A DNA stretch of 64,000 nt. Source: an uncultured bacterium (GTDB lineage: Bacteria > Patescibacteriota > Minisyncoccia > Phycocordibacterales > GWA1-40-21). The position numbers were made by a program, and so were the translations under genes. Positions 1-64,000 of this stretch are shown one piece after another. The stretch spans positions 116,530 through 180,529 of the forward strand of contig CAWJAN010000006.1 in assembly GCA_963840885.1 (NCBI GenBank). Direction: 5' to 3'. The notes under the pieces are model-generated. The model worked only from the letters and a program-made list of their open reading frames with translations. It was not told where the DNA came from and ran no database searches. How positions within the stretch are numbered: position 1 is the stretch's first letter; each line of letters begins with the position of its first letter.

Positions 1-99
1 GTTATATCCTATTTTACCAATAATCCATGGGACAAAATCGACTTTTTACATTATAATAATCAGAAATAATCGGCTAGAGAAAGCCACATTTAATTTCCA

Positions 100-1296
100 A
101 TGGACGAAGAACAAAAAAATCCAAAAGACTTGAGCCAAGAGATAAAAAGCGACATAGACAAGGAGCTTGCTTCGTATATGCAAAATCTGAAGGCAAAAAG
201 CGCTTCGGAAAATCCTTCTACAGCAGCCAATGAAAAGACTCCTGCATCTTTCAATATCAAGGAAGATACTCCCTCTGCCTCGGCGATAGCAGACTCTTCA
301 TCGGTAGAAAACCTGATTAAAAATGTGGCCGCAAACGAACCGGAAGAAAAACCGGCGCAAGAAACCCCTGCAGAACCGGAAAAATTTCAAATACCTGAGG
401 AGCCGTCGAGAAAACCGATAGTCCGAACATATAAAAGTGATGTGGAAGAAACCATACAGCAAGGTCATGTATCATCCATCAACATGGCTTTGGCCCAGCA
501 AAATAGGATGAGAAACAAAACCGGAGAGCCTTTAAGCCTGGAAGAAAAAAAATCTTCAGGAATAAACAAGAGTATAATAATACTCAGCATCGTATTGGTC
601 TTGGGCGGAGGCATGGCAATAATTATTCCTTACTTTTTGGTGCAAAAGCAGGCTGCTCCGGCTCCAGTAGTGCAGACAGTCCCGTCAGGAGCTTTCATGG
701 CAGCAGATGTGGAGGAAAAAATAAATCTTAGCGATATAAACCTGAACATATTCCCGACTATACTCAGGCAAAGAGTCGACCAATCATCGATTAAAATTGG
801 ACAAATAAAAAATATCTATTTCACCGAAGGACAAGGGGCGAGCGAGGCGGTGATAACATCGAGCAGATTTTTGAACCTGCTCGGAGCCAATGTTCCTCCA
901 GAAATATCCAGGACTCTTCTTCCGGAATATATGTTCGGAATGTTTTCATACAATGGCAACCAAAGATTCCTGATACTCCGAGTCGGTTCATACGATACCA
1001 CTTTCGCCGGAATGCTTTCCTGGGAAGTCAATCTGTGGGGTGATTTCAAGGAAGCCTTTGCCTTGCCAAACGACACTGTCTCAAGCTCATCTACGCTTGG
1101 CACTAATTTCGAAGTCAAACAATTCGAGGATGCCACCTACAGCAATAAGGACGCGCGCGTGGTGAAAGATTCTTCCGGAAATGTCGTCTTCCTTTATTCC
1201 ATAATAGACAATAATACGGTCGTCATAACAACGAGCGTAGATGCACTGAATGAAATAATCGCAAGGATGGGAAGCGGAAAAGCCCTTACGCAATAA
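100..1296 (+). CDS. hypothetical protein, single predicted TM helix (~aa 158-180), Pro/Glu-rich N-terminal region
   Basis: Long ORF; hydrophobic stretch SIIILSIVLVLGGGMAIIIPYFLV; no recognisable catalytic motif. Confidence 0.4.
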   Translation: MDEEQKNPKDLSQEIKSDIDKELASYMQNLKAKSASENPSTAANEKTPASFNIKEDTPSASAIADSSSVENLIKNVAANEPEEKPAQETPAEPEKFQIPEEPSRKPIVRTYKSDVEETIQQGHVSSINMALAQQNRMRNKTGEPLSLEEKKSSGINKSIIILSIVLVLGGGMAIIIPYFLVQKQAAPAPVVQTVPSGAFMAADVEEKINLSDINLNIFPTILRQRVDQSSIKIGQIKNIYFTEGQGASEAVITSSRFLNLLGANVPPEISRTLLPEYMFGMFSYNGNQRFLILRVGSYDTTFAGMLSWEVNLWGDFKEAFALPNDTVSSSSTLGTNFEVKQFEDATYSNKDARVVKDSSGNVVFLYSIIDNNTVVITTSVDALNEIIARMGSGKALTQ

Positions 1297-1339
1297 AGCA
1301 ATTGCGCCAAAAATATTATCTGGTAATATTGAGACCAAT

Positions 1340-1702
1340 ATGAATACAAGCGAATTTAAAAAGAAGCTCGAAAAAGAGCTTGCTCTGGTGGAAAAAGAAC
1401 TCTCGGAAGTGGCCAGGAAAAATCCCGACAATAATAACGATTGGGAACCTATAGAAACCGAGCTCGACGACGATCACGCGGATGATAACGATGTCGCGGA
1501 CGGCCTCGAAAACTTTGATGAAAACATAAGCTTAACAAACCAGCTTGAGACAAGATACGACGATATAAAGAATGCCCTTGAGAAGATAAAGGAAGGAACT
1601 TACGGAAAATGCGAAGTCGGCAGAGAAGAAATACCGCTTGAAAGACTGGAAGCCAACCCTTCGGCAAGGACCTGCGTAAAACATTTCAAAAAGAACGGAT
1701 AA
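1340..1702 (+). CDS. DksA/TraR-family-like small protein (putative)
   Basis: 120 aa; N-terminal coiled-coil-like region; C-terminus CEVGREEIPLERLEANPSARTCVKH resembles DksA/TraR C-terminal finger (only 2 Cys retained). Confidence 0.45.
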   Translation: MNTSEFKKKLEKELALVEKELSEVARKNPDNNNDWEPIETELDDDHADDNDVADGLENFDENISLTNQLETRYDDIKNALEKIKEGTYGKCEVGREEIPLERLEANPSARTCVKHFKKNG

Positions 1703-1708
1703 AAAATA

Positions 1709-1741
1709 AAAACTGCGGAAAAAATCCGCAGTTTTTATTTT
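1709..1741 (+). terminator. rho-independent terminator
   Basis: Hairpin ctgcgg-aaaaaat-ccgcag followed by tttttatttt. Confidence 0.6.
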
Positions 1742-1775
1742 GTTTTGAAAACAATACTGATATAATGACATCGGA

Positions 1776-3353
1776 ATGTCATTTGCAAAAACTTATTCAG
1801 CGCAAACCGTCGGGCTTGGCGCAAAAATAATAGACGTGGAAGTCGATCTGTCCAAGGGTCTTCATTCTTTTACGATAGTCGGCCTTCCTGATAAAGCCGT
1901 GGAAGAATCCAAAGACAGGGTATCGGCTTCCATAAAAAATTCCGGCTTCACTTCTCCAAAAAGCCAGAATAAAAAAGTTGTAGTTTCGCTTGCGCCTGCC
2001 GATATCAAGAAAGAAGGCCCTGCTTTTGACCTATCAATAGCCTTATCGTATCTTCTGGCAAACGATGAAATAAAATTCGACCCGAAAAATAAGCTTTTTA
2101 TGGGAGAACTTTCCCTTGATGGCGACCTTAGAAAAACAAAGGGTATTCTGGCAATAGTTGCGGAAGCGAAAAACTGCGGCTTTACGGAAATATTTCTGCC
2201 AAAAGAAAATGCAAAAGAAGCGGCACTTATTTCAGGGATAAAAATTTACGGCGCAAAAAGCCTTAAAGAAATAATCGAACACATAAATGAGTCCGAGGAA
2301 GAAAAGAGTTTAAAATCAGGCAAAACGGTAAAAAATAATCTGAAAAAGATAGGAGCTGAGCCGCATACCGAAATATTAATTGAAGAAGACGAGCCTTTGG
2401 TGGATTTTTCGGAAATAAAAGGACAAGAGATGGCGAAAAGGGGGCTTGAAATAGCTGCTGCGGGCGGACACAACATAGCAATGTACGGGCCTCCAGGAAC
2501 CGGAAAAACGATGCTTGCAAAAGCATTCGCCCATATACTTCCTCCGCTTTCTTACGATGAAATTCTGGAAATAACTTCAATACACTCCATTGCCGGAACT
2601 TTGAAAACCGATGTCATATTGAAACCGCCTGTAAGAAATCCTCATCATACGGCATCTTATGTTTCTATTGTAGGCGGCGGAATAATTCCAAAACCCGGCG
2701 AAGTGACGCTCGCGCACAGAGGAGTTCTTTTTCTTGACGAATTTCCAGAATTCGACAGAAAAGTGATTGAGACCTTGCGCGAACCTCTTGAAGAAGGCGA
2801 GATAAGTATATCGCGTGCCCGCGGAACGCATACTTTTCCCGCGAATTTTATCCTAATTGCCGCAATGAATCCATGTCCCTGCGGAAATTTCGGTTCACGA
2901 ACAAAAACCTGCATCTGCAAGCCTATGGACCTTCAAAGATATGAAAGAAAAATATCCGGACCGATAATAGACAGGGTGGATATGTGGGTTGAAGTTTCAA
3001 AAGTGGATTATGAAAAACTTTCTGATTCAACTGCCGATAGGAAAGAGACGGCAGATATTAAAAATCGCGTCATAAAATCCAGGAATATACAAAAAGAAAG
3101 ATTTGAAAAGGCAAAAAGAAAGATTAAAACCAATAGCGAGATGGAAGCCAAGGATATAGGAAAAATTGCCGGATTGTCCGATGAAGCAAAAAATATCTTG
3201 AATGCTTCGGCGAAAAAACTGGATATTTCAGCGCGTGCATATCACAGGATTATAAAACTAGCGAGAACTATCGCCGATCTTGAAAGCGATAGTCTCATAA
3301 AACCGGAGTATATTCTCGAGGCTCTGCAGTACAGGCCGAAAAGAAATTCATAA
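1776..3353 (+). CDS. YifB/ComM-family Mg-chelatase-like AAA+ ATPase
   Basis: N-terminal Lon-like domain, Walker A GPPGTGKT, Zn-ribbon CPCGNFGSRTKTCIC, C-terminal ComM motif pattern. Confidence 0.85.
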   Translation: MSFAKTYSAQTVGLGAKIIDVEVDLSKGLHSFTIVGLPDKAVEESKDRVSASIKNSGFTSPKSQNKKVVVSLAPADIKKEGPAFDLSIALSYLLANDEIKFDPKNKLFMGELSLDGDLRKTKGILAIVAEAKNCGFTEIFLPKENAKEAALISGIKIYGAKSLKEIIEHINESEEEKSLKSGKTVKNNLKKIGAEPHTEILIEEDEPLVDFSEIKGQEMAKRGLEIAAAGGHNIAMYGPPGTGKTMLAKAFAHILPPLSYDEILEITSIHSIAGTLKTDVILKPPVRNPHHTASYVSIVGGGIIPKPGEVTLAHRGVLFLDEFPEFDRKVIETLREPLEEGEISISRARGTHTFPANFILIAAMNPCPCGNFGSRTKTCICKPMDLQRYERKISGPIIDRVDMWVEVSKVDYEKLSDSTADRKETADIKNRVIKSRNIQKERFEKAKRKIKTNSEMEAKDIGKIAGLSDEAKNILNASAKKLDISARAYHRIIKLARTIADLESDSLIKPEYILEALQYRPKRNS

Positions 3354-3356
3354 ATT

Positions 3357-3388
3357 AAAAGGCGCCCGCTTCGCGGGCGCCTTTTAAT
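3357..3388. terminator. bidirectional rho-independent terminator between convergent genes
   Basis: aaaa-ggcgcccgc-ttc-gcgggcgcc-ttttaat. Confidence 0.6.
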
Positions 3389-3396
3389 ATTTAAAT

Positions 3397-4581
3397 TTAA
3401 TTTGCAAGAGGATTATGCGCTCCTCGGACCTCGAAGTGAAGATGAGGGCCTGTGGAATATCCTGTATTTCCGGAAAGTCCGATGACTTGTCCTTGGACTA
3501 CGCTCTGTCCGCTTGAAACAAGAACCTGGCTCAAGTGTCCGTAAACAGTTTCTGTGCCGTTCGGATGTGAGATAACTATATAATTTCCGTATCCTCCGTT
3601 CCAGCCTGATGACTTTGCAACTATTATTTCTCCTGATGCGGCAGCCATGACTCTCGTTCCGACAGGAGTTCCTATATCGATAGCATTCCAGCCATGAAGG
3701 CCTTGTGTTCTTACTCCGCCGACGAGAGGGCGTATATAATAACTGTCTTCATTCGGGCCGCTTCCGCCAAGATACGGTTCAGATATGGAATTCGATCCGG
3801 ACTTCGATGCCATGGCGAGCGTTGCGCTTATATTCGAACCGCCTTCCCCATCAGGAATTATTATCTGTCCTCCGACTGTAAGTTTTGCATCGAGGCTGAG
3901 TCCGTTGAATACAGCTACTTCGCCAGCATCCGCTTTATATTTTTTGGCAATACTCGTTATGGTATCTCCGCTTACAATCGTATGAATTGTTCCGGAAACA
4001 GGCAAAATGATAAGCGCTTGTCCTGGCTGTACTACGCTGCTGTTTAGATTGTTAGCCCAAAGGATTGTATTTTGAGAAACTCCGAACATTTTGGCTATTC
4101 CCGATATTGTGTCTCCCGACCTGACTATGTATTTGCTTATCTGTCCCGTATTTCCTGCACTCGGTATATCCGCAAGAGTTCCGGATGGCCCGTTTTCTGA
4201 AACAAGAGCTTCATCGCTATTGTCAAAGACAAGATCATCTCCTCCGACAGCGGCAAGAGTGTCAAAGTTCGTTGTATTTTGTAAAAGAGGGATATCATTC
4301 GGATCTGAAGCCGCCTGATCTCCTGAAGCTATCACTACTTGCGAAGAATTGCCAAAAATCATATCTGAAATCGAAGAAAAGATGCCGGCATTCGCGGTAA
4401 ATGGCGGAAAGCTTGAAAAAATAAATGTAATAGCGACAAGCCAACTCAAATATTGAGCTTTGGATGCATCTTTTATATTGCGAACCCAGGATTTCAATAC
4501 GAAAGCTCGAGGATTCGATGAGTTTTTATTGTCTAAAATATGCCTATTTATTAAGGGATTGTCTGATATTCGGTCTGTCAA
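3397..4581 (-). CDS. LysM-domain-containing M23-family peptidoglycan metalloendopeptidase
   Basis: N-terminal TM; two LysM-like segments (YIVRSGDTISGIAKMFGV.., HTIVSGDTITSIAKKYK); M23 motifs HGWNAIDIG and GYSTGPHLHFEVR. Confidence 0.8.
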   Translation of the reverse strand: MTDRISDNPLINRHILDNKNSSNPRAFVLKSWVRNIKDASKAQYLSWLVAITFIFSSFPPFTANAGIFSSISDMIFGNSSQVVIASGDQAASDPNDIPLLQNTTNFDTLAAVGGDDLVFDNSDEALVSENGPSGTLADIPSAGNTGQISKYIVRSGDTISGIAKMFGVSQNTILWANNLNSSVVQPGQALIILPVSGTIHTIVSGDTITSIAKKYKADAGEVAVFNGLSLDAKLTVGGQIIIPDGEGGSNISATLAMASKSGSNSISEPYLGGSGPNEDSYYIRPLVGGVRTQGLHGWNAIDIGTPVGTRVMAAASGEIIVAKSSGWNGGYGNYIVISHPNGTETVYGHLSQVLVSSGQSVVQGQVIGLSGNTGYSTGPHLHFEVRGAHNPLAN

Positions 4582-4754
4582 ATGGCTATGTTAAGCCATT
4601 TTTTCGGTATATGCCTGACTTACTGGACGGAAATTAATTATACTACCATAGGCCTTAAGGTCAATGAGGTTATCAACATTTGCCGCCGGCAAAAAACACT
4701 AAAAATCTAAGCAAAATTTACGGTTTTTTCTTCTTTAATGCTATATTTACACGG

Positions 4755-6701
4755 ATGAAATACCTTGAAGGCCTTAATGAGAAGCAAAAAGAGGCGGTTT
4801 TGGCTAAAAACGGGCCGGTTTTGGTCATTGCTGGAGCCGGAGCCGGAAAAACCAAGACTATTGCCCATAGGATTCTCCATCTCATAAAGGAAGGAGTGGT
4901 GCCGGAAGAGATTTTAGCTATAACCTTTACAAATAAAGCCGCAAAAGAGATGCGGGAAAGGGTGGAAAAGACGATTTCCGAAGATAAAGAAATGAATCTG
5001 CCTATAACTTTCGCCCAAAAGCCATTTGTGAGCACTTTTCATTCTCTAGGAGTCCATATCATAAAGGAAAATGCCGGGCTTGTCGGACTAACGCGCCATT
5101 TCAACATATTCGACAGGAATGATTCATTGAAAGCGCTAAAAGATATCCTTAAAAGCCTGGATATAGACCCGAAACAATTCGAACCAGGAAAGATTTTGAA
5201 TATAATCTCAAGAGAAAAGAATAATCTGATTCCGGCACAAGATTATGGCTCTGAAAAGATTTCAGCCGGCTATACCGTTGCCGGAGTCGTGGCGAAAGTC
5301 TGGCCTCTGTACGAAAAAAAGCTGAAGGAAGAAAAATCTTTGGATTTCGATGATTTGCTTTTGAAAACTTATGAGATCCTGCGCGACCACAAAGAAATCC
5401 TTGAAAGATACCAGGAAAAATGGAAATACATCCATGTGGACGAATATCAGGATACGAACAAAGTCCAGTATGAAACTACGAGGCTTCTTGCAAAAAAATA
5501 CAAGAATATTTTTGTTGTCGGCGATGCAGACCAGTCTATTTACAGCTGGCGCGGAGCGAATATAGAAAATATTCTGAAATTCGAAGAAAATTATCCGGAT
5601 GCAAAAGTAATACTCTTGGAACAGAATTACCGCTCGACACAGACAGTGCTCGCGCTTGCAAACGAAGTCATAAAGAAAAACAAGCTTAGAAAAGAAAAAA
5701 ATCTTTTCACGAAAAATGAGGAAGGGGAAAGGGCTTCGTATTTCAGAGCGCTCAATGAAACCGAGGAAGCAAGGTTCATTGCCAGAAAAGCCGGCGAGCT
5801 TATCGGAAACGGAACGAATGCCAGAGAAATTGCGGTGCTTTACCGCGCAAATTTCCAATCACGCGCTCTTGAAGAGGCGATGATAGCGGAAAATATTCCG
5901 TATCAGGTGCTCGGCACTAAATTTTTCGAAAGAAAAGAAGTCAAGGATGTGCTTTCCTATCTGCGGGCAAGCCTGAACAAAGACAGCCTCACAGACATAA
6001 AAAGAATAATAAATGTTCCGGCGCGCGGAATCGGAAAAGTGACTGTTCTGAAAATTTTTGCCGGTGAAAAAGAAAAGCTTCCGCCAAAAATAAAAGAAAG
6101 TGCGGATAATTTTTTCGGACTTCTTTCAAAGATAAAAAATGAGGCTGAAAACAAAAAACCGTCGGAAGTTATAAAATTTATAATCCAGGAAACGAGCCTT
6201 GAAAAAGAGCTTAAAAACGGCACGGATGACGATCTAGAAAGGCTTGAAAATATGCGCGAACTGGCTACTCTCGCCAGGAAATTCGACCAACTTCCAAAGA
6301 CCGAAGGAATCGAAAAACTCCTTGAAGAATCAGCGCTTGCGACCGATCAGGACTCTTTGGAAAAAAATGAAAATGCCGTAAAGCTGATGACTGTCCATGC
6401 TTCCAAAGGCCTCGAATTCGATTATGTTTTCATCACCGGGCTTGAGGCAAATCTTTTTCCTCATCAAGGGCTTTCCGGCGAACAAAAAACTCCAGCTGAA
6501 ATGGAAGAGGAAAGGCGATTATTTTACGTAGCTCTTACAAGAGCGAGAAAGAAATTATTTCTTACGCATGCTGAAATGAGAACAATTTTCGGCTCGCTGC
6601 AAATTAATATTCCGTCAGAATTCTTTGCTGATTTTGACAATGATTTGCTTCAAGAAGAAAAATTCGAATACCGCGACAAGATAGTTTATCTTGATTGGTG
6701 A
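4755..6701 (+). CDS. pcrA: UvrD/PcrA-family ATP-dependent DNA helicase
   Basis: LNEKQKEAV..VIAGAGAGKTKT Walker A, DEYQDTN, helicase motifs through C-terminus. ATG at 4755 preferred over the upstream ORF extension from 4680. Confidence 0.85.
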   Translation: MKYLEGLNEKQKEAVLAKNGPVLVIAGAGAGKTKTIAHRILHLIKEGVVPEEILAITFTNKAAKEMRERVEKTISEDKEMNLPITFAQKPFVSTFHSLGVHIIKENAGLVGLTRHFNIFDRNDSLKALKDILKSLDIDPKQFEPGKILNIISREKNNLIPAQDYGSEKISAGYTVAGVVAKVWPLYEKKLKEEKSLDFDDLLLKTYEILRDHKEILERYQEKWKYIHVDEYQDTNKVQYETTRLLAKKYKNIFVVGDADQSIYSWRGANIENILKFEENYPDAKVILLEQNYRSTQTVLALANEVIKKNKLRKEKNLFTKNEEGERASYFRALNETEEARFIARKAGELIGNGTNAREIAVLYRANFQSRALEEAMIAENIPYQVLGTKFFERKEVKDVLSYLRASLNKDSLTDIKRIINVPARGIGKVTVLKIFAGEKEKLPPKIKESADNFFGLLSKIKNEAENKKPSEVIKFIIQETSLEKELKNGTDDDLERLENMRELATLARKFDQLPKTEGIEKLLEESALATDQDSLEKNENAVKLMTVHASKGLEFDYVFITGLEANLFPHQGLSGEQKTPAEMEEERRLFYVALTRARKKLFLTHAEMRTIFGSLQINIPSEFFADFDNDLLQEEKFEYRDKIVYLDW

Positions 6702-6716
6702 TACAATTAAAAAATA

Positions 6717-7508
6717 ATGGAAAAAATAACCGCAAAAAAATCACTTGGACAGAATTTTCTCAGATCAAAAAAAGTTTTGTCGGAAATCGTAAATGCCGGA
6801 AAAATTTCTCCAAAAGATATCATACTTGAAATCGGCCCGGGCAAAGGCGCACTCACGGAAAGACTTCTTGAAACAGGGGTAAAAATAATCGCCGTGGAAA
6901 AAGATAGTAGGCTTATGGAATTTTTAAATGAAAAATTTGTAAATGAAATAAGATATGGAAGATTGGAGCTTGTTCACGAGGATATTTTGGAAACAAATTT
7001 AAATTCATTAAATTTGAAATCCGGAAATTTCAAATTGATCGCTAATATCCCTTATTACATAACCGGTCAGATTTTCAGGAAATTTTTGTCTGGAAATATC
7101 CAGCCGTCGAAAATAGTCATGCTCGTGCAAAAAGAAATCGCCGACAGGATTGTAGCTAGGGATGGAAAAGAAAGTCTGCTTTCTATTTCAGTAAAAATAT
7201 ATGGGGAACCGAAAAAAATAATGAAAGTGGATAAGGAAAATTTCTCCCCCGCTCCGAAAGTTGATTCCGCAATTTTGCTTGTGGATAATATTTCAAAAGA
7301 TTTTTTCAAAGAAATGGACGAAAATAAGTTTTTTGAATTGCTTAAGACAGGATTCGCGCATAAAAGAAAAATCCTGTCAGCAAATCTTAAAAATTTCAAC
7401 GGAAAAAACGTTAAGGATATATTTTTTGAGCTGAAAATACCGGAAAAAGCCCGCGCGGAAGACTTAAAACCGGAAGACTGGGAAAAATTGGCGGAAAAAT
7501 TGGCTTAA
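6717..7508 (+). CDS. rsmA: 16S rRNA (adenine1518/1519-N6)-dimethyltransferase RsmA/KsgA
   Basis: SLGQNFL...EIGPGKGALT...NIPYYIT motifs. Confidence 0.85.
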   Translation: MEKITAKKSLGQNFLRSKKVLSEIVNAGKISPKDIILEIGPGKGALTERLLETGVKIIAVEKDSRLMEFLNEKFVNEIRYGRLELVHEDILETNLNSLNLKSGNFKLIANIPYYITGQIFRKFLSGNIQPSKIVMLVQKEIADRIVARDGKESLLSISVKIYGEPKKIMKVDKENFSPAPKVDSAILLVDNISKDFFKEMDENKFFELLKTGFAHKRKILSANLKNFNGKNVKDIFFELKIPEKARAEDLKPEDWEKLAEKLA

Positions 7509-7588
7509 CCGGATAAAAAGGCTGGTTTTGCTGCACAAAATCCGTTTTTTATCTTTTAAAAGCCATTTTTGAATGTTATAATTATTGT

Positions 7589-8389
7589 GTGAATTACAGG
7601 AAATACTTGCCTTCAAAAAGATTTCTGACATCTTTTGCTATTGCAATAATGTTTGTTCTTATTGCCGTGGCGTTTACCTACAAAAATCCTACACCAAAAG
7701 GTGGGCTCGTCGTGGAGAATTCTTCCGCAAGCACAAGCTCTCTTTTGGATCAATTGTCTCCTGAAGAACAGCAGGTTGCTGAACAATATGAAAGCCTTAA
7801 TCCTACTGACAAGATGGCTAGGGACCTTATGTCAAACATAATAGCCACCCAGCCTGCAAACGGCAGCATGGACCAGGAAACTATTGATAATCTTGTTAAT
7901 GGGGCAGTGGGAGATATTCCACAGAAAAATTTCTCTACGAGCACGGATATATCCGATCTTAATCTTATACCTATAAATCCTGATACTTTCGGAAAAGACA
8001 TAACTGCATATGCAAACATATACTATGCCCAGACTGAAAAGCTCAGAAAAATCATGGGCCAGGACTTAAATCTGATAAACGACTATATCAATACGCAAAG
8101 CGATAAGGATAAGACCGATTTGGCTTCCATAGTGGTCTCATACAAAGATATAATAAGTAATCTTGTGCAAGTGCCTATACCTGCGACTGCCGATTCGCAA
8201 GGTGTCATAGATCATCTGAAGATAATAAACGACCTGGAGATATTGATTGATATAGATAATGATATAATAAATGCAAAATACGACAGCGTAGATGTAATAT
8301 CGGACTTGGCGCTTTACAGCCAGACATCGAATGACCTTTTAGATACCCTCGGCAATATAGACACTGTTCTGAAAATACAAAGAAACTAA
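7589..8389 (+). CDS. hypothetical membrane-anchored protein (first gene of T4SS-like cluster)
   Basis: N-terminal TM FAIAIMFVLIAVAFTY then hydrophilic domain; non-ATG start in ORF track. Confidence 0.35.
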   Translation: MNYRKYLPSKRFLTSFAIAIMFVLIAVAFTYKNPTPKGGLVVENSSASTSSLLDQLSPEEQQVAEQYESLNPTDKMARDLMSNIIATQPANGSMDQETIDNLVNGAVGDIPQKNFSTSTDISDLNLIPINPDTFGKDITAYANIYYAQTEKLRKIMGQDLNLINDYINTQSDKDKTDLASIVVSYKDIISNLVQVPIPATADSQGVIDHLKIINDLEILIDIDNDIINAKYDSVDVISDLALYSQTSNDLLDTLGNIDTVLKIQRN

Positions 8390-8396
8390 GACAAAT

Positions 8397-10733
8397 ATGA
8401 ATTTTACAGGATTAATAAATAAAAAAATACCGGTCTTGATTGCAGTTTCCCTCTTATCATTGAACTTTTTATTTTTGATATTGCCTTACAAATCAAATGC
8501 CCAGTTTGCGGTTAGCGTAATAGCAAATACTGATCCCGGCACAATAGGCTTCTATACTGCTTCTGCGGCATACTATAGCGGATCAACCGCAAACCAAACC
8601 GCACAGACAACTCATGATCTTGCTTGGACGGAAATAGCCAAGCCTGCTTTGGACAAGCTTCTCCAGCAGCTTGCAAAAACAGCGGCAAGAGAGCTCATAC
8701 AAAAAATAACTGATGCCACTGTCAATTGGATAAACAGCGGCTTCAATGGAAATCCGGCATTCATAGCCAATCCGGGAGATTTCTTGGCGCAAACCGCCGA
8801 CCAAGCCGTCGGCAGCTTCATACAGAATGATCCGAATCTCAGATTCCTGTGTTCGCCGTTCCAGATTCAAGTAAAATTAGCTTTGTACACAAATTATTCC
8901 ACCACGGCATTCAATCAGATAAACTGCACTGCTTCAGGCGCTCTGACCAATCTAGAAAACGGAACATTTTCATGGAATGACTGGCTTCAGGTTGCAAGCC
9001 AGCCGCAAAATACTCCGACTGGAGCATATCTATTGGCGCAAGGACAATTAGAAGCCCAAATCGCAAACAAACAAGGCGCTGTAAGCAATGATATCAATCT
9101 CGGCAGCGGGGCTATTTCATATAAAAGCTGCACCGATTCTGTCTATCAGCTGGATAGCAAAGGAAATATAACGAACAGCTCAAATCCTGTCACTTTCACA
9201 TATACAGGCTCTGATCTTTATCCGAATTCGGCAACTCAAAATTATCTAGCGCAAAATAAAAGTAAGATATTGACCGTAAAAACAAGCTGCACGGTAAAAA
9301 CGCCTGGAACGACGATAGCCACGATGCTCGGATTCAAAGCCACATCCGAACAGAGAACCGATGAAATCGGAGCGGCATTGTCTAACGGAATAGACGCTGT
9401 TCTTTCATCGCTCTCGAATCAGCTCATTAAATTGGCTTCCGACCAATTGACCAACGGCGTCTTGGCAAACAATAGCACCAATTCCTCAAATTATAATTCG
9501 AGCTTGAATAATCTGGCTTCTCAGGCACAAAACGATTACAACGGTTCTATAACAAACGCTAACAGCGCAGCAAGCAATGTGAGCAGCAATGCAGGAACAA
9601 ATTCATCTGGAATGAACCTTGATACGGGTGTTCTCGGTTCATATGACAATACGTTCGGCAGCGGCTTCAGCACAGGCTTTACTTCCGTGAGCGGAGGCAG
9701 CAGCTTGGGCGGAACGACAAACAATATAAACGACTGCCTCTCTTCGATAAAACAGCAATATATCACAAAAATAAATTCACTTGTAAGCGGAGAAAATTCA
9801 TACCAGACGGGAATCAGCGGTCTTTTGCAGACGCTCAGTGATTCTAAAGCGTCATTTGCAACGGCAAGGTCATGCAACCTTACCCAGAATGATTCCAATT
9901 CCATATTGAGAGCCCAGCTTATTTATCAAAACGCGATAGAAAATATAGACGGCATCACTGATTCAGGAAGAAGCATACCGAGCATAATATGGAATACTCC
10001 GTACCTGAATAATCTGATAATGAACTCAAATAACAATATAACCCTGCTGAATGCCGCTGAAGATGCGGTTAATGCGGCAACATCCACTGACGGTCTTACT
10101 GCAGCCGTAAATCCTATATTGCCTCCGGTGATATTCAACGACCCGAATACCCTGGGCACCACTACAAGCGGCCTTACAGCTGTGAATTCTTTGACAACCA
10201 ATAATACTGTTCTTAAAAACCAGCAAATACTCTCATCGACTCAAGGAGCTCCTGATACCGTCGCCAATACCATCGCAACGGCCGCCGGAAGCGCTGGCCT
10301 AGGACAGAACAGTTCTTTGACTCTTCCTTCAGGAATGTTACTGACAGTTCCTTGCGGATTCCTATGTTTAAGCGCGCCGACAAATCAGCCTGTAGTTAAT
10401 CCCGGATCATCTATTAGCCTCAACGACTTAATCGTAAAGCTTATTCAGCTGAAACTGCAGTTTCCCGGCGGAGCAACTGTTAATATTTCAGGTGGAATCA
10501 CAGCGCAAATTCCTACAAGCGTTCCCGCATGCTCCACGGTCACAACAAATTCCTCCAAGACATCGGGCGGTTCCGTATTCGGATTAGGCAATAAAACAAA
10601 TAATACTTCTGGCGGCGGTTCGGTGGGCGGATTCAATATGCCGACAGACAATTCCGATGGGTTAAAAAACTTCCTGTCTTCGCTGCAAAACATATATACG
10701 ACTGCAAGTTGTCCGATAAATCTGGGCTTATAG
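8397..10733 (+). CDS. large secreted Ser/Thr/Asn-rich protein (T4SS-like cluster associated)
   Basis: Signal-peptide-like N-terminus, 778 aa, low-complexity N/S/T/G-rich. Confidence 0.4.
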   Translation: MNFTGLINKKIPVLIAVSLLSLNFLFLILPYKSNAQFAVSVIANTDPGTIGFYTASAAYYSGSTANQTAQTTHDLAWTEIAKPALDKLLQQLAKTAARELIQKITDATVNWINSGFNGNPAFIANPGDFLAQTADQAVGSFIQNDPNLRFLCSPFQIQVKLALYTNYSTTAFNQINCTASGALTNLENGTFSWNDWLQVASQPQNTPTGAYLLAQGQLEAQIANKQGAVSNDINLGSGAISYKSCTDSVYQLDSKGNITNSSNPVTFTYTGSDLYPNSATQNYLAQNKSKILTVKTSCTVKTPGTTIATMLGFKATSEQRTDEIGAALSNGIDAVLSSLSNQLIKLASDQLTNGVLANNSTNSSNYNSSLNNLASQAQNDYNGSITNANSAASNVSSNAGTNSSGMNLDTGVLGSYDNTFGSGFSTGFTSVSGGSSLGGTTNNINDCLSSIKQQYITKINSLVSGENSYQTGISGLLQTLSDSKASFATARSCNLTQNDSNSILRAQLIYQNAIENIDGITDSGRSIPSIIWNTPYLNNLIMNSNNNITLLNAAEDAVNAATSTDGLTAAVNPILPPVIFNDPNTLGTTTSGLTAVNSLTTNNTVLKNQQILSSTQGAPDTVANTIATAAGSAGLGQNSSLTLPSGMLLTVPCGFLCLSAPTNQPVVNPGSSISLNDLIVKLIQLKLQFPGGATVNISGGITAQIPTSVPACSTVTTNSSKTSGGSVFGLGNKTNNTSGGGSVGGFNMPTDNSDGLKNFLSSLQNIYTTASCPINLGL

Positions 10734-10758
10734 CTTTGTGTTATAATTTTTACGAAAG

Positions 10759-12909
10759 ATGAGTTCAATCTCAAAAAAATCAGTTGCATTAATACTCTTT
10801 ACCGTAATATTTTGCGGATTGGCCGGTTTTAATGTTGTAAGTGCCGATACTCCAAGCCCGACTCCTATACCGTCAAATTCTGCGCCAACTGCCATATCGG
10901 GATTGCAAAATATAAGCATTCCGAATTCAGCCACCCAAAATTCATCGACAGATAGTTGTTCTACATTTGATATAGGATGCTGGATTTTTCAAGCCAGTGT
11001 AACTACTATAGAAACTTTCCTTTTCAGCGTACTTAATGCCGTTCTTATTCTGCTTAATGTAGTGCTTGCATTTTTGCTAGGAGTGGTCGGCTGGTTATTC
11101 GATATAGTAATGCAATTTTCAACTGTCGGGCTTCATACTCTTTTCCAAATAAGCTCAATAAACACCGTATGGTCCTTAGTAAGAGATACCTTGAACGTAT
11201 TTTTCATATTCATGCTCCTTTATCTGGCCATACAGAAAATCATAGGAATCTGGGGAGTAAAAGCTCCCACGCAAATAGCAAATATAATATTGAGCGCCAT
11301 CTTCATAAACTTCAGCATGTTCATCGCAAAGTTCATAATAGATGTAGGCAATATATTCGCCATAACTTTTTACAACCTTCTTTCCGCACATGGCGGTTCG
11401 GTATCAGGATTTCTTGTGAATATTGCGGGCACGGGCGCATCTGTAGCTTCTACATCAACAAGCGCGGCAATGAACGTCGTAACGGCTTCTCTGACAAAAT
11501 TAACTATACCGGGAACATTGAATTCCGTGATAATAAACCTGATGGAAGCGTTCACATTGGGAGTGCTTATATATGTCTTCGGCTGGGCGATACTTATGTT
11601 TATAGGAAGAACCGTCATGCTTTTATATTATGTGATAACTTCTCCTATAGCCTTTGTGGGAAATACATTTCCAAGGCTTAAAAAAGAAGCTGACGAATGG
11701 TGGAACGGATTTGTGGACCAGATACTTGTCGCTCCGGTATTTCTATTTTTCATTTACATAATAATAACACTGACAAGCTCGACTGATTTTCAAAAAGCGA
11801 TAACGCCATCTTCATCCGCCACTCTGGTAAGCGGCGATTATAAGACTTTTTTCAGCTCATATATAACATTTATAATAGCCATCATGCTTATACTCCAGGC
11901 GCTAAAAGAAACAAAAAAACTAAGCGGAAAAGTGGCGCAAGGGGTGATTAATGTCGGCAAAGGAGCGATATTGGGAGGAGCCGCCATCGTAACCGGAGGA
12001 GCAGCGCTTTCTACAGGAACACTCGGAGTATTGTCCGGAGGAGTGGCATCAGGAGTATCAAAAATTACAGGGGGAAGAGTATCGAATGTGCTCGGCTTAA
12101 AGACCCTTTCGCAAAAAAGCTTGGGTGTTGCCAAAGGAATAGGAGAAACGGGCTACAAACTTGCCCAGGGTGAATATGAAGGAAGGCCTGGAATGCTTGG
12201 AACCCTTGCAAGATCAGCAAGAAAAGAAACATTGGGAGCTGTTGGAGCTGTTTCTGGCGGCTTGATAACAGAACAGGGGATTAAAGCTGAGCTTGCAAGG
12301 AAAGCTAATGAAGATACTAGAAAAGAAAGGGAATTAACTGAAAAGAAAGCGGCTCTTGAAAGCACTGATAAAGCTATTGAAAAAAGAGCGCAAGAAGCGG
12401 CTGAAAAAGAAACGAAAGAAAAGAAAGATAATTTGGAAAGTGAAAACAAGAGAGAGAAAGTGGAAAAAGAAAAAGCGGAACAGTGGCAAATTGATACTCA
12501 GCATGAAATGGCTAATCTGATGAATACTGGCCAGCCAGTACCAAAAGCTCTTAAAGACAGAGAGAAGCAGGCAAATGACAGACTAAGCAAGGCGACAGCA
12601 GAATTTGCTGATTCAACAAAGAGGTTACAAAACTTCTATGATAAGATGAGACAAAACTATACTAATATAGCTACGGCACTTGGAACATCTGAACACGAAG
12701 TCGCTAAAGAAATAGGAATGGCAAATAGGATTGGACCAGAAATAAAAGATTCCCAATTGGCAAGATTAAAACTCGGAACTGAAATAAAACAAGGCAAATG
12801 GAATACAAAATCCCTCTTAACTGCTATTGGAAGACTTTCGTTTACAAAGAAAGAGCAAGAAAGAACCGCTCAACAGCTATATAAAGGAACCGATGAAAAA
12901 AAATCTTAA
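10759..12909 (+). CDS. VirB6/TrbL-like polytopic membrane protein with Gly-rich and K/E-rich coiled-coil C-terminal tail
   Basis: Signal peptide, at least 6 hydrophobic helices, then GGAAIVTGGAALSTG... and KE-rich tail; sits next to PrgI-like and VirB4-like genes. Confidence 0.45.
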   Translation: MSSISKKSVALILFTVIFCGLAGFNVVSADTPSPTPIPSNSAPTAISGLQNISIPNSATQNSSTDSCSTFDIGCWIFQASVTTIETFLFSVLNAVLILLNVVLAFLLGVVGWLFDIVMQFSTVGLHTLFQISSINTVWSLVRDTLNVFFIFMLLYLAIQKIIGIWGVKAPTQIANIILSAIFINFSMFIAKFIIDVGNIFAITFYNLLSAHGGSVSGFLVNIAGTGASVASTSTSAAMNVVTASLTKLTIPGTLNSVIINLMEAFTLGVLIYVFGWAILMFIGRTVMLLYYVITSPIAFVGNTFPRLKKEADEWWNGFVDQILVAPVFLFFIYIIITLTSSTDFQKAITPSSSATLVSGDYKTFFSSYITFIIAIMLILQALKETKKLSGKVAQGVINVGKGAILGGAAIVTGGAALSTGTLGVLSGGVASGVSKITGGRVSNVLGLKTLSQKSLGVAKGIGETGYKLAQGEYEGRPGMLGTLARSARKETLGAVGAVSGGLITEQGIKAELARKANEDTRKERELTEKKAALESTDKAIEKRAQEAAEKETKEKKDNLESENKREKVEKEKAEQWQIDTQHEMANLMNTGQPVPKALKDREKQANDRLSKATAEFADSTKRLQNFYDKMRQNYTNIATALGTSEHEVAKEIGMANRIGPEIKDSQLARLKLGTEIKQGKWNTKSLLTAIGRLSFTKKEQERTAQQLYKGTDEKKS

Positions 12910-12929
12910 TCAATTAAAATAATAATGAT

Positions 12930-13694
12930 ATGGACAACGATGATATAAATCTTGAAGAACAATTTAAAAATCTGCCGCCTGAACTGCAGAAAGCGATTTC
13001 TTCCGTGGATTTGTCGGATAAACTCCAGCAGATAACAAGAAATGAGAAGCTTCTCATAGATCAGGCCGATGCTGTTCAAAAAGAAACTCTTTTAGTTCTT
13101 TTAGGCATAAATCCGATTGACGACTATATAAACAATATTGGAAAAAACGCCGGGCTCGACAAGAATACTGCTCTGAAGGTCGCACACGATGCTGATGAGC
13201 TCATCTTCAAAAATGTCCGTGAAAACCTGAAAGTAATAAGCCAGCAGATTTCTTTGGAAGAAAATGCTGAAATTTCGGAAAAAAACAATATTCCAAAGCA
13301 AAGCGATGTGCTTGCAGGCATAGAAAATCCATCGGGAATAAAAAATGAAGGTTCAGTTTCCGTAAGCTCAATGCCCTCAAATAATCCGGAAGAAAAAAGC
13401 CCTGAGTATGTGCCTTTCAATAAAGGAATAGAGATAAGGAAAGAAATCACTCCTGAGATAGAGCCTGAAATGCTGCCTGCGGTTGAACCTGGGGAAGGAC
13501 CGAAAAATAATCCTGTTAAGCCGGAAATGTATAGTGAAAATATTCCGCCTGTGGCAAATATAGTCGAGTCAAAAATGACAGGTGAGGTCGCGGTGCCTAA
13601 AAAAGAAATCGTCATAGAAGAAAAAAGCAAGCTTCCGGAAGTAAAAACTGCTCCTTCTTCTGGAGAAGATCCTTATAGGGAGCCGATAGAATAA
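12930..13694 (+). CDS. hypothetical acidic Pro/Glu-rich protein
   Basis: 254 aa, no TM, low-complexity C-terminal half. Confidence 0.35.
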   Translation: MDNDDINLEEQFKNLPPELQKAISSVDLSDKLQQITRNEKLLIDQADAVQKETLLVLLGINPIDDYINNIGKNAGLDKNTALKVAHDADELIFKNVRENLKVISQQISLEENAEISEKNNIPKQSDVLAGIENPSGIKNEGSVSVSSMPSNNPEEKSPEYVPFNKGIEIRKEITPEIEPEMLPAVEPGEGPKNNPVKPEMYSENIPPVANIVESKMTGEVAVPKKEIVIEEKSKLPEVKTAPSSGEDPYREPIE

Positions 13695-13700
13695 AAAATT

Positions 13701-14132
13701 ATGCAATTCCAAGTACCACAATTCATAGAAGTCGAGGACAGGATTTTCGGTCCTCTCACGCTTAAGCAATTCATCTATCTTGCCGGCGGAGCGGGCGGCT
13801 CGGTGGCTATTTGGCTGTTTATTCCGTTTAAAATAATCGCTGTGATTTTTATTCTTCCTCTTCTGGCTTTCGCCCTGGCGCTAGCTTTCTATAAGATAAA
13901 CGGAAAGCCTTTCATAGATGTGGTCCAGGCGGCATTCTACTATGCTCTGGGAAGCAAGCTATATCTCTGGAAAAAAGAAAATAAGGCTCCGGCAAATACT
14001 CCGGATGAGATAGCTGCGGCCAAATCCACGCTTATTGTGCCAAAAATTTCCGAAAGCAAGCTGAAGGATTTGACCTGGAGCCTCGATGTGAAAGAATCGC
14101 TTAATCCCGTAACTCGCGACGAAGATAAATGA
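13701..14132 (+). CDS. PrgI/VirB3-like small membrane protein
   Basis: QVPQFIEVEDRIFGPLTLKQFIYLAGGAGG then two TM helices; lies immediately upstream of VirB4-like gene, as in Gram-positive-type T4SS. Confidence 0.45.
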   Translation: MQFQVPQFIEVEDRIFGPLTLKQFIYLAGGAGGSVAIWLFIPFKIIAVIFILPLLAFALALAFYKINGKPFIDVVQAAFYYALGSKLYLWKKENKAPANTPDEIAAAKSTLIVPKISESKLKDLTWSLDVKESLNPVTRDEDK

Positions 14133-14188
14133 TAATAAACAAGGCATTTTTACGAATTTAGAGATTTTAGGTTATAATTATATTTGTA

Positions 14189-16673
14189 ATGGCAGCTTCA
14201 CAAGCAACCCAGGAATTCGTACCGGTAAAAGAAATCCGGGAAGGAATAGTTACGCTCAAAGACGGCTCGCTCCGTGCAGTCCTTTTGGCGTCTTCAGTAA
14301 ACTTCGCCCTTAAATCCACAGAAGAACAGCAGGCTATAATACTTCAATTCCAGAATTTCCTTAACGGCTTGGATTTTTCAATACAGATATGCATCCAATC
14401 CAGAGACTTGGACATAAGGCCGTACATAGCGCTGCTTGAAGGAAGATACAAGAATGAAGTTGGAGACCTTATGAAGATACAGATAAGGGAATATATAAAA
14501 TTCGTCAAAAGCTTCGTCGAGCAGACCAATATAATGACGAAAACTTTCTTCATAGTCATTCCATTTTCAGAAGTAGTTACGGCTGAATCGAGCAAAAATG
14601 CTCTTTCCGGACTTCTGGGAGGAAAAAAATCCGGTGCAAAAACTGGAGCTTCAGACAACTTTGAAGAGCTCAGAAGCCAGCTGGAGCAAAGGATAAGCGC
14701 AATATCACAAGGCCTTACAAGATGCGGAATAAGGACAATCCAGCTCGGCACACAAGAGGTCACCGAACTTTTCTACAAGACATTCAATCCGGGAGAGCTT
14801 GATAAGCCTATGATGCCCCAGGCTGGAAATTAAAAATATGGCCATATTGGATTTTTTAAAAAAGAATAAGGAAAACGAGCAGAAAGAAGAGAATAAGATG
14901 ACATCTTTTCTCCCTCAAGAGATTTATGAATCTGCCGTTTTGGAATTGCAGGACGTGATAGCGCCTTCGGCCCTGAAAGTTTCGCCTAAAGAGCTCAATC
15001 TCGGCGAAAAAATCGTGCGTTCGTTTTTCGTCATATCATATCCGAGATTCCTTACGGAAAGCTGGTTTTCCCCAATAATAAACCTGGACAAGGTTTTCAA
15101 TATAGCAATATTCATACATCCTATAGATACGGTAAAAGTGCTCAGGCAATTCCAGAAAAAAGTCGCCGAAGTGCAAAGCCAGATAAGGGATAGGGAAGCA
15201 AAGGGTCTTGTACGGGATCCGATGCTAGATACCGCTTATCAGGATCTTGAATCTCTGCGAGACCAGCTCCAGCAAGCCCAGGAAAAGCTTTTTGATGTCG
15301 GATTGTATATAACATTGTATGGCGATACGGAAGAAGAAATAGACAAAGTGGAAACGGAAATAAAATCCATACTTGAATCCAGGCTTATATATGTAAAACC
15401 GGCGCTATTCCAGCAGGAACAAGGATTCAAAAGCATTCTGCCGATAGCAACCGATCTTCTGGATGTACATTCCAAGCTCAATTCTTCTCCGCTTTCCAGT
15501 ATCTTTCCTTTCGTTTCTTTCGACCTCACCTCCGACAAAGGAATTCTTTACGGTATCAACAGGCACAATGCGAGCTTGGTCCTTTTCGACCGATTCTCGC
15601 TTGAAAACTACAATTCCATAATGTTTGCCAAATCCGGTTCCGGAAAATCCTACTGCACGAAACTGGAAATAATAAGCACGCTGATGTTCGATACCGATGT
15701 CATCGTCATCGATCCGGAAAGGGAATATGAATTTCTTGCCGAAGCCACAGGGGGAAAATCTTTCAATATTTCCCTCAATTCCGACGAGCCATATCAACCC
15801 ATTCGATCTTCCGGCTCCAAAAGAAGATGAATCGCCGGCGGATGTCCTTGCGTTCAATATCATCAACCTGGTCGGACTTTTCAGAATAATGCTTGGCAGG
15901 GCTTACTCCGGAAGAAGACGCTATTGTCGACAAGGCTATAACCGAAACATATGCGCTTAAGGACATAACTCCAGACTCTGATTTTTCCAATGTAGAACCG
16001 CCGCTTCTTTCGGACTTTGAACTGGTCCTTACCGGAATGAAAGGCGCCGAATCGCTCGTGCAAAGGCTTTCAAAATACACGAGGGGCACTTGGGCTGGAT
16101 TTCTAAACAGACCGACTAATGTGGACATCAACTACAAATTCATCGTTTTCTCCATCCGAGACATGGAAGACGAACTCAAGCCGGTTGCCATGTACATTAT
16201 TACTCACTATATCTGGAATGCAATAAGAAGAACCACGAAAAAAAGGCTTCTTGTCGTCGACGAAGCTTGGTGGATGATGAAATCCGAAGATACAGCATCA
16301 TTCCTTTTCTCGCTCGCAAAAAGAGGAAGAAAATACTATTTGGGACTTGCGACAATCACCCAGGACGTGGAGGACTTCCTCAAATCGCCTTACGGACTTG
16401 CCTATCGTTACGAACTCATCCATCCAGATTCTTCTGAAACAGTCGCCGACCGTCATAGATAATCTGCAAAAAGTATTCAATCTGACCGATGAAGAGAAAT
16501 ATCTTCTTCTTGAATCGGATGTCGGGGAAGGAATGTTCTTTGTCGGCCTGAAACACGTTGCCATCAAAATTATCGCTTCATATACCGAAGACCAGATCAT
16601 CACTTCCGATCCATCCCAGCTTTTAAACATCAAGAAGGCCAAAGAAGAGCTTAAAATGGCGCAGAACGCCTAG
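14189..16673 (+). pseudogene. VirB4/TraC-family T4SS ATPase, split across at least 4 reading-frame segments (pseudogene or assembly indels)
   Basis: Walker A AKSGSGKSY, Walker B LLVVDEAWWMM, GLATITQDVEDF, NPFDL motif appears in a third frame at 15790-15890. Segments 14189-14833, 14838-15830, 15697-15960, 15893-16462 and 16347-16673 together give about 826 aa. Confidence 0.7.
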
Positions 16674-16706
16674 GAAAAACCCGTTACGGGTGATAAAATA
16701 TCATCA

Positions 16707-17474
16707 ATGGTCTTAAAAAGATTTTTCATATTTTTTTTGACATTTATCGCTTTTATGTCCCTACGAAGCGTCTTTGCTTTTGCCCAGGAAACTTCGACAA
16801 CGACCCAGGCGCTACCTTCAGGGAAAGTCGAAATTTTCGTAGAGCCTCTTTCTTATATTCCTCCTTTTTATAAAGGCCTGCCGCTCTTTTCAAACGAAGG
16901 GACTGTAAAAATATTCGCTTTCACGGATATCGCCCAAAATGGGCAATCAGTATCATCCGACAATCTATCTTTTAAGTGGACAGAAAACGGGATAGTCTTG
17001 GGAAGCGAATCGGGACTGGGAAAAAATGTCCTTATGATTGATTCCGCGCTCATGCTTAAAGCTCCGGAAATAAATCTGGACGTGCTAGATTCCGACGGCA
17101 ACCTGATAACAAGCGCATCTTTGATAGTAAATATAAATAATCCTCAGGTGCTTTTCTACCAAAACAGCCCTCTTTACGGAGTTCTGTTCAATAATTCTTT
17201 GAATAACGGCTTCAATCTTGGAACCAATGAAGAATTAAATGTTATGGCGAAGCCTTTCTTTTTCAGCGTGCCCAGCGATATTTCCGGAGACCTCAATTAC
17301 TCGTGGTCAGTGAACGGAAGCGCTGTGAATTATTCCGGACAGAAAAATTCCTTGCTGCTCAGGCAGACTACCCAGGGACAGAGCGGGGTTTCGTCTGTAT
17401 CTCTCGATATAAATGATTCCGTTAATGATTTTCAGTCGGCAAGCGGAAATTTTAATGTAAGTTTCGGAAAATAA
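16707..17474 (+). CDS. secreted hypothetical protein
   Basis: Signal peptide MVLKRFFIFFLTFIAFMSLRSVFAFAQE. Confidence 0.4.
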   Translation: MVLKRFFIFFLTFIAFMSLRSVFAFAQETSTTTQALPSGKVEIFVEPLSYIPPFYKGLPLFSNEGTVKIFAFTDIAQNGQSVSSDNLSFKWTENGIVLGSESGLGKNVLMIDSALMLKAPEINLDVLDSDGNLITSASLIVNINNPQVLFYQNSPLYGVLFNNSLNNGFNLGTNEELNVMAKPFFFSVPSDISGDLNYSWSVNGSAVNYSGQKNSLLLRQTTQGQSGVSSVSLDINDSVNDFQSASGNFNVSFGK

Positions 17475-17475
17475 A

Positions 17476-18507
17476 ATGAAAATTAATAATTTTAAAAAAA
17501 TAATATCGTTGGCGGTGACTTTTCTTTCTTTTCCGTTTTTATCATCGGCTCAAACAATACAAAATTATATACCTATAAGCGGCGATAATTCGATTCAAAG
17601 CCTTGGCTTGCAGGGAACAACCAATAATCTAGGCGCGTTTTTGGGAGCCGTATATAACGTGGGAATAGCGGCAGCCGTAGCGCTTACGGTCATAATGCTT
17701 ATTTGGGGCGGAATAGAAAAGATGACGACTGAATCATATACCGGAAAAAGCAAGGCCAATGAAAGGATGAAAAATGCAGTATACGGGCTTATATTGGCTT
17801 TAACTTCCTATGTCATACTTTATATTATCAATCCATGCCTTGTTCAATTTGTAGGCAACGGATGCAACAATGCATTATTGAAAGGATCATCAGGATCGAG
17901 TAATACTTCCGGCGGAACAAGTTCAAATGTTCCAAGCACGACTGAATTCGGCGGATACAATGAACCGGTAAATAATTCTCAAGTAACGGTAGGTTCATTT
18001 GTAAATACAGGAACAAACGGCGGAACAAGCGTAGGCGGCTCTGGAAGCGGCGTTACGAGCGGATCGGTCAATCTATTGTCCGATTCTTCAGCAAAAAATT
18101 TACTTTCAATCGCGGCGATAACTGTTCAAAATCCTGCAACCTGCTCTGTCGGCACGAGTTCGCCGTGCATATCGCTTGAAGGATTGCCGCAAAATGCAGT
18201 AGACGGACTGATTGCCGCGCAAAATTACTGCAATAACAATTATGGCGCCGGATGCATTGCGGTTATAGGAGGAACTGAGCAAGGGCACCAAGCCGTCGGC
18301 GGACAAGGATCGGGATATGCGACTGTGGACATAAATTATTCCGACAACGCAAAAAATGCCCTCATAAATGCGGATGGCCTTACGGAATCGCAAAACTTCG
18401 GCGGAGGAACATCGAGAGGAATATTCACTTGCGAACCGCAAGAAAACGGGACAACAGCAATATCATGTGAAGCGAGCGGAGCAAAGGTAATTCATATACA
18501 ATTTTAA
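17476..18507 (+). CDS. VirB2/TrbC-like pilin-fold protein with long Gly/Ser-rich Cys-containing C-terminal extension (putative)
   Basis: Signal peptide, then two hydrophobic helices separated by a charged loop (LGAFLGAVYNVGIAAAVALTVIMLIWGG / EKMTTESYTGKSKANERMKN / AVYGLILALTSYVILYIINP). Confidence 0.35.
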   Translation: MKINNFKKIISLAVTFLSFPFLSSAQTIQNYIPISGDNSIQSLGLQGTTNNLGAFLGAVYNVGIAAAVALTVIMLIWGGIEKMTTESYTGKSKANERMKNAVYGLILALTSYVILYIINPCLVQFVGNGCNNALLKGSSGSSNTSGGTSSNVPSTTEFGGYNEPVNNSQVTVGSFVNTGTNGGTSVGGSGSGVTSGSVNLLSDSSAKNLLSIAAITVQNPATCSVGTSSPCISLEGLPQNAVDGLIAAQNYCNNNYGAGCIAVIGGTEQGHQAVGGQGSGYATVDINYSDNAKNALINADGLTESQNFGGGTSRGIFTCEPQENGTTAISCEASGAKVIHIQF

Positions 18508-18510
18508 ATT

Positions 18511-19782
18511 ATGTCCAGAAGAAATACCATAATAATAGTGCTTACAATAATCTTCGTAATGATGGGCGTTCTGATTTTTTGGTATTCGAGCACTAATAAG
18601 AATATTTCCGGAACTACGGGAACAAGTGGTTCGACTACTTCTCCTTTCGGAAACACTTCCGGCAACAAATTCGTAAGTGTAATAAATTCCACGACCACAG
18701 AAGCAAATTCCCAATCAGGCCAATCTGGACAAGAAAATTCACAGAAGCCTCTTCTTATACAGATTTATAAAAATCCGGTATCCGGCGATATTTTCTTTGC
18801 AAATAAATCCGGACAGGATGTCCTCAGATTCATAGACAGGGCAGTGGGCAATGCATATGAATATGTTCCTGCATCAAACACGGCTCCGATGAGACTTACA
18901 AATACCACCATACCTAAAATAGAAGAAGCGGTATGGTCATCAAACGGAGAAAATGTTCTTTTAAGGACACTTGAAAACGATTCGGACAATATAAGCACTT
19001 TTTCCGGAAAAATAAATCCTGCCGGCACAAGCAGCCAGCCTGGAGAGATGGCTGGAACATTTCTGGCTTCCAATATAACGGAAGCGGCAATAAATCCTTC
19101 AGGAAACAGAGTTTTTGAATTGAATACGAAACCTTCTGGCGCCGGTTCCTTCGGTATTACCGCTATCTTCGACGGATCGAATAAAAAACAGGTTTTTGAT
19201 TCTCCAATAACATATTGGAACATCTCCTGGCCGAATGATTCTCTTTTGGCATTCAATACCAAGCCTAGCTCGGATTATTCCGGTTATCTTTTCTTCTTCA
19301 ATATGCAGACCGGATCTATGAGCGAAATCCTTGGAAACATGGCGGGCCTGTCTACTGTCACAAACAGCGATGCAAGCATGATCGCTTATTCGCAAAGCCA
19401 GGATAACGGTTTTTCGCTAAATATCTACGACAATAAGAAAAAAATTGCGGAAAATATTTCTTTGCCTACTTTAGCCGATAAATGCATCTGGGGAAGCAAA
19501 GACAATACCGTACTATATTGCGCCGTCCCGATAAGCATAAATCCTGATAAATATCCCGATTCATGGTATCAAGGCTCTGAAACTTTCTCCGACGATATAT
19601 GGAAAATAGACGCGCAAAAACAAGAGATAAGCCTCGTATACCAGATAGGATCAAGCGGAGCGGATTATGTGGACGCAACAGATCTGAAAATAAGCCCGGA
19701 TGACAATTATCTTGCCTTCACAAATAAAAAAGATCTCAGCCTGTGGGTCCTGAATGTTTCAGGCGCTTCATCGGCACAATAA
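18511..19782 (+). CDS. membrane-anchored TolB/PD40-like beta-propeller protein (putative)
   Basis: N-terminal TM; repeated SxDxxxLAF / SPDDNYLAFT-type motifs. Confidence 0.35.
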   Translation: MSRRNTIIIVLTIIFVMMGVLIFWYSSTNKNISGTTGTSGSTTSPFGNTSGNKFVSVINSTTTEANSQSGQSGQENSQKPLLIQIYKNPVSGDIFFANKSGQDVLRFIDRAVGNAYEYVPASNTAPMRLTNTTIPKIEEAVWSSNGENVLLRTLENDSDNISTFSGKINPAGTSSQPGEMAGTFLASNITEAAINPSGNRVFELNTKPSGAGSFGITAIFDGSNKKQVFDSPITYWNISWPNDSLLAFNTKPSSDYSGYLFFFNMQTGSMSEILGNMAGLSTVTNSDASMIAYSQSQDNGFSLNIYDNKKKIAENISLPTLADKCIWGSKDNTVLYCAVPISINPDKYPDSWYQGSETFSDDIWKIDAQKQEISLVYQIGSSGADYVDATDLKISPDDNYLAFTNKKDLSLWVLNVSGASSAQ

Positions 19783-19806
19783 AACCGGATGATATCCGGT
19801 TTTATT
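19781..19806. terminator. bidirectional terminator
   Basis: aaaaccggat-gat-atccggtttt-att between convergent genes. Confidence 0.5.
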
Positions 19807-20272
19807 GTTGCTGTTCTATATACTTTATGACGACTCTTCTGTCTCTTCCTTCTCCTAGCGATTCGGTCTTTATATTAGGCTCTTCGGAAAGTGTCCCGTG
19901 TATGATAAGCCTTTCATAAGAAGACATGGGCTCCATTTCAATATTTGATTTCATATCTCTGGCTCTTCCGGCAAGCATTTTGGCTTGAAGCTTCAATTTT
20001 TCCGCAAGACCTGATCTGTAATCGTTTACGTCTATGAAAAAATCAGGATGACCTTCACCGAGTCTTTTTTCTGCAATTCTTTTTATAAGATGTGAAAAAG
20101 CATTAAAAGTATCGCCTCTGTCTCCTATAAGCAGCCCTGAATCTCCTGTTTTAACTATAAAAACGGTATTTTTCGTCATGGGATCGATTTCTGTATCTAT
20201 TGAATCATATGACAAAGCCATCGATTCCAGAACTTCTTTTATTAGGTTTTTTACTTCATTTTCCTTTAGCAT
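19802..20272 (-). CDS. jag: Jag/SpoIIIJ-associated RNA-binding protein (KH + R3H domains)
   Basis: Conserved position downstream of yidC; GDRGDTFNAFSHLI.. R3H-like; KH-like N-terminus. Confidence 0.75.
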   Translation of the reverse strand: MLKENEVKNLIKEVLESMALSYDSIDTEIDPMTKNTVFIVKTGDSGLLIGDRGDTFNAFSHLIKRIAEKRLGEGHPDFFIDVNDYRSGLAEKLKLQAKMLAGRARDMKSNIEMEPMSSYERLIIHGTLSEEPNIKTESLGEGRDRRVVIKYIEQQQ

Positions 20273-20281
20273 GACTCTTAT

Positions 20282-21025
20282 TTATTTGATACCAGATTGT
20301 ATTCCTTTAGTAAAGCCGTACTTTCTTCTCATATAAAGTTCCTGGCCTATGGCGAAAAGGCTTGCTGTTATCAGATAAATGGCGACTACGGCCGGCAAAT
20401 TGTTGGCAATGAGGAAGATTACGACAGGCATTACGAATTTCATCTGCATACTCATGCTTCTTGAAAGATCGTCCTTGAAATTCGAATCCTTAGACTCTTT
20501 CTTCGGCTGTTTCGGCATCGTAAACTGTATCTGGAAATACTGTGCTATTCCGGTGATGACGGCAAAATAAATATTCTTATCAGCTACATTGGCTCCTAAA
20601 AAATTCATATTTATGATACCCGGCGTTATTGTAAACGGATATAGCACCGTATGATCTATAACCGGTAATCCGCCTTTGGCAAAAATATAATATAATGCGA
20701 CAAGGACCGGAAACTGTATGAGCATCAGAAAAATTCCCGCAAACGGATTTATATTCTTATTTTTGTAAACTTCCATTATCTTTTCCGCCTGCAGAGATTT
20801 ATTATCCTTATATTTAAGCTTTATCTCATTGAGTTCAGGCTCTATCCTTTTCATTTCAAACTGCGTCCTGACTGATTTTTGCGACAAAGGGAATAGTATT
20901 ATCTTTACTATTACTGTAAAACCTATGACGGCAAGGCCCACGCTATTGTAGGGAAGCATGGCTATAAAAAATATCAGGCCGTTATAAAGCGGCGCATAGA
21001 AAACACTTGTGAAAAAAGCGTGCAT
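20282..21025 (-). CDS. yidC: membrane protein insertase YidC (short form)
   Basis: LSQKSVRTQFEMKRIEPELNEIKLKYKDNK...NPFAGIFLMLIQFPVLVALYYIF. Confidence 0.85.
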   Translation of the reverse strand: MHAFFTSVFYAPLYNGLIFFIAMLPYNSVGLAVIGFTVIVKIILFPLSQKSVRTQFEMKRIEPELNEIKLKYKDNKSLQAEKIMEVYKNKNINPFAGIFLMLIQFPVLVALYYIFAKGGLPVIDHTVLYPFTITPGIINMNFLGANVADKNIYFAVITGIAQYFQIQFTMPKQPKKESKDSNFKDDLSRSMSMQMKFVMPVVIFLIANNLPAVVAIYLITASLFAIGQELYMRRKYGFTKGIQSGIK

Positions 21026-21065
21026 GGAACAATTCTATATGAAAACCGGTTTTTAGACAAACGAG

Positions 21066-21407
21066 CTATATTATTCCGCCTCTTTTAGCTATATCCTCTA
21101 TGTCTTTTTTTATGTCAGCCTGAGAAATCTCTTTTACGGATTTTTTTGAAAAAAATACGGCGGTTTTTACGAAACCGGGTTTTATTTTGTTCAAAAAACT
21201 TTCTATAACGGCGCTGGCCCGTCTTTTTATCAAATGCCTTCCGACTGAAGTCTTTTCGGTTTTCTTTGATACGATAATGGCAAATCCGGCTTTATTCAGG
21301 CTGTTTCCGGATATTTTTGCGTAAAAATAGTCTCCGGGAATATTCTTTCCGTTTTTTACAGCCGCTTCTATGTCTTTTCTTGAAGCTCTAAGTTTCTTTG
21401 CAAGCAT
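21066..21407 (-). CDS. rnpA: ribonuclease P protein component
   Basis: Position between rpmH and yidC; basic 113-aa protein with RnpA-like ..VGRHLIKRR.. segment. Confidence 0.8.
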   Translation of the reverse strand: MLAKKLRASRKDIEAAVKNGKNIPGDYFYAKISGNSLNKAGFAIIVSKKTEKTSVGRHLIKRRASAVIESFLNKIKPGFVKTAVFFSKKSVKEISQADIKKDIEDIAKRGGII

Positions 21408-21447
21408 ATTAAGAGATTATATAGCAAAAAGAGCCTTTCGGCTCCTT

Positions 21448-21582
21448 TTATACGCTTAATTTTCGCCTTCCTTTGCGCATTCTCCTTTTAAGGGTGTTTC
21501 TGCCGTATTTTGTTCTTTTCCTGACCAAAAAACCATGTGTCTTGGCTCTCTTTCTTTTCTTTGGCTGATATGTTTGTGACAT
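21448..21582 (-). CDS. rpmH: 50S ribosomal protein L34 (missed by ORF track, 44 aa)
   Basis: Reverse-complement translation [44 protein letters not shown]. Confidence 0.85.
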
Positions 21583-21771
21583 AAAAAGGAGTATAAATCA
21601 AAAAATATCTTTTGTAAAGTTCAAATTAAAAAAATTTCAGTCATAATTAAGTGCCCTGCCAAGCATATTCTCGGTTGCAGCGGAAACAAAAAACATTATC
21701 AACTTTTTATAAACAATTTGTTAACAAAAATTTATTTCTATTAACCGTTTTATAATTTTATAATCAAGCCT
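21583..21771. promoter_or_regulatory. divergent rpmH / dnaA promoter region, possible oriC part
   Basis: AT-rich; DnaA-box-like ttatcaact at 21696-21704. Confidence 0.35.
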
Positions 21772-23106
21772 ATGAACGAAAATAAATCCCTCTGGAGCAG
21801 TGTCCTGGCACAAATAGAACTTGGCGTTTCTAAGGCAAACTTCAGCATGTGGTTTAAGGATACATTCATCATGAAACAGGAGGATGGAGTAATTTACCTG
21901 GGTGTACCGAATGTCTTTGTTAAGGATTGGCTCATAAACAAATACCATAAGGATATATTGAAAAATCTCAGGGGATTCGGAGAACATATAAGGAACATAG
22001 AGTATATTGTTTCAAAAGAAGACAACAAAAATGTCCGCAAAGAAGAGCCTATCAAGATAAACGAGCTTCCTCTTAAGGATTTTTACGTAAACAAGGAAGA
22101 CAATCTGAATCCAAGATACACATTCAAGACATTCGTAGTCGGGCCGTTTAACGAGCTGGCCTTCGCTGCTTCCCAGGCCATACTCAAAAAAACGGCGGCT
22201 TATAATCCTCTTTTCATATTTGGAAGCACCGGACACGGAAAAACACACCTTATACAGGCTATAGGGAACAATTTTAAGGAAGAAAACCCCGGAAGAAAGA
22301 TTTTCTATATGACTTCCGAAACATTCACCAATGATTACCTGAATTCTCTCAATAGCGGGGAAATAAACCTTTTTAAAGAAAAGTACAAAAAATATGACGT
22401 CCTGATAATAGATGACATTCAGTTTTTGTCGGCCAAAACAAAAACCCAGGAAGAATTCTTCCATCTTTTCAATAACTTCCATGATAGCGGCAAACAGCTC
22501 ATATTTTCTTCAGACAAGCACCCGAATTTCATAACGGACATAGAGGACAGGATAAAATCTCGCTTCAATGCCGGAATGATACTGGAAATACAAAAACCTG
22601 ACTTTGAATCAAGGATACAGATACTCCGAAAAAAATCGTCGCTTATGAATCTTTCATTGACTGACGATACCGTTGAATTCTTAGCCTCTTCAGTGGAGGG
22701 AAATGTCAGGGAACTTGAAGGAATATTGAATCTGGTCCTTGTGCAGACCCAGCTCAAAAATAAAGAGCTTAATATAAACGAAATAAAGGACCTGACAAAA
22801 AACACTGTGAAACCGAAGAAAAACGTGTCTATAAAGGATATTATAAGGGTTGTTTCGGAATTTTATGATGTTGAGGAAAACAGTATTTTTGAAAAAGGCA
22901 GGAAAAAGGAGATAATAAAACCTAGGCAGATAATAATGTACATACTCAGGGAAGATTTCAATATTTCATTCCCATCAATAGGCGACAAACTTGGTAATAG
23001 GGATCATTCTACTGTTATACATTCTTATGAGAAGATAAAAAATGATTTAAAGGTCGATCCGTCGCTTGTCCAGGAACTTACACAAATAAGATCGATGTTA
23101 AAATGA
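21772..23106 (+). CDS. dnaA: chromosomal replication initiator DnaA
   Basis: N-terminal domain, AAA+ Walker A GSTGHGKTHL, C-terminal DnaA-box-binding HTH (...LGNRDHSTVIHSYEKI). Confidence 0.9.
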   Translation: MNENKSLWSSVLAQIELGVSKANFSMWFKDTFIMKQEDGVIYLGVPNVFVKDWLINKYHKDILKNLRGFGEHIRNIEYIVSKEDNKNVRKEEPIKINELPLKDFYVNKEDNLNPRYTFKTFVVGPFNELAFAASQAILKKTAAYNPLFIFGSTGHGKTHLIQAIGNNFKEENPGRKIFYMTSETFTNDYLNSLNSGEINLFKEKYKKYDVLIIDDIQFLSAKTKTQEEFFHLFNNFHDSGKQLIFSSDKHPNFITDIEDRIKSRFNAGMILEIQKPDFESRIQILRKKSSLMNLSLTDDTVEFLASSVEGNVRELEGILNLVLVQTQLKNKELNINEIKDLTKNTVKPKKNVSIKDIIRVVSEFYDVEENSIFEKGRKKEIIKPRQIIMYILREDFNISFPSIGDKLGNRDHSTVIHSYEKIKNDLKVDPSLVQELTQIRSMLK

Positions 23107-23275
23107 TGTTGATAAATTAAAGATAAGTTTGTTAAGAAGTTTTTATAAACTGTTGTTAAATAAATAATAATAACAATAAAACAACATCTTATTTAAATTA
23201 GAAATATAAAATAATGTTTTTAAATAAAGGTTTAATAACTTATAAACAAGTAAACATACTTAATAATAAATATAT
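23107..23275. promoter_or_regulatory. candidate oriC / DNA-unwinding element (dnaA-dnaN intergenic)
   Basis: Roughly 15% GC; TGTTGATAA at 23107-23118 is one mismatch from the DnaA box TGTGGATAA; inverted repeat tgttgtt...aacaaca. Confidence 0.5.
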
Positions 23276-24378
23276 ATGAAAATAGAGTGTGTGAAAGAAA
23301 AATTCCAATCAGCCATATCAAAAGCTGAAAAAATAGTTTCCAAAAATATAAACTTACCTGTATTATCATGTGTTTTTTTGGAAACAAAAGGAAGTAATCT
23401 TGTTATAAGGGCAACAAACCTTGATTTTGGTATAGAAACAACAATTCCGGTTAAAAAATATTCAGATGGAAAAATTTGCGTACCAGCCAATATATTAAGT
23501 TCTTTTCTAAATAATATTACAGATGATAATAATATCTCATTAGAGGAAAAAGACGGTCTCTTAAGGATTAAAACAGATAAAACTGAGGCGGAAATAAAAA
23601 CTTATTCCCCAGATGATTTTCCGACAATACCAACAATTGATGACGGTGTTGTTTGTAAAATATCTTCAAAAGACCTTCAAAACGGGATAAAATCAGTTTA
23701 TTACAGCTCATCAACCTCTAGTGTTAAGCCTGAGCTTGGCAACGAGTTTATATATATTCAAATGATGATAATTTAGTTTTTGTGGCAACCGACTCGTTCA
23801 GGCTTGCTGAAAAAACCATAAAAACCAAGAAAAAGGTAGTTTTACCAGGAATTCTAATTCCTCTTAAGAATGCCGCCGACATACTGAAGATAATAGATGG
23901 GACAGACGAAGAAATAGATATGAATTCTACAAAAAACCAAATGTCGCTGTCTTTTAACGGAATATATATGGTTTCACGGGTTGTAGATGGAATCTTTCCT
24001 GATTACAAGCAGATAATTCCAAAAGAAGAAAAAACAAAGGCCGTCCTATTAAAACAAGACCTTATCAATTCTTTAAAAATATCCAATATATTCTCAGATA
24101 ATTTCAACCAGGTGAATATTTCCGTCATCCCGTCTTCAAAAAAAATAGAGATAAAAACTAGAAATTCTAATATAGGAGAAAATACAAATAAAATAGACGC
24201 CAATATAGAAGGCGAAGAAATCGTGGTTAATTTCAATTACAGGTACATAGTAGATTGCATGGGTTCAATCCCGCAGGATAGCGTGTCTTTGGTTTTTAAT
24301 GGAATAAATAAGGCTCTGGTGGTAAGAGGGGCCACCGACAAGAGCTTCACGTACCTAGTAATGCCTATGAATAGATAA
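23276..24378 (+). CDS. dnaN: DNA polymerase III beta sliding clamp, interrupted by a single frameshift near 23755-23785
   Basis: First frame ends ..KPELGNEFIYIQMMII*; second frame continues NDDNLVFVATDSFRLAEK..., the canonical DnaN junction. Confidence 0.8.
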
Positions 24379-24392
24379 GTTTATTTAATAAT

Positions 24393-24644
24393 GTGTTTAA
24401 TATAGGCGAATATCTCAATAAGTTCAAAAAAATCTCGGAAAATCGGGATTTTTTAAGAAAAGCCGTTTCGGAAGCGGTTAAAAATATTTGCGGAATAGAT
24501 ATCGATCCGGAAGATATAGATGTAAGGGACGGGATAGCCAGGATAAGATCGAAGCCAATAATAAAAAACGAAATTTTCTTGAAAAAAAATAAAATTATGG
24601 ATTTTTTGAAGAATAAAACCGATAAAATAGCCGATATATTGTGA
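24393..24644 (+). CDS. DUF721/DciA-like small protein (putative)
   Basis: 83 aa directly downstream of dnaN; ..DIDVRDGIARIRSKPIIKNEIFLKKNKIMDFL resembles the DUF721 pattern. Confidence 0.35.
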   Translation: MFNIGEYLNKFKKISENRDFLRKAVSEAVKNICGIDIDPEDIDVRDGIARIRSKPIIKNEIFLKKNKIMDFLKNKTDKIADIL

Positions 24645-24662
24645 TTAAAGGCAAGGATTGTC

Positions 24663-27221
24663 TTATTGGATATTCAGAGGAATAGATATTTCCGCCTGGT
24701 TATAGACATTGTCGTAAACGACGGCTTTGAATGTATTTTGTCCTTGGGAGAATGAGTTTGCGGCAGACGGTATGAAGCTTGTTGTAAACGGCGATGATAA
24801 TGATGTGGCAACTAGTTCGTTATTCAGGTAATATTCGACTTTACTTATAGGGTATCTTGAAGAAATTGTCGGCGCTATAACAACCCTTTCGTCTTTATTG
24901 TAGACGGTTCCAGATGAGGGCGATATAAGAGATATTTTCGGAATATTTTGCTGTACATGCACGTTATCGTAGTAAGTCGGCTTAGTTATGAATGTTTGGG
25001 GATTTTGTGATAACCAATTTTGCACGCCGTATTCCCAGGAATCAAACTGAGGATCGTCCGACGGATTTGCGGGCGCTGGACCGAGTGGATCATTTTTGTC
25101 CACCCAATAAAGTATTGAGTGCACATTCGGAACAGCAACCTCTTCTTTTGTTTCCGGAGGCGTCATGTCTGTTGCGAGGCCGCCTGAAATCTTGTCGATG
25201 AAGTAAGTATCACTTCCTTGCCATATTCCGCGCAAGACAGGTTTTATGGTTTCATCTATCGGCTGAGGCTTTATGAAATCATCAGGGGATGAGCTTGCAA
25301 CGGCTATACCCATAAGTTGTTTCCATAAAGGAGCCACTATAAGGCCGGCAATATTTTTATGCATAGGCGTATTGTCATTATTTCCGGCCCACACCCCAAC
25401 CACGACATCTGGTGTATATCCTATGGTCCATGCGTCTCTTGAATCGTTTGTCGTGCCGGTTTTTGCGGCGACTTGCCTGTTCGGAAACATAAATACAGAA
25501 TTTGTCATTCCGTATTCCGGAGCTTTTGCAACATTATCGGAAAGAACATCGGAGATAAGCTCGGCATCATTTGACGGAATCACGCGTTCTGAGTTTGTAG
25601 CATATTGTTCTATCGTATTTCCGGAAGAATCTTGAACCGAAAGTATGCCTGTATATGAATTTCTTACTCCATCATTTGCAAATACGCCATAGGCGCTCGT
25701 AAGATCGAGAAGCGAAACTTCTCCTCCGCCAAGAACAAGCGTAAGTCCGTATTGATTAGGATCATCTGACAAGCTTGTGATTCCCATATTTTTTGCAGTA
25801 TCCAAAGAATCTTTTATTCCAGCCAAGTAAAGAAGTTTTATGGACGGAATATTGAGGGAAAGGGCCAAAGCGCTTCTGAGCGTCACTGGGCCGCGATAAA
25901 GGCCGTCGAAATCAGCCGGCATATAGCATGCACTTGAAGAAGATATGACGGCATTCGGATCTTTCTGGGTTCCGTCCGGATTGCATGTCGTTTGAAATTC
26001 TGTAGGAACATCGAATAGCGTGGTATCTGGAGTATATCCTTTTTCAAAAGCCGTTTCATAAACGAATGGCTTGAACGTGGAGCCGGGCTGTCTGTGGGCC
26101 AGGGCGACATTAAATTGCCCGTCAGTCGATGTGGAGAAATAATCACGCGATCCCACCATGGCAAGTATCTGGCCTGTTTTAGGGTCTACGGCGACAGCTG
26201 ATGCATTCGACATGTTGAAATTATCCTGGTTTGCATCCACATAATTCTTTACCGCGGTTTCCATTTGTGATTCCAGACTGTAATCGAGCGTCGTTATTAC
26301 TTTATATCCGTTTTGTTCCACAGCATCGGACCCATATTTATTTTCCAGATATTCTTTTATGAATTCCACAAAGTGCGGAGCAAGTATCCCGTATGCCGGC
26401 TGAGGAAGGAATTCCACTTTTTCCGCCACGGCCTGATTGTATTGGTCTTGAGTTATAAAATTATTCTCAAGCATCTTTTGAAGCACTAGGCGGGCTCTGG
26501 TTTCAAGATCATCAGTATGCTGGCCATAAGGAGAGTAATAGGTGGGAGCTTGAGGAATAGCAGCTATATATGCCGCTTCAGCTAAATCCACATCGGACGC
26601 TTTTTTACCAAAGAATGTTTCACTGGCTTCCTCGACGCCGTAAACATTTCCGCCGTAAGGATTTTCATTCAGGTATATGGAAAGTATTTCGTCTTTGCTC
26701 ATTTCTTTCTCAAGCTCTACGGAAAGAACCCATTCCTTTATTTTCCTGGTTATGCTTTTTTCTGTCGTAAGCAGGGAATTTTTTACGACCTGCTGGGTTA
26801 TGGTCGAGCCTCCTTGGCTGAAGCTTCCTGAAAGAAGATTCGCAAAAATCGAGCGTATTATCGACGTGATTCTTATTCCGCCGTGCTGATAGAACTGCGC
26901 GTCTTCTATCGCTACAGTGGCATTTTTTATATTCATTGATATGTCCTCAAACGGAACAACAGTCCTTTTTTCATCCTGATGTATGTCGTAAAGGAGTATG
27001 GTTCCAGTCCTGTCGTAGATTTTAGTCGATTCCACGACTTTTCTGGTTTCAAATGAGCTCAAATCCGGCAGCTTTATCGTAGATATGTAAAATGCCAGGA
27101 CGCCTCCGCCAACCAGGAATAAAAATCCGCAGGCTACCAGAATTTTTTTCTTCCAGCTGATATGTTTTGACCTTATATCACGGTGTAAGGAACTTATGAT
27201 TTTTTTCGCCTTCTCCTTCAT
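24663..27221 (-). CDS. class A penicillin-binding protein (glycosyltransferase GT51 + transpeptidase) with C-terminal extension
   Basis: GT51 motifs EDAQFYQHGG, GGSTITQQVVKN; transpeptidase STFKPFVY (SxxK), SLN, KTGTT. Confidence 0.85.
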   Translation of the reverse strand: MKEKAKKIISSLHRDIRSKHISWKKKILVACGFLFLVGGGVLAFYISTIKLPDLSSFETRKVVESTKIYDRTGTILLYDIHQDEKRTVVPFEDISMNIKNATVAIEDAQFYQHGGIRITSIIRSIFANLLSGSFSQGGSTITQQVVKNSLLTTEKSITRKIKEWVLSVELEKEMSKDEILSIYLNENPYGGNVYGVEEASETFFGKKASDVDLAEAAYIAAIPQAPTYYSPYGQHTDDLETRARLVLQKMLENNFITQDQYNQAVAEKVEFLPQPAYGILAPHFVEFIKEYLENKYGSDAVEQNGYKVITTLDYSLESQMETAVKNYVDANQDNFNMSNASAVAVDPKTGQILAMVGSRDYFSTSTDGQFNVALAHRQPGSTFKPFVYETAFEKGYTPDTTLFDVPTEFQTTCNPDGTQKDPNAVISSSSACYMPADFDGLYRGPVTLRSALALSLNIPSIKLLYLAGIKDSLDTAKNMGITSLSDDPNQYGLTLVLGGGEVSLLDLTSAYGVFANDGVRNSYTGILSVQDSSGNTIEQYATNSERVIPSNDAELISDVLSDNVAKAPEYGMTNSVFMFPNRQVAAKTGTTNDSRDAWTIGYTPDVVVGVWAGNNDNTPMHKNIAGLIVAPLWKQLMGIAVASSSPDDFIKPQPIDETIKPVLRGIWQGSDTYFIDKISGGLATDMTPPETKEEVAVPNVHSILYWVDKNDPLGPAPANPSDDPQFDSWEYGVQNWLSQNPQTFITKPTYYDNVHVQQNIPKISLISPSSGTVYNKDERVVIAPTISSRYPISKVEYYLNNELVATSLSSPFTTSFIPSAANSFSQGQNTFKAVVYDNVYNQAEISIPLNIQ

Positions 27222-27285
27222 TGATTGTCGGATTATAGCACCAGATATGATAGAAAAAAAGCGTTTTTCATGCTACATTTTAAGC

Positions 27286-28491
27286 ATGAAAATCGATACG
27301 GATCTGAGTAAAATAGAGGATATTTTGACACGAAGCGTCCAGGCAATTTTGCCGTCCAAAGAACTTTTTAAAAAAGAGCTTTTGAGTGGTAAAAAATTAA
27401 AGATATATGTCGGCGCCGATGCGACAGGCGCAAAGCTGCATATAGGCCACGCTACAAATTTTATGATTCTTGAAAAATTGCGACAGCTTGGCCATGAAAT
27501 CATTATTTTATTTGGAGATTTTACTGCGCAGATAGGAGACCCAACTGGTAAAGAAAGCGAAAGAAAAAATTTGACAAAAAAAGAAGTCGAGCAGAATTTA
27601 AAGACATGGAAAAGCCAAGTGGGGAAAATTATTCCTCTCGGAAAGGAAGTAAAAATTGTCAAAAATAGCACATGGCTTTCAAAAATGAATTTTGCTGACG
27701 TGATAAACCTAGCATCCAATTTTACAGTTCAGCAGATGATAGAGCGCGACATGTTCCAGAAAAGATTAGAAGAAAAAAAGCCGATACACCTCCAGGAATT
27801 TTTTTATCCTTTGATGCAGGGGTATGACAGCGTGGCGCTTGATGTGGATGCAGAAATTGGCGGCAATGACCAGACATTCAATATGCTCATGGGCAGGACG
27901 CTTCAGAAAATAAAAAGAAACAAGGAAAAGTTTGTGATTGCAACAACTCTTCTCATAAATCCAAAAACAGGCAAAAAGCTAATGAATAAAAGCGAGGGAA
28001 TCATCATCGGTCTCGATGACGAATACAATGACATGTTCGGGAAAGTCATGGCATTACCAGATGAAGCCATTGTTTCTGTTTTTACTGACTGCACTTATGT
28101 TTCTATGCAAGAAATCGAAAAAATGAAAAAGGAACTGGAAAGCGGGACAAATCCACGAGATCTCAAGGTTAGATTGGCAAAGGAGATTGTCACTATCTAT
28201 CACGGAGCGGAAAAAGCCGGCAAAGCCGAGCAGAATTTCATAGAAACTTTTTCAAAAGGCGGCGTGCCGGAAGATATTGAGAAAATAAAAACGGAAAAAG
28301 GAAAATCATTAATGGAATTTCTTGTTGAAAACAAGATTGTGTCTTCAAAAAGCGATTTCAGGAGGCTCATTTCTGAGAATGCCATATCGGATGCCGTATT
28401 AGGCGAGAAAATAACCGATCCGAACTATAAAATAGAAAAAGAAATTTCCCTGAAAGTCGGAAAGAAAAGATTTGTTAAAATTACTCTATGA
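27286..28491 (+). CDS. tyrS: tyrosine--tRNA ligase
   Basis: HIGH-type motif KLHIGH, GDFTAQIGDPTGK, KMSKS-like KLMNKS, C-terminal S4-like domain. The upstream ORF start at 27196 overlaps the PBP gene and is rejected. Confidence 0.8.
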   Translation: MKIDTDLSKIEDILTRSVQAILPSKELFKKELLSGKKLKIYVGADATGAKLHIGHATNFMILEKLRQLGHEIIILFGDFTAQIGDPTGKESERKNLTKKEVEQNLKTWKSQVGKIIPLGKEVKIVKNSTWLSKMNFADVINLASNFTVQQMIERDMFQKRLEEKKPIHLQEFFYPLMQGYDSVALDVDAEIGGNDQTFNMLMGRTLQKIKRNKEKFVIATTLLINPKTGKKLMNKSEGIIIGLDDEYNDMFGKVMALPDEAIVSVFTDCTYVSMQEIEKMKKELESGTNPRDLKVRLAKEIVTIYHGAEKAGKAEQNFIETFSKGGVPEDIEKIKTEKGKSLMEFLVENKIVSSKSDFRRLISENAISDAVLGEKITDPNYKIEKEISLKVGKKRFVKITL

Positions 28492-28958
28492 GAATCATCG
28501 CCATCGATCCCGGATATGAACGCCTTGGAATCGCTGTTTTGGAAAAAGAAAAGGGAAAAGAAGAACTGATTTTTTCCGAGTGTTTTAAAACATCGGTGAA
28601 AATTGAACATGCAGAGAGATTGAAACTGATAGGACAGGAAATAGAAAAAATAATAAAAAAATATAAGCCCGAAACTATGGCAATCGAAACATTATTTTTT
28701 TCCAAAAATCAGAAAACTGCAATAAAAGTTTCCGAAACAAGAGGAGTAATTCTTTACGTCGCTTCAAAGAATGATCTTGATGTAAAAGAATTCATGCCGA
28801 ATCAGATAAAGATCGCGGTTACCGGTTATGGAGCAAGCGATAAGAAACAGATTACGGGAATGGTGAAAAAACTTATAAAAATAGAAAAGGATATCGAATA
28901 TGATGATGAGTATGATGCTATAGCCGTGGGCCTTACATACTTTGCAGTGAATAGATAA
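28488..28958 (+). CDS. ruvC: crossover junction endodeoxyribonuclease RuvC
   Basis: MRIIAIDPGYERLGIAV..., ..IETLFFSKNQKTAIKVSETRG.., C-terminal DAIAVGLTYF. Confidence 0.8.
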   Translation: MRIIAIDPGYERLGIAVLEKEKGKEELIFSECFKTSVKIEHAERLKLIGQEIEKIIKKYKPETMAIETLFFSKNQKTAIKVSETRGVILYVASKNDLDVKEFMPNQIKIAVTGYGASDKKQITGMVKKLIKIEKDIEYDDEYDAIAVGLTYFAVNR

Positions 28959-28969
28959 ACAAGACAAAT

Positions 28970-29004
28970 GAAAGCGGCGCCTTAAGTCGCCGCTTTTTTA
29001 TTTT
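28970..29004. terminator. bidirectional terminator (ruvC / acidic ORF)
   Basis: agcggcgcc-ttaa-gtcgccgct + ttttttatttt. Confidence 0.55.
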
Positions 29005-29256
29005 CTACCACTCATCCTGCATCTTGAAATCTCCGGAGTCTAGCTCATCATCGCCGTCTTCCTCGGCAACGAATACATCTTCTTCCACAGCAGCTACCGG
29101 ATCTTCGTCGTCAAATGCATCAAGCACACCCTCGGATATGTTTCCTTCCGCCGGCGCAGCCTCTTCTTCGGCCTTGATGTCCTTTTTATCGGTTTCTTCA
29201 GCCTTCCCTTTCTTAATATCTTTTTTTGTCTTTTTATCAGCCATGTTTATTGCCAT
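29005..29256 (-). CDS. small highly acidic protein (hypothetical)
   Basis: 83 aa; basic N-terminus then D/E-rich tail (..DAFDDEDPVAAVEEDVFVAEEDGDDELDSGDF..). Confidence 0.4.
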   Translation of the reverse strand: MAINMADKKTKKDIKKGKAEETDKKDIKAEEEAAPAEGNISEGVLDAFDDEDPVAAVEEDVFVAEEDGDDELDSGDFKMQDEW

Positions 29257-29336
29257 TATTTTTAATCATTCAATATTTTCCAAGAAATTAAAAAAAAAGC
29301 AAATATGCCGGACTGTGGACAACTCAAACGGCATGA

Positions 29337-29867
29337 TTAGTCGGCATTCGTATATACATCCTGGACATCTTCGTTGTTTTCCAGATCTTCAATGAGTTTT
29401 TCCAGTTTGAAGGCGTCTTCATCGGAAAGTTCCATTGCTGTCTTAGGCATCCAGCCGTCAGGGGTTTTCTCGAATGCCCATGAAGCGCTTCCGGGAGTCG
29501 CAAGAGATGCGCCGTTTTCAGAGAGAATGTGTTTTACTTCGGCAGCGGATTTATTCCTGTTTGTCGTCAGGACATCGATTATAAGCGCGGAGCCGCCAGG
29601 GCCATACGCTTCATAAACTATGGATTCCATCTGTTCCGCATCCGCCCCCATTGCTTTGCTGACCGCTCTGTCTATATTTTCACTCGGCATGCTTACGGAT
29701 TTCGCTTTTTCTATAGCAGCTCGGAGTCCTGGAGAAGAAAGATTTCCCGAGGCTTTTTTTGCTTCAACTTGGATCAATTTGGCCATCTTGGAAAACATCT
29801 TGCTTTTTTGGGCATCGGTTTTGGCTTTCTCCCTTTTTATTTTTGAAAATTTATTGTGTCCGGACAT
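29337..29867 (-). CDS. YebC/PmpR-family transcriptional regulator (compact, 176 aa)
   Basis: MSGHNKFSKIKREKAKTDAQKSK.. N-terminus and ..EDVQDVYTNAD C-terminus typical of YebC; middle domain shortened. Confidence 0.7.
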   Translation of the reverse strand: MSGHNKFSKIKREKAKTDAQKSKMFSKMAKLIQVEAKKASGNLSSPGLRAAIEKAKSVSMPSENIDRAVSKAMGADAEQMESIVYEAYGPGGSALIIDVLTTNRNKSAAEVKHILSENGASLATPGSASWAFEKTPDGWMPKTAMELSDEDAFKLEKLIEDLENNEDVQDVYTNAD

Positions 29868-29926
29868 ATTTTTAATTTTTATTTATAAAAGGACTATATC
29901 ACTAGATATGGAAAAGGAAAAGCTCA

Positions 29927-30412
29927 CTAGTTTTTCATTACCGCCAGCCATTCCTCGGGATATTCATCGACGGCTATACCAAGAGTTTTCGCGAAATTTC
30001 TTTCCCATGTTGCGCCTTTCGAGCTTTGCCAATCAGGGAGAAAGAATAGTTTACTGATTAAACCAGATTCAAAAATAGACTTATAAAAAAGCTCGAGTGT
30101 TGCCAGGTAGTAGCCGTCCACCATCAGATATTTATATGAAAGGCGTCGCATCGTTCCTTCAAAAGCCGCTTGATCAAAAACCTGTAAATCATGCTTGCTA
30201 GCGATTTTGATTGCTTCGCTTAAGCGAGCAAGGTTTTTTTCTATATCGCCGAGTCCTCCAGTAGAAACAGGACCGGCAATATATATGATAGGCTTGCCGG
30301 ATGCCCGCATTTCCTTAAGGATACTAATGCCTACTTCGGCGAGCTTTTCGAGCGTTTCCGCAGAATCGATTTCTATTTTATATTTTTTTAAGATGGGATT
30401 TATTTTTTCCAT
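29927..30412 (-). CDS. hypothetical protein
   Basis: 161-aa ORF; ..IIYIAGPVSTGG.. segment; no firm family assignment. Confidence 0.3.
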   Translation of the reverse strand: MEKINPILKKYKIEIDSAETLEKLAEVGISILKEMRASGKPIIYIAGPVSTGGLGDIEKNLARLSEAIKIASKHDLQVFDQAAFEGTMRRLSYKYLMVDGYYLATLELFYKSIFESGLISKLFFLPDWQSSKGATWERNFAKTLGIAVDEYPEEWLAVMKN

Positions 30413-30417
30413 ATGTG

Positions 30418-31468
30418 CTATAGCAACTTACTCGGATTTTTTTTGTTCAGATGCTTCCTAGCCCTGTCTGTAGTTGTCCTTCCGCGCGGCGTTCGTTCAA
30501 TAAATCCAAGCTGCAGGAGATATGGCTCATAAACATCTTCTATGGTGGCTTGCTCTTCGGAAAGGGCAGCGGCAAGAGTATTGAGGCCCGACTGGCCCGC
30601 CATTGAATTTATCTTCTATGATTTCAAGCATTGCGCTATCGGCGCTGTTTAATCCGAATTCATCTATACCGAGCATATCTATAGCTTCTTTCACGAGTTC
30701 TTCGGTAAGGTCTTTGTTTTCTGACTTGAGCCAAGATCACGACCTCTTTTCAGGAGATAATTGGCGGTTCGCGGAGTAGATCTGCTTCTTTTGGCTATTT
30801 CTTTTTTTGCCTGCTTCGTCCATTTTCACTCCGAGAATTTTTGCTGATCGTTCTATTATTTTTTCTATCTCTTCATCGGTATAAAATTCAAGTTTGAACA
30901 CTCCACCGGAAAATCGTGAGCGAAGCGGAGCGGAGAGCATTGCGACTCTTGTCGTCGCAGCGATCAAAGTAAATGGCGGAAGCTCGAGCTGAATCGTTCT
31001 TGCGACTTGGTCCTTTGCCTATAATTATATCAAGTGGCCTGATTCCATCGCAGGATATAGGACTTCTTCAATAGTTTTGTTCAGTCTATGGATTTCGTCT
31101 ATGAAAAGTATGTCGCCAGCCGAAAGATTCGTAAGTATGGAAGCGAGGTCGCCGACTTTTTCTATTGCCGGTCCGGAAGTGGTTTTTATCTGAGCTCCGA
31201 TTTCCTTTGCTATGAGATTTGCCAGAGTCGTCTTGCCTAGCCCGGGAGATCCATAAAAAAGAATATGCTCGGGCGGGTGATTCCTTTGACGGGCCGCCTC
31301 GAGCAGTATTTTAAGATTATCTTTTATGTTTTTCTGGCCTATATATTCGTTCCAGGATGAAGGCCTGAGCGTCTGGTCTAGAAATTTTACGTCGCCGTTT
31401 AAATGGCTATTTTCATCATTATTTTCGGTATTAGGAGCCTTTTTGTCATTTTTTCTTGACATATTCAT
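30418..31468 (-). pseudogene. ruvB: Holliday junction helicase RuvB, fragmented by multiple frameshifts
   Basis: N-terminal piece with Walker [12 protein letters not shown], Walker [11 protein letters not shown] (31025-31468); middle piece ..[17 protein letters not shown].. (30737-30967); C-terminal winged-helix piece (30418-30603). Confidence 0.7.
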
Positions 31469-31548
31469 ATACTATGCTAAACTGTCCAACAGTGAGCCTG
31501 AACAGGGCTTTTTAATTTAGTCCCTAAAGTTTTTTCGAAGTTCTGGAT

Positions 31549-31698
31549 ATAAATCTCTAAACAATTTTGCTCGCAAGAGTCTACGAGTTTTTTTTCAAGG
31601 ACATTCTGGTTTATTTCTTCGGAAATACTGCTGGAGTCATCCTTAAAGGCTAACTTAACTTTTTACCGCCAGGTTTAAAGTATTGTTTAGAGATTTAT
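31549..31698. repeat. 17-bp perfect inverted repeat pair (ataaatctctaaacaat / attgtttagagatttat) bracketing 116 nt in an ORF-free gap
   Basis: 31549-31565 and 31682-31698 are exact reverse complements. Confidence 0.5.
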
Positions 31699-31821
31699 GT
31701 TTTGAACTTATAAGCCGGTCCTTGAGATAGGAGCGGCATATTTTGTTTTTTAATCTCTTAATTTTTATACTATTCTCCTTTAAAACTTTTGCAAGTGCAC
31801 AAAAACTTCATGCCACGTTTT

Positions 31822-33528
<1,707 letters not shown>

Positions 33529-33770
33529 GTGGAATTCGGAAACGATTCAGCGTCAAGACAGCATTTGATTATTATCCGTTTCGGGATTAGTATGAATTTC
33601 AGAAATATCCGCTTACTCTAATAGGTGAGGCCCATAAGCTCTTATTACAGGGTTAATAAAGGCATTTCCATAAAACCCTTATTTTAAGCCATATTTTCTT
33701 ATGGTTACCCTCTTGACTTTTTAAAACATTAATATATAATATACAAGTAAATAAAAATCAATAAAAACAT

Positions 33771-34754
33771 ATGAAAAATTTAATAAATACAAACAAATAC
33801 GTTTTGGCACTCCCGGCACTCTTGCTTGTCGCTGTATTTACTGTTGCCAAGCCTGTCTTTGCTCAGGAATACGTAGACGGAGGCGACGGATATACGTATA
33901 TTGACGGTGGAAGCGGTACCTCATATGTGGATGGTGGAAACGGATATACTTATGTAGATGGAGGCAATGGTTATACTTATGTTGATGGCGGAAACGGATA
34001 CACTTATACTCCAACACCAACATACGCACCTGCTTATATTCCTTCTTCAAATCCCGTAACTGTTTATTCCGGTGGTTCAGATGTAACTTACTATTCTTCC
34101 CCTGATTCATATTATTATCCGGTTACACCAGGAGTCGTATATTCAGGCGGAGCTTATGGCGGAACACCGGCATCTCCATCAACATATACTTCAAGCGGAC
34201 AGACAACGGTTTATTCCGGAAGCGCTTCAGGAGGCAATCCTTCTTCAGGATATACATATTATTATCCGACAAACGGAACAACCGTTTCAAACGGAGCGGT
34301 TTATTCCGGAGTTCCTAATCAGGTTCTTGCTTATACCGATACCAGAAACCCGCAGCTCTCATCTGTTTATTTGAGCGATGTTCCTTATACAGGAGCAGGA
34401 GATGTCTTCAAGATTATTCTTTTTGCACTTGCACTTATATCATGGAGCTTGTTCGCCACATTTATGATCTTGAAAAGAAAAGCAAAAACCCAGCTTGCTG
34501 AAGTTGTAGTTTCAAACGGATCTGCAGAAAGAAAAGAAAATGAATTTGCAACTTTGCTTGATTCCGATTCAAGAGACATAGCTTCAATAGAAGCGCTCGC
34601 AAGAGAAAACAAAGTATTGCTTTCTACCGATGCCGCATCAAGGCTCGTAAAGATAGAAAGATTGAACGGAGTAAGGGCTTCCTATATACTCAAAAACGCT
34701 TCAAAGGGAGAATGGACAACCCTCGGAGAAAAGGATTTGGAAAAGTATCTCTAA
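33771..34754 (+). CDS. secreted repeat protein with C-terminal TM anchor and cytoplasmic tail
   Basis: Signal peptide; tandem DGGNGYTYV repeats; Y/S/G/T/P-rich; TM IILFALALISWSLFATFMIL near C-terminus. Confidence 0.45.
   Translation: MKNLINTNKYVLALPALLLVAVFTVAKPVFAQEYVDGGDGYTYIDGGSGTSYVDGGNGYTYVDGGNGYTYVDGGNGYTYTPTPTYAPAYIPSSNPVTVYSGGSDVTYYSSPDSYYYPVTPGVVYSGGAYGGTPASPSTYTSSGQTTVYSGSASGGNPSSGYTYYYPTNGTTVSNGAVYSGVPNQVLAYTDTRNPQLSSVYLSDVPYTGAGDVFKIILFALALISWSLFATFMILKRKAKTQLAEVVVSNGSAERKENEFATLLDSDSRDIASIEALARENKVLLSTDAASRLVKIERLNGVRASYILKNASKGEWTTLGEKDLEKYL
33880..34015 (+). repeat. about 5 tandem 27-nt coding repeats (DGG[ND]GYTY[VI])
   Basis: gatggaggcaatggttatacttatgtt-type units repeated in frame. 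Confidence 0.5.
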
Positions 34755-34763
34755 ATACAATAT

Positions 34764-34791
34764 AAAAACCCGCCGGAAAGGCGGGTTTTTA
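34764..34791 (+). terminator. rho-independent terminator
   Basis: aaaaa-cccgcc-ggaaa-ggcggg-ttttta. Confidence 0.6.
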
Positions 34792-34798
34792 TATTGTA

Positions 34799-34826
34799 TT
34801 GACAAATTCTTATAATAGTGTATACT
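34799..34826 (+). promoter_or_regulatory. sigma70-type promoter of GC-rich cassette 1
   Basis: TTGACA (34799-34804), 16 nt spacer, TATACT (34821-34826); RBS GGAGG 34861-34865. Confidence 0.5.
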
Positions 34827-34870
34827 TTATACCGAAGTTCATCACATAGTTTTTGTCCAAGGAGGACAAC

Positions 34871-35398
34871 ATGATCAATCACAGCACCGAACAGATTCAA
34901 GTGCCGTCCACCGTGGATGTCATCAAGATTCGCAGGGTCCTTTGGGTCCTGTTCGCGGTCATTTTGATCGCGATGTTCATAGGTTTCCTGTTTCATTTCC
35001 TGTTGCAAAAGTACTCGTTCAAAATCGAGGAAAAGGGGAATGGGCAGCCGGCGGCGGCGCAGAATTATGCTCCGCCTTCCTCAATGGTCCCGAACGATGC
35101 GCAAGCATCTGCCGGTACGCCGACAAAATTCGTAGCAGTCTTTACGAGCTACGAACAGCCGGTTAGGTTTGTGAACGGCACAACCATGCAGGATATCTGC
35201 AAGGTTTATCCGCCTGATTCAGGCAATGATTCGCGGGAAACGCGCGTCAGAGTTCACAACGACCAAGAAGCGAGAGGATATTTTCTTCTCGTCGAGGATA
35301 TGTCCGGAAGGGTTTTGGCGAAGCATGACTTCGACATGACTCTGAACGGCCGGTGGAAATGGTCCGTGAAAACTGACCAAACTGAACCGATGAGCTGA
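34871..35398 (+). CDS. hypothetical single-pass membrane protein, compositionally foreign (GC about 50%)
   Basis: ATG at 34871 is 5 nt after GGAGG; TM VLWVLFAVILIAMFIGFLFHFLL; Pro/Ala/Gln linker; about 90-aa C-terminal domain; G/C-ending codons unlike the neighbours. Confidence 0.55.
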   Translation: MINHSTEQIQVPSTVDVIKIRRVLWVLFAVILIAMFIGFLFHFLLQKYSFKIEEKGNGQPAAAQNYAPPSSMVPNDAQASAGTPTKFVAVFTSYEQPVRFVNGTTMQDICKVYPPDSGNDSRETRVRVHNDQEARGYFLLVEDMSGRVLAKHDFDMTLNGRWKWSVKTDQTEPMS

Positions 35399-35410
35399 GC
35401 TTCACCCAGG

Positions 35411-35488
35411 GCCTCGCAACCGTTAACACGGTTTGCGAGGCTCTTTTTATTTAGGCGGATTTTGCGAAGCAAAATCCGCCTATTTTTT
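35411..35488 (+). terminator. tandem pair of rho-independent terminators
   Basis: gcctcgcaaccg-ttaaca-cggtttgcgaggc + ctttttattt; then ggcggattttgc-gaa-gcaaaatccgcc + tatttttt. Confidence 0.6.
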
Positions 35489-35504
35489 GTGTTAAAATCT
35501 ATTT

Positions 35505-35939
35505 ATGGTAAAAATCAGCAAGAGCCTCGAAGAAACGCAGGCCGTAGCAAAGGATTTTCTGGAAAAGATAACGGAAATTTCCCATAATAAAGCGCTTATG
35601 GCTGGCCTTTATGGCGATTTGGGTTCCGGTAAAACGACTTTTACACAAGATGTCGCCAAAATTCTCGGAATAAACGATTTTGTCACGAGCCCGACTTATG
35701 TGATAGAAAAAGTATATAATATAAAATATAAATCTTTCGAAAAGTTTATACATATAGATTTATACAGGATTGAATCAGCGAAAGAATTATTGCATTTGAA
35801 TTGGAAGGAAATAACAGATAATCCGAAGAATTTGATTTTCATAGAATGGCCAGAAAAGATTTCGGAAATAATGCCGCAGGACAGCATAAAAATAAATTTT
35901 GAATTCATTTCCGAAGACAAAAGAAAAATAGAATATTAA
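35505..35939 (+). CDS. tsaE: tRNA threonylcarbamoyladenosine biosynthesis protein TsaE
   Basis: P-loop GDLGSGKTTF, ..VTSPTYVIEKVY.. Confidence 0.75.
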   Translation: MVKISKSLEETQAVAKDFLEKITEISHNKALMAGLYGDLGSGKTTFTQDVAKILGINDFVTSPTYVIEKVYNIKYKSFEKFIHIDLYRIESAKELLHLNWKEITDNPKNLIFIEWPEKISEIMPQDSIKINFEFISEDKRKIEY

Positions 35940-35942
35940 AAA

Positions 35943-38414
35943 ATGGCAAAGACCGAAGAAAAAAATAAGACATTGGTGCTTCTTGATTCCCAGGCAATAA
36001 TACACCGCGCATATCATGCCATGCCGGAATTCGCCACATCAAAAGGCGTTCCTACCGGCGCTCTTTACGGGCTTTCCAATATGCTTTTAAAAATTATTAC
36101 CGAACTGAAGCCCGATTATATAGTGGCTTGTTACGATTTGCCGAAGCCGACTTACCGCCATATCGCATACAAGGAATACAAGGCACACAGGGCGAAAGCT
36201 GCGGAAGATCTGGTGGATCAGATAAAAAAATCATACGATATTTTTCATGCGTTCAATATACCGATTTATTCCCATGAAGGTTTTGAGGCTGACGATATGA
36301 TAGGCACTATAGTCGAAAAAACAAAGAAAGAAAAAAATCTGAATGTAATAATCGCTTCAGGTGATATGGATACTTTGCAGCTAGTCGATGATGACAGGGT
36401 GCGCGTCTATACGCTGAAGAAAGGAATAAGCGATACGATTTTATATAACGAAAAGGCGGTTAATGAACGGTACGGATTCGGCCCAGAATTTTTGCCGGAT
36501 TACAAAGGGCTTTGCGGAGACCAGTCGGATAATATTCCTGGAATAAAAGGAATAGGAGATAAAAGCGCGACAGATTTGATTACGCAATTCGGCCACATAG
36601 AGGATATTTACAAGAAGCTTAAGAAAGGAAAAAAAGAATTCGAAAAAGCCGGCATAAAAGAGAGGATAATAGGCCTCCTTGAGACAGGCGAGGAAGAAGC
36701 TAATTTTTCCAAAATGCTCGGCACCATAAACAGGGAAGCGCCGATAGACTGGAAGATGCCGGGTAAGACTTGGCGCGAAGCCATAGATACGGAAAAAATA
36801 AATTCCGTCTGGACGGATCTCGAATTCAGGACGCTTGGAACAAGATTGAAAAATATCCTAGACGGAAAAGAGGAAATAAAAGGCAAAAAAGAATCAAAAA
36901 ATATGGAAGAGGAGAAATCGCCAGCAAGGACGCAGGAGATGTTTTCATTTTCTGGTTCAGAAGAAAAAATGAAAGAGCTCGAGATAATGCTTTGGCTCAT
37001 CAATTCAAATATCACGAACCCCAAAGCCGAAGATATTTATAATTTTACCAAGGCAAAAAATTTAGATGACGCCGAAAAGATTATTTCCAAAGAAATCGAA
37101 AAGAGAAAATTGGAAGGAGTCTGGGAAAAAATAGAAAAGCCGCTTATTTCAATAATAGACGAAATGGAAAAGGTCGGATTCAAGATAGATAAAAAGGAAA
37201 TGGAAAGGCTTTCTAAAGATTATCATAAGAGTCTTTCCCTTCTGGAGAAAAAAATATGGGACCTTGCCGGCAGCGAGTTCAACATAAATTCACCCAAGCA
37301 GCTTGGTGAAATCATTTTCGTGAAGCTCGGCCTCAAAGCCAAAAGCCAGAAGAAGACGGCTGGCGGAGCGTTTTCCACCAAAGAATCCGAACTGGAAAAA
37401 CTCAGGGAAATGAATCCGATAATAAATCTGATAATAGAATACAGGGAATTCCAGAAGCTTCTCTCCACTTATATAGATGTCATACCGGAACTTCTAGATA
37501 AGGATAATAGACTGCATACTAAATTTTTGCAGGCCGGAACGACGACAGGCAGGCTCGCATCGTCTAATCCGAATCTTCAGAATATCCCGAACGAAAGCGA
37601 ACTGGGCCGGAATATCAGGGCGGCTTTCATCGCGGATAAGGGAACAAAGCTTTTGTCCTTCGACTATTCTCAGGCTGAGCTCCGCATAGCGGCTTTTATG
37701 GCGCCGGATGAAAAGCTTCTTGAAATATTCAGGAACGGCATGGATGTGCATGCCGCCGTGGCTTCGGAAGTCTTCAATGTGCCGCTCGATAAAGTGGACA
37801 AGGAAATGAGGCGCCGGGCAAAAGTTATAAATTTCGGAATAATGTACGGAATGGGCGCAAATGCACTCCGCATAAATTTAAGCGGAGCCCAGACGATAAT
37901 CACAGAAGCGAGGCCGGCATATTCCGGCGCCGTAAGCAGAGAAGAAGCCCAGAAATATCTAAATGAGTATTTCAATAAATTTTCCGGCCTTGCGAAATAC
38001 CTGGAAAGGATAAAAGCTGAAGCCAAGGAAAAAGGATATACGGAAACTTTTTTCGGCAGGAGAAGATATTTTGAAGGATTGAATTCGAAGATACCTTATA
38101 TAAGGGCGATGGCAGAGAGGATGGCTATAAATGCGCCGATACAAGGGACTGAAGCCGATCTCATAAAGCTTGCGATGATTCGTATCGACGAATATTTGAA
38201 AAAAGAAAATCTGTCGGAAAAAATCAAGCTTATACTGCAGGTTCATGACGAGCTCGTATATGAAGCGGACGAAAGCATTGCTGAAAAAATCGCGCCGAAG
38301 CTCGAGAAGCTTATGGAATCGGTTATTTCAAAAGAAGATTCCAAAGGAGTTATAATGAAAGCATCAAGTTCGATGGGAGAAAACTGGAAAGAAATGAAGA
38401 AGATAAACAGTTAA
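35943..38414 (+). CDS. polA: DNA polymerase I (5'-3' exonuclease + polymerase; degenerate 3'-5' exo region)
   Basis: 5'-nuclease and H3TH GIKGIGDKSA; polymerase motif A DYSQAELRI, motif B RRAKVINFGIMYG, motif C QVHDELVYE. Confidence 0.9.
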   Translation: MAKTEEKNKTLVLLDSQAIIHRAYHAMPEFATSKGVPTGALYGLSNMLLKIITELKPDYIVACYDLPKPTYRHIAYKEYKAHRAKAAEDLVDQIKKSYDIFHAFNIPIYSHEGFEADDMIGTIVEKTKKEKNLNVIIASGDMDTLQLVDDDRVRVYTLKKGISDTILYNEKAVNERYGFGPEFLPDYKGLCGDQSDNIPGIKGIGDKSATDLITQFGHIEDIYKKLKKGKKEFEKAGIKERIIGLLETGEEEANFSKMLGTINREAPIDWKMPGKTWREAIDTEKINSVWTDLEFRTLGTRLKNILDGKEEIKGKKESKNMEEEKSPARTQEMFSFSGSEEKMKELEIMLWLINSNITNPKAEDIYNFTKAKNLDDAEKIISKEIEKRKLEGVWEKIEKPLISIIDEMEKVGFKIDKKEMERLSKDYHKSLSLLEKKIWDLAGSEFNINSPKQLGEIIFVKLGLKAKSQKKTAGGAFSTKESELEKLREMNPIINLIIEYREFQKLLSTYIDVIPELLDKDNRLHTKFLQAGTTTGRLASSNPNLQNIPNESELGRNIRAAFIADKGTKLLSFDYSQAELRIAAFMAPDEKLLEIFRNGMDVHAAVASEVFNVPLDKVDKEMRRRAKVINFGIMYGMGANALRINLSGAQTIITEARPAYSGAVSREEAQKYLNEYFNKFSGLAKYLERIKAEAKEKGYTETFFGRRRYFEGLNSKIPYIRAMAERMAINAPIQGTEADLIKLAMIRIDEYLKKENLSEKIKLILQVHDELVYEADESIAEKIAPKLEKLMESVISKEDSKGVIMKASSSMGENWKEMKKINS

Positions 38415-38433
38415 AAGCAAATAAAGTTAAAAT

Positions 38434-38739
38434 ATGAAAGGAAAAAAATTTGAATATATCTATGCGGCAATAACGGTATTTGCGCTCAATATAGCGATAT
38501 TCCTGCTCAGCGGAAAATTCATAAGCTTTTTCCTGTTTATAAACAATGGAGCCAGCAAAGCCTTATTGTTTCTCGATGTATTGTTTATTATATTCGCTTT
38601 CGCATATATGTTTTTAGGAAACATGGCATATATACACGAAAAAAGAAAATCGCTCGGAATCGTTTTTATTGCTCTTGGATTTCTGCTTGCGCTCTATTAC
38701 ATTCCTATAGCCATCTCTCTTCTCGTAAAAGTCTTTTAA
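38434..38739 (+). CDS. small membrane protein (hypothetical)
   Basis: 101 aa, three hydrophobic helices. Confidence 0.35.
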   Translation: MKGKKFEYIYAAITVFALNIAIFLLSGKFISFFLFINNGASKALLFLDVLFIIFAFAYMFLGNMAYIHEKRKSLGIVFIALGFLLALYYIPIAISLLVKVF

Positions 38740-38744
38740 TTAAA

Positions 38745-38790
38745 AATCAGGGTTTCCGTTTTAGCGGAAGCCCTGATTTTTAATTTTTAT
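38745..38790. terminator. bidirectional terminator (polA operon / tig)
   Basis: atcagggtttccg-tttta-gcggaagccctgat flanked by A/T runs. Confidence 0.5.
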
Positions 38791-39842
38791 TTCTGCCCTT
38801 CCAAAAACTTCACCACTTCATCATTCGATAATTGCATTTCCACATAGGCGCGGACTCTTTCTTCACTCGCATCTTTGTAATGCTGCATAAGGTGCTTCAT
38901 TTCTTTTTCCACAGCATCCTTATTCGGTTCGAGTTTTTCCTCAAGTGATATTTTCTGTAGTATTATTTGCATCTTCGCTCTTTTTTCTGCATCCGGCATC
39001 CATTCTTTCCTAAGGTCTTCCCAGTTTTTCTTTATATGCTTTAAATATTCTTCCGGCTGAAGCCCCATATTTGCGATATCGCCTTTGAACTGCGCTTCCA
39101 TCTTGTCGAGTTCGCTTTCCACAAGCGCTTTCGGCATCTCAATCTTCGATTCCTCGGTAATATTATCTATGATTTCAAGAACTTTTTTATTCCTAGCCTT
39201 GACCTTCTTCTCTTCCGCAATATTCATTTTCAGTTTTTCCCTGAAATCGTAGACACTTTTGAAATCGCCGAGCTTTTTTACGAGCTCATCATTAAGTTCC
39301 GGCAATTCCTGTTTTTCATTTTCCTTATGTTCTTCGCCTGGAGCATGAATATGATTCTGCTCGGCATACATCTTTCGGATTTGTTCTATCGTTTCCTCAA
39401 CTTGTTTTTCGGTGACTTCTTCCGGCTTCTCCTCTTTTGAATTTATTTTTTTGGCTATTTTTTTATAGTCGGCAAGCTTCGCTTCCGGCATTGTCATGAC
39501 TTTAATCTTGAATTCTATGGGAGAGCCTGGAGCTATTTTTGTGACGGAGATTTCAGGCCTGCCAAGGAAATTAATCTTAGATTCCACGAGTATTTCTATG
39601 GCGGAATCGTTTATTGCAAGTTCCGCTGCTTCCTCAAGGAGCCCGAGTTCACCGACCTTTTCTTTTATCATAGTTTCAGGAACTTGGCCTTTTCTGAAAC
39701 CAGGCAACTCCGTAATTGCTTTTATTTTTTTAAGGGCTTTTTCTTTGTACGTTTCGATTCCTTCTTTTTCTATTTCCGCGGAAATTTCCACGATGCATTC
39801 CGGTAGCTTTTTGGTATCTTTTATCTTGTATATTTTTGTCAT
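38787..39842 (-). CDS. tig: trigger factor (short form, probably lacking PPIase domain)
   Basis: N-terminal signature ..LPGFRKGQVP..; helical C-terminal arm domain; 351 aa. Confidence 0.7.
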   Translation of the reverse strand: MTKIYKIKDTKKLPECIVEISAEIEKEGIETYKEKALKKIKAITELPGFRKGQVPETMIKEKVGELGLLEEAAELAINDSAIEILVESKINFLGRPEISVTKIAPGSPIEFKIKVMTMPEAKLADYKKIAKKINSKEEKPEEVTEKQVEETIEQIRKMYAEQNHIHAPGEEHKENEKQELPELNDELVKKLGDFKSVYDFREKLKMNIAEEKKVKARNKKVLEIIDNITEESKIEMPKALVESELDKMEAQFKGDIANMGLQPEEYLKHIKKNWEDLRKEWMPDAEKRAKMQIILQKISLEEKLEPNKDAVEKEMKHLMQHYKDASEERVRAYVEMQLSNDEVVKFLEGQK

Positions 39843-39880
39843 AAAAGTGAGTCTACATTAAACCAAATGAAAATGCAAAA

Positions 39881-39912
39881 TGCCGCCGTGCAGAGGCGCG
39901 GCGGCATTTTTA
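39881..39912 (-). terminator. terminator downstream of small minus-strand gene
   Basis: gccgccgtgcag-agg-cgcggcggc hairpin with flanking T-rich run on the minus strand. Confidence 0.5.
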
Positions 39913-39917
39913 GCTTT

Positions 39918-40163
39918 TTATTGCAGCTGGTCTACGCCCTGTCCAAGATTGTCTAAATTCATATTGGCCGCATCGTTCTCTAGTGAATTTATATCATCAG
40001 ACTGGCTTGTTGTGCCCTGGCTTTGAGTCGTTGAAGCCGCGTTCTGCGTTTGCGTTAGGCTTGCTCTTTGGCCTATGAAATATACAGCCCCGATTAAAAG
40101 GACTATTATTATGATTATTATTCCTATTATCGCCCCTGCCCCTTCTTCATTTTTATTTTGCAT
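39918..40163 (-). CDS. small membrane protein with Gln/Thr/Ser-rich tail (hypothetical)
   Basis: IIGIIIIIIVLLIGAVYFIG TM. Confidence 0.35.
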   Translation of the reverse strand: MQNKNEEGAGAIIGIIIIIIVLLIGAVYFIGQRASLTQTQNAASTTQSQGTTSQSDDINSLENDAANMNLDNLGQGVDQLQ

Positions 40164-40210
40164 TTTATTTTTTATATTTGGCTTGTTAAAGCGACCTTTT
40201 TAATTAATTT

Positions 40211-40834
40211 TTATGATTGTATTGTCGAAGTCGAATTTTCCTGATCCTGCTTCAGCGATTCGATGACTTTTACCAGATCGGAGCGTGCAGTTTTCACATC
40301 CTGCAGAAGTTTTTTGTTTTCGGTTTGCAGATCCGAAAGGATAGTTTTTCTCGTTGATGTTGATGTCGTCGCTGAGAGCTCATCCGTGAAAGACTGCATA
40401 TCCGTTTTTACTACAGCTATGTCGGCTTGAGCGGTAGTCAGAAGTATCTGTAAAGCTGATACGTCTATTCCGGCAGCATCCATTTTTGCCATCCTTGTTT
40501 CCACTCTAGTTTCAAGATTCGCAAGAATGTCATATGCGTTCGTATATCCTCTCAGTATATTTATCCTGCCCTGATCCATTTTTTTATCTACAAGTTTTTG
40601 AACCAGAGATTTTGTCGTGGAAGCTATCTCATCGTTTCTCTGTTTTACATTTTCAAGCACATTCTGAAGCCTTTCCGCCGGAGTGGTGCTCGCCAGATCT
40701 TCCATCCTTTGCTGGAGGACACTTTTTATTTTTGCTCCTGCAGATCCTGCAGTTGATGCAGTCTGGGCAAATGCGAAGCTTGCCGGAAGTATTGATATTG
40801 CAAATAATATGGAGATAAGTCTTATTTTTTTCAT
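40211..40834 (-). CDS. secreted alpha-helical protein (hypothetical)
   Basis: Signal peptide MKKIRLISILFAISILPASFAFAQ. Confidence 0.4.
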   Translation of the reverse strand: MKKIRLISILFAISILPASFAFAQTASTAGSAGAKIKSVLQQRMEDLASTTPAERLQNVLENVKQRNDEIASTTKSLVQKLVDKKMDQGRINILRGYTNAYDILANLETRVETRMAKMDAAGIDVSALQILLTTAQADIAVVKTDMQSFTDELSATTSTSTRKTILSDLQTENKKLLQDVKTARSDLVKVIESLKQDQENSTSTIQS

Positions 40835-40923
40835 ATTTTTATATTTATACGCTAATAATCTCTATTAGTTGCATTATATAACAGCGGCTTTCTTTTGGAA
40901 AGAATTTTAGCCGGCTTCATTAT

Positions 40924-40960
40924 AAAAAGCCGATTTTACTTTGTAAAATCGGCTTTTTAT
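40924..40960 (-). terminator. terminator downstream of nusA
   Basis: aagccgatttta-ctttg-taaaatcggctt + ttta. Confidence 0.5.
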
Positions 40961-40979
40961 AGATTGTTATAAACAGTTT

Positions 40980-42182
40980 TTATTCTTCTTTATCGTTTTC
41001 TGAACCGGCTTCTTCTATGAATTCTCCTTCAGTGGAAACGATGTCTATTTTCCAGCCCGTGAGTTTTGCCGCAAGCCTGACATTTTGTCCGCCTTTTCCT
41101 ATGGCAAGAGATTGCTGGTCAGCCGAGACTTCAACAGTGGCCTTCTTTTCCTTGTCATCTATATCTATGGAAACTATCCTTGCAGGAGAAAGCGCTTCTT
41201 CTATGAATTTTTTCGGATCATCGGACCATTCTATTATGTCTATCTTTTCTCCTCCGAGCTCGGACATGACAGTAGCCACTCTCACTCCTCTCTGTCCTAC
41301 AAGCGCTCCGACTGGATCGACATGCTCATCTTTTGAGGTGATGGCGATTTTTGAACGCGAACCGGCTTCGCGTGCGATGGATTTTACTTCCACTGTGCCT
41401 GAACCGAGCTCAGGTGATTCGGCTTTGAAAAGTTCTTCAAGGAATTTCGGATGCGATCTTGAAAGCCTGATGAAAGTTCCTCTAGGAGTTTCTTCCACCT
41501 TATATAGGTATGCGCGGATTCTTTCTCCTGGCTTGAATTTTTCTCCTGGAATCTGCTCTTCATAAGGAAGTATGGCCGTAGCTCTTCCCATATCCACGAA
41601 TATATTCCCCCTTTCCATCCTTTGGACAGTTCCTGTGACTATTGATCCCTCCTTTTCCCCATATTCGTTGAATATGGAAACTTTTTCGGCTTCGCGGATT
41701 TTCTGGATTATGACTTGTTTCGCCGTTTGTGCAGCAATTCTTCCGTAATCGCTCTTTTCTTCAAGAGGGAAGATGAGTTCGTCTCCGACTTTTGCGTCCT
41801 TCTTTATTTTCTTGGCGTCTTCCAGGAAGATATGGTGTTCAGGATTGTAGTAGACTATTTTTTCCCCGTTTTCATTTAGCTCTTCCTTCTCCTCATCCAT
41901 TTTCCTGGATTTTTTGAATCTTTCTTCGGCTTCGGCATCCGCTTTCTTGTCTTCGCGCATAACGACGCTGTTTTTATCGACAACGGTCTTTATCTGGACG
42001 AATTCCATTTTTCCGCTTGATGGATCGAATTTAGCTTTTATCACCTGACCTCTTTTGCCGTATTCTTTCTTGTATGCGGTAGCGAGGGCCATTTCTATGG
42101 CTTCAAGCATTTTTTCTTTCGGAATCCCTTTCTCTTCCTGCATCTGGTCTATGACGGAATTCAATACTTTTAGGTCTATCAT
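40980..42182 (-). CDS. nusA: transcription termination/antitermination factor NusA
   Basis: N-terminal domain, S1 and two KH domains; MIDLKVLNSVIDQMQEEKGIPKE... Confidence 0.85.
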   Translation of the reverse strand: MIDLKVLNSVIDQMQEEKGIPKEKMLEAIEMALATAYKKEYGKRGQVIKAKFDPSSGKMEFVQIKTVVDKNSVVMREDKKADAEAEERFKKSRKMDEEKEELNENGEKIVYYNPEHHIFLEDAKKIKKDAKVGDELIFPLEEKSDYGRIAAQTAKQVIIQKIREAEKVSIFNEYGEKEGSIVTGTVQRMERGNIFVDMGRATAILPYEEQIPGEKFKPGERIRAYLYKVEETPRGTFIRLSRSHPKFLEELFKAESPELGSGTVEVKSIAREAGSRSKIAITSKDEHVDPVGALVGQRGVRVATVMSELGGEKIDIIEWSDDPKKFIEEALSPARIVSIDIDDKEKKATVEVSADQQSLAIGKGGQNVRLAAKLTGWKIDIVSTEGEFIEEAGSENDKEE

Positions 42183-42388
42183 TTTGTCTTTTTAGCCTCC
42201 TTCCGGGCCAGACCGGAAGATGCCGGAAATAGGCCTAAAATACAAGCTATATATTATTTTTTAAAAAAATTAGCTCGCCTCGAAGCGAACTGAATGTAAC
42301 ATCATATTATCAGATTGTCTTTTCTTGTCAATATTACTATAATATAGGCAGTCATCGGCAATTTTTTATTTAAATTATTTTTTATAGC

Positions 42389-45300
42389 ATGAAAAAAATC
42401 CTATCTATTTTTTTGGGCACGCTCTCGTTCTTCTCTTTGCTTGTCCCGGCATACGGACAGTCCGCCCCATCGTCTCCACCAACCAAATCTCCGGCAAAAT
42501 ATTCGCCATCGACTTCCACCATTAATATTCCAGCGCCTCTTTCCGATATTTCCATAAGTAATGTAAAGATAGTGTCCCAAAACGACAGGAACATATCATT
42601 GTCTTTCGATATATCTAACAATACTTTGTCCGTGCAACCGGGAATCAAATACGCGGTCCATCTTCTAAGCCTGGTTTCTTCAACATCAACGCAGATTTCA
42701 GATGAAAAAGTCTACAGTGATTCGTTTACCTTGGATAAGAATTCCACCTTGAGCAAGACGGTTAATTATACTATCCCTGATGCTCTGTCGGCCGGAACTT
42801 ATGAATTTTTTATTGAAGCGGGAATCAATACCGGTTTAACTCTGGCTTCCGCCTATTCGGACATCATAAGTGTTTCGCCGGGATCATCTGGCGTGCTGGA
42901 AATCGTTCCTGGCTCCTGCAATATTTCCGTGGAAGGGACCACAAGAAAAAGCGGGCCTTTGTTTGCCGCCATGTCTGATAGCATAACGGAAAAATGCCAG
43001 GTTATGAGTTCATATCCAGATGGCACGGAATTTTATCCTAAATTTGAAACAAGGTTACACAATCTTTTCGGCGATTTTGCATCTACTACCGGCGGCTCTT
43101 CAGATCCGATATCTCTTAAAAACGGATTAAACGATATAACACTTTCTTTACCAAAAGGAACCGTGCCTAATGATTATTATGTCACTCTTAACCTTCAATC
43201 ATCGGATGGAAAAATAATCTCAAATTCCGATTCCTACACATATTTTTTGGAAGGATTGACCGGCCAGATAGAGAGCGCAGTTTTCAATGAGCCCGAGTAT
43301 AAATCAGGAGATGAGGCCGGTATTTTGGTAAATACCCTTGTTTATGATCTAGGATCATCTTCAAATGCGAGCGGAACGCTTGCCGTTTCAGTCAGTGATG
43401 GATCAGGAAATTTGTGCGGCACGACATCGGACCAGGAAGTTTCATTGTCCGTTCCGACTTCTGTTTTTTCCGTAAACATGGAAAGAGACTGCACAAATCC
43501 TTCGGCTCATATAGTGCTTTCCGCAAAGGATGAAAACGGAAATGAAGTGGTTCTTGATACTAAAGACTTCAATGTCATAACCCCGGCAAAATACATGGCA
43601 AATTACATCTGGTTATTGTTAGTCTTGTTGGCCATAGTAGCGCTTCTTATAATATTTTTCGTCTGGAGATCTCATAAAAATAAAATAATATCAGTTCCGC
43701 AATTGATGCTTGTGGCGGCAATACTGACCATTTCATTTTTTGGTTCAGCACACCATGCTTCCGCAATAAGCTGCTACCCTAATCCGGTAGATTCAACTGC
43801 AGGAAGCAATAGCGGAGGAAGCGGATATATTTTTTGCGAAAGTACCGAAGATCCCATCGGCATGGCTGATGCCAGCGGCAACGGCGCGGGACAGTATTTC
43901 AATTGGTCCGGGCGCAGCGTGTCTTATTACGGATTCGGAGGCGGATTTGTCACCTGGCCGAACAGAAATTTAAACGGCAATCTTTACCTTATTTGTGATG
44001 GAGGCGGAAAAAATTGTTTCAAAGAAACATACCTTGGAGGATATGGAGCTTTTGCAACTCAGGTATATATAACGGGAAATTCCACTCCGGATTACAATAC
44101 TCCGGCAAGCATTTCTTGGAATTCAAGAGGCGCTGGCTGGTGCGATATATGGCAGGACGGAGCCATGATTCATCAGAATGCAGGCACTTGGGGAACTGTT
44201 TCCACAAATCCGGTAATACAAAATTCAACGATCACTGTTTACTGCGGAGGATGGCCGCAGACAGGGCAAGCCAGCGTAACAGTCAGTCCCAAAGCTCTTC
44301 CGACAGCCACAATAAACGCTTCATCCACCCTTCTTGTTTATGGAACTCCCACTAATGTTTCCTGGACTTCGACTAGTGCCAATTCTTGCGTAATAACTGA
44401 TTCGGGTTTTGCCACCGGAATTACGGTCAATGGACAAAATACGTATGGAACCGGCGGGCAAGGCACGTCTGTAAGCGCAGGCAATAATATTCTTGCATGG
44501 TTTGGCACCGGATCAAATATTGTCTATCCAGGATACTCGGTAACCACTGATTACAATACCATGTCATATCTATCCCAATTCAGCCTGAGCAATATAAGTT
44601 CATATTCTTCCATCCCACAGGGAATATATATAGATTCTTCAAACAACAGCTATATTGCAGCCGGAGCCACTGTAGGCAAATATAATTCATCCGGAGCTTA
44701 TCAGTTTTCATTTCAAAACATTCCTTCTCAAGGCGGCGGAGGATACGGAGGAGGGGGCGGAGGCGGCACAAATACAAGTCCAACCTTTTATGACATAACC
44801 AAAGACAGTTCCGGAAATTTTTATGTTTCGGACCAGGCAAATTCTCAGATAGTGAAATTTGATCCTTCAGGAAATTATATCTCATTATTCGGAACATACG
44901 GATCAAGCACAGGAGAATTTATTAATCCTTCGGGACTAGCCTTTGATTCATCGGGAAATCTTTATGTGGCCGATACAGGAAACAACAGAGTTGAAAAATT
45001 CAACCTCAATAAACTTGGAGGATTCGGATATTTGAATGAATTCGGCTCCCAAGGCACCAGTAACGGAAAATTCAGCAACCTAACCTCAAGCGTCATGGCA
45101 ATAGACTCGAGCGGAAATGTCTACGTTACCGATCCGCAGAATTACCGCGTAGAGAAATTCGATCCGCTAGGACACTATTTATTATCATTCGGCTCCCAAG
45201 GCACCAGTAACGGAAAATTCAGCAACCTAACCTCAAGCGTCATGGCAATAGACTCGAGCGGAAATGTCTACGTTACCGATCCGCAGAATTACCGCGTAGA

Positions 45301-47539
45301 GAAATTCGATCCGCTAGGACACTATTTATTATCATTCGGCTCCCAAGGCACCAGTAACGGAAAATTCAGCAACCTAACCTCAAGCGTCATGGCAATAGAC
45401 TCGAGCGGAAATGTCTACGTTACCGATCCGCAGAATTACCGCGTAGAGAAATTCGATCCGCTAGGACACTATTTATTATCATTCGGCTCCCAAGGCACCA
45501 GTAACGGAAAATTCAGCAACCTAACCTCAAGCGTCATGGCAATAGACTCGAGCGGAAATGTCTACGTTACCGATCCGCAGAATTACCGCGTAGAGAAATT
45601 CGATCCATTTGGAAATTATCTGCTCAAATTCGGCTCTTCAGGCTCCGGCAACGGCCAGTTTTCAAATCTGACCTCAAACGTCATGGCAATAGACTCGAGC
45701 GGAAATGTCTACGTTACCGATCCGCAGAATTACCGCGTGGAGAAATTCAGTTCTTCGGGAGCTTATCTTGCTTCTTTCGGTTCAAGCGGCTCCGGCAACG
45801 GCCAGTTCTCAAATATGTCCAATGTTTCCATGGCTATCGATTCATATAATTACATATATATTACCGATCCGCAGAATTACCGAGTCGAAGTGTTCGATTC
45901 AAACGGAAATTATTTTTCCCAATTCGGCTCTTCAGGAACAGGCAACGGCCAGTTCTCCAATATGTCCAATGTTTTCATGGTTGAAGATCCATCCGCAACT
46001 GGTTCTTCATATACGAATGGAGCGGTTTATATCACCGATCCGCAGAATTACCGCGTAGAGAAATTCGGTCCAAACGGACCGGGATTCGTTTCTCAGCTTG
46101 GCGGCTCTGTTACCACCTGTTCTTTTAAAATAGGCAATACCTGCAAAAGCTATACTACAACAAGCATTTTTAATAGGCCAAGAAATCTTGCCATCGATTC
46201 TTCAGGAAATATTTATGTTGCGGACAATGCAGGGTTGCAGAAATTCGATTCTTCATACAATAAGCTTCCATTCAGCTACAGCCAAACAGGACTTAAGGGC
46301 ATAAGCCTTGATTCATCCGGCAATGTATATGTTTCAAACACCACGAATGATAATATATTGAAGATAAATTCCGCAGGCACTCTTATAGGACAAGGCGGCT
46401 CAGGCGGTTCAGGAAACGGGCAATTCAACAATCCTATAGGAATTAAATTGGATTCCTCAGGAAATATTGATGTGGTCGATTCCAACAATAATCGGGTTGA
46501 AAAATTTGTTCCATATACGGTAAACACCACTTATTATGCAAACGGCTCGACATCAACCGGACCGGTTGATCACGATACTACATTCAACCTTTCTTGCATC
46601 GGCAATGGCGGAGGATCTATCGCTACTTCAAGCGTAATAGTTCACGTCCAGCCCGGCGTAAGATTGACCGCACCATATCAGGTAAATCAAGGAGATGATG
46701 TCCATCTTTCATGGGATTCCCAGGGAGTAAGTTCTTGTTTTGCTTCCGGAGACTGGTCAGGCGATAATGCCACCACTGGAAGCGTTCCTACAACTAGCGC
46801 GGATTATGCAGTGCCGACAAGCAAGACATATTATTATCCTATGAATTTCTACATAACCTGTTTCAGCCCTTCCGGAGTCATCACAGGAGCTTCGGCGCAT
46901 ACCGACATGATTTCTGAATGCCCTAATAATCTTATAAAGGCCAGCGCTCCAGTGATATCAAGCTGCACTGCCGCATCGGTCAATCTGAGCTGGGCCGCAG
47001 TTTCTGATTCAAACGACATAATGTACTTCAATATTTACGGCGATGATCCGACGAATTTTCTGGCCAGCACTTCGGCGCAAACTTATACCGTGAAGAATAT
47101 CCCCGTTACCGATAGCAGCTCGACACATACATTTTATGTCGAGGCTGTAAGCGGTGATTCAGATATTATAGCGACAAGCACCGCAAGCGTGCAGGTAGTC
47201 ATTCCGCCTCAAGATCCTTCTTGTCTGCCGCCATCTTCATCGTCAACTCTTTCTTGCAGCGCAATGCAAAACGGCATTGCCACAAGCACGGTATATCTTA
47301 ATAAAACCATGAGCTGGCAGGCCAATATCAGCACTTCTACGGACAAAATAGTCTGGTTCGGAACTAATATATCGTCATCCGGCGACACCACTGTGGGCAC
47401 GACATACAGTAAGATTTATACGACCATAGGAAACAAGGAAGTAAGGGCTTATGCGTATAAAGGAGGTAAGGTAATAGCTTCATGCGCCACAAGCACAATC
47501 AATGTAGTATCTGCGGGAGGAGGCGGAGGAGAAATTTAA
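42389..47539 (+). CDS. giant secreted/surface protein: NHL-repeat beta-propeller array plus Cys-containing Ig-like domains, internal TM-like segment
   Basis: Signal peptide; more than 12 NHL-like repeats (..AIDSSGNVYVTDPQNYRVEKFDP..); poly-Gly tract; C-terminal Ig-like ..LSWDSQGVSSC.. domains. Confidence 0.7.
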   Translation: MKKILSIFLGTLSFFSLLVPAYGQSAPSSPPTKSPAKYSPSTSTINIPAPLSDISISNVKIVSQNDRNISLSFDISNNTLSVQPGIKYAVHLLSLVSSTSTQISDEKVYSDSFTLDKNSTLSKTVNYTIPDALSAGTYEFFIEAGINTGLTLASAYSDIISVSPGSSGVLEIVPGSCNISVEGTTRKSGPLFAAMSDSITEKCQVMSSYPDGTEFYPKFETRLHNLFGDFASTTGGSSDPISLKNGLNDITLSLPKGTVPNDYYVTLNLQSSDGKIISNSDSYTYFLEGLTGQIESAVFNEPEYKSGDEAGILVNTLVYDLGSSSNASGTLAVSVSDGSGNLCGTTSDQEVSLSVPTSVFSVNMERDCTNPSAHIVLSAKDENGNEVVLDTKDFNVITPAKYMANYIWLLLVLLAIVALLIIFFVWRSHKNKIISVPQLMLVAAILTISFFGSAHHASAISCYPNPVDSTAGSNSGGSGYIFCESTEDPIGMADASGNGAGQYFNWSGRSVSYYGFGGGFVTWPNRNLNGNLYLICDGGGKNCFKETYLGGYGAFATQVYITGNSTPDYNTPASISWNSRGAGWCDIWQDGAMIHQNAGTWGTVSTNPVIQNSTITVYCGGWPQTGQASVTVSPKALPTATINASSTLLVYGTPTNVSWTSTSANSCVITDSGFATGITVNGQNTYGTGGQGTSVSAGNNILAWFGTGSNIVYPGYSVTTDYNTMSYLSQFSLSNISSYSSIPQGIYIDSSNNSYIAAGATVGKYNSSGAYQFSFQNIPSQGGGGYGGGGGGGTNTSPTFYDITKDSSGNFYVSDQANSQIVKFDPSGNYISLFGTYGSSTGEFINPSGLAFDSSGNLYVADTGNNRVEKFNLNKLGGFGYLNEFGSQGTSNGKFSNLTSSVMAIDSSGNVYVTDPQNYRVEKFDPLGHYLLSFGSQGTSNGKFSNLTSSVMAIDSSGNVYVTDPQNYRVEKFDPLGHYLLSFGSQGTSNGKFSNLTSSVMAIDSSGNVYVTDPQNYRVEKFDPLGHYLLSFGSQGTSNGKFSNLTSSVMAIDSSGNVYVTDPQNYRVEKFDPFGNYLLKFGSSGSGNGQFSNLTSNVMAIDSSGNVYVTDPQNYRVEKFSSSGAYLASFGSSGSGNGQFSNMSNVSMAIDSYNYIYITDPQNYRVEVFDSNGNYFSQFGSSGTGNGQFSNMSNVFMVEDPSATGSSYTNGAVYITDPQNYRVEKFGPNGPGFVSQLGGSVTTCSFKIGNTCKSYTTTSIFNRPRNLAIDSSGNIYVADNAGLQKFDSSYNKLPFSYSQTGLKGISLDSSGNVYVSNTTNDNILKINSAGTLIGQGGSGGSGNGQFNNPIGIKLDSSGNIDVVDSNNNRVEKFVPYTVNTTYYANGSTSTGPVDHDTTFNLSCIGNGGGSIATSSVIVHVQPGVRLTAPYQVNQGDDVHLSWDSQGVSSCFASGDWSGDNATTGSVPTTSADYAVPTSKTYYYPMNFYITCFSPSGVITGASAHTDMISECPNNLIKASAPVISSCTAASVNLSWAAVSDSNDIMYFNIYGDDPTNFLASTSAQTYTVKNIPVTDSSSTHTFYVEAVSGDSDIIATSTASVQVVIPPQDPSCLPPSSSSTLSCSAMQNGIATSTVYLNKTMSWQANISTSTDKIVWFGTNISSSGDTTVGTTYSKIYTTIGNKEVRAYAYKGGKVIASCATSTINVVSAGGGGGEI
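45041..45628 (+). repeat. four perfect tandem copies of a 147-bp (49-aa NHL) unit, flanked by diverged copies
   Basis: Unit starting ttcggctcccaaggcaccagtaacgg at 45041, 45188, 45335 and 45482; copies appear identical. Confidence 0.8.
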
Positions 47540-47567
47540 TTTAAAAAACTAATCCATTAACAATAAT

Positions 47568-48632
47568 ATGAAAAATAATTTTTTTAAAAATTTCATCCTC
47601 GCGGTTTCATCAGTAGCTCTTACAGTATTTGGATTTGCAGGAACATCGTTTGCCCATTCATGCAGCCCGTCTCCATCCGGAAACGGTTCGGGATGCTATA
47701 CATATTGCGCTGACGGAGGAAATCAGCCGGTTGTCAGAAATAGCGCTGCCAATACCGTATCTACAGCAAGCTTCAGGGATGGATCTGGCAATTGGGCTGT
47801 AGCTCCTCAAAACGGACTTAGCCAAGGCGTCTATTATATAGGGGATTCCGGCAGTACCGGCGGAAGTCATATATTTGGCGGAGGTTACGGCTGCTATTCG
47901 CCATCGATTTCTTTAAATCTTTCAAACAACAATCCATCATATAATACTCCGGTGACAGTTTCATGGAGTTCACAAGGAGTTTCTTCTTGCACGGTTAATG
48001 GAGGCGGAAATAGCTGGTCTGGAACTTCCGGCAGCCAGTCATCAGGAAATCTTACCCAGACGACGACATTCACTCTTTCATGTTCTGGTTCTGCTGGTTC
48101 ACCATCGCAATCTCAAACCGCCACAATTTCTTCTCCTCCGATGGTGTCGCTTTCAGCTTCGCCGTCGCTTATAAACTTAGGCGACAGCTCCACTCTTTCT
48201 TGGACAATAAGTGGCGCCACATCTTGCACACAATCCAGCACTCTTGGAAACTGGACTCTTTCATCACCTTCAAGCGGATCGATGACACTAAACAATATAC
48301 AAAGCGCCCAGTCATTTTCTCTCACTTGCACTAATAGCAATGGAAATTCTTCAGCATCGGCGTCGATAAACGTTAAGACAAATCTGTATGCGAATCCTTA
48401 CAGGCTTACTTATGGCGGTTCAACATTCCTTAATTGGATATCTGCCTTTGGAAATACCTGCACCGTTTCCGGCGGCGGTTTGAATATAACAGCTTCATCA
48501 ACAGGTAGCTATTTCAAGTACAATCTGACAAGAAATACCAAATTCAGCATCTCATGCACCGACACAAACGGTTTCAATAGCACATCTTTCATGAATGTCG
48601 GCATAACGCCAAGATTTTCCTGCCAATCATAG
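47568..48632 (+). CDS. secreted protein of repeated Cys-containing Ig-like domains (hypothetical)
   Basis: Signal peptide; repeats ..VSWSSQGVSSCTVNGGG.. and ..LSWTISGATSCTQSS.. homologous to the C-terminus of the upstream giant protein. Confidence 0.45.
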   Translation: MKNNFFKNFILAVSSVALTVFGFAGTSFAHSCSPSPSGNGSGCYTYCADGGNQPVVRNSAANTVSTASFRDGSGNWAVAPQNGLSQGVYYIGDSGSTGGSHIFGGGYGCYSPSISLNLSNNNPSYNTPVTVSWSSQGVSSCTVNGGGNSWSGTSGSQSSGNLTQTTTFTLSCSGSAGSPSQSQTATISSPPMVSLSASPSLINLGDSSTLSWTISGATSCTQSSTLGNWTLSSPSSGSMTLNNIQSAQSFSLTCTNSNGNSSASASINVKTNLYANPYRLTYGGSTFLNWISAFGNTCTVSGGGLNITASSTGSYFKYNLTRNTKFSISCTDTNGFNSTSFMNVGITPRFSCQS

Positions 48633-48646
48633 GGTAAAACATAAAA

Positions 48647-48684
48647 AGCCGGCCGCGCGGGAAGCGCAGGCCGGCTTTTATTTT
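48647..48684 (+). terminator. rho-independent terminator
   Basis: gccggcc-gcgcgggaagcgca-ggccggc + ttttatttt. Confidence 0.55.
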
Positions 48685-48726
48685 GAGTTTTCGGCTGGTA
48701 TAATTACCTACAGTTTATTTAATCGT

Positions 48727-50484
48727 ATGCTTCTTGATAAAAAACAACTCAAAGATTTTCTCATAGATTCAGGCCTCGTTACGAGGTCTGAATATGATGA
48801 GATTGAAAGGGATATAAAAACAGGCAAAACAAAGGATTCTCCGGAGAATGTTTTTGTGTCTCAGGGAAAAATTTCTGAAGATGACCTTCGAAGGGCCAAG
48901 GCTTACATTCTGGGAATCCCCTTTATAGATTTAAAGATGCAGAAAATAGATCCGGAAATACTCTCTTTGATTCCGGAACCAATAGCGAGAAAAAATAACA
49001 TAGTGGCTTTCAGGAAAAATCCGGACTCTCTGGAAGTAGCCATGCTAGATACCCAGGATCTCTCATCGATAGAATTCATAAAGAAGAAAGTCGGATTGAA
49101 AATTCTTCCGCGCCTTACCGATGTCGAATCGATAAAAAGCGCTTTATTGCAGTATCAAAAAAGCTTGAAGGCAGAATTCGGAGATATTATCAAGGAGGAC
49201 GTCATGGCTCTTAAAAACTCCCCGCTAAATGAAGGCGAGACCAGCAATAATACCGATTTGAAAAAGATGGCCGAGGATTTGCCGGTAGTCCGCATCGTAG
49301 AGACATTGCTCAAGCATGCCGTTTTGCAAAATGCTTCCGATATACATATCGAACCTCTGGAGAAAGATCTTCTAGTAAGATACAGGATAGACGGCATATT
49401 GCATGACGCAATGATTTTGCCGAAAAATGCCGCACCATCCATAGTCGCCAGGATAAAAATATTATCCAATCTTAAATTAGACGAGAAACGCCTTCCGCAA
49501 GACGGAAGATTCAGCATAGACCTGAATGGAGAAAAGATTTCTTTCAGGGTTTCAACTATTCCGACTTATTTCGGTGAAAAAACAGTTTTAAGGGTCCTTA
49601 AGGATAATGTCGGCGCCTTTACGCTTGAGTCTATGGGATTTCACGGCGTCAGCCTTGAAAGAATCCACGAAGCCCTGAGAAAGCCAAATGGAATGATTTT
49701 GACGACAGGCCCGACAGGAAGCGGAAAGACAACGACTCTTTATGCGATGATAGAAATTCTGAATACTCCTGGAGTGAATATTTCAACCATTGAAGATCCT
49801 ATAGAGTATCAGATGCAGAGAGTGAATCAGACACAGGTCAAACCGGAAATAGGATTTACATTTGCGAACGGCTTAAGGTCGCTTGTCAGGCAGGATCCGG
49901 ACATTATAATGGTCGGAGAAATAAGAGACAATGAAACCGCTTCTCTTGCCGTTAATGCCGCGCTTACAGGACACCTTGTCCTTTCGACTCTGCATACAAA
50001 TTCTGCAGCCGGCGCGGTGCCCAGGCTTATTGATATGAAGATAGAGCCGTTTCTTCTGGTTTCGACCATAAATGTAGTGATGGCTCAAAGGCTGATAAGG
50101 AAACTTACAAGGGAAAAAGAGAAATATTATCTTTCCAAATCAGAACTCGCTTCGCTGTCGAAAATAGTCGACATGGACAAAGTTTTGGAAACTTTGAAAT
50201 CTGAAAACATAATAAGCAAGGATGATTCCTGGGAAAAAATCCCATTTTATAAGACGAAGCCTTCCGAAGAGTCGAAAGACGGATATATCGGAAGAATAGG
50301 GATACACGAGGTTTTGAAAATAAGCCCGGCAATCAAGGATCTTATAATATCTGGCGGAGAATCAGATAAAATAAACGAGCAGGCGAAGAAGGAAGGAATG
50401 CTCGGAATGCTCGAAGACGGCATATTTAAGTGTGTTACAGGGATGACGACCGTTGAAGAAGTGCTGAGAGTCGTCAGCGAATAA
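48727..50484 (+). CDS. type IV pilus/T2SS ATPase PilB/GspE family (second copy, lacks C-terminal tetracysteine motif)
   Basis: GspE-N-like N-terminus, Walker A GPTGSGKTTT, Asp/His boxes; no CxxC...CxxC. Confidence 0.85.
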   Translation: MLLDKKQLKDFLIDSGLVTRSEYDEIERDIKTGKTKDSPENVFVSQGKISEDDLRRAKAYILGIPFIDLKMQKIDPEILSLIPEPIARKNNIVAFRKNPDSLEVAMLDTQDLSSIEFIKKKVGLKILPRLTDVESIKSALLQYQKSLKAEFGDIIKEDVMALKNSPLNEGETSNNTDLKKMAEDLPVVRIVETLLKHAVLQNASDIHIEPLEKDLLVRYRIDGILHDAMILPKNAAPSIVARIKILSNLKLDEKRLPQDGRFSIDLNGEKISFRVSTIPTYFGEKTVLRVLKDNVGAFTLESMGFHGVSLERIHEALRKPNGMILTTGPTGSGKTTTLYAMIEILNTPGVNISTIEDPIEYQMQRVNQTQVKPEIGFTFANGLRSLVRQDPDIIMVGEIRDNETASLAVNAALTGHLVLSTLHTNSAAGAVPRLIDMKIEPFLLVSTINVVMAQRLIRKLTREKEKYYLSKSELASLSKIVDMDKVLETLKSENIISKDDSWEKIPFYKTKPSEESKDGYIGRIGIHEVLKISPAIKDLIISGGESDKINEQAKKEGMLGMLEDGIFKCVTGMTTVEEVLRVVSE

Positions 50485-50519
50485 TCATATCAATAAATAT
50501 ATTAAAATTTATAATCCTG

Positions 50520-51734
50520 ATGAAATTCTCATTTAATGCCGTAAATCAAAAAGGCGAAAGATATAAGGGTGTAAGGGATTCCACGAATAAATTCACCCTT
50601 TATGATGAGCTAAAATCGGAAGGCGATAATTTGATATCGGCTGTAAGCATTGATGCAAAACAACCATGGTATCTTTCAGCCATCTCTTTTTTTTCAAAAG
50701 TTCCTGAAATACAGAAAATAATTTTTGCAAAAAATCTAGGCGCCATGATAGAAGCCGGCCTTCCAATATCAAAAAGCCTCGATGTCATAAACAGGCAGCT
50801 TAAGAATAAATATTTTAAAGGCGCCGTTTCTTCGATTGAAGAAGAAATGAGAGGAGGAAAAACTTTAAGCGAATCACTCTCGATGTACGGCAATATTTTT
50901 TCAAATCTTTTTACTTCCATGGTCAAGGCCGGGGAGGAGTCCGGCAAGCTGTCTGATTCCCTGAAGATCATAGGAACACAGATGGAGCAAAGCTATAATT
51001 TGAAAAGGAAAATAAAGGGAGCGATGATTTATCCGGCAATAATCCTATCTCTTACGGTTATAATAGGTGTTCTTATGATGATTTTTGTCATTCCGTCCAT
51101 AACAGCCACGTTTACGGACCTGAATGTTGAGCTTCCTCTTGCCACTAAAATACTAATATATACCAGTAATCTATTTAAAAACGACATATTCATAATATTG
51201 CTCGCAGCAGCAGTTCTGTTTGCGGCATCTTATTTTTTTGCAAAATCAAAAATCGGAAAAAACTTTTTTGATTTTTTGTTTCTTAAAACGCCGATCGTAG
51301 GCGAATTGATAAAAGAGACGAATGCCGCGAGGCTTTCAAGGACGCTGTCATCGCTTCTCAGTTCCGGAGTTCCTTATGCAGAATCTATAAAAATAACCGA
51401 GAATATAATAGAAAATCATTATTTCAAGAATCTTTTGAAGGAATCAAGGGCAAAAGTTGAAAAAGGAGAAACTGTATCAAGCGTTTTTTTGAGTAATGAA
51501 AAATTAACCCCTCCTTTTATCGGTGAAATGATTGCTGTAGGCGAAGAAACCGGGCGCTTGCCGTCTATGCTTCTTGAAGTAGCGGAGTATTATGAGCTTT
51601 CGGTCGAACAGAAAACCAAAGATATGTCCACAATAATTGAGCCTTTTCTTATGATAATAATCGGTGTCGCCGTTGGATTCTTTGCCTTTTCCATAATAAA
51701 GCCGATCTATTCTTTGACTTCGGCAATAAATTAA
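50520..51734 (+). CDS. pilC: type IV pilus inner-membrane platform protein PilC/GspF
   Basis: Two GspF repeats; ..IEPFLMIIIGVAVGFFAFSIIKPIY C-terminus. Confidence 0.85.
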   Translation: MKFSFNAVNQKGERYKGVRDSTNKFTLYDELKSEGDNLISAVSIDAKQPWYLSAISFFSKVPEIQKIIFAKNLGAMIEAGLPISKSLDVINRQLKNKYFKGAVSSIEEEMRGGKTLSESLSMYGNIFSNLFTSMVKAGEESGKLSDSLKIIGTQMEQSYNLKRKIKGAMIYPAIILSLTVIIGVLMMIFVIPSITATFTDLNVELPLATKILIYTSNLFKNDIFIILLAAAVLFAASYFFAKSKIGKNFFDFLFLKTPIVGELIKETNAARLSRTLSSLLSSGVPYAESIKITENIIENHYFKNLLKESRAKVEKGETVSSVFLSNEKLTPPFIGEMIAVGEETGRLPSMLLEVAEYYELSVEQKTKDMSTIIEPFLMIIIGVAVGFFAFSIIKPIYSLTSAIN

Positions 51735-51781
51735 AAATTTTCATCATAAGTTGCGGTTCGAATGATATATCAGTATAAATA

Positions 51782-53608
51782 ATGCTTTCAAGCTATTTTA
51801 AAAGAAATAATAGTCCAGAAATAAACATAAGCCTTAAAAGCAATCACGGCTTTACTCTGATTGAAATTCTGGTAGGCGTTGCGGTTTTTTCGGCGATTGT
51901 CATATCTGTTTACGGGGCTTTCGCTCTTATAGAAAAGACCGTTATTATTTCTAAAACCAGAATCGCAATGACAGATATAGGAAGGGAACAGCTTGAAATA
52001 ATAAGGAACCTTTCATATTCTAATGTAGGCATTATCGGCGGATTGCCGGCCGGTAAAATTATCCGAGATAAGACCGTGACGAGAAGCGGAATTAATTTTG
52101 ACGTCCTGACAACAGTGAGGGGAGTCACAGATCCGTCCTCAACGCATCTATATTCTGATTACAAGCTTGTTGAGCTCGATATTTCCTGTGAAAATGGCTG
52201 TTCAGTGCCGACAGAAAGTTTTTCCACCATCGTTTCGGCTAATGGGCTGATAGTTTCAACCACTACCGGAGCAATAGTCGTAAGAGCACTTGATTCCGGC
52301 GGAAATCCGGTAGAAGGAGCAAATATAACAGTCAATAACAATTCGAGCACATCGCCAATTTTGGTCAATGATACGACAGATAAATATGGAAACCTTGAAA
52401 TCATAGATGTTCCGCCGGGAGTGAATAATTATTCAGTATCAATACAAAAAGACAGCTATTCTTCCGATAGAACCTATCCTCCCGGAGGATCAGGGAATCC
52501 AAATCCGATAAATCCCGATGCTACGGTTGTTGCTGGCAATACCACCCAGCTGTCTTTCCTGATAGATAAAGTAAGTTCCATAAATTTTTCAACTCTTACC
52601 GATACCTGCTCTCCTGTACCGGATATAGGATTTTCTCTGTCGGGCACAAAACTCATCGGAACATCGCCTGATGTACTCAAATACAGCCAAAATTTTTCAA
52701 GCGGTGGTTCCGGGATTAAGAATGTAAACAATCTTGAATGGGACGTTTATAATACTTCCGTATCTGATCCGAATTATGTTCTTGCCGGTACAATTCCGCT
52801 CTTGCCGCTCAATCTTTTACCTGATACTTCCCAGAATTTTGATTTTATCCTTGAACCAAAGAATCCAAAGCAGCTTCTTATTACCGTAGATGATTCTCAA
52901 AACGGCTTGCCGATTACCGGCGCCGATGTTGAGATCACCGATTCCCACGGGACTTCCACGACGCTTACCACAGGAAGAGGTTTTCTTGGGCAAAACGACT
53001 GGACGGGAGGAGACGGTCAGGAGCAATTTATTGATCCGACAAAATATTCCACTTCTACAAACATAGACAATTCTGATTCTTTGATAGGAATAAAGCTTTC
53101 AACTACGACAGTCTCAACTTCCACAACCGGATACTATGCGACAGGCACTCTTATTTCTTCCACATACGATACCGGAGCTCCTAGCAATTTTTACGAGATA
53201 ACATGGCTTCCCCAGAGCGAACCGCCGGAAACAGGATCATCCTCTGTGGAATTCCAAATAGCCTCGAACAATGACGATTCCACTTGGAATTTTTCCGGCC
53301 CGGACGGAACAGAAAGCACTTTTTACACGCTTTCGGACGGAAATATAAATTCTATAAATAACGGAAACAGGTATTTCAGATATAAAGTATTTTTAAGCAC
53401 GGATGACGACCAGTTTTCTCCGGTCCTTTCGAGCCTTTCTCTGACTTTTTCTTCTTCTTGCGTGCCGCCCGGACAAGTCCTTTTCAGCAATCTGAATTCA
53501 GGCTCTTATGATCTTTCCGTTTCCAAATCCGGATATCAGGATTATAGCGGAACGGTCAGCGTATCGTCTGACTGGCAGCAAAGCCAGATCCCATTATCAT
53601 CAGAATGA
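51782..53608 (+). CDS. prepilin-type N-terminal cleavage/methylation domain protein (large pilin-like)
   Basis: Class III signal HGFTLIEILVGVAVFSAIVIS. Confidence 0.6.
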   Translation: MLSSYFKRNNSPEINISLKSNHGFTLIEILVGVAVFSAIVISVYGAFALIEKTVIISKTRIAMTDIGREQLEIIRNLSYSNVGIIGGLPAGKIIRDKTVTRSGINFDVLTTVRGVTDPSSTHLYSDYKLVELDISCENGCSVPTESFSTIVSANGLIVSTTTGAIVVRALDSGGNPVEGANITVNNNSSTSPILVNDTTDKYGNLEIIDVPPGVNNYSVSIQKDSYSSDRTYPPGGSGNPNPINPDATVVAGNTTQLSFLIDKVSSINFSTLTDTCSPVPDIGFSLSGTKLIGTSPDVLKYSQNFSSGGSGIKNVNNLEWDVYNTSVSDPNYVLAGTIPLLPLNLLPDTSQNFDFILEPKNPKQLLITVDDSQNGLPITGADVEITDSHGTSTTLTTGRGFLGQNDWTGGDGQEQFIDPTKYSTSTNIDNSDSLIGIKLSTTTVSTSTTGYYATGTLISSTYDTGAPSNFYEITWLPQSEPPETGSSSVEFQIASNNDDSTWNFSGPDGTESTFYTLSDGNINSINNGNRYFRYKVFLSTDDDQFSPVLSSLSLTFSSSCVPPGQVLFSNLNSGSYDLSVSKSGYQDYSGTVSVSSDWQQSQIPLSSE

Positions 53609-54231
53609 TTAATTTAAAGCCAAAAAATAATAAGAGCAGAGAAGGATTTACCCTCATCGAAACGCTAGTCGCTCTCGGCATATTCCTGTTTGTCATGATT
53701 GAGCTTGGAAATTTCGCCAGAAGCATTTTCAACTACAATTCGATTATCCAAAACAGTTCTGTCGCTGAAGATGAGGCAAAACAGACTTTGGAGAAAATGG
53801 CTTCAGAAATGCGCTCAATGTATTCTTCCGATACAGGCTCATATGCCATAGGAGATGCGGGCACTTCCACGATAACTTTTTACAGCGATATTAATAATGA
53901 CGGCAAAAGAGAAAGAATAAGATATTTCCTTTCTGGCACTACATTGGAAAAAGGGATAACGGTTTCTACGGGCAGTCCTCTCTCATATGATTCAGCGAAT
54001 GAGACTTTTTCCGAAGCCATACACAATGTCAATAATTCACAAAGCCCAATATTCGAATATTTCGATGGAAATTACGACGGTTCGGAACCGCCTCTTTCAC
54101 AGCCGGTTAATATTTCTTCCGTAAGGCATATTAAGATTACGCTTAACATTGTAATGAATAATTTCGGGGCAACTTCCTCAATTTCCTTTTCCACAGACGT
54201 AACTCCGAGAAATTTAAAAGATAATCTATGA
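53605..54231 (+). CDS. prepilin-type minor pilin
   Basis: REGFTLIETLVALGIFLFVMI; 4-nt overlap with upstream gene. Confidence 0.6.
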   Translation: MINLKPKNNKSREGFTLIETLVALGIFLFVMIELGNFARSIFNYNSIIQNSSVAEDEAKQTLEKMASEMRSMYSSDTGSYAIGDAGTSTITFYSDINNDGKRERIRYFLSGTTLEKGITVSTGSPLSYDSANETFSEAIHNVNNSQSPIFEYFDGNYDGSEPPLSQPVNISSVRHIKITLNIVMNNFGATSSISFSTDVTPRNLKDNL

Positions 54232-55646
54232 TTTTCACAGAGAAAAAAACAAAAGGAGATATTCTGATAATGGCCTTGGTTTTTGGTGCCATCGCTCTCG
54301 TTATAATTCCGGCCCTAGTCAGGCTGAGCATAGTAAATTTAGAGACCACCACGTCTTATGTAGACAAACAAAAAGCCCTGCAGATAGCTGAAGCGGGAAT
54401 AGATTATTACAAGTGGCATCTGGCCTATGCTCCTACCGATTATAAGGACGGCTCAACTTCAACCGGGCCTTATATACATGATTTTTACGATAAAAATGGA
54501 GATGCGATCGGACAATATATACTCACCATAACTCCTCCTCCTACGGGTTCGACTTTGGTCACTGTGGATTCCGTCGGAAAAGTAAATGACAATCCAGGCG
54601 TCTCGAAGGAAATATCAGCGCAATTGGCCATACCATCTCTTGCGCAATACGCGATAGTTGCCAATGACGATATGAGATTCGGAACAGGAACCGTTGTCGT
54701 TGGGCCTATACGTTCAAACGGAGGAATACGTTTTGACGGCACAGCATACAATGTTGTATCAAGCGCAAAAACAACTTATGTCGATCCGGATACCGGACTT
54801 ACGGAATTCGGCGTTTTCACTTCAAGCGACCCTCAGCCACCTGCCCCCGTTCCGAACAATACTTCTGTCTTTGTTGCAGGAAGGCAGTTTCCGGTTGATA
54901 TAGTGGATTTCCCAGGAATTACGTATGATTTGGCACAGATAAAATCTGATTCCGATAACGGAGGAATACATCTTGGCCCTTCCGGAAAAAGTGGATATCA
55001 TATAGTTTTCAAAACCAACAAGACCTTCGATCTGTACAAGGTAAATACTTTATATACAAACCGCAATTGTCCGAGCCAAAGCCAGACAGGATGGGGAATG
55101 TGGAGTATATCGCCTAATTCCGGATCGGAAACTTTTGTCAAAAATTATCCCATTCCTTCAAACGGATTGATTTTCGTGGAAGATGACGTCTGGGTCGACG
55201 GGCAGATAAACGGCTCTCGCGTTACCATCGGAGCCGGAGTTTTTCCGGACAATCCTAATACCAGAAAAAATATTACCGTAAATAAAGATTTGCTTTATAC
55301 CAAATTTGACGGAAGCGATTCCATAGCGCTTGTCGCGCAAAACAATATCAATGTCGGTCTTTTAAGCAATGATACACTTACAATCGACGGCGCACTCATG
55401 GCCCAAAATGGAAGAGTCGGACGCTTTTATTATTCTTCCGGCTGCGGAGCGGATTATATAAGATCAACTATAAATCTTTATGGAATGATCGGTACAAATG
55501 TCAGGTACGGTTTTGCCTATACCGACAATACGGGATATTTAACAAGGAATTTGAATTATGACGGCAATTTTCTTTATGCGCCTCCGCCGAGCTTTCCTTT
55601 AAGCTCCGATCAGTACAAGGTCGTATCATGGAAAGAGCTTCAATAG
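54228..55646 (+). CDS. pilus-associated protein with non-canonical prepilin-like N-terminus (putative)
   Basis: KGDILIMALVFGAIALVIIPALV, no Glu at +5; translationally coupled to the pilin genes. Confidence 0.35.
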   Translation: MIFTEKKTKGDILIMALVFGAIALVIIPALVRLSIVNLETTTSYVDKQKALQIAEAGIDYYKWHLAYAPTDYKDGSTSTGPYIHDFYDKNGDAIGQYILTITPPPTGSTLVTVDSVGKVNDNPGVSKEISAQLAIPSLAQYAIVANDDMRFGTGTVVVGPIRSNGGIRFDGTAYNVVSSAKTTYVDPDTGLTEFGVFTSSDPQPPAPVPNNTSVFVAGRQFPVDIVDFPGITYDLAQIKSDSDNGGIHLGPSGKSGYHIVFKTNKTFDLYKVNTLYTNRNCPSQSQTGWGMWSISPNSGSETFVKNYPIPSNGLIFVEDDVWVDGQINGSRVTIGAGVFPDNPNTRKNITVNKDLLYTKFDGSDSIALVAQNNINVGLLSNDTLTIDGALMAQNGRVGRFYYSSGCGADYIRSTINLYGMIGTNVRYGFAYTDNTGYLTRNLNYDGNFLYAPPPSFPLSSDQYKVVSWKELQ

Positions 55647-55673
55647 ACTTTTGCCATTTCTCTTGCTAATATT

Positions 55674-56804
55674 TTGATTATGGAAAAAGAGGGCAACAGG
55701 ATTGTTGTTAACATAACTCCGGGATCGTTTTTAAAAGGCGTTCTGATAATACTTTTGTTTTGGTTCATGTTCTATATAAGAGACATACTTCTCGTTGTTT
55801 TGACTGCTATAGTTTTAGCTTCCGGAATCGAGCCGCTCATAAATTTTTTCAGGAAAATAGTCATAAAAAGGGTTCCAGCCGTCATAATTTCCTATTTAAG
55901 CATTTTCGCAATACTTGCCGGACTGATTTTTTTCTTTGTTCCGGCGGTACTTAACGAAACGTCATCGTTTCTTGAAGGCCTGCCAAAATATCTTGATTCC
56001 ACTTCTCTTTGGAATCCTACCGGCATAAGCTCGACAGACGTGGCATCTTCGCAAAAAATTGTTGATACGATATCTTCAGGAATAAGCAATCCTACAGGGC
56101 TTGTGCAAAACCAGATCAAAGGAACGAGCTTCGGCATAAGCGACCTATTGAAAGCCGTTGAAGATTTTTCTTCGAATACCGCAGACGGATTCGTAAAAAT
56201 CATGAGCGTTATCTTCGGAGGATTCCTCTCCTTCATACTTATAGTTGTCCTGTCTTTTTATCTTTCTGTCCAGGAAGACGGCGTGACGAAATTCCTGAGC
56301 TTGGTTGTTCCTCTTAAGCACGAAAAATACATAATTGATTTATGGAAAAGATCGCAGAAAAAAATAGGCCAATGGATGCAGGGCCAGCTGCTTTTGGGAA
56401 TCTTAGTCGGAGTCCTTCTTTATCTAGGCCTTATGATCTTGGGAATACCGAATGCGCTGCTTTTTGCGGTAGCATCCGGATTTCTTGAAATCATACCGTT
56501 ATTCGGCCCGATTATCTCTTCAATTCCGGCTATTCTTGCAGCATTTGTCAGCGGTGGCCTTACCGCTGCGCTTCTTGTAGCCGGACTTTACTTGATAGTC
56601 CAGCAATTCGAAAGCCATCTTATTTATCCTCTCGTCGTAAAGAAAATTGTCGGAGTTTCTCCTATAATAGTCATTCTTGCCATAATAGTCGGAGCGCAGC
56701 TGGCCGGCTTTCTCGGGGTGATATTGTCAGTTCCTCTTGTTTCGGCATTTATGGAATTTTTGGATGACGTCGATAAGAAAAAGCATTCATCCGTACAAGC
56801 ATAA
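55674..56804 (+). CDS. AI-2E family transporter (UPF0118 / PerM-like)
   Basis: About 8 TM; ..GFLEIIPLFGPIISSIPAILAAFVSGG.. signature region. Confidence 0.65.
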   Translation: MIMEKEGNRIVVNITPGSFLKGVLIILLFWFMFYIRDILLVVLTAIVLASGIEPLINFFRKIVIKRVPAVIISYLSIFAILAGLIFFFVPAVLNETSSFLEGLPKYLDSTSLWNPTGISSTDVASSQKIVDTISSGISNPTGLVQNQIKGTSFGISDLLKAVEDFSSNTADGFVKIMSVIFGGFLSFILIVVLSFYLSVQEDGVTKFLSLVVPLKHEKYIIDLWKRSQKKIGQWMQGQLLLGILVGVLLYLGLMILGIPNALLFAVASGFLEIIPLFGPIISSIPAILAAFVSGGLTAALLVAGLYLIVQQFESHLIYPLVVKKIVGVSPIIVILAIIVGAQLAGFLGVILSVPLVSAFMEFLDDVDKKKHSSVQA

Positions 56805-58255
56805 TGAATCACGATAAAAAACCGTTTTACATAACAACGACTCTGCCGTATGTGAATTCCGATCCACATATTGGCTTTGCCCTAGAAATTATCCGCGCAG
56901 ATGCGGTAGCCAGGTACAAGAAGCTTCAGGGCTTTGACGTTTTTTTTAATACCGGAACGGACGAGCACGGAGCGAAAATCTTCAAGAAAGCCGAAGAAGA
57001 GGGGATAACGGCGCAGGCATTCGTGGATAATGCCGCAAAAAAATACGAAGACCTCATAAAAATACTCAATATCTTGGAAGATATAAATTTCATACGCACT
57101 ACAGATCCGCATCATGTAAAAGCCGCCCAGGAATTCTGGAAAATCTGCGACAAGAACGGATACATATACAAGAAAAATTACGAGATAAAATATTGCATCG
57201 GCTGCGAGCTGGAAAAGACGGAGTCTGAGCTTGTAGACGGGAAATGCCCGCTTCATCCGAATCTGATAATAGAAATAATCAAAGAGGAGAACTATTTCTT
57301 CAAATGGTCCGCTTTCCAGGAAAAGCTCTTGGATTTTTACGGAAAAAATCCTGATTTCGTGATTCCTGATTTCAGATTCAACGAGATAAAAGCTTTTGTG
57401 AAAAGAGGGCTTTCTGATTTCAGTATTTCGCGTTTGAAGGAAAAAATGTCATGGGGAATAGAAGTTCCGGGCGATCGGGATCAGGTCATGTATGTTTGGT
57501 TTGATGCTCTTGTGAATTATATCTCGACAATCGGCTGGCCGGATGATACGGAAAAATTCCACAAATGGCAGAAGGAAACCGGCGGAATGGTACAGTATTG
57601 CGGAAAAGACAATCTCCGACAGCAGTCGGCCATGTGGCAGGCCATGCTTATGGCGGCAGATCTGCCGAATTCTAAAACCATAGTCATAGATGGATTTATT
57701 ACCGGAGAAGGCGGAATCAAAATGTCAAAATCGCTCGGCAATGTCATCGACCCGCTTGAGCTAGTAAGCGAATATGGCGCCGATGCGCTGCGCTATTTCT
57801 GCTTGCGCGAAGTTTCTTCGTTTGAAGATACTCCCGTAAGCAAAGATCTTTTCAAATCGGCATACAACGCAAGCCTTGCCAACGGACTAGGCAATCTGGT
57901 TTCCCGCGTTCTTACGATGTCCGAAAAGAATCTGGAAAAGCCGGCTGAAACTAAATGGATTGCTCTAGATGAAAAGTTCACCGATGCTTTTGACAGGTAT
58001 GATATCCAGGAAGCCATGAATTTTATATGGAACAAAATAAAATTGCTTGATGAAAAAATACAAAAGACTGAACCGTTTAAGCTGATAAAAACCGATAAAG
58101 AGAAAGCAATTGAAATAATAAAAGAACTTGTAGAAGGAGTTCATGAAATAGCTGTTTATCTTGAGCCTCTTTTGCCGGAAACATCGGAAAAAATCAGAAT
58201 GCTCATCAAAGAAAATAAAAAGCCGGAAACGCCTTTATTCGTAAGGAAAGACTAG
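56804..58255 (+). CDS. metG: methionine--tRNA ligase (short form)
   Basis: ..TTLPYVNSDPHIGF.. (HIGH region), KMSKSLGNVIDP. Confidence 0.85.
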   Translation: MNHDKKPFYITTTLPYVNSDPHIGFALEIIRADAVARYKKLQGFDVFFNTGTDEHGAKIFKKAEEEGITAQAFVDNAAKKYEDLIKILNILEDINFIRTTDPHHVKAAQEFWKICDKNGYIYKKNYEIKYCIGCELEKTESELVDGKCPLHPNLIIEIIKEENYFFKWSAFQEKLLDFYGKNPDFVIPDFRFNEIKAFVKRGLSDFSISRLKEKMSWGIEVPGDRDQVMYVWFDALVNYISTIGWPDDTEKFHKWQKETGGMVQYCGKDNLRQQSAMWQAMLMAADLPNSKTIVIDGFITGEGGIKMSKSLGNVIDPLELVSEYGADALRYFCLREVSSFEDTPVSKDLFKSAYNASLANGLGNLVSRVLTMSEKNLEKPAETKWIALDEKFTDAFDRYDIQEAMNFIWNKIKLLDEKIQKTEPFKLIKTDKEKAIEIIKELVEGVHEIAVYLEPLLPETSEKIRMLIKENKKPETPLFVRKD

Positions 58256-58258
58256 TTT

Positions 58259-58287
58259 TTGACAAATTATAATTTTAGTGTTAGCAT
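58259..58287 (+). promoter_or_regulatory. sigma70-type promoter of GC-rich cassette 2
   Basis: TTGACA (58259-58264), 17 nt spacer, TAGCAT (58282-58287); AGGAGG RBS at 58358-58363. Confidence 0.45.
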
Positions 58288-58370
58288 TGTATTGCAGGCA
58301 AAGAGGTTTGTTTGCTTGTTCTTTCAAGAAAAATCCTGTCTTTGGGCGGGAAAATACAAGGAGGATTGTC

Positions 58371-59030
58371 ATGGCTACAAAAGTCACCGGCGATCTGTAT
58401 GAGAAACTTGACGCAAAGCTTTTTGAGATCAAGCGGCAGATCCGCCAGCCTGGTGGATACCCGTATGATCCGGAGAAGCTTAATAAGTGGTTGCAAGAAG
58501 CGATCGAAGGTCAGTTCCCAGGTTCATTTCATGGGGAAGTGTCCGATGATGGCGAAGTGATTTGTTTTTCTGTCTTTTCAAACGGCAATAGCGGCAAGGA
58601 CTGGATCAACTATTTTGAATCCAAAGGAATTCGCATTAATGATGATGCCCGCGAGCTTCTTTTGTCCAAGCACTTCACATTCACACGTAATCTTCCGTAC
58701 GAGATCGTGATTATTAAAGGAGGATTTTTCTCCGATGACGATCGTGTCACGCAGAAGATTCGCGAAGAAGCGGATCGGCGGGGTTTCAAAACTCCTCCGG
58801 CTGAAGTCGCCTGCTTCATTCGAGATAGGTTCTCAGATACAGAGATCAAAGAAATGGGTCTGCGATGGATTGTTGCTAGGCACAAGCCAATCAAAGATTC
58901 TGGCGGTTACCCACACTTGCTCTGTGCAGGCACGGATGATCCACGCTTTGGGATGGACACGGAATTCGCTGAGCCGGGCGGCGGGTGGCTTTCCAGCCAT
59001 GGCTTCGCGTTTATCAATTTCTTCGAGTAA
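58371..59030 (+). CDS. hypothetical soluble protein, compositionally foreign (GC about 50%)
   Basis: MATKVTGDLYEKLDAK...; ATC/AAG/CGC-rich codon usage unlike the neighbours; no TM; no family recognised. Confidence 0.55.
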   Translation: MATKVTGDLYEKLDAKLFEIKRQIRQPGGYPYDPEKLNKWLQEAIEGQFPGSFHGEVSDDGEVICFSVFSNGNSGKDWINYFESKGIRINDDARELLLSKHFTFTRNLPYEIVIIKGGFFSDDDRVTQKIREEADRRGFKTPPAEVACFIRDRFSDTEIKEMGLRWIVARHKPIKDSGGYPHLLCAGTDDPRFGMDTEFAEPGGGWLSSHGFAFINFFE

Positions 59031-59043
59031 GTTTTTAGTTTTT

Positions 59044-59076
59044 GGCGCGGTTTTCCAAAACCGCGCCTTTTATTTT
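59044..59076 (+). terminator. rho-independent terminator
   Basis: ggcgcggtttt-cc-aaaaccgcgcc + ttttatttt. Confidence 0.6.
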
Positions 59077-59108
59077 ACATTTTATCTACTTCCAGCTACT
59101 CTATATAT

Positions 59109-59885
59109 ATGGAACTCAAATATATCGATATCCATTCCCATATAAGCTTTGCCGATTACGGCAAAGACCAAGCAGAAGTCCTAAAAAGGATGAGGGAGCA
59201 GGAAGTCGGAACGATTACCGTAGGCACTGATTTGGAAAGCTCCAAAGAAGCTGTGAAAATAGCGGAAGAGAATGAAAATATCTGGGCTTCTATCGGACTT
59301 CATCCGAAAGATAATCCCAAAGAGACTTTTGAGGAAAAAGATTTTGCCGAACTCGTAAAAAGCCCGAAAGCCGTCTCGATTGGGGAGTGCGGACTCGATT
59401 ATTTCAGAATGTCCGGCGATATCGAATCGGAAAAAGAACGTCAGAAAAAAGAATTCATAAAGCAGATAGAATTTGCAATCAAGCATGATAAGCCACTCAT
59501 GCTTCATATAAGAGACGCGCATGATGACGCTTATGAAATATTGAAAAAATACGAGGGAAAAGCCAGAGGAAATATACACTTTTTTACCGCGAGCTCGGAA
59601 ATAGCCGAAAAGTTCATCGGGCTCGGCTTTACTGTTTCATTCCCCGGCGTCATCACTTTTGCAAAGGAAACAGAGGAAGCAGTGAAAAATATTCCTCTTG
59701 ATAAGATACATGCCGAGACAGATTCGCCGTTTGCTGCACCCGTTCCTTACAGAGGAAAAAAGAATGAGCCAGATTACGTTGTAGAAGTAGTAAAAAAGAT
59801 TGCCGAGCTGCGAGAAGAAGATTTTGAGACAGTAAGGCATCAGCTTCTCGAAAACGCCAAAATGGTGTTTAATATTAACTTATGA
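59109..59885 (+). CDS. tatD: TatD-family metal-dependent deoxyribonuclease/hydrolase
   Basis: IDIHSHI.., ..ECGLDY.., ..HIRDAHDD.., ..HAETDSP motifs. Confidence 0.8.
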   Translation: MELKYIDIHSHISFADYGKDQAEVLKRMREQEVGTITVGTDLESSKEAVKIAEENENIWASIGLHPKDNPKETFEEKDFAELVKSPKAVSIGECGLDYFRMSGDIESEKERQKKEFIKQIEFAIKHDKPLMLHIRDAHDDAYEILKKYEGKARGNIHFFTASSEIAEKFIGLGFTVSFPGVITFAKETEEAVKNIPLDKIHAETDSPFAAPVPYRGKKNEPDYVVEVVKKIAELREEDFETVRHQLLENAKMVFNINL

Positions 59886-60751
59886 TAGAAAACAAAACAC
59901 TTATCACAAAGCCGAGTGCAGATTACGAGCTTATAGACAGCGGAAACGAGGAAAAGCTCGAACGCTGGGGAAAATATATTTTGCGAAGGCCGGATCCTCA
60001 GGCGCTTTGGAATAAAACTAAATCCGAAACGGAATGGAAAGCGGCCGATGCAGTTTTTGACGGAGACAGAAAAATCTGGAAAAAGAAAAATGAAAGCATG
60101 AAAAACGAATGGCAAATTGCTTTCGGGAATTTGAAATTCAATATCAAGCCGACAGCTTTCAAGCATACCGGAGTTTTTCCTGAACAGGAGCCGAATTGGA
60201 ATTGGACTATAGAAAGAATAAAAAATTCTGGCAGACCCGTAAAAATTTTAAACTTGTTTGGATATACTGGCGGAGCGACTTTGGCTGCGCTTTCCGCTGG
60301 AGCGGACGTCACCCACGTGGACGGCTCAAAGGCAGCTGTGAACTGGGCGAAAGAAAATGCGGAACTTTCGGGTTTTGATAAAAAGCCAGTCCGCTGGATT
60401 ATTGATGATGCCAGGAAATTCGTCATGCGCGAAATCAAACGCGGAGGGAAATACGACGGAATCATCATGGATCCGCCGTCATTCGGCCGTGGAGGAAAAG
60501 GCGAAATATGGAAGATTGAGAAAGATCTGCCGAAACTCCTTGAAGATTGCGGAAAAATCCTTTCGGAAAATCCTTTGTTTTTTATAGTAAATGGCTATGC
60601 TTCGGGATATTCTTCGATTGCTTATTATAATGCGCTTCAGCCAGTCATGAAAAAATATGGCGGCAGTTTTGAATATGGAGAACTGGCGATTGAAGAATCA
60701 AAAGGAGGCAGATTATTGCCCGCCGGTATATTCGTCCGTTGGAATAGGTAA
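59882..60751 (+). CDS. class I SAM-dependent rRNA methyltransferase (RlmI/RlmK-like)
   Basis: ..LNLFGYTGGATLAALSAGADVTHVDGSKAAVNWAKENAELSG.. SAM-binding fold; ..DPPSFGRG.. Confidence 0.55.
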   Translation: MIENKTLITKPSADYELIDSGNEEKLERWGKYILRRPDPQALWNKTKSETEWKAADAVFDGDRKIWKKKNESMKNEWQIAFGNLKFNIKPTAFKHTGVFPEQEPNWNWTIERIKNSGRPVKILNLFGYTGGATLAALSAGADVTHVDGSKAAVNWAKENAELSGFDKKPVRWIIDDARKFVMREIKRGGKYDGIIMDPPSFGRGGKGEIWKIEKDLPKLLEDCGKILSENPLFFIVNGYASGYSSIAYYNALQPVMKKYGGSFEYGELAIEESKGGRLLPAGIFVRWNR

Positions 60752-60759
60752 TTTTAATC

Positions 60760-61602
60760 ATGAAAATCTTAGATGGGATAAAAGTCCGCGATTTTATCGC
60801 GGACATGATAAGAAAAAAGCTGGAAAAACTCGGAGCAAAGCCGAAGCTGGTCATTATCCAAGTCGGAAACGACGAGCGGTCATCGGTATACACGAGACAA
60901 AAGAAGCTGTTCGGCGAAAAGCTGGGATTTTCAGTCGAATATATAAATCTGGATGAAAAAATAACGGAAGTATCGCTAATTTTGGAAATAGAAAGTTTAA
61001 ATAATGATAAAAATGTAAACGGCATCATAGTCCAGCTTCCGCTGCCGGAAAAATTCAATGAGCTAAAAATAATAGAATCTATTTTGCCGGAAAAAGATGC
61101 GGATGGCCTCACCTCGAAAAATCTTCGCATGCTTTTGGGTGGCGAAAATGGAGGGATAATGCCCGCTACTACAAAAGGAATACTGACGCTTTTGGATTTT
61201 TATAAAATTCCGGTTGAAGGAAAGAAAGTCGCAATTGTCGGAAGATCGTTTTTGGTCGGAAGGCCTACAGCCCTCGCATTTCTAAATAGAAATGCCACGG
61301 TAACAATTTGCCACAGCAAGACCAGGAATATAAAAAAGGAAATATTATCCGCAGATATCGTCATATCTGCCGTAGGCCTGCCGAATTTCATCAAAAAAGG
61401 ATTTGTCAGGAAGGGACAGGTGATAATAGATGTCGGCATAACCAAATTAGGGGAGTCGGTATTGGGTGATGTCGATTTTAAGGCCGTATCAAAGGTTGTT
61501 TCGGCTATAACGCCCGTTCCAGGCGGAGCCGGCCCGATGACGGTTGTTTCTCTTTTTGAAAACGTTCTGGTATCATATATGGTACAAAACGGTCTAAAAT
61601 AA
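60760..61602 (+). CDS. folD: bifunctional methylenetetrahydrofolate dehydrogenase/cyclohydrolase
   Basis: ..VGRSFLVGRPTA.., ..PVPGGAGPMTV.. Confidence 0.85.
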   Translation: MKILDGIKVRDFIADMIRKKLEKLGAKPKLVIIQVGNDERSSVYTRQKKLFGEKLGFSVEYINLDEKITEVSLILEIESLNNDKNVNGIIVQLPLPEKFNELKIIESILPEKDADGLTSKNLRMLLGGENGGIMPATTKGILTLLDFYKIPVEGKKVAIVGRSFLVGRPTALAFLNRNATVTICHSKTRNIKKEILSADIVISAVGLPNFIKKGFVRKGQVIIDVGITKLGESVLGDVDFKAVSKVVSAITPVPGGAGPMTVVSLFENVLVSYMVQNGLK

Positions 61603-61625
61603 TTATCAATAAATTAATTTACATT

Positions 61626-62413
61626 ATGGAAAACATGCAAGAGAAAGATTATATGGGTATGAAGCAGCACGGGGTTTTTAAGAAAATAATATTTTTTGTT
61701 TTGTCGCTTTTTGTTTTCGTAGGAGCAATCAAGGCATTTGATAACGGCGGTTCGAACGCCGGCGCGCAGAATACAATCGTAATTTCCGGAAAAGGAGAGA
61801 TTTCCGTAAAGCCTGACATAGCCACGGTTGATTTTTCCGTAATGGAGGAAAACCTGGATGTTTCAAAAGCATCTGATGCGGTAAATACGAAAATAGCTAA
61901 AATCATCGATACCTTGAAGAATGACGGAGTCGATGAAAGCGATATAAAGACGACCGATTACAGCATTTCGCCGAGATATAATTATGCGAATCCAAGCTCA
62001 TTGTATCCAAACGGAAGACAGGTTCTTGCCGGATATGACGTAACACAGAGCATCGAGGTCAAGATAAGGGATTTGTCCAAGACCGGAAGCGTCGTAACGG
62101 ACCTCAGCGTTCTCGGAGTCACAAATATGAGCGGGCTTAATTTCACCGAAGACAAATATGACGATTTGGTAAGGCAAGCCAGAGATGCGGCAATTGCTGA
62201 TGCGCGCGACCAGGCTTCCAAGCTTGCAAAGTCTTTGGGTGTAAATCTCGATAAGATAGTAGGATATTCAGAAAATGGAAATTATCCAGTCTATTACAAT
62301 ACGGCTGTTCCGGAGGGATGGCTATGGCCATGCCAAGCGCGGCGCCCGCAGTATTGCCAACGGGAGAGAACAAAATTACCTCAAATGTAAGCATTACTTA
62401 CGAAATAAGGTAA
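61626..62413 (+). CDS. SIMPL/DUF541-domain periplasmic protein, C-terminal frameshift near 62300-62317
   Basis: Main frame ends in an aberrant ..WLWPCQARRPQYCQ..; alternate frame gives the canonical C-terminus GGMAMAMPSAAPAVLPTGENKITSNVSITYEIR. Confidence 0.6.
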
Positions 62414-62434
62414 AACTTTATTTTCGTTATTATA

Positions 62435-62468
62435 AAGAACGGCCCGGCCTTAAGGCCGGGCCGTTCTT
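62435..62468 (+). terminator. strong hairpin / terminator
   Basis: aagaacggcccggcc-ttaa-ggccgggccgttctt. Confidence 0.5.
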
Positions 62469-62540
62469 GCATTTAATGCCTTTTATGTTATTATAACTGC
62501 AAGCCCGCAGGGGCGGTTTTTTAAATAAAAAATAACAATC

Positions 62541-62720
62541 ATGTCAAAACTTTCAAATTATTTAACGGAATCAAGAGAGGAATTGAAGCATATTTCCTGG
62601 CCTACCAGGCACCAGACTTTTCTGTTCACCGCTCTGGTTATTTTCATATCTGTCGGAATTGCCGCATACCTCGGATTTTTCGACTACGTATTCTCTTCCA
62701 TATTGAAGATTTTCTTTTAA
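62541..62720 (+). CDS. secE: preprotein translocase subunit SecE (59 aa, missed by ORF track)
   Basis: MSKLSNYLTESREELKHISWPTRHQTFLFTALVIFISVGIAAYLGFFDYVFSSILKIFF; immediately upstream of nusG. Confidence 0.75.
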   Translation: MSKLSNYLTESREELKHISWPTRHQTFLFTALVIFISVGIAAYLGFFDYVFSSILKIFF

Positions 62721-62738
62721 TAAAAATATAAAAATTTT

Positions 62739-63287
62739 ATGGCAAAACAGACAATAGAACAGGGAAGGCACTGGTATGCGATCCATACTTATGCCGGATA
62801 CGAAAATGCGGTCGCAAGGAATCTCAAGCAGAGAATCGACTCCTTGAATATGAATGACAAGATTTTCAATGTCATCGTTCCTGTCGAAAAAAAGATAAAA
62901 ATAAAAGGCAATAAGAGGGTGGAAGAAGAAGAAAAAATATATCCGGGATACATACTTGTAGATATGGTTGTTACCGATGACTCTTGGTTTGTCGTCCGAA
63001 ATACTCCTCGTGTCACCGGGTTTGTCGGTGCAGGAGTATATCCTGTCCCGCTTACGGAAAAAGAAGTTGAATTTTTCCTCGGCAATATGAAGCAGAACGG
63101 CGAAGTGAAGCATGCTGTGGAATTTTCTATAGGCGAGTCCGTAAAGATAGTCGACGGTCCTTTCAAGGATCTTGAAGGCAAGATAAACGAAATAGACAGC
63201 GAGAAAGGAAAAGCCAAAGTCATGGTGCTTATTTTCGGAAGAGAGACTCCTGTCGAGCTCGATTTGTTGCAAATCAAGGGAGTTTAA
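62739..63287 (+). CDS. nusG: transcription termination/antitermination factor NusG
   Basis: ..HWYAIHTYAGYENAV.. NGN domain; C-terminal KOW ..GKAKVMVLIFGRETPVELD.. Confidence 0.85.
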   Translation: MAKQTIEQGRHWYAIHTYAGYENAVARNLKQRIDSLNMNDKIFNVIVPVEKKIKIKGNKRVEEEEKIYPGYILVDMVVTDDSWFVVRNTPRVTGFVGAGVYPVPLTEKEVEFFLGNMKQNGEVKHAVEFSIGESVKIVDGPFKDLEGKINEIDSEKGKAKVMVLIFGRETPVELDLLQIKGV

Positions 63288-63331
63288 TATAGTATGAATC
63301 CCGCCTCTAAATAACACTAAAAACAACAAAT

Positions 63332-63754
63332 ATGGCAAAGAAAATAACAAAAAAATTAAAGCTTCAGATACCGGCAGGCAAAGCCACGCCGGCTCCTCCA
63401 ATCGGCCCGGCTCTCGGTCAGGCGGGAATAAATATCGGAGATTTCGTCAATAAATTCAATACCGCGACGAAGACAATGATAGGCGATGTCGTTCCGGTGG
63501 TAATCACCGTATACGAGGACAGAAGCTATGACTTCATCTTGAAAACGCCTCCGACAGCAGCGCTTATAATGAAAGCTTTGGGAATAGAAAAAGGTTCCGG
63601 AAAGCCGAATACGGCAAAGGTGGGAACGCTTACCAAAGCCCAGGTCAAAGAGATTGCCGAAAAGAAACTTGTCGATATGAACGCAAATGATATAAACGCA
63701 GCCATGAAAATGGTTGAAGGTGCGGCGAAATCAATGGGCGTTGAAATCAAATAA
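63332..63754 (+). CDS. rplK: 50S ribosomal protein L11
   Basis: [39 protein letters not shown]... Confidence 0.9.
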
Positions 63755-63814
63755 AAATACTCGAGTCTACTGCTCCTGTAAGGAGTTGAGGTCAAATAAA
63801 TAAGAAATAAAATA

Positions 63815-63850
63815 GGCCGGTTCGCGAAAGCGAACCGGCCATTTTTTGTT
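63815..63850. terminator. bidirectional terminator
   Basis: ggccggttcgc-gaaa-gcgaaccggcc + attttttg. Confidence 0.5.
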
Positions 63851-63852
63851 TT

Positions 63853-64000
63853 ATCTTTTGATGTCCCTGTCTTTGTAAAGGCGGGGAAGCATCATCGATG
63901 GATCCCAGGAGTTTTTCAAGGTTTTCAGATCAGCAGAGCTCTGGTATTTGCCAAGCTTTGCATAATCCGTACCCAAGATAGGCCCAGTCTCCTCAAAGAT
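63853..64000 (-). CDS. 3' end of a minus-strand gene continuing past the window edge (unknown product)
   Basis: Open reverse frame ...ETGPILGTDYAKLGKYQSSADLKTLKNSWDPSMMLPRLYKDRDIKR* ending at a TAA whose reverse complement (tta) sits at 63853-63855. Confidence 0.3.

Follow-up and report, generated by a model that had tools for sequence, protein, structure and literature searches.

The ten genes between positions 7589 and 19782 of the window, by which is meant the whole 64-kb stretch of DNA that was analyzed, are interpreted, with a probability of about 0.6, as a chromosomally fixed, vertically inherited T4SS of the Patescibacteria clade, carried by an ultra-small Paceibacteria (Parcubacteria/CPR) genome and serving host interaction. 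Patescibacteria T4SSs have already been published (Wang et al. 2023, Cell 186:4803; Quinonero-Coronel et al. 2025, Microb Genom 11:001409), and the locus is a further member of that kind; beyond the published description are the conservation of VirB4 above that of DnaA, the hypervariable modules appended to the pilin, and a frameshifted virB4 in this assembly. An earlier interpretation of the DNA (the sequence-only reading) regarded the composition as unusual, but it is standard for the lineage (PMC12102498, PMC10633639).

Table 1. Genes of the cluster and the promoter-like site preceding them
Feature	Positions	Strand	Description
Promoter-like site TTTAAA-16-TG-TATAAT	7555-7582	+	Putative; directly 5' of gene A
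Gene A	7589-8389	+	266-aa bitopic protein, N-terminal TM anchor
Gene B	8397-10733	+	778-aa S/N/T-rich surface protein
Gene C	10759-12909	+	716-aa polytopic membrane protein, predicted VirB6-like
Gene D	12930-13694	+	254-aa acidic protein, TM-less (cytoplasmic)
Gene E	13701-14132	+	PrgI/VirB3-like small membrane protein
Gene F	14189-14833	+	TrsD/TraC-like, detached VirB4 N-terminal module
Gene G	14838-16673	+	VirB4 ATPase, 610 aa once repaired
Gene H	16707-17474	+	Secreted protein, Ig-like repeats
Gene I	17476-18507	+	VirB2-like pilin with 225-aa C-terminal extension
Gene J	18511-19782	+	423-aa anchored extracellular protein, probably propeller-like

The ORF calls place the genes in one orientation with gaps of 1-56 bp; the sequence-only reading had recognized the co-orientation and tight packing but counted nine genes, TrsD seemingly having been merged with VirB4. 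Genes A-J probably form a single operon adjoining oriC, and the promoter-like site (10 of 12 matches, extended -10), which is of a type no commoner in this region than in shuffled sequence, is a possible operon promoter. Paceibacteria species representatives share the gene order pcrA-ksgA-[A]-B-C-D-E-F-G-H-I-J-[jag]-yidC-rnpA-dnaA-dnaN over whatever part of it their contigs span. In a comparison set of 80 related Paceibacteria loci from dozens of species, nearly every locus with long enough flanks has the cluster at one and the same chromosomal position, between ksgA and yidC/dnaA. A near-identical independent assembly (Logan ERR12036782) contains the same genes, and because the order recurs both there and in the related loci, the cluster is far beyond chance. 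A comM-like gene lies 4 kb upstream of the cluster, and the window also encodes a type IV pilus and machinery of the competence type, separate from the cluster.

The motor protein is strongly conserved. Gene G contains both Walker motifs noted in the sequence-only reading (A, GSGKS; B, DEAW), scores 373 bits against the NCBIfam family conju_CD1110 (cutoff 325), and matches PDB entry 4AG5 (E = 3.9e-39) and TrwK (E = 4e-6). It has more than 8000 homologues, the best 120 of which, every one full-length (602-614 aa), share 82-92% identity with it. Identity across Paceibacteria species is 74-87% (median 79%) and exceeds that of DnaA in 49 of 49 loci, by 20 points on average. Gene F matches the NCBIfam TrsD family (E = 6e-8), and its orthologue in the independent assembly is assigned to PF26593 (TraC-like); on the CD1110 VirB4 model, gene F covers positions 2-120 and gene G positions 174-733, and gene F is a free-standing homologue of the Gram-positive VirB4 N-terminal module. 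Gene F is present in 78 of the 80 loci (median identity 59%).

It should be noted that the virB4 frame is broken three times (frames 0 to 1 to 2 to 0), which the sequence-only reading missed: single extra bases are present at 15786 (G), at 15898 (A), and at 16400 (G). In the public record of the 210-kb contig, VirB4 appears as a truncated 330-aa fragment. If the insertions were real, the motor would be non-functional and the cluster a decaying pseudogene locus in this strain. Three frameshifts within 1.8 kb do exceed what a uniform error rate predicts, and the approximately 8 frameshifts that we estimate fall in three conserved genes, whereas polA, PBP1, a 1716-aa gene, and other large ORFs among the 54 scanned read as single long frames. 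However, dnaN, an essential gene, and ruvB are likewise interrupted, suggesting that conserved genes were affected by faulty assembly or polishing, and virB4 is intact at 610 aa, in the same context, in the independent assembly; for these two reasons the virB4 frameshifts are most likely assembly errors. Beyond the three insertions the gene has no stop codon, its identity to homologues stays at or above 82%, and all nine other cluster genes are intact, so that decay of the locus is improbable.

No relaxase, T4CP/VirD4, or VirB11 family was matched when 54 of the larger ORFs of the window, which covers 64 kb of a 210-kb contig, were compared with Pfam, in line with the sequence-only reading; nor was a VirB8-like or clear VirB1-like component seen. 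A T4CP or relaxase may lie farther away, T4CP homologues being distant from virB4 in many genomes of a 2025 survey (PMC12102498). The genes could conceivably provide mating-pair formation for an integrated conjugative element that has its relaxase, T4CP, and integrase beyond the window, since VirB4 falls in the CD1110 family of Gram-positive conjugative ATPases and the nearest named relatives of TrsD, PrgI, and the pilin are from conjugative plasmids and Mycoplasma ICEs. This is very unlikely. The window shows no integrase, repeats, or GC shift (the GC content of the cluster equals that of its flanks), and no plasmid VirB4 exceeds 37% identity, compared with the identities of 74% and above within Paceibacteria and a conservation exceeding that of DnaA across the lineage. 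In the 2025 survey, relaxases occurred in just 103 genomes, rarely close to virB4, versus 2,474 virB4 genes detected. The fixed gene order around oriC in dozens of species therefore indicates a vertically inherited chromosomal apparatus and not an ICE, in agreement with the sequence-only reading.

Two further components are assigned to the membrane. Gene E matches Pfam PF12666 (PrgI; 40.7 bits, cutoff 27), as had been proposed, and is present in 76 of 80 loci with a median identity of 54%. Gene C has a signal peptide, at least 6 TM helices, and the Gly-rich stretch (aa 400-520, 22% G) and K/E-rich tail (aa 520-716, cytoplasmic) described earlier. Its proposed identity as a VirB6 received no support from sequence profiles, including Pfam and NCBIfam, but did receive it from structure prediction. 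In the AlphaFold model, the mean pLDDT is 67.8 and that of the TM core (aa 90-340) is 85-92 in most 10-residue blocks; a Foldseek search of 350,542 PDB chains returned R388 stalk entries (TrwJ/VirB5-TrwI/VirB6) as all of the top five matches (probability 0.90-0.99, E = 0.017-0.19). With the matched chains taken to be TrwI/VirB6, the model suggests that gene C is VirB6-like.

Gene I encodes a signal peptide and a helical hairpin (aa 52-118) with two TM helices, followed by a disordered G/S linker (aa 125-195) and a folded Cys-rich C-terminal domain (aa 200-343); the extension is G/S/N-rich with 8 Cys. The VirB2-like topology and Gly/Ser/Cys-rich extension of the sequence-only reading are thus borne out: the protein itself scores just below the cutoff for Pfam T4SS_pilin (23.2 versus 26.6 bits), yet 39 of 41 positional orthologues match this family and 3 match TrbC/VirB2, and NCBIfam gave a match to the Mbov_0395 pilin-like family that fell short of the threshold. 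The AlphaFold pLDDT exceeds 90 over most of the hairpin and C-terminal domain. Among 1.84 billion representatives the latter has 82 relatives, and in 67 of the 74 that were aligned the pilin domain is also present; the domain is confidently folded in the model and is pilin-specific. Searches with it gave no fold or enzyme family assignment, and it lacks two His residues conserved in the family (Q277 and V338 instead). Across orthologues, the extensions are hypervariable modules that group into about 26 BLAST clusters and include Peptidase_M15_3, VanY, M15_4, CHAP, NlpC/P60, SLT, and PG_binding domains.

Gene A, the least conserved (BLAST-detectable in 6 of 80 loci), has no Pfam or NCBIfam match. 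Gene B has an N-terminal signal or anchor and 10 Cys, and combines an N-terminal domain (about aa 75-360), conserved and lineage-specific, with a variable tail that, in orthologues, contains F5/8 type C (discoidin; 4), Bact_surface_Ig-like, or PKD domains; it is present in 55 of 80 loci, has no sequence relative in the PDB, and is likely to be an adhesin or host-contact component. Gene D (41 of 80 loci; no PDB or Pfam relative) combines a helical N-domain, which is conserved, with a linker rich in Pro and Glu and a C-terminal DPYRE motif that is invariant. Gene H (72 of 80) has a signal peptide and, from the alignment, two Ig-like β-sandwich repeats as opposed to three in most orthologues, and its profile matches T4-type Hoc Ig-like domains (E = 1.8e-4). 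Gene J (59 of 80) has an N-terminal TM anchor and, given a profile match to TolB (PDB 7mx5, E = 0.0017) and scattered orthologue matches to PD40, DPPIV_N, or DUF5050, is probably a TolB/PD40-like β-propeller, the PD40-like assignment of the sequence-only reading being thereby weakly sustained. Median identities for B, C, D, H, I, and J are 27-37% across loci, compared with 79% for VirB4, and because of this difference the core appears to be under purifying selection while parts outside it diversify.

VirB4, TrsD, PrgI/VirB3, VirB6, and a VirB2-like pilin are common to this locus and the published Patescibacteria-clade T4SSs, of which the SEML1_0006-0019 locus of Southlakia epibionticum is a named representative; these systems form a clade related to MPF-FATA, mostly without relaxases and near dnaA, ksgA, and rnpA (PMC12102498), and the present cluster is likewise chromosomal, adjoins dnaA, dnaN, rnpA, and ksgA as reported for Paceibacteria, and has no relaxase or T4CP nearby. 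It differs in having a pilin with a long appended C-terminal domain (pilin-domain fusions are not mentioned by Quinonero-Coronel et al.), a VirB6 undetectable by sequence profiles, and lineage-specific accessory genes (B, D, H, and J) unnamed in the papers, and in having one pilin gene, whereas Saccharimonadia have an array of 6 sequence-divergent pilins. With the Gram-positive MPF-FATA/FA systems (pCF10 Prg/Pcf, pGO1 Trs, CTn2/CD1110, Clostridium pCW3-type) it shares a VirB4 of the CD1110 family, PrgI and TrsD homologues, and a monoderm envelope. However, VirB4 is just 30-37% identical to theirs (the best plasmid matches being from Clostridium, Bacillales, and Streptomyces), the cluster is not on a mobile element, a relaxase, T4CP, PrgK-type hydrolase, and PrgB adhesin were not found in the window, and those systems have no VirB2-like pilin. 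The inner-membrane complex and pilus (VirB2, VirB3, VirB4, and VirB6) of the MPF-T systems (R388/pKM101/Ti-type) resemble it in the VirB2-type helical hairpin, the match of VirB4 to TrwK, and the predicted fold of protein C, closest of all PDB chains to R388 TrwI/VirB6, but VirB5, VirB7-10, and VirB11 were not found here, there is no outer membrane, the pilin has the 225-aa extension, and sequence identity is negligible (11-13%). TrsD and VirB4 also match the Mbov_0397 VirB4 model of the Mycoplasma ICE T4SS, as the pilin does Mbov_0395, all under curated cutoffs; that system is likewise wall-less or monoderm with a pilin-like protein, but is a mobile ICE and not chromosomally fixed.

The locus thus combines a core of very conserved proteins in the cytoplasm and membrane (VirB4 with TrsD as its detached N-terminal module, PrgI/VirB3, and the VirB6-like channel protein), a VirB2-like pilin, and a fast-evolving, modular extracellular set (B at the surface, H with its Ig repeats, and the propeller-like J). 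In the proposed working model, VirB4/TrsD, docked on PrgI and VirB6, would power the assembly of a pilin-based surface fiber and of a channel for translocation through the monoderm envelope. The two ends of the pilin are predicted to face outward, so that the appended module would be displayed on the cell surface or along the fiber, where this module, which in orthologues is a peptidoglycan hydrolase or peptidoglycan-binding domain, may together with B, H, and J constitute the host-contact, wall-penetrating part. The machine would then serve an episymbiotic lifestyle through protein export to the host cell or as a conduit into it, and not conjugation.

An inward direction is less likely, although not negligible: an importer derived from a T4SS, comparable to Helicobacter pylori ComB or archaeal Ced, would bring in DNA, nucleotides, or other macromolecules of the host and feed an organism unable to make nucleotides. 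A review of Patescibacteria proposes the T4SS as a candidate route of nucleotide acquisition, citing the ComB precedent (PMC11665869), and the lack of a relaxase and T4CP among the window ORFs compared with Pfam, together with the comM-like gene, is consistent with this. NCBIfam also shows a weak local resemblance between VirB4 and CedB, a DNA-import protein (E = 2e-9, 36 bits), but this is confined to the Walker B region and far below the cutoff of 700; ComB- or Ced-specific components were not detected, and the type IV pilus and competence-type machinery of the window are separate. Furthermore, Tn-seq in Southlakia showed the T4SS, including its pilins, to be essential but comEC to be dispensable (PMC10633639, PMC12857230). 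By analogy with S. epibionticum, the host-interaction T4SS described here is probably essential as well. T4SS pilins are also among the top-expressed unknown extracellular genes in Patescibacteria-methanogen enrichment cultures (PMC10936435).

The cluster comprises ten ORFs, designated A to J in order, not the nine co-oriented genes counted in the sequence-only reading. All lie on the plus strand at window 7589-19782 and are separated by intergenic gaps of 1-56 bp. The GC content of the cluster (0.41-0.43) is the same as that of its flanks, and a scan for promoters and terminators gave site counts in the region that were not above those in shuffles. On the 5′ side are a gene for an M23/LysM peptidase on the minus strand, pcrA/uvrD, and ksgA/rsmA; on the 3′ side are jag (KH/R3H), yidC, and rnpA on the minus strand, followed by dnaA and dnaN, so that the cluster abuts the replication origin.

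Features of the window, with the median identity of related loci to the window protein
Feature	Position	Strand	Description	Median identity
Gene A	7589-8389	+	266 aa, bitopic, poorly conserved	
Gene B	8397-10733	+	778 aa, surface protein	
Gene C	10759-12909	+	716 aa, VirB6-like (moderate confidence)	
Gene D	12930-13694	+	254 aa, cytoplasmic, acidic, TM-less	
Gene E	13701-14132	+	143 aa, PrgI/VirB3	54%
Gene F	14189-14833	+	214 aa, TrsD	59%
Gene G	14838-16673	+	VirB4	79%
Gene H	16707-17474	+	255 aa, Ig-like repeats, secreted	
Gene I	17476-18507	+	343 aa, pilin	
Gene J	18511-19782	+	423 aa, propeller-like	
B, C, D, H, I, J				27-37%
DnaA				59%
PcrA				55%
KsgA				51%
YidC				43%
ComM-like ATPase	1776-3353	+	Mg-chelatase family	
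M23 peptidase	3397-4581	-	two LysM domains	
dnaN	23276-24378		split	
YebC/TACO1 homologue	29337-29867	-	176 aa	
ruvB	30418-31468	-	fragmented	
Type IV pilus genes	31822-33528	-		
Propeller-repeat protein	42389-47539	+	1716 aa	
Type IV pilus genes	48727-50484, 50520-51734, 51782-54231	+		
Gene without assignment	54228-55646		472 aa	

With its reading frame repaired, protein G exceeds the cutoff of the NCBIfam model conju_CD1110, a Gram-positive VirB4 family (373 versus 325 bits), and matches TIGR00929 VirB4_CagE (E = 5e-33) and, in the PDB, the Thermoanaerobacter VirB4 structure 4AG5 (E = 3.9e-39) and R388 TrwK (E = 4e-6); the Walker A GSGKS and Walker B DEAW motifs are both present, and the initial assignment as VirB4 is thus upheld. 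The proposed PrgI/VirB3-like protein is likewise borne out by the Pfam PrgI family (PF12666), whose cutoff of 27 bits is passed by E with 40.7 bits, and this protein is kept in 76 of 80 related loci. Protein F matches the NCBIfam TrsD/TraD family below cutoff (E = 6e-8), and a homologue on an independent contig is tagged PF26593, TraC-like. Because positions 2-120 of the CD1110 VirB4 model align to F and positions 174-733 to G, F is read as the N-terminal module of VirB4 in free-standing form, known in the literature as "TrsD"; it was found in 78 of the 80 loci. No sequence profile in Pfam, TrbL included, NCBIfam, or the PDB matched protein C; PF19590, which we take to be TrbL_3, is a precomputed tag on two distant homologues that was not reproduced at E ≤ 0.01. 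When an AlphaFold model of C, built on 23 sequences and confident in its TM core, was compared by Foldseek with 350,542 PDB chains, the five best matches were all chains of the R388 stalk complex, read as TrwI/VirB6 (probability 0.90-0.99, E = 0.017-0.19, TM-score on target 0.39-0.44, ∼300 aligned columns). The earlier suggestion of a VirB6/TrbL-like protein is therefore favored by the predicted structure but not by sequence profiles, and C is considered, with moderate confidence, to be a VirB6-like channel protein. Neither Pfam nor NCBIfam gave a match to a VirB8-like (NTF2-fold) bitopic component in any cluster protein, in keeping with the literature, in which VirB8 was not found in most Patescibacteria (PMC12102498).

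It should be noted that virB4 is not a single ORF in the assembly, a broken frame that had been overlooked although the ATPase itself was identified correctly. The frame path is 0>1>2>0, and tblastn searches with orthologous proteins locate the breaks near 15790, 15895, and 16399, each of which is explained by one extra base (G 15786, A 15898, and G 16400); dropping the three bases yields a 610-aa VirB4 that is collinear with all homologues. The public 210,238-bp NCBI/ENA contig encodes a 330-aa truncated VirB4 fragment, and the independent Logan assembly ERR12036782 contains an identical protein C, the same gene order, and an intact virB4 (610 aa). An exact look-up of the repaired protein found no identical sequence in the collection; the intact independent copy therefore differs at some residues, and the repair is putative base for base. 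We rejected a non-standard genetic code as an explanation for the split gene, since in each case the frame shifts at one inserted base and in-frame stops are not involved. Real inactivation, in which the frameshifts are genuine and the system is pseudogenised in the present strain, would account for the presence of three breaks in 1.8 kb, which exceeds the expectation under a uniform error rate, but it is improbable in view of the intact gene in the independent assembly and of the frameshifts in two further genes, dnaN, in which a frame change near 23750 leaves separate ORFs of 166 and 198 aa, and ruvB, which is in at least four fragments. For these reasons we attribute the virB4 breaks to faulty assembly or polishing in conserved genes and not to decay. 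Of the large ORFs covered by the Pfam scan, polA, PBP1, and the 1716-aa gene each read through as one long ORF; the indels thus seem to be concentrated in conserved genes. Since the public assembly has indels in virB4, dnaN, and ruvB, automated annotation would miss or truncate the signature ATPase. The YebC/TACO1 homologue of the window, with its Pfam match in two stretches over only 176 aa, may also be shortened or damaged.

More than 8000 VirB4 homologues were retrieved, the best 120 cluster representatives of which are full-length (602-614 aa), 82-92% identical, and labelled Patescibacteria, Paceibacterota, or Minisyncoccia by their sources. The 80 loci were obtained by a scan of one genome per species, and nearly all carry labels of Patescibacteria lineages (Zambryski-, Taylor-, and Nomurabacteria, Paceibacter, and generic Parcubacteria, Paceibacterota, or Saccharibacteria). 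As far as the contigs reach, the order pcrA-ksgA-[A]-B-C-D-E-F-G-H-I-J-[jag]-yidC-rnpA-dnaA-dnaN-PBP1 is almost exceptionless in these loci, and in all 49 of the 49 loci compared VirB4 has a higher identity than DnaA, the mean difference being 20 points. Among plasmid VirB4s the closest do not exceed 37% identity; they belong to Streptomyces, Bacillales, and Clostridium, and several of the top matches bear the annotation CD1110 family. The synteny, the conservation of VirB4, and its distance from plasmid proteins therefore indicate that this is a chromosomal machine, inherited vertically under strong constraint and of monoderm-conjugation ancestry, and not a mobile element. In agreement with the sequence-only reading, no Pfam match to a relaxase (MOB), a VirD4/TcpA-type coupling protein, or VirB11 was found among 54 of the larger ORFs of the 64-kb window, and no integrase was found in the window. 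That the cluster is an ordinary integrated conjugative element (ICE) is highly improbable, given that no relaxase, T4CP, or integrase was found in the window, that the cluster has the same genomic surroundings in related species, and that the GC content is like that of the flanks.

The survey of Quinonero-Coronel et al. (PMC12102498) describes a Patescibacteria VirB4 clade related to MPF-FATA, in which TrsD is the commonest partner of VirB4, PrgI/VirB3, VirB6, and VirB2-like pilins are present, relaxases are scarce, T4CPs are encoded away from virB4, and the placement in Paceibacteria is near dnaA, dnaN, rnpA, and ksgA. The window cluster resembles the published systems in being near these same four genes and in having no relaxase nearby. 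Because the core, the location, and the scarcity of relaxases have already been reported, it adds no new class of system; it is a clean Paceibacteria example, a ten-gene syntenic set with a motor under stronger constraint than DnaA. The cluster as first observed is confirmed, and the overall interpretation first made of it stands.

The pilin of the window scores 23.2 bits against Pfam T4SS_pilin (PF18895), under the cutoff of 26.6, but this family is matched by 39 of 41 positional orthologues (best E = 2.4e-10), and TrbC/VirB2 is matched by 3; the VirB2 topology seen earlier is thus supported through the orthologues, although the window copy itself is below cutoff. In the AlphaFold model, pLDDT is >90 along most of the helical hairpin, which a disordered G/S linker (aa 125-195) connects to a folded C-terminal domain (aa 200-343, pLDDT about 90). 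Extensions of at least 60 aa are present in 42 of 57 pilin orthologues and form about 26 BLAST clusters, and some orthologues (e.g. in loci L001 and L004) are bare pilins. Recognizable extensions in orthologues include Peptidase_M15_3, VanY, M15_4, CHAP, NlpC/P60, PG_binding_1/3, and SLT. For the C-terminal domain of the window pilin, a search of 1.84 billion proteins gave 82 representatives at E ≤ 1e-3; the domain stands at the C terminus of ∼300-aa proteins, with the pilin domain in 67 of the 74 aligned. Its family conserves Glu268, His271, His277, Asp285, and His340, and the window copy has Gln277 and Val338. The family motif (sH..G..vD ... HWH) and the strand order recall LAS/M15 peptidases, and a VanY-like zinc peptidase was considered, to be recognized by H-x(3-7)-D and H-x-H zinc/catalytic motifs together with sequence or fold similarity to M15 enzymes. 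This assignment was not supported: the domain profile gave no support for M15 in the PDB, Pfam support was marginal and confined to one member of the family, hhalign comparison with the orthologues' VanY and M15_3 domains gave probabilities <1%, and Foldseek searches of the PDB or BFVD gave no support for M15.

Some orthologues have modules N-terminal to the pilin hairpin (a PhoD_N/purple-acid-phosphatase-N-like domain in L075:12870-14108 and PG_binding_1 in orthologue P0149; also P0150-P0152), which is consistent with both termini being extracellular. In the solved VirB2/TraA pili (F/pED208 and T-pilus structures) both termini face outward, and modules appended to the pilin would therefore be surface-displayed. 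A tentative proposal, to which we assign a probability of only about one in five, is that the Paceibacteria pilin is a modular, "armed" pilin, a VirB2-type polymerising hairpin that displays interchangeable, fast-evolving, wall-directed warheads, the warhead in the window being a pilin-specific Cys-rich domain with a conserved Glu/His/Asp/His cluster. If this were true, the fibre itself would bind or cut the host wall and open a conduit for feeding or secretion, the functions of VirB2 and VirB1 would be combined in one protein tuned to host range, and the slowly evolving VirB4/TrsD/PrgI motor would be the constant part that drives a host interface undergoing rapid diversification. Swappable peptidoglycan-directed modules on a pilin suggest how an episymbiont might breach or grip the wall of its host.

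Five of the ten syntenic genes (A, B, D, H, and J) have no counterpart among the named T4SS components. Protein B has a conserved, lineage-specific N-terminal domain, and the tails of its orthologues vary (discoidin, Ig-like, or PKD); profiles of B and D gave nothing significant against the PDB. Protein D ends in DPYRE, preceded by a disordered Pro/Glu-rich linker; the Asp, Tyr, and Glu are invariant and the Pro is present in >90% of 31 orthologues (alignment A10), and this tail looks like a short docking peptide, with VirB4 or TrsD perhaps as its partner. The Ig-like repeats of H include a match to Hoc (E = 1.8e-4); there are two in the window and three in most orthologues, the first repeat being absent by comparison with loci L001-L047, and the two-repeat form is also found in L048 and L055. 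The PD40-like propeller suggested earlier for J is supported by a weak match of its profile to TolB in the PDB (E = 0.0017 over about 115 residues) and by scattered matches among 44 orthologues, to PD40 (2), DPPIV_N (2), and DUF5050 (1) at E = 5e-4 to 5e-3, but these involve few of the orthologues; a TolB/PD40-like β-propeller is plausible from sequence.

The T4SS of Patescibacteria is the first shown to be essential for growth of its bearer, and its role has been called "completely unknown" (PMC11665869; PMC12857230). Both the T4SS and its pilins are essential in Southlakia epibionticum, where neither a coupling protein nor a relaxase is recognizable (PMC10633639) and comEC is dispensable (PMC12857230); in Patescibacteria-methanogen enrichment cultures, T4SS pilins rank with the most strongly expressed of the uncharacterized extracellular genes (PMC10936435). 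In the mechanism that we propose, VirB4/TrsD would dock on PrgI and the VirB6-like protein and drive assembly of the pilin fibre and also formation of a channel through the monoderm envelope, and B, H, J, and the appended pilin module would form a fast-evolving layer that contacts the host and engages its wall. The system would then serve episymbiosis by protein export or as a conduit into the host, not conjugation; that it is instead an importer, taking in DNA or nutrients, appears unlikely. The modular extensions of the pilin, the quantified conservation of VirB4 over DnaA, and the accessory set B/D/H/J were not found in the published Patescibacteria T4SS literature that was searched, and these new points are leads, not demonstrations.

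Other genes of the window also deserve mention. The M23 peptidase gene lies 3 kb upstream of the cluster; of the 80 related loci, only 8 have it close to virB4. The 2025 survey (PMC12102498) mentions VirB1-like proteins that contain M23/LysM domains. Also upstream is the ComM-like ATPase, of a competence-associated family. The type IV pilus set consists of two PilB-type ATPases, PilC, and two N-methyl-motif pilins, one of which is a 608-aa protein with a CarboxypepD_reg domain, and is followed by the 472-aa gene. The giant 1716-aa protein, after which comes a 354-aa ORF without a family match, contains NHL, SBBP, and other β-propeller repeats and is possibly a surface adhesin.

Follow-up and report, generated by a model that had tools for sequence, protein, structure and literature searches.

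Recent amplification of NHL blades in a predicted modular surface protein of Patescibacteria

The locus described here raises two questions: what kind of protein is encoded by a long reading frame with near-identical 147-bp repeats, and whether these repeats record recent growth of a beta-propeller or the way in which the DNA was assembled. The sequence analysed (the window) is a 64-kb stretch of one contig of an uncultured member of Patescibacteria, and all of the features given below with coordinates lie on its + strand. The ORF claimed in the earlier note was borne out by its translation and by homologues: it occupies 42389..47539, starts with ATG and encodes 1716 aa, and an exact-sequence look-up of the protein matched no record. 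The product begins with a Sec signal peptide (42389..42457; MKK, a hydrophobic core, and AYG|Q as the predicted cleavage site), recognised from the sequence and from the equivalent N-termini of homologues. Its designation as an NHL-repeat surface protein is supported, with Sec export and surface exposure, the membrane topology being a predicted one. The gene product is by prediction a Sec-exported, membrane-associated, modular surface protein of a Paceibacterota-like member of Patescibacteria, in which a signal peptide, three beta-sandwich domains, a first transmembrane segment (TM1), a short Lys/Arg-rich loop, a second segment (TM2) and a variable ectodomain follow one another. Here the ectodomain contains, in this order, a Cys-rich domain with Ig-like domains behind it, the 13 NHL blades, more domains of Ig/FnIII-like type, and a conserved C-terminal domain of ~100 aa ending in -EI. 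The explanation that we consider probable is that a member of a surface-protein family has undergone a recent in-place amplification of its blades, which would have enlarged a ligand-binding surface.

The protein is one of a large, as yet unnamed family of surface proteins from Patescibacteria. The defining part of this family is an N-terminal ectodomain of three beta-sandwich domains with four invariant Cys residues (aa 45-400; 42521..43588), delimited by an AF2 model and by the homologues. The model is all-beta (pLDDT 88.7), and its Foldseek matches are FnIII, macroglobulin and RbmA-type domains; searches of Pfam and NCBIfam gave no match to this ectodomain. The window protein possesses the features by which the family is recognised, namely a signal peptide and an all-beta N-terminal domain of ~350 aa with the four invariant Cys, and an exhaustive search of cluster representatives with the N-domain returned 893 of them at E<=1e-3. 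Such an exhaustive search is needed to see the family, as a word-indexed homology search with the full protein was swamped by NHL proteins, and one with the first 680 aa gave four matches only. The related loci were located by a genome scan with a four-sequence alignment.

Two hydrophobic segments follow the N-terminal module. TM1 (IWLLLVLLAIVALLIIFFVW; 43607..43666, aa 407-426) is the predicted stop-transfer anchor of this module, and short family members terminate directly after it. A basic loop, RSHKNK, predicted to be cytoplasmic (43667..43684; the family median is 11 aa with 4 K/R), leads to TM2 (43685..43765, aa 433-459), which looks like a retained signal peptide of type I in all its features, with an h-region and the sequence HASA|ISC, where cleavage would take place. 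The internal hydrophobic segment pointed out in the earlier note is indeed present at aa 407-426, but it is paired with a second one at aa 433-459 and is no oddity, since the hairpin is family-wide: TM2 was found in 117 of the 119 long family members examined. An A-x-A motif stands at the end of TM2 in 62% of cases versus 8.3% of control windows (a 7.5-fold enrichment), and the window protein follows the family pattern of TM1, basic loop and signal-peptide-like TM2 with A-x-A (aa 407-459). A chance fusion or a missed stop between two genes was rejected on account of this recurrence and of the HASAISC motif, which is common to the window protein and its relative P0002. Similarly, TM2 was rejected as a lipoprotein signal; SAISC of the window protein fits a lipobox loosely, and relatives read ...AKA|DTF, VWA|TDC or SFA|HSC, so that Cys at +1 is not conserved.

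In this scaffold, an Ig-like stalk anchored in the membrane appears to be joined to a secreted module of variable content via a retained internal signal peptide. In L010, it is a separate gene downstream that carries the equivalent of TM2, as its signal peptide, and the anchor and secreted modules are encoded by overlapping genes. What distinguishes the fused from the split forms is a shift of one frame within a stretch rich in A (L010 and L012), and the two states could therefore interconvert easily. We tentatively propose, as a possibility on which we would not rely, that genes for an anchored stalk and for a secreted protein have repeatedly been fused via the Lys-rich loop, and that the product is threaded twice through Sec, cleaved and re-docked. 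According to this proposal, the gene for a membrane-anchored stalk of three Ig domains would have been joined to the following gene for a secreted protein with the second signal peptide kept intact, and the single polypeptide, after its double passage through Sec, would be cut after A-x-A (HASA|ISC, residue 459). Cleavage after Ala459 would expose the neo-N-terminal peptide ISCYPNPVDSTAGSNSGGSGYIFCESTEDPIGMADASGNGAGQYFNWSGR or shorter semi-specific forms of it, and would set the NHL-bearing ectodomain free from a stalk that stays anchored, the two being present in stoichiometric amounts; the ectodomain might then dock back on the stalk, perhaps via the conserved C-terminal -EI domain. Such a route of export, if true, would be peculiar to Patescibacteria. 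The scaffold is of more interest than the repeat, as its family is unannotated and its two-part design is unusual; if that design is true, it would offer a handle on how ultrasmall bacteria that are still uncultivated assemble the surface by which they make contact, and how they make it diverse.

The NHL beta-propeller region spans 44591..46522 (aa 735-1378) and, as assembled, contains 13 blades according to a blade HMM; it is matched by the Pfam families NHL, SBBP and SGL. Domain annotation, which the earlier note had proposed as a check, confirmed the NHL identity, with a score of 137.9 bits (E 3e-41) for PF01436, whose curated cutoff is 20. The AF2 model of the propeller has a pLDDT of 76, and among PDB structures Foldseek ranks first the NHL domains of three proteins, Thin, TRIM71 and TRIM2 (28-34% identity; E 1e-23 to 1e-17). 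The resemblance to these TRIM-NHL proteins concerns the sequence family and the best fold matches, whereas the eukaryotic domains are single, six-bladed, intracellular and RNA- or protein-binding, and the 13 blades of the window protein are bacterial and extracellular; superposition on six-bladed NHL domains is poor (rmsd 7-8 A, TM-score about 0.59). A Gly-rich tract, GGGGYGGGGGGG, lies between blades 1 and 2 (44732..44767, aa 782-793) and has low pLDDT in the model; it corresponds to the poly-Gly tract reported previously. Seven of the blades, b4-b10 (45041..46093; FGSxGxxNGxFSN...TDPQNYRVEKF), form an amplified sub-lineage that clusters apart from the other six and shows graded divergence, with the youngest members at the 5' end: b4-b7 are 94-100% identical to one another, b8-b10 are graded, and the whole is flanked by six divergent NHL blades.

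At the nucleotide level, Tandem Repeats Finder reports a period of 147 with 4.8 copies and 95% matches at 45040-45748. The repeat is real but was overstated in the earlier note, since it does not consist of four base-perfect units. By direct counting, the units at 45041, 45188 and 45335 differ from one another at 0 positions, while the unit at 45482 matches over 125 of its 147 nt and then differs at 11 positions, all within the last 22 nt, which turns DPLGHYLLS into DPFGNYLLK. The tract of exact period-147 identity covers 45040..45606, i.e., 567 nt or 3.86 units (3 complete ones and 126 nt), and in any register it holds three perfect units. The progressively diverged copies said to flank the array are found on its 3' side only (33, 60 and 93 mismatches in the next three units); on the 5' side, the adjoining blade is of NHL type but unrelated, and the 147-bp unit has no further occurrence within the 64-kb window. 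The identity within the array is beyond chance.

The array also bears traces of its own history. Unit 5 is a mosaic: its nt 1-45 are 67% identical to unit 1 versus 82-84% to units 6 and 7, whereas over nt 46-125 the identity is 94% to unit 1 versus 60-69% to units 6 and 7, and this chimeric structure shows recombination within the array. Along the array, pS rises from 0 through 0.19 and 0.43 to 0.77, and identity at all synonymous sites implies a very recent duplication or gene conversion, in agreement with what the earlier note had suggested. The pN/pS of the array blades is ~0.2-0.4, which indicates purifying selection, and diversifying selection on the blades was rejected on the same values. 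A foreign origin of the amplified blades, suggested by their GC3 (0.53 vs 0.40), was also dropped, because the sample amounts to a few codon sets counted several times. We infer that a single 147-bp (49-codon) blade was amplified in place in this lineage into seven related blades, by a route that may have been unequal homologous recombination or replication slippage between adjacent blades, and that the last rounds of amplification are so recent that three units, and a fourth over 125 nt, are still identical throughout.

The starting point of this amplification is suggested by the relatives. The orthologues with the same scaffold (L005/P0029, L004a and L009) have six blades, other family members have 6+6, 12 or 24, with clean arrays being multiples of six, and P0002 has the same scaffold without any NHL insert. 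The ancestral scaffold would accordingly have held one six-bladed NHL propeller. Blade amplification recurs in the family, with a maximum blade identity elsewhere of 83% and never 100%. As for known systems, locally repetitive beta-propellers have been described in which a few consecutive blades, up to 100% identical also in their nucleotides, lie inside a larger, more divergent propeller, and they are read as very recent single-blade amplifications (Pereira & Lupas 2022, PMC9218822, with earlier work by that laboratory). The window protein fits this published class, having consecutive blades >60% identical beside non-repetitive blades of the same propeller family. It differs from the published cases (PMC9218822) in that a six-blade NHL module has roughly doubled, in a membrane-associated surface protein and with a clear chimeric unit; the terms 'NHL' and 'Patescibacteria' did not occur in a text search of that paper. 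Blade duplication itself is a documented way of propeller growth, and the repeat is in this respect ordinary, an example rather than a discovery. Its value is that of a clean snapshot of propeller growth by blade amplification, in which the chimeric unit documents recombination and relatives of the lineage still keep the six-blade starting state.

A count of 13 is not a multiple of six, and this counts against the explanation that we favour, as does the poor fit of the AF2 model to six-bladed NHL domains (7-8 A rmsd). The 13 blades are out of line with the 6, 12 or 24 found in relatives, so we share the doubt about copy number expressed in the earlier note: the number needs spanning reads, and until they confirm it the 13-blade count is unfit for modelling or annotation. 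A less likely alternative is that assembly produced the copy number, and perhaps the perfect identity too, and that there are in truth two or four identical units; two would be the most plausible, giving 12 blades, i.e., two canonical six-bladed NHL propellers. The exactly periodic tract of 567 nt exceeds short reads and typical inserts, and since 147 nt make 49 codons any copy number stays in frame, so the integrity of the ORF gives no check. The departure from the 6, 6+6, 12 or 24 blades of relatives fits the same reading, as do frameshifts elsewhere in the window, which betray an imperfect consensus: dnaN, ruvB and virB4-like genes are frameshifted, and base-level assembly quality is therefore not beyond doubt. 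These frameshifts were rejected as proof of a long-read origin of the assembly; the lesions in ruvB lie in a cluster and do not all fall on homopolymers, so that gene decay is equally possible. Against an artefact, the contiguity of the 64-kb window across the array suggests that the assembler resolved it, and the reality of the array as such is proved by its diverged units 4-7. Seven-bladed propellers, moreover, occur in related families. Both sides of the matter have a precedent in the locally repetitive propellers, for which the same assembly caveat was raised with regard to nucleotide-identical blades, and in which blade numbers of recently amplified propellers can depart from the family norm, e.g., 15 blades as 7+8 (PMC9218822).

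The array could also be a functional contingency locus, in which frequent gain and loss of identical blades would vary the surface protein within the population and bring about antigenic or host-range variation in the manner of Rib/alpha-C-type adhesins, a reading that we regard as improbable. Gram-positive Rib/alpha C and SasG/Aap proteins carry nucleotide-identical tandem domain repeats whose copy number is often polymorphic and which are hard to assemble. Like them, the window protein is exposed and carries repeats that are base-identical, in frame and of the size of a domain, and the recombination within its array, together with the fact that the surface gene is the fastest-evolving one of the locus (35-43% identity vs 70-84% for PilB and NusA), would suit such a role. 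However, Rib/SasG-type repeats are beads on a rod that fold independently, and their copy number is therefore free, whereas the blades of a propeller must close a ring. The proposal that the copy number is probably variable is thus weaker here than for rod-like repeat adhesins, as blades cannot be added at will to a propeller that is closed, and the blade numbers of relatives stay at multiples of six. A contingency locus is also at odds with a pN/pS <1, which shows no sign of diversifying selection, and with the fact that identical blades are found in no other family member; the window protein has neither a Rib or G5 domain nor an LPXTG anchor. A 34-nt core of the repeat had 0 exact DNA matches in the scanned metagenome contigs.

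The propeller is embedded in further domains of the part after TM2. Upstream of it lie a Cys-rich domain and Ig-like domains with a W..S..C motif (43766..44590), recognised by identity to relatives and by paralogy with the neighbouring ORF354; this region is 46-48% identical to P0002 and to the L005 orthologue. Downstream, an Ig-like/FnIII-like region (46523..47221) could be aligned to residues 692-900 of P0002, gave a weak match to the GH85_C beta-sandwich and resembles the domains of ORF354. The C-terminal Ig-like domains noted previously are consistent with the sequence pattern and with this paralogy, but no Pfam match rises above the cutoff, and PDB sequence searches with the Cys-rich and C-terminal regions returned nothing meaningful. 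The last ~100 aa (47222..47536), ending in ...GGGGGEI, form a conserved domain, for which an HMM built from orthologues matches the window ORF at E 1.7e-25. This domain is the extreme C-terminus in 30 of the 173 retrieved proteins and in every syntenic orthologue, and it is also found in small ORFs of the same loci. Sortase anchoring was rejected, the C-terminus being hydrophilic (...VVSAGGGGGEI) and devoid of LPXTG.

With its faces, the propeller would offer a larger area outside the cell for binding ligands and so for attaching to a host cell or a substrate, and a role as an adhesin, in line with the candidate host-attachment factor of the earlier note, is plausible for the 1716-aa protein. 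NHL-type propellers also occur as enzymes, which counts against a binding role. For the NHL region, a role as extracellular enzyme or sensor (lactonase/lyase-like or PknD-like) in place of an adhesin seems to us quite unlikely. It would agree with the Pfam match to SGL (gluconolactonase-like, E 1.2e-14) and with homologues named 'sugar lactone lactonase YvrE' or 'streptogramin lyase' in their sources, but such names are automatic transfers between NHL-type propellers. The best NCBIfam match, ScyF (NF035926, NHL PEP-CTERM protein), would point the same way, but its score of 299.9 bits is below the equivalog cutoff of 350, and membership was rejected. The amplification to 13 blades and their position among Ig-like domains, moreover, would be typical of binding modules.

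The genomic neighbourhood brings in a further candidate function. The surface gene is followed by ORF354 (47568..48632; 354 aa), a secreted paralogue of the part after TM2 with a signal peptide (SFA|HSC), a Cys-rich region and three Ig-like domains, and then by a predicted intrinsic terminator, a hairpin followed by UUUUAUUUU (48644..48684; -28.8 kcal/mol, z = -4.8, with 0 of 200 shuffles as stable). An extended -10-like box, TGGTATAAT, proposed by its resemblance to the consensus, lies 22 nt upstream of the pilB start (48695..48705). Type IV pilus (T4P)-like genes for a PilB ATPase, a PilC platform protein and two prepilin-type proteins occupy 48727..54231, as identified by Pfam (T2SSE 1.8e-119, T2SSF 3.9e-56, and N_methyl), the prepilin motif being present in the ORFs at 51782 and 53605. 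The surface gene, said to stand directly upstream of the T4P operon, is hence nearby but separated from pilB (48727) by ORF354, a strong terminator and the -10-like box. Rfam and tRNA scans of the 64-kb window were empty.

The order NusA, family gene(s), PilB-PilC-pilins is kept in at least six related genomes (L001, L003/L004, L005, L006, L007 and L008), and in one clade the family gene always adjoins the pilus genes. T4P and several adhesins are essential for the epibiotic growth of Saccharibacteria (PMC10633639, PMC11665869); Patescibacteria need T4P for their association with hosts, along with a T4SS-like system and several surface proteins of large size (Wang et al. 2023, PMC10633639). 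The window likewise carries T4P and T4SS-like genes, its pilus genes being of the kind needed by cultivated Patescibacteria for life on a host, but its genome belongs to another class of Patescibacteria than those studied (PMC10633639). It is conceivable, if unlikely, that the protein works with the adjacent T4P machinery, either as a PilY1-like pilus-associated adhesin or as a substrate pushed through the envelope. Apart from the conserved gene order and the dependence of Saccharibacteria on pili, this would account for the -EI domain shared by several proteins of these loci. The resemblance to PilY1/PilC, likewise a large beta-propeller protein whose gene adjoins pilus genes and for which adhesion has been proposed, is one of analogy only. 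The window gene, however, is not part of a minor-pilin operon, has its own terminator, and encodes a propeller of another family. With NusA 80-84% identical, the genomes that share this gene order are closely related, and the synteny may therefore reflect shared ancestry only; in the more distant L010 and L012, the family members are not adjacent to T4P genes. Membership in the PilY1/PilC tip adhesins was rejected, as no PilY1-type Pfam family is among the matches at E<=0.1, and identity as a pilin was rejected as well, the 1716-aa protein having neither an N_methyl match nor a prepilin cleavage/methylation motif. On the other side of the gene, in the intergenic region between the divergent NusA and surface genes, a sigma-70-like promoter candidate, TTGTCT-17-TATAAT (42315..42343), is proposed from its match to the consensus at 10 of 12 positions.

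The surface protein gene at 42389–47539 was found where the earlier note had placed it, as a + strand ORF with an ATG start that encodes 1716 aa. Tandem Repeats Finder detected within this ORF an array with a period of 147 at 45040–45748 (4.8 copies, 95% matches), and a second repeat search returned the identical register. The tandem repeat is thus genuine and far beyond chance, but the claim of four base-perfect units was slightly overstated. Relative to the unit at 45041, those at 45188 and 45335 have no mismatches, while those at 45482, 45629, 45776 and 45923 have 11, 33, 60 and 93, respectively. Since exact period-147 identity spans only 45040–45606 (567 nt, or 3.86 units), the number of perfect units is three. 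The fourth unit (45482) is identical over 125 nt, after which 11 of its final 22 nt differ, changing DPLGHYLLS to DPFGNYLLK. Diverged copies had been described as flanking the array; they do so on the 3′ side, to which the gradient of divergence is confined, whereas a different blade adjoins it on the 5′ side. No further copies of the 147-bp unit were found outside the array within the 64-kb window.

The fifth unit is chimeric. Its nt 1–45 are 67% identical to unit 1 and 82–84% identical to units 6 and 7, whereas nt 46–125 share 94% identity with unit 1 and only 60–69% with units 6 and 7. At synonymous sites, divergence from unit 1 increases along the array (0, 0.19, 0.43 and 0.77), with pN/pS values of ~0.2–0.4. 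This is the pattern left when unequal recombination, slippage or conversion acts repeatedly on an array under purifying selection; the latest events are so recent that zero substitutions have accumulated. The amplified blades (45041–46093) have a GC3 of 0.53 versus 0.40 in the remainder of the ORF, which is probably a small-sample effect of one unit being counted several times.

Pfam analysis bore out the assignment of the repeat region to the NHL repeat (E-value, 3e-41), with overlapping matches to SBBP, SGL and six-bladed-propeller families. With an HMM derived from the units, 13 blades were located within aa 735–1378. In a blade-by-blade score matrix, blades 4–10 (aa 885–1235), which correspond to the seven units of the array, are set apart from the other six, and their similarity declines stepwise (b4–b6 > b7 > b8 > b9 > b10). 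AlphaFold2 modelled the propeller region as regular four-strand blades (mean pLDDT 76). In the PDB, this model best matches the NHL domains of Thin, TRIM71 and TRIM2 (28–34% identity), with superposition at only 7–8 Å rmsd.

The closest full-architecture orthologue, P0029, encoded at locus L005 of a Patescibacteria MAG, aligns colinearly with residues 31–1007 of the large protein (40% identity) and carries six blades, as do two relatives sharing the scaffold (L004a and L009). Another homologue, P0002, shares the scaffold but lacks any NHL insert; its alignment covers residues 24–673 and 1386–1687. Elsewhere in the family, blades number 6+6, 12 in one contiguous run or 6+12+6, and therefore the family norm is multiples of six, from which 13 blades stand out. 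The maximum blade-to-blade identity in any other family member is 83%. Blade amplification recurs in the family, with the large protein as its freshest case. The repeat phenomenon is already known, because exactly the same kind of propeller has been described under the name of locally repetitive beta-propellers (Pereira & Lupas 2022, PMC9218822), in which a few internal blades are up to 100% identical, also at the DNA level, inside a more divergent propeller. We suspect, from the departure from multiples of six, that the assembly holds one unit too many or that the extra duplication is very recent. A surplus unit is not the only reading of an off-norm number, however, as such numbers have precedent: according to the same study, blade number is biased to the family norm rather than fixed, and a 15-blade array was predicted to fold as 7+8. 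The assembled number of 13 may thus be real. The study also warns explicitly that identical blades make the assembled copy number uncertain, and the intact ORF provides no check on it, because 147 nt equal 49 codons and the frame is kept at any number. The exact 1716-aa protein has no entry in the gene-position collection, homology searches, including an exhaustive representative search, found no homologues above ~45% identity, and metagenome contigs scanned for exact copies of a 34-nt repeat core gave zero matches. In practice, the chief implication is that the blade count requires read-level confirmation.

The aspect most deserving follow-up is the two-part architecture of the family. An ordinary signal peptide (aa 1–23) precedes residues 45–400, the family-defining N-domain, which matched no Pfam or NCBIfam model and was confidently predicted as three beta-sandwich domains (AlphaFold2, pLDDT 88.7) with only generic likeness to FnIII, macroglobulin and RbmA-type domains. 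Four cysteines are invariant in it. An exhaustive search found the N-domain in 893 cluster representatives, N-terminal in all of them, in proteins of ~400 to 2849 aa. Among 153 representatives examined, 34 stop directly after the first hydrophobic segment (TM1; aa 407–426 in the large protein) and a basic tail, while 119 extend further, 117 of them with a second segment (TM2; aa 433–459) after a short loop (median 11 aa, 4 Lys/Arg). The internal hydrophobic segment of the earlier note is the first half of a conserved hairpin. A strict A-x-A ends the second segment in 62% of cases versus 8.3% of control windows; in the large protein the site reads HASA|ISC, identically to P0002, and cleavage after Ala459 is plausible. 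In the predicted topology, the two large parts face outwards and the basic loop lies inside. The long proteins resemble the product of fusing an anchored "stalk" gene to a following secreted-protein gene whose signal peptide was preserved, because two loci hold the parts separately. In L010, a short form (ending ...RHKKNQNES*) shares an 11-nt overlap (9325–9335) with a separate gene that starts MNLKNFKILLFVVAFLILLPAGSAKA|DSF, and in L012 (9200–9360) the anchor and secreted parts are one frame apart in a Lys-coding, A-rich stretch. At these split loci, a 1-nt indel would fuse the anchor gene with the following one; the junctions could reflect sequencing error or gene fission, or could be switchable. 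The fusion reading is further supported by ORF354 (47568–48632), downstream of the large protein, a stand-alone secreted paralogue of the post-TM2 part, which carries its own signal peptide (SFA|HSC), begins with a Cys-rich stretch and contains three Ig-like W..S..C domains resembling those of the large protein.

The last ~100 residues of the large protein and of all syntenic orthologues form a domain ending in -EI, which is lacking in ORF354, matches 30 of 173 proteins retrieved and is found too in small ORFs of the same loci. More distant N-domain members (P0076–P0165) carry another conserved C-terminal motif, W-[KR]-E-V-x-P (e.g. NWKEVAP, GWREVSPN), instead, which suggests two classes of C-terminal recognition elements.

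The surface gene is preceded by divergent nusA and followed by ORF354, PilB, PilC, two prepilin-type proteins, a 472-aa ORF, an AI-2E-family transporter and a class I aminoacyl-tRNA synthetase. No fewer than six related MAGs, which bear the label Patescibacteria or Candidatus Paceibacterota, keep this order, with one or two family genes at the site. For instance, L004 (3705–12224) carries tandem paralogues, a 1438-aa NHL-bearing protein and then a 1307-aa one without NHL, and L006 (1–7409) has two tandem paralogues at the same site; the locus thus gains and loses whole genes besides blades. Given this variable number and an N-domain identity of only 35–43%, compared with 80–84% for NusA and 70–77% for PilB, the surface gene is the part of an otherwise conserved neighbourhood that evolves fast, which fits an exposed interaction protein. 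It does lie upstream of the type IV pilus genes, as had been noted, but the link is weaker than implied: ORF354 intervenes, followed within 48644–48705 by a strong terminator hairpin (−28.8 kcal/mol, z = −4.8), then UUUUAUUUU, and a TGGTATAAT box 3′ of this terminator, just ahead of pilB. The pilus genes are probably transcribed from a promoter of their own. The terminator looks bidirectional. The large protein may be a direct partner of the pilus; more distant family members are not adjacent to pilus genes, and synteny alone is no proof of functional coupling because the genomes that share it are closely related. An extracellular binding protein is indicated by the secretion signals, the Ig-like spacers, a propeller from a family used for ligand binding, the rapid divergence and the way of life of cultivated Patescibacteria; an adhesin or ligand-binding role is most likely but unproven, and the propeller may instead be an enzyme or sensor. 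In cultivated members, growth on hosts depends on pili, a T4SS-like system and several adhesins (PMC10633639, PMC11665869).

T4SS-like genes are also present in the window, in a conjugation/T4SS-like cluster (7589–19782) with a PrgI-family protein (13701–14132), a VirB4/TraC-like ATPase in two frames (14838–15830 and 15893–16462), a T4SS-pilin-like protein (17476–18507) and two large ORFs (8397–10733, 778 aa; 10759–12909, 716 aa) with no Pfam match. A second PilB/T2SSE-type ATPase (31822–33528, − strand, 568 aa; E-value, 7e-119) is encoded apart from pilB at 48727, so there may be two pilus-like systems in the genome, a situation reported for Saccharibacteria.

Besides the VirB4-like gene, two others are split between frames. 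The beta clamp gene dnaN (23276–23776, N-terminal domain; 23782–24378, central and C-terminal domains) changes frame close to a TTTATATATATT stretch, reflecting either an erroneous indel in the consensus or a true frameshift in this essential gene. In ruvB (~30400–31468, − strand), at least four frame changes occur, one at an A7 run near 30805 and others not at such a run, with two compensating indels within ~45 nt near 31030; such clustering suggests a decaying pseudogene or locally poor consensus. The neighbouring ruvC (28488–28958) and DUF4406 genes are intact. These frame breaks, which may be consensus errors or gene decay, call for caution on base-level claims. No tRNA genes or Rfam families at the gathering threshold were found in the 64 kb. 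The region at 19802–23106, with jag/khpB-like and yidC genes on the − strand and dnaA on the + strand, is the probable chromosomal origin region; GC falls to 0.33–0.36 around 20–24 kb.
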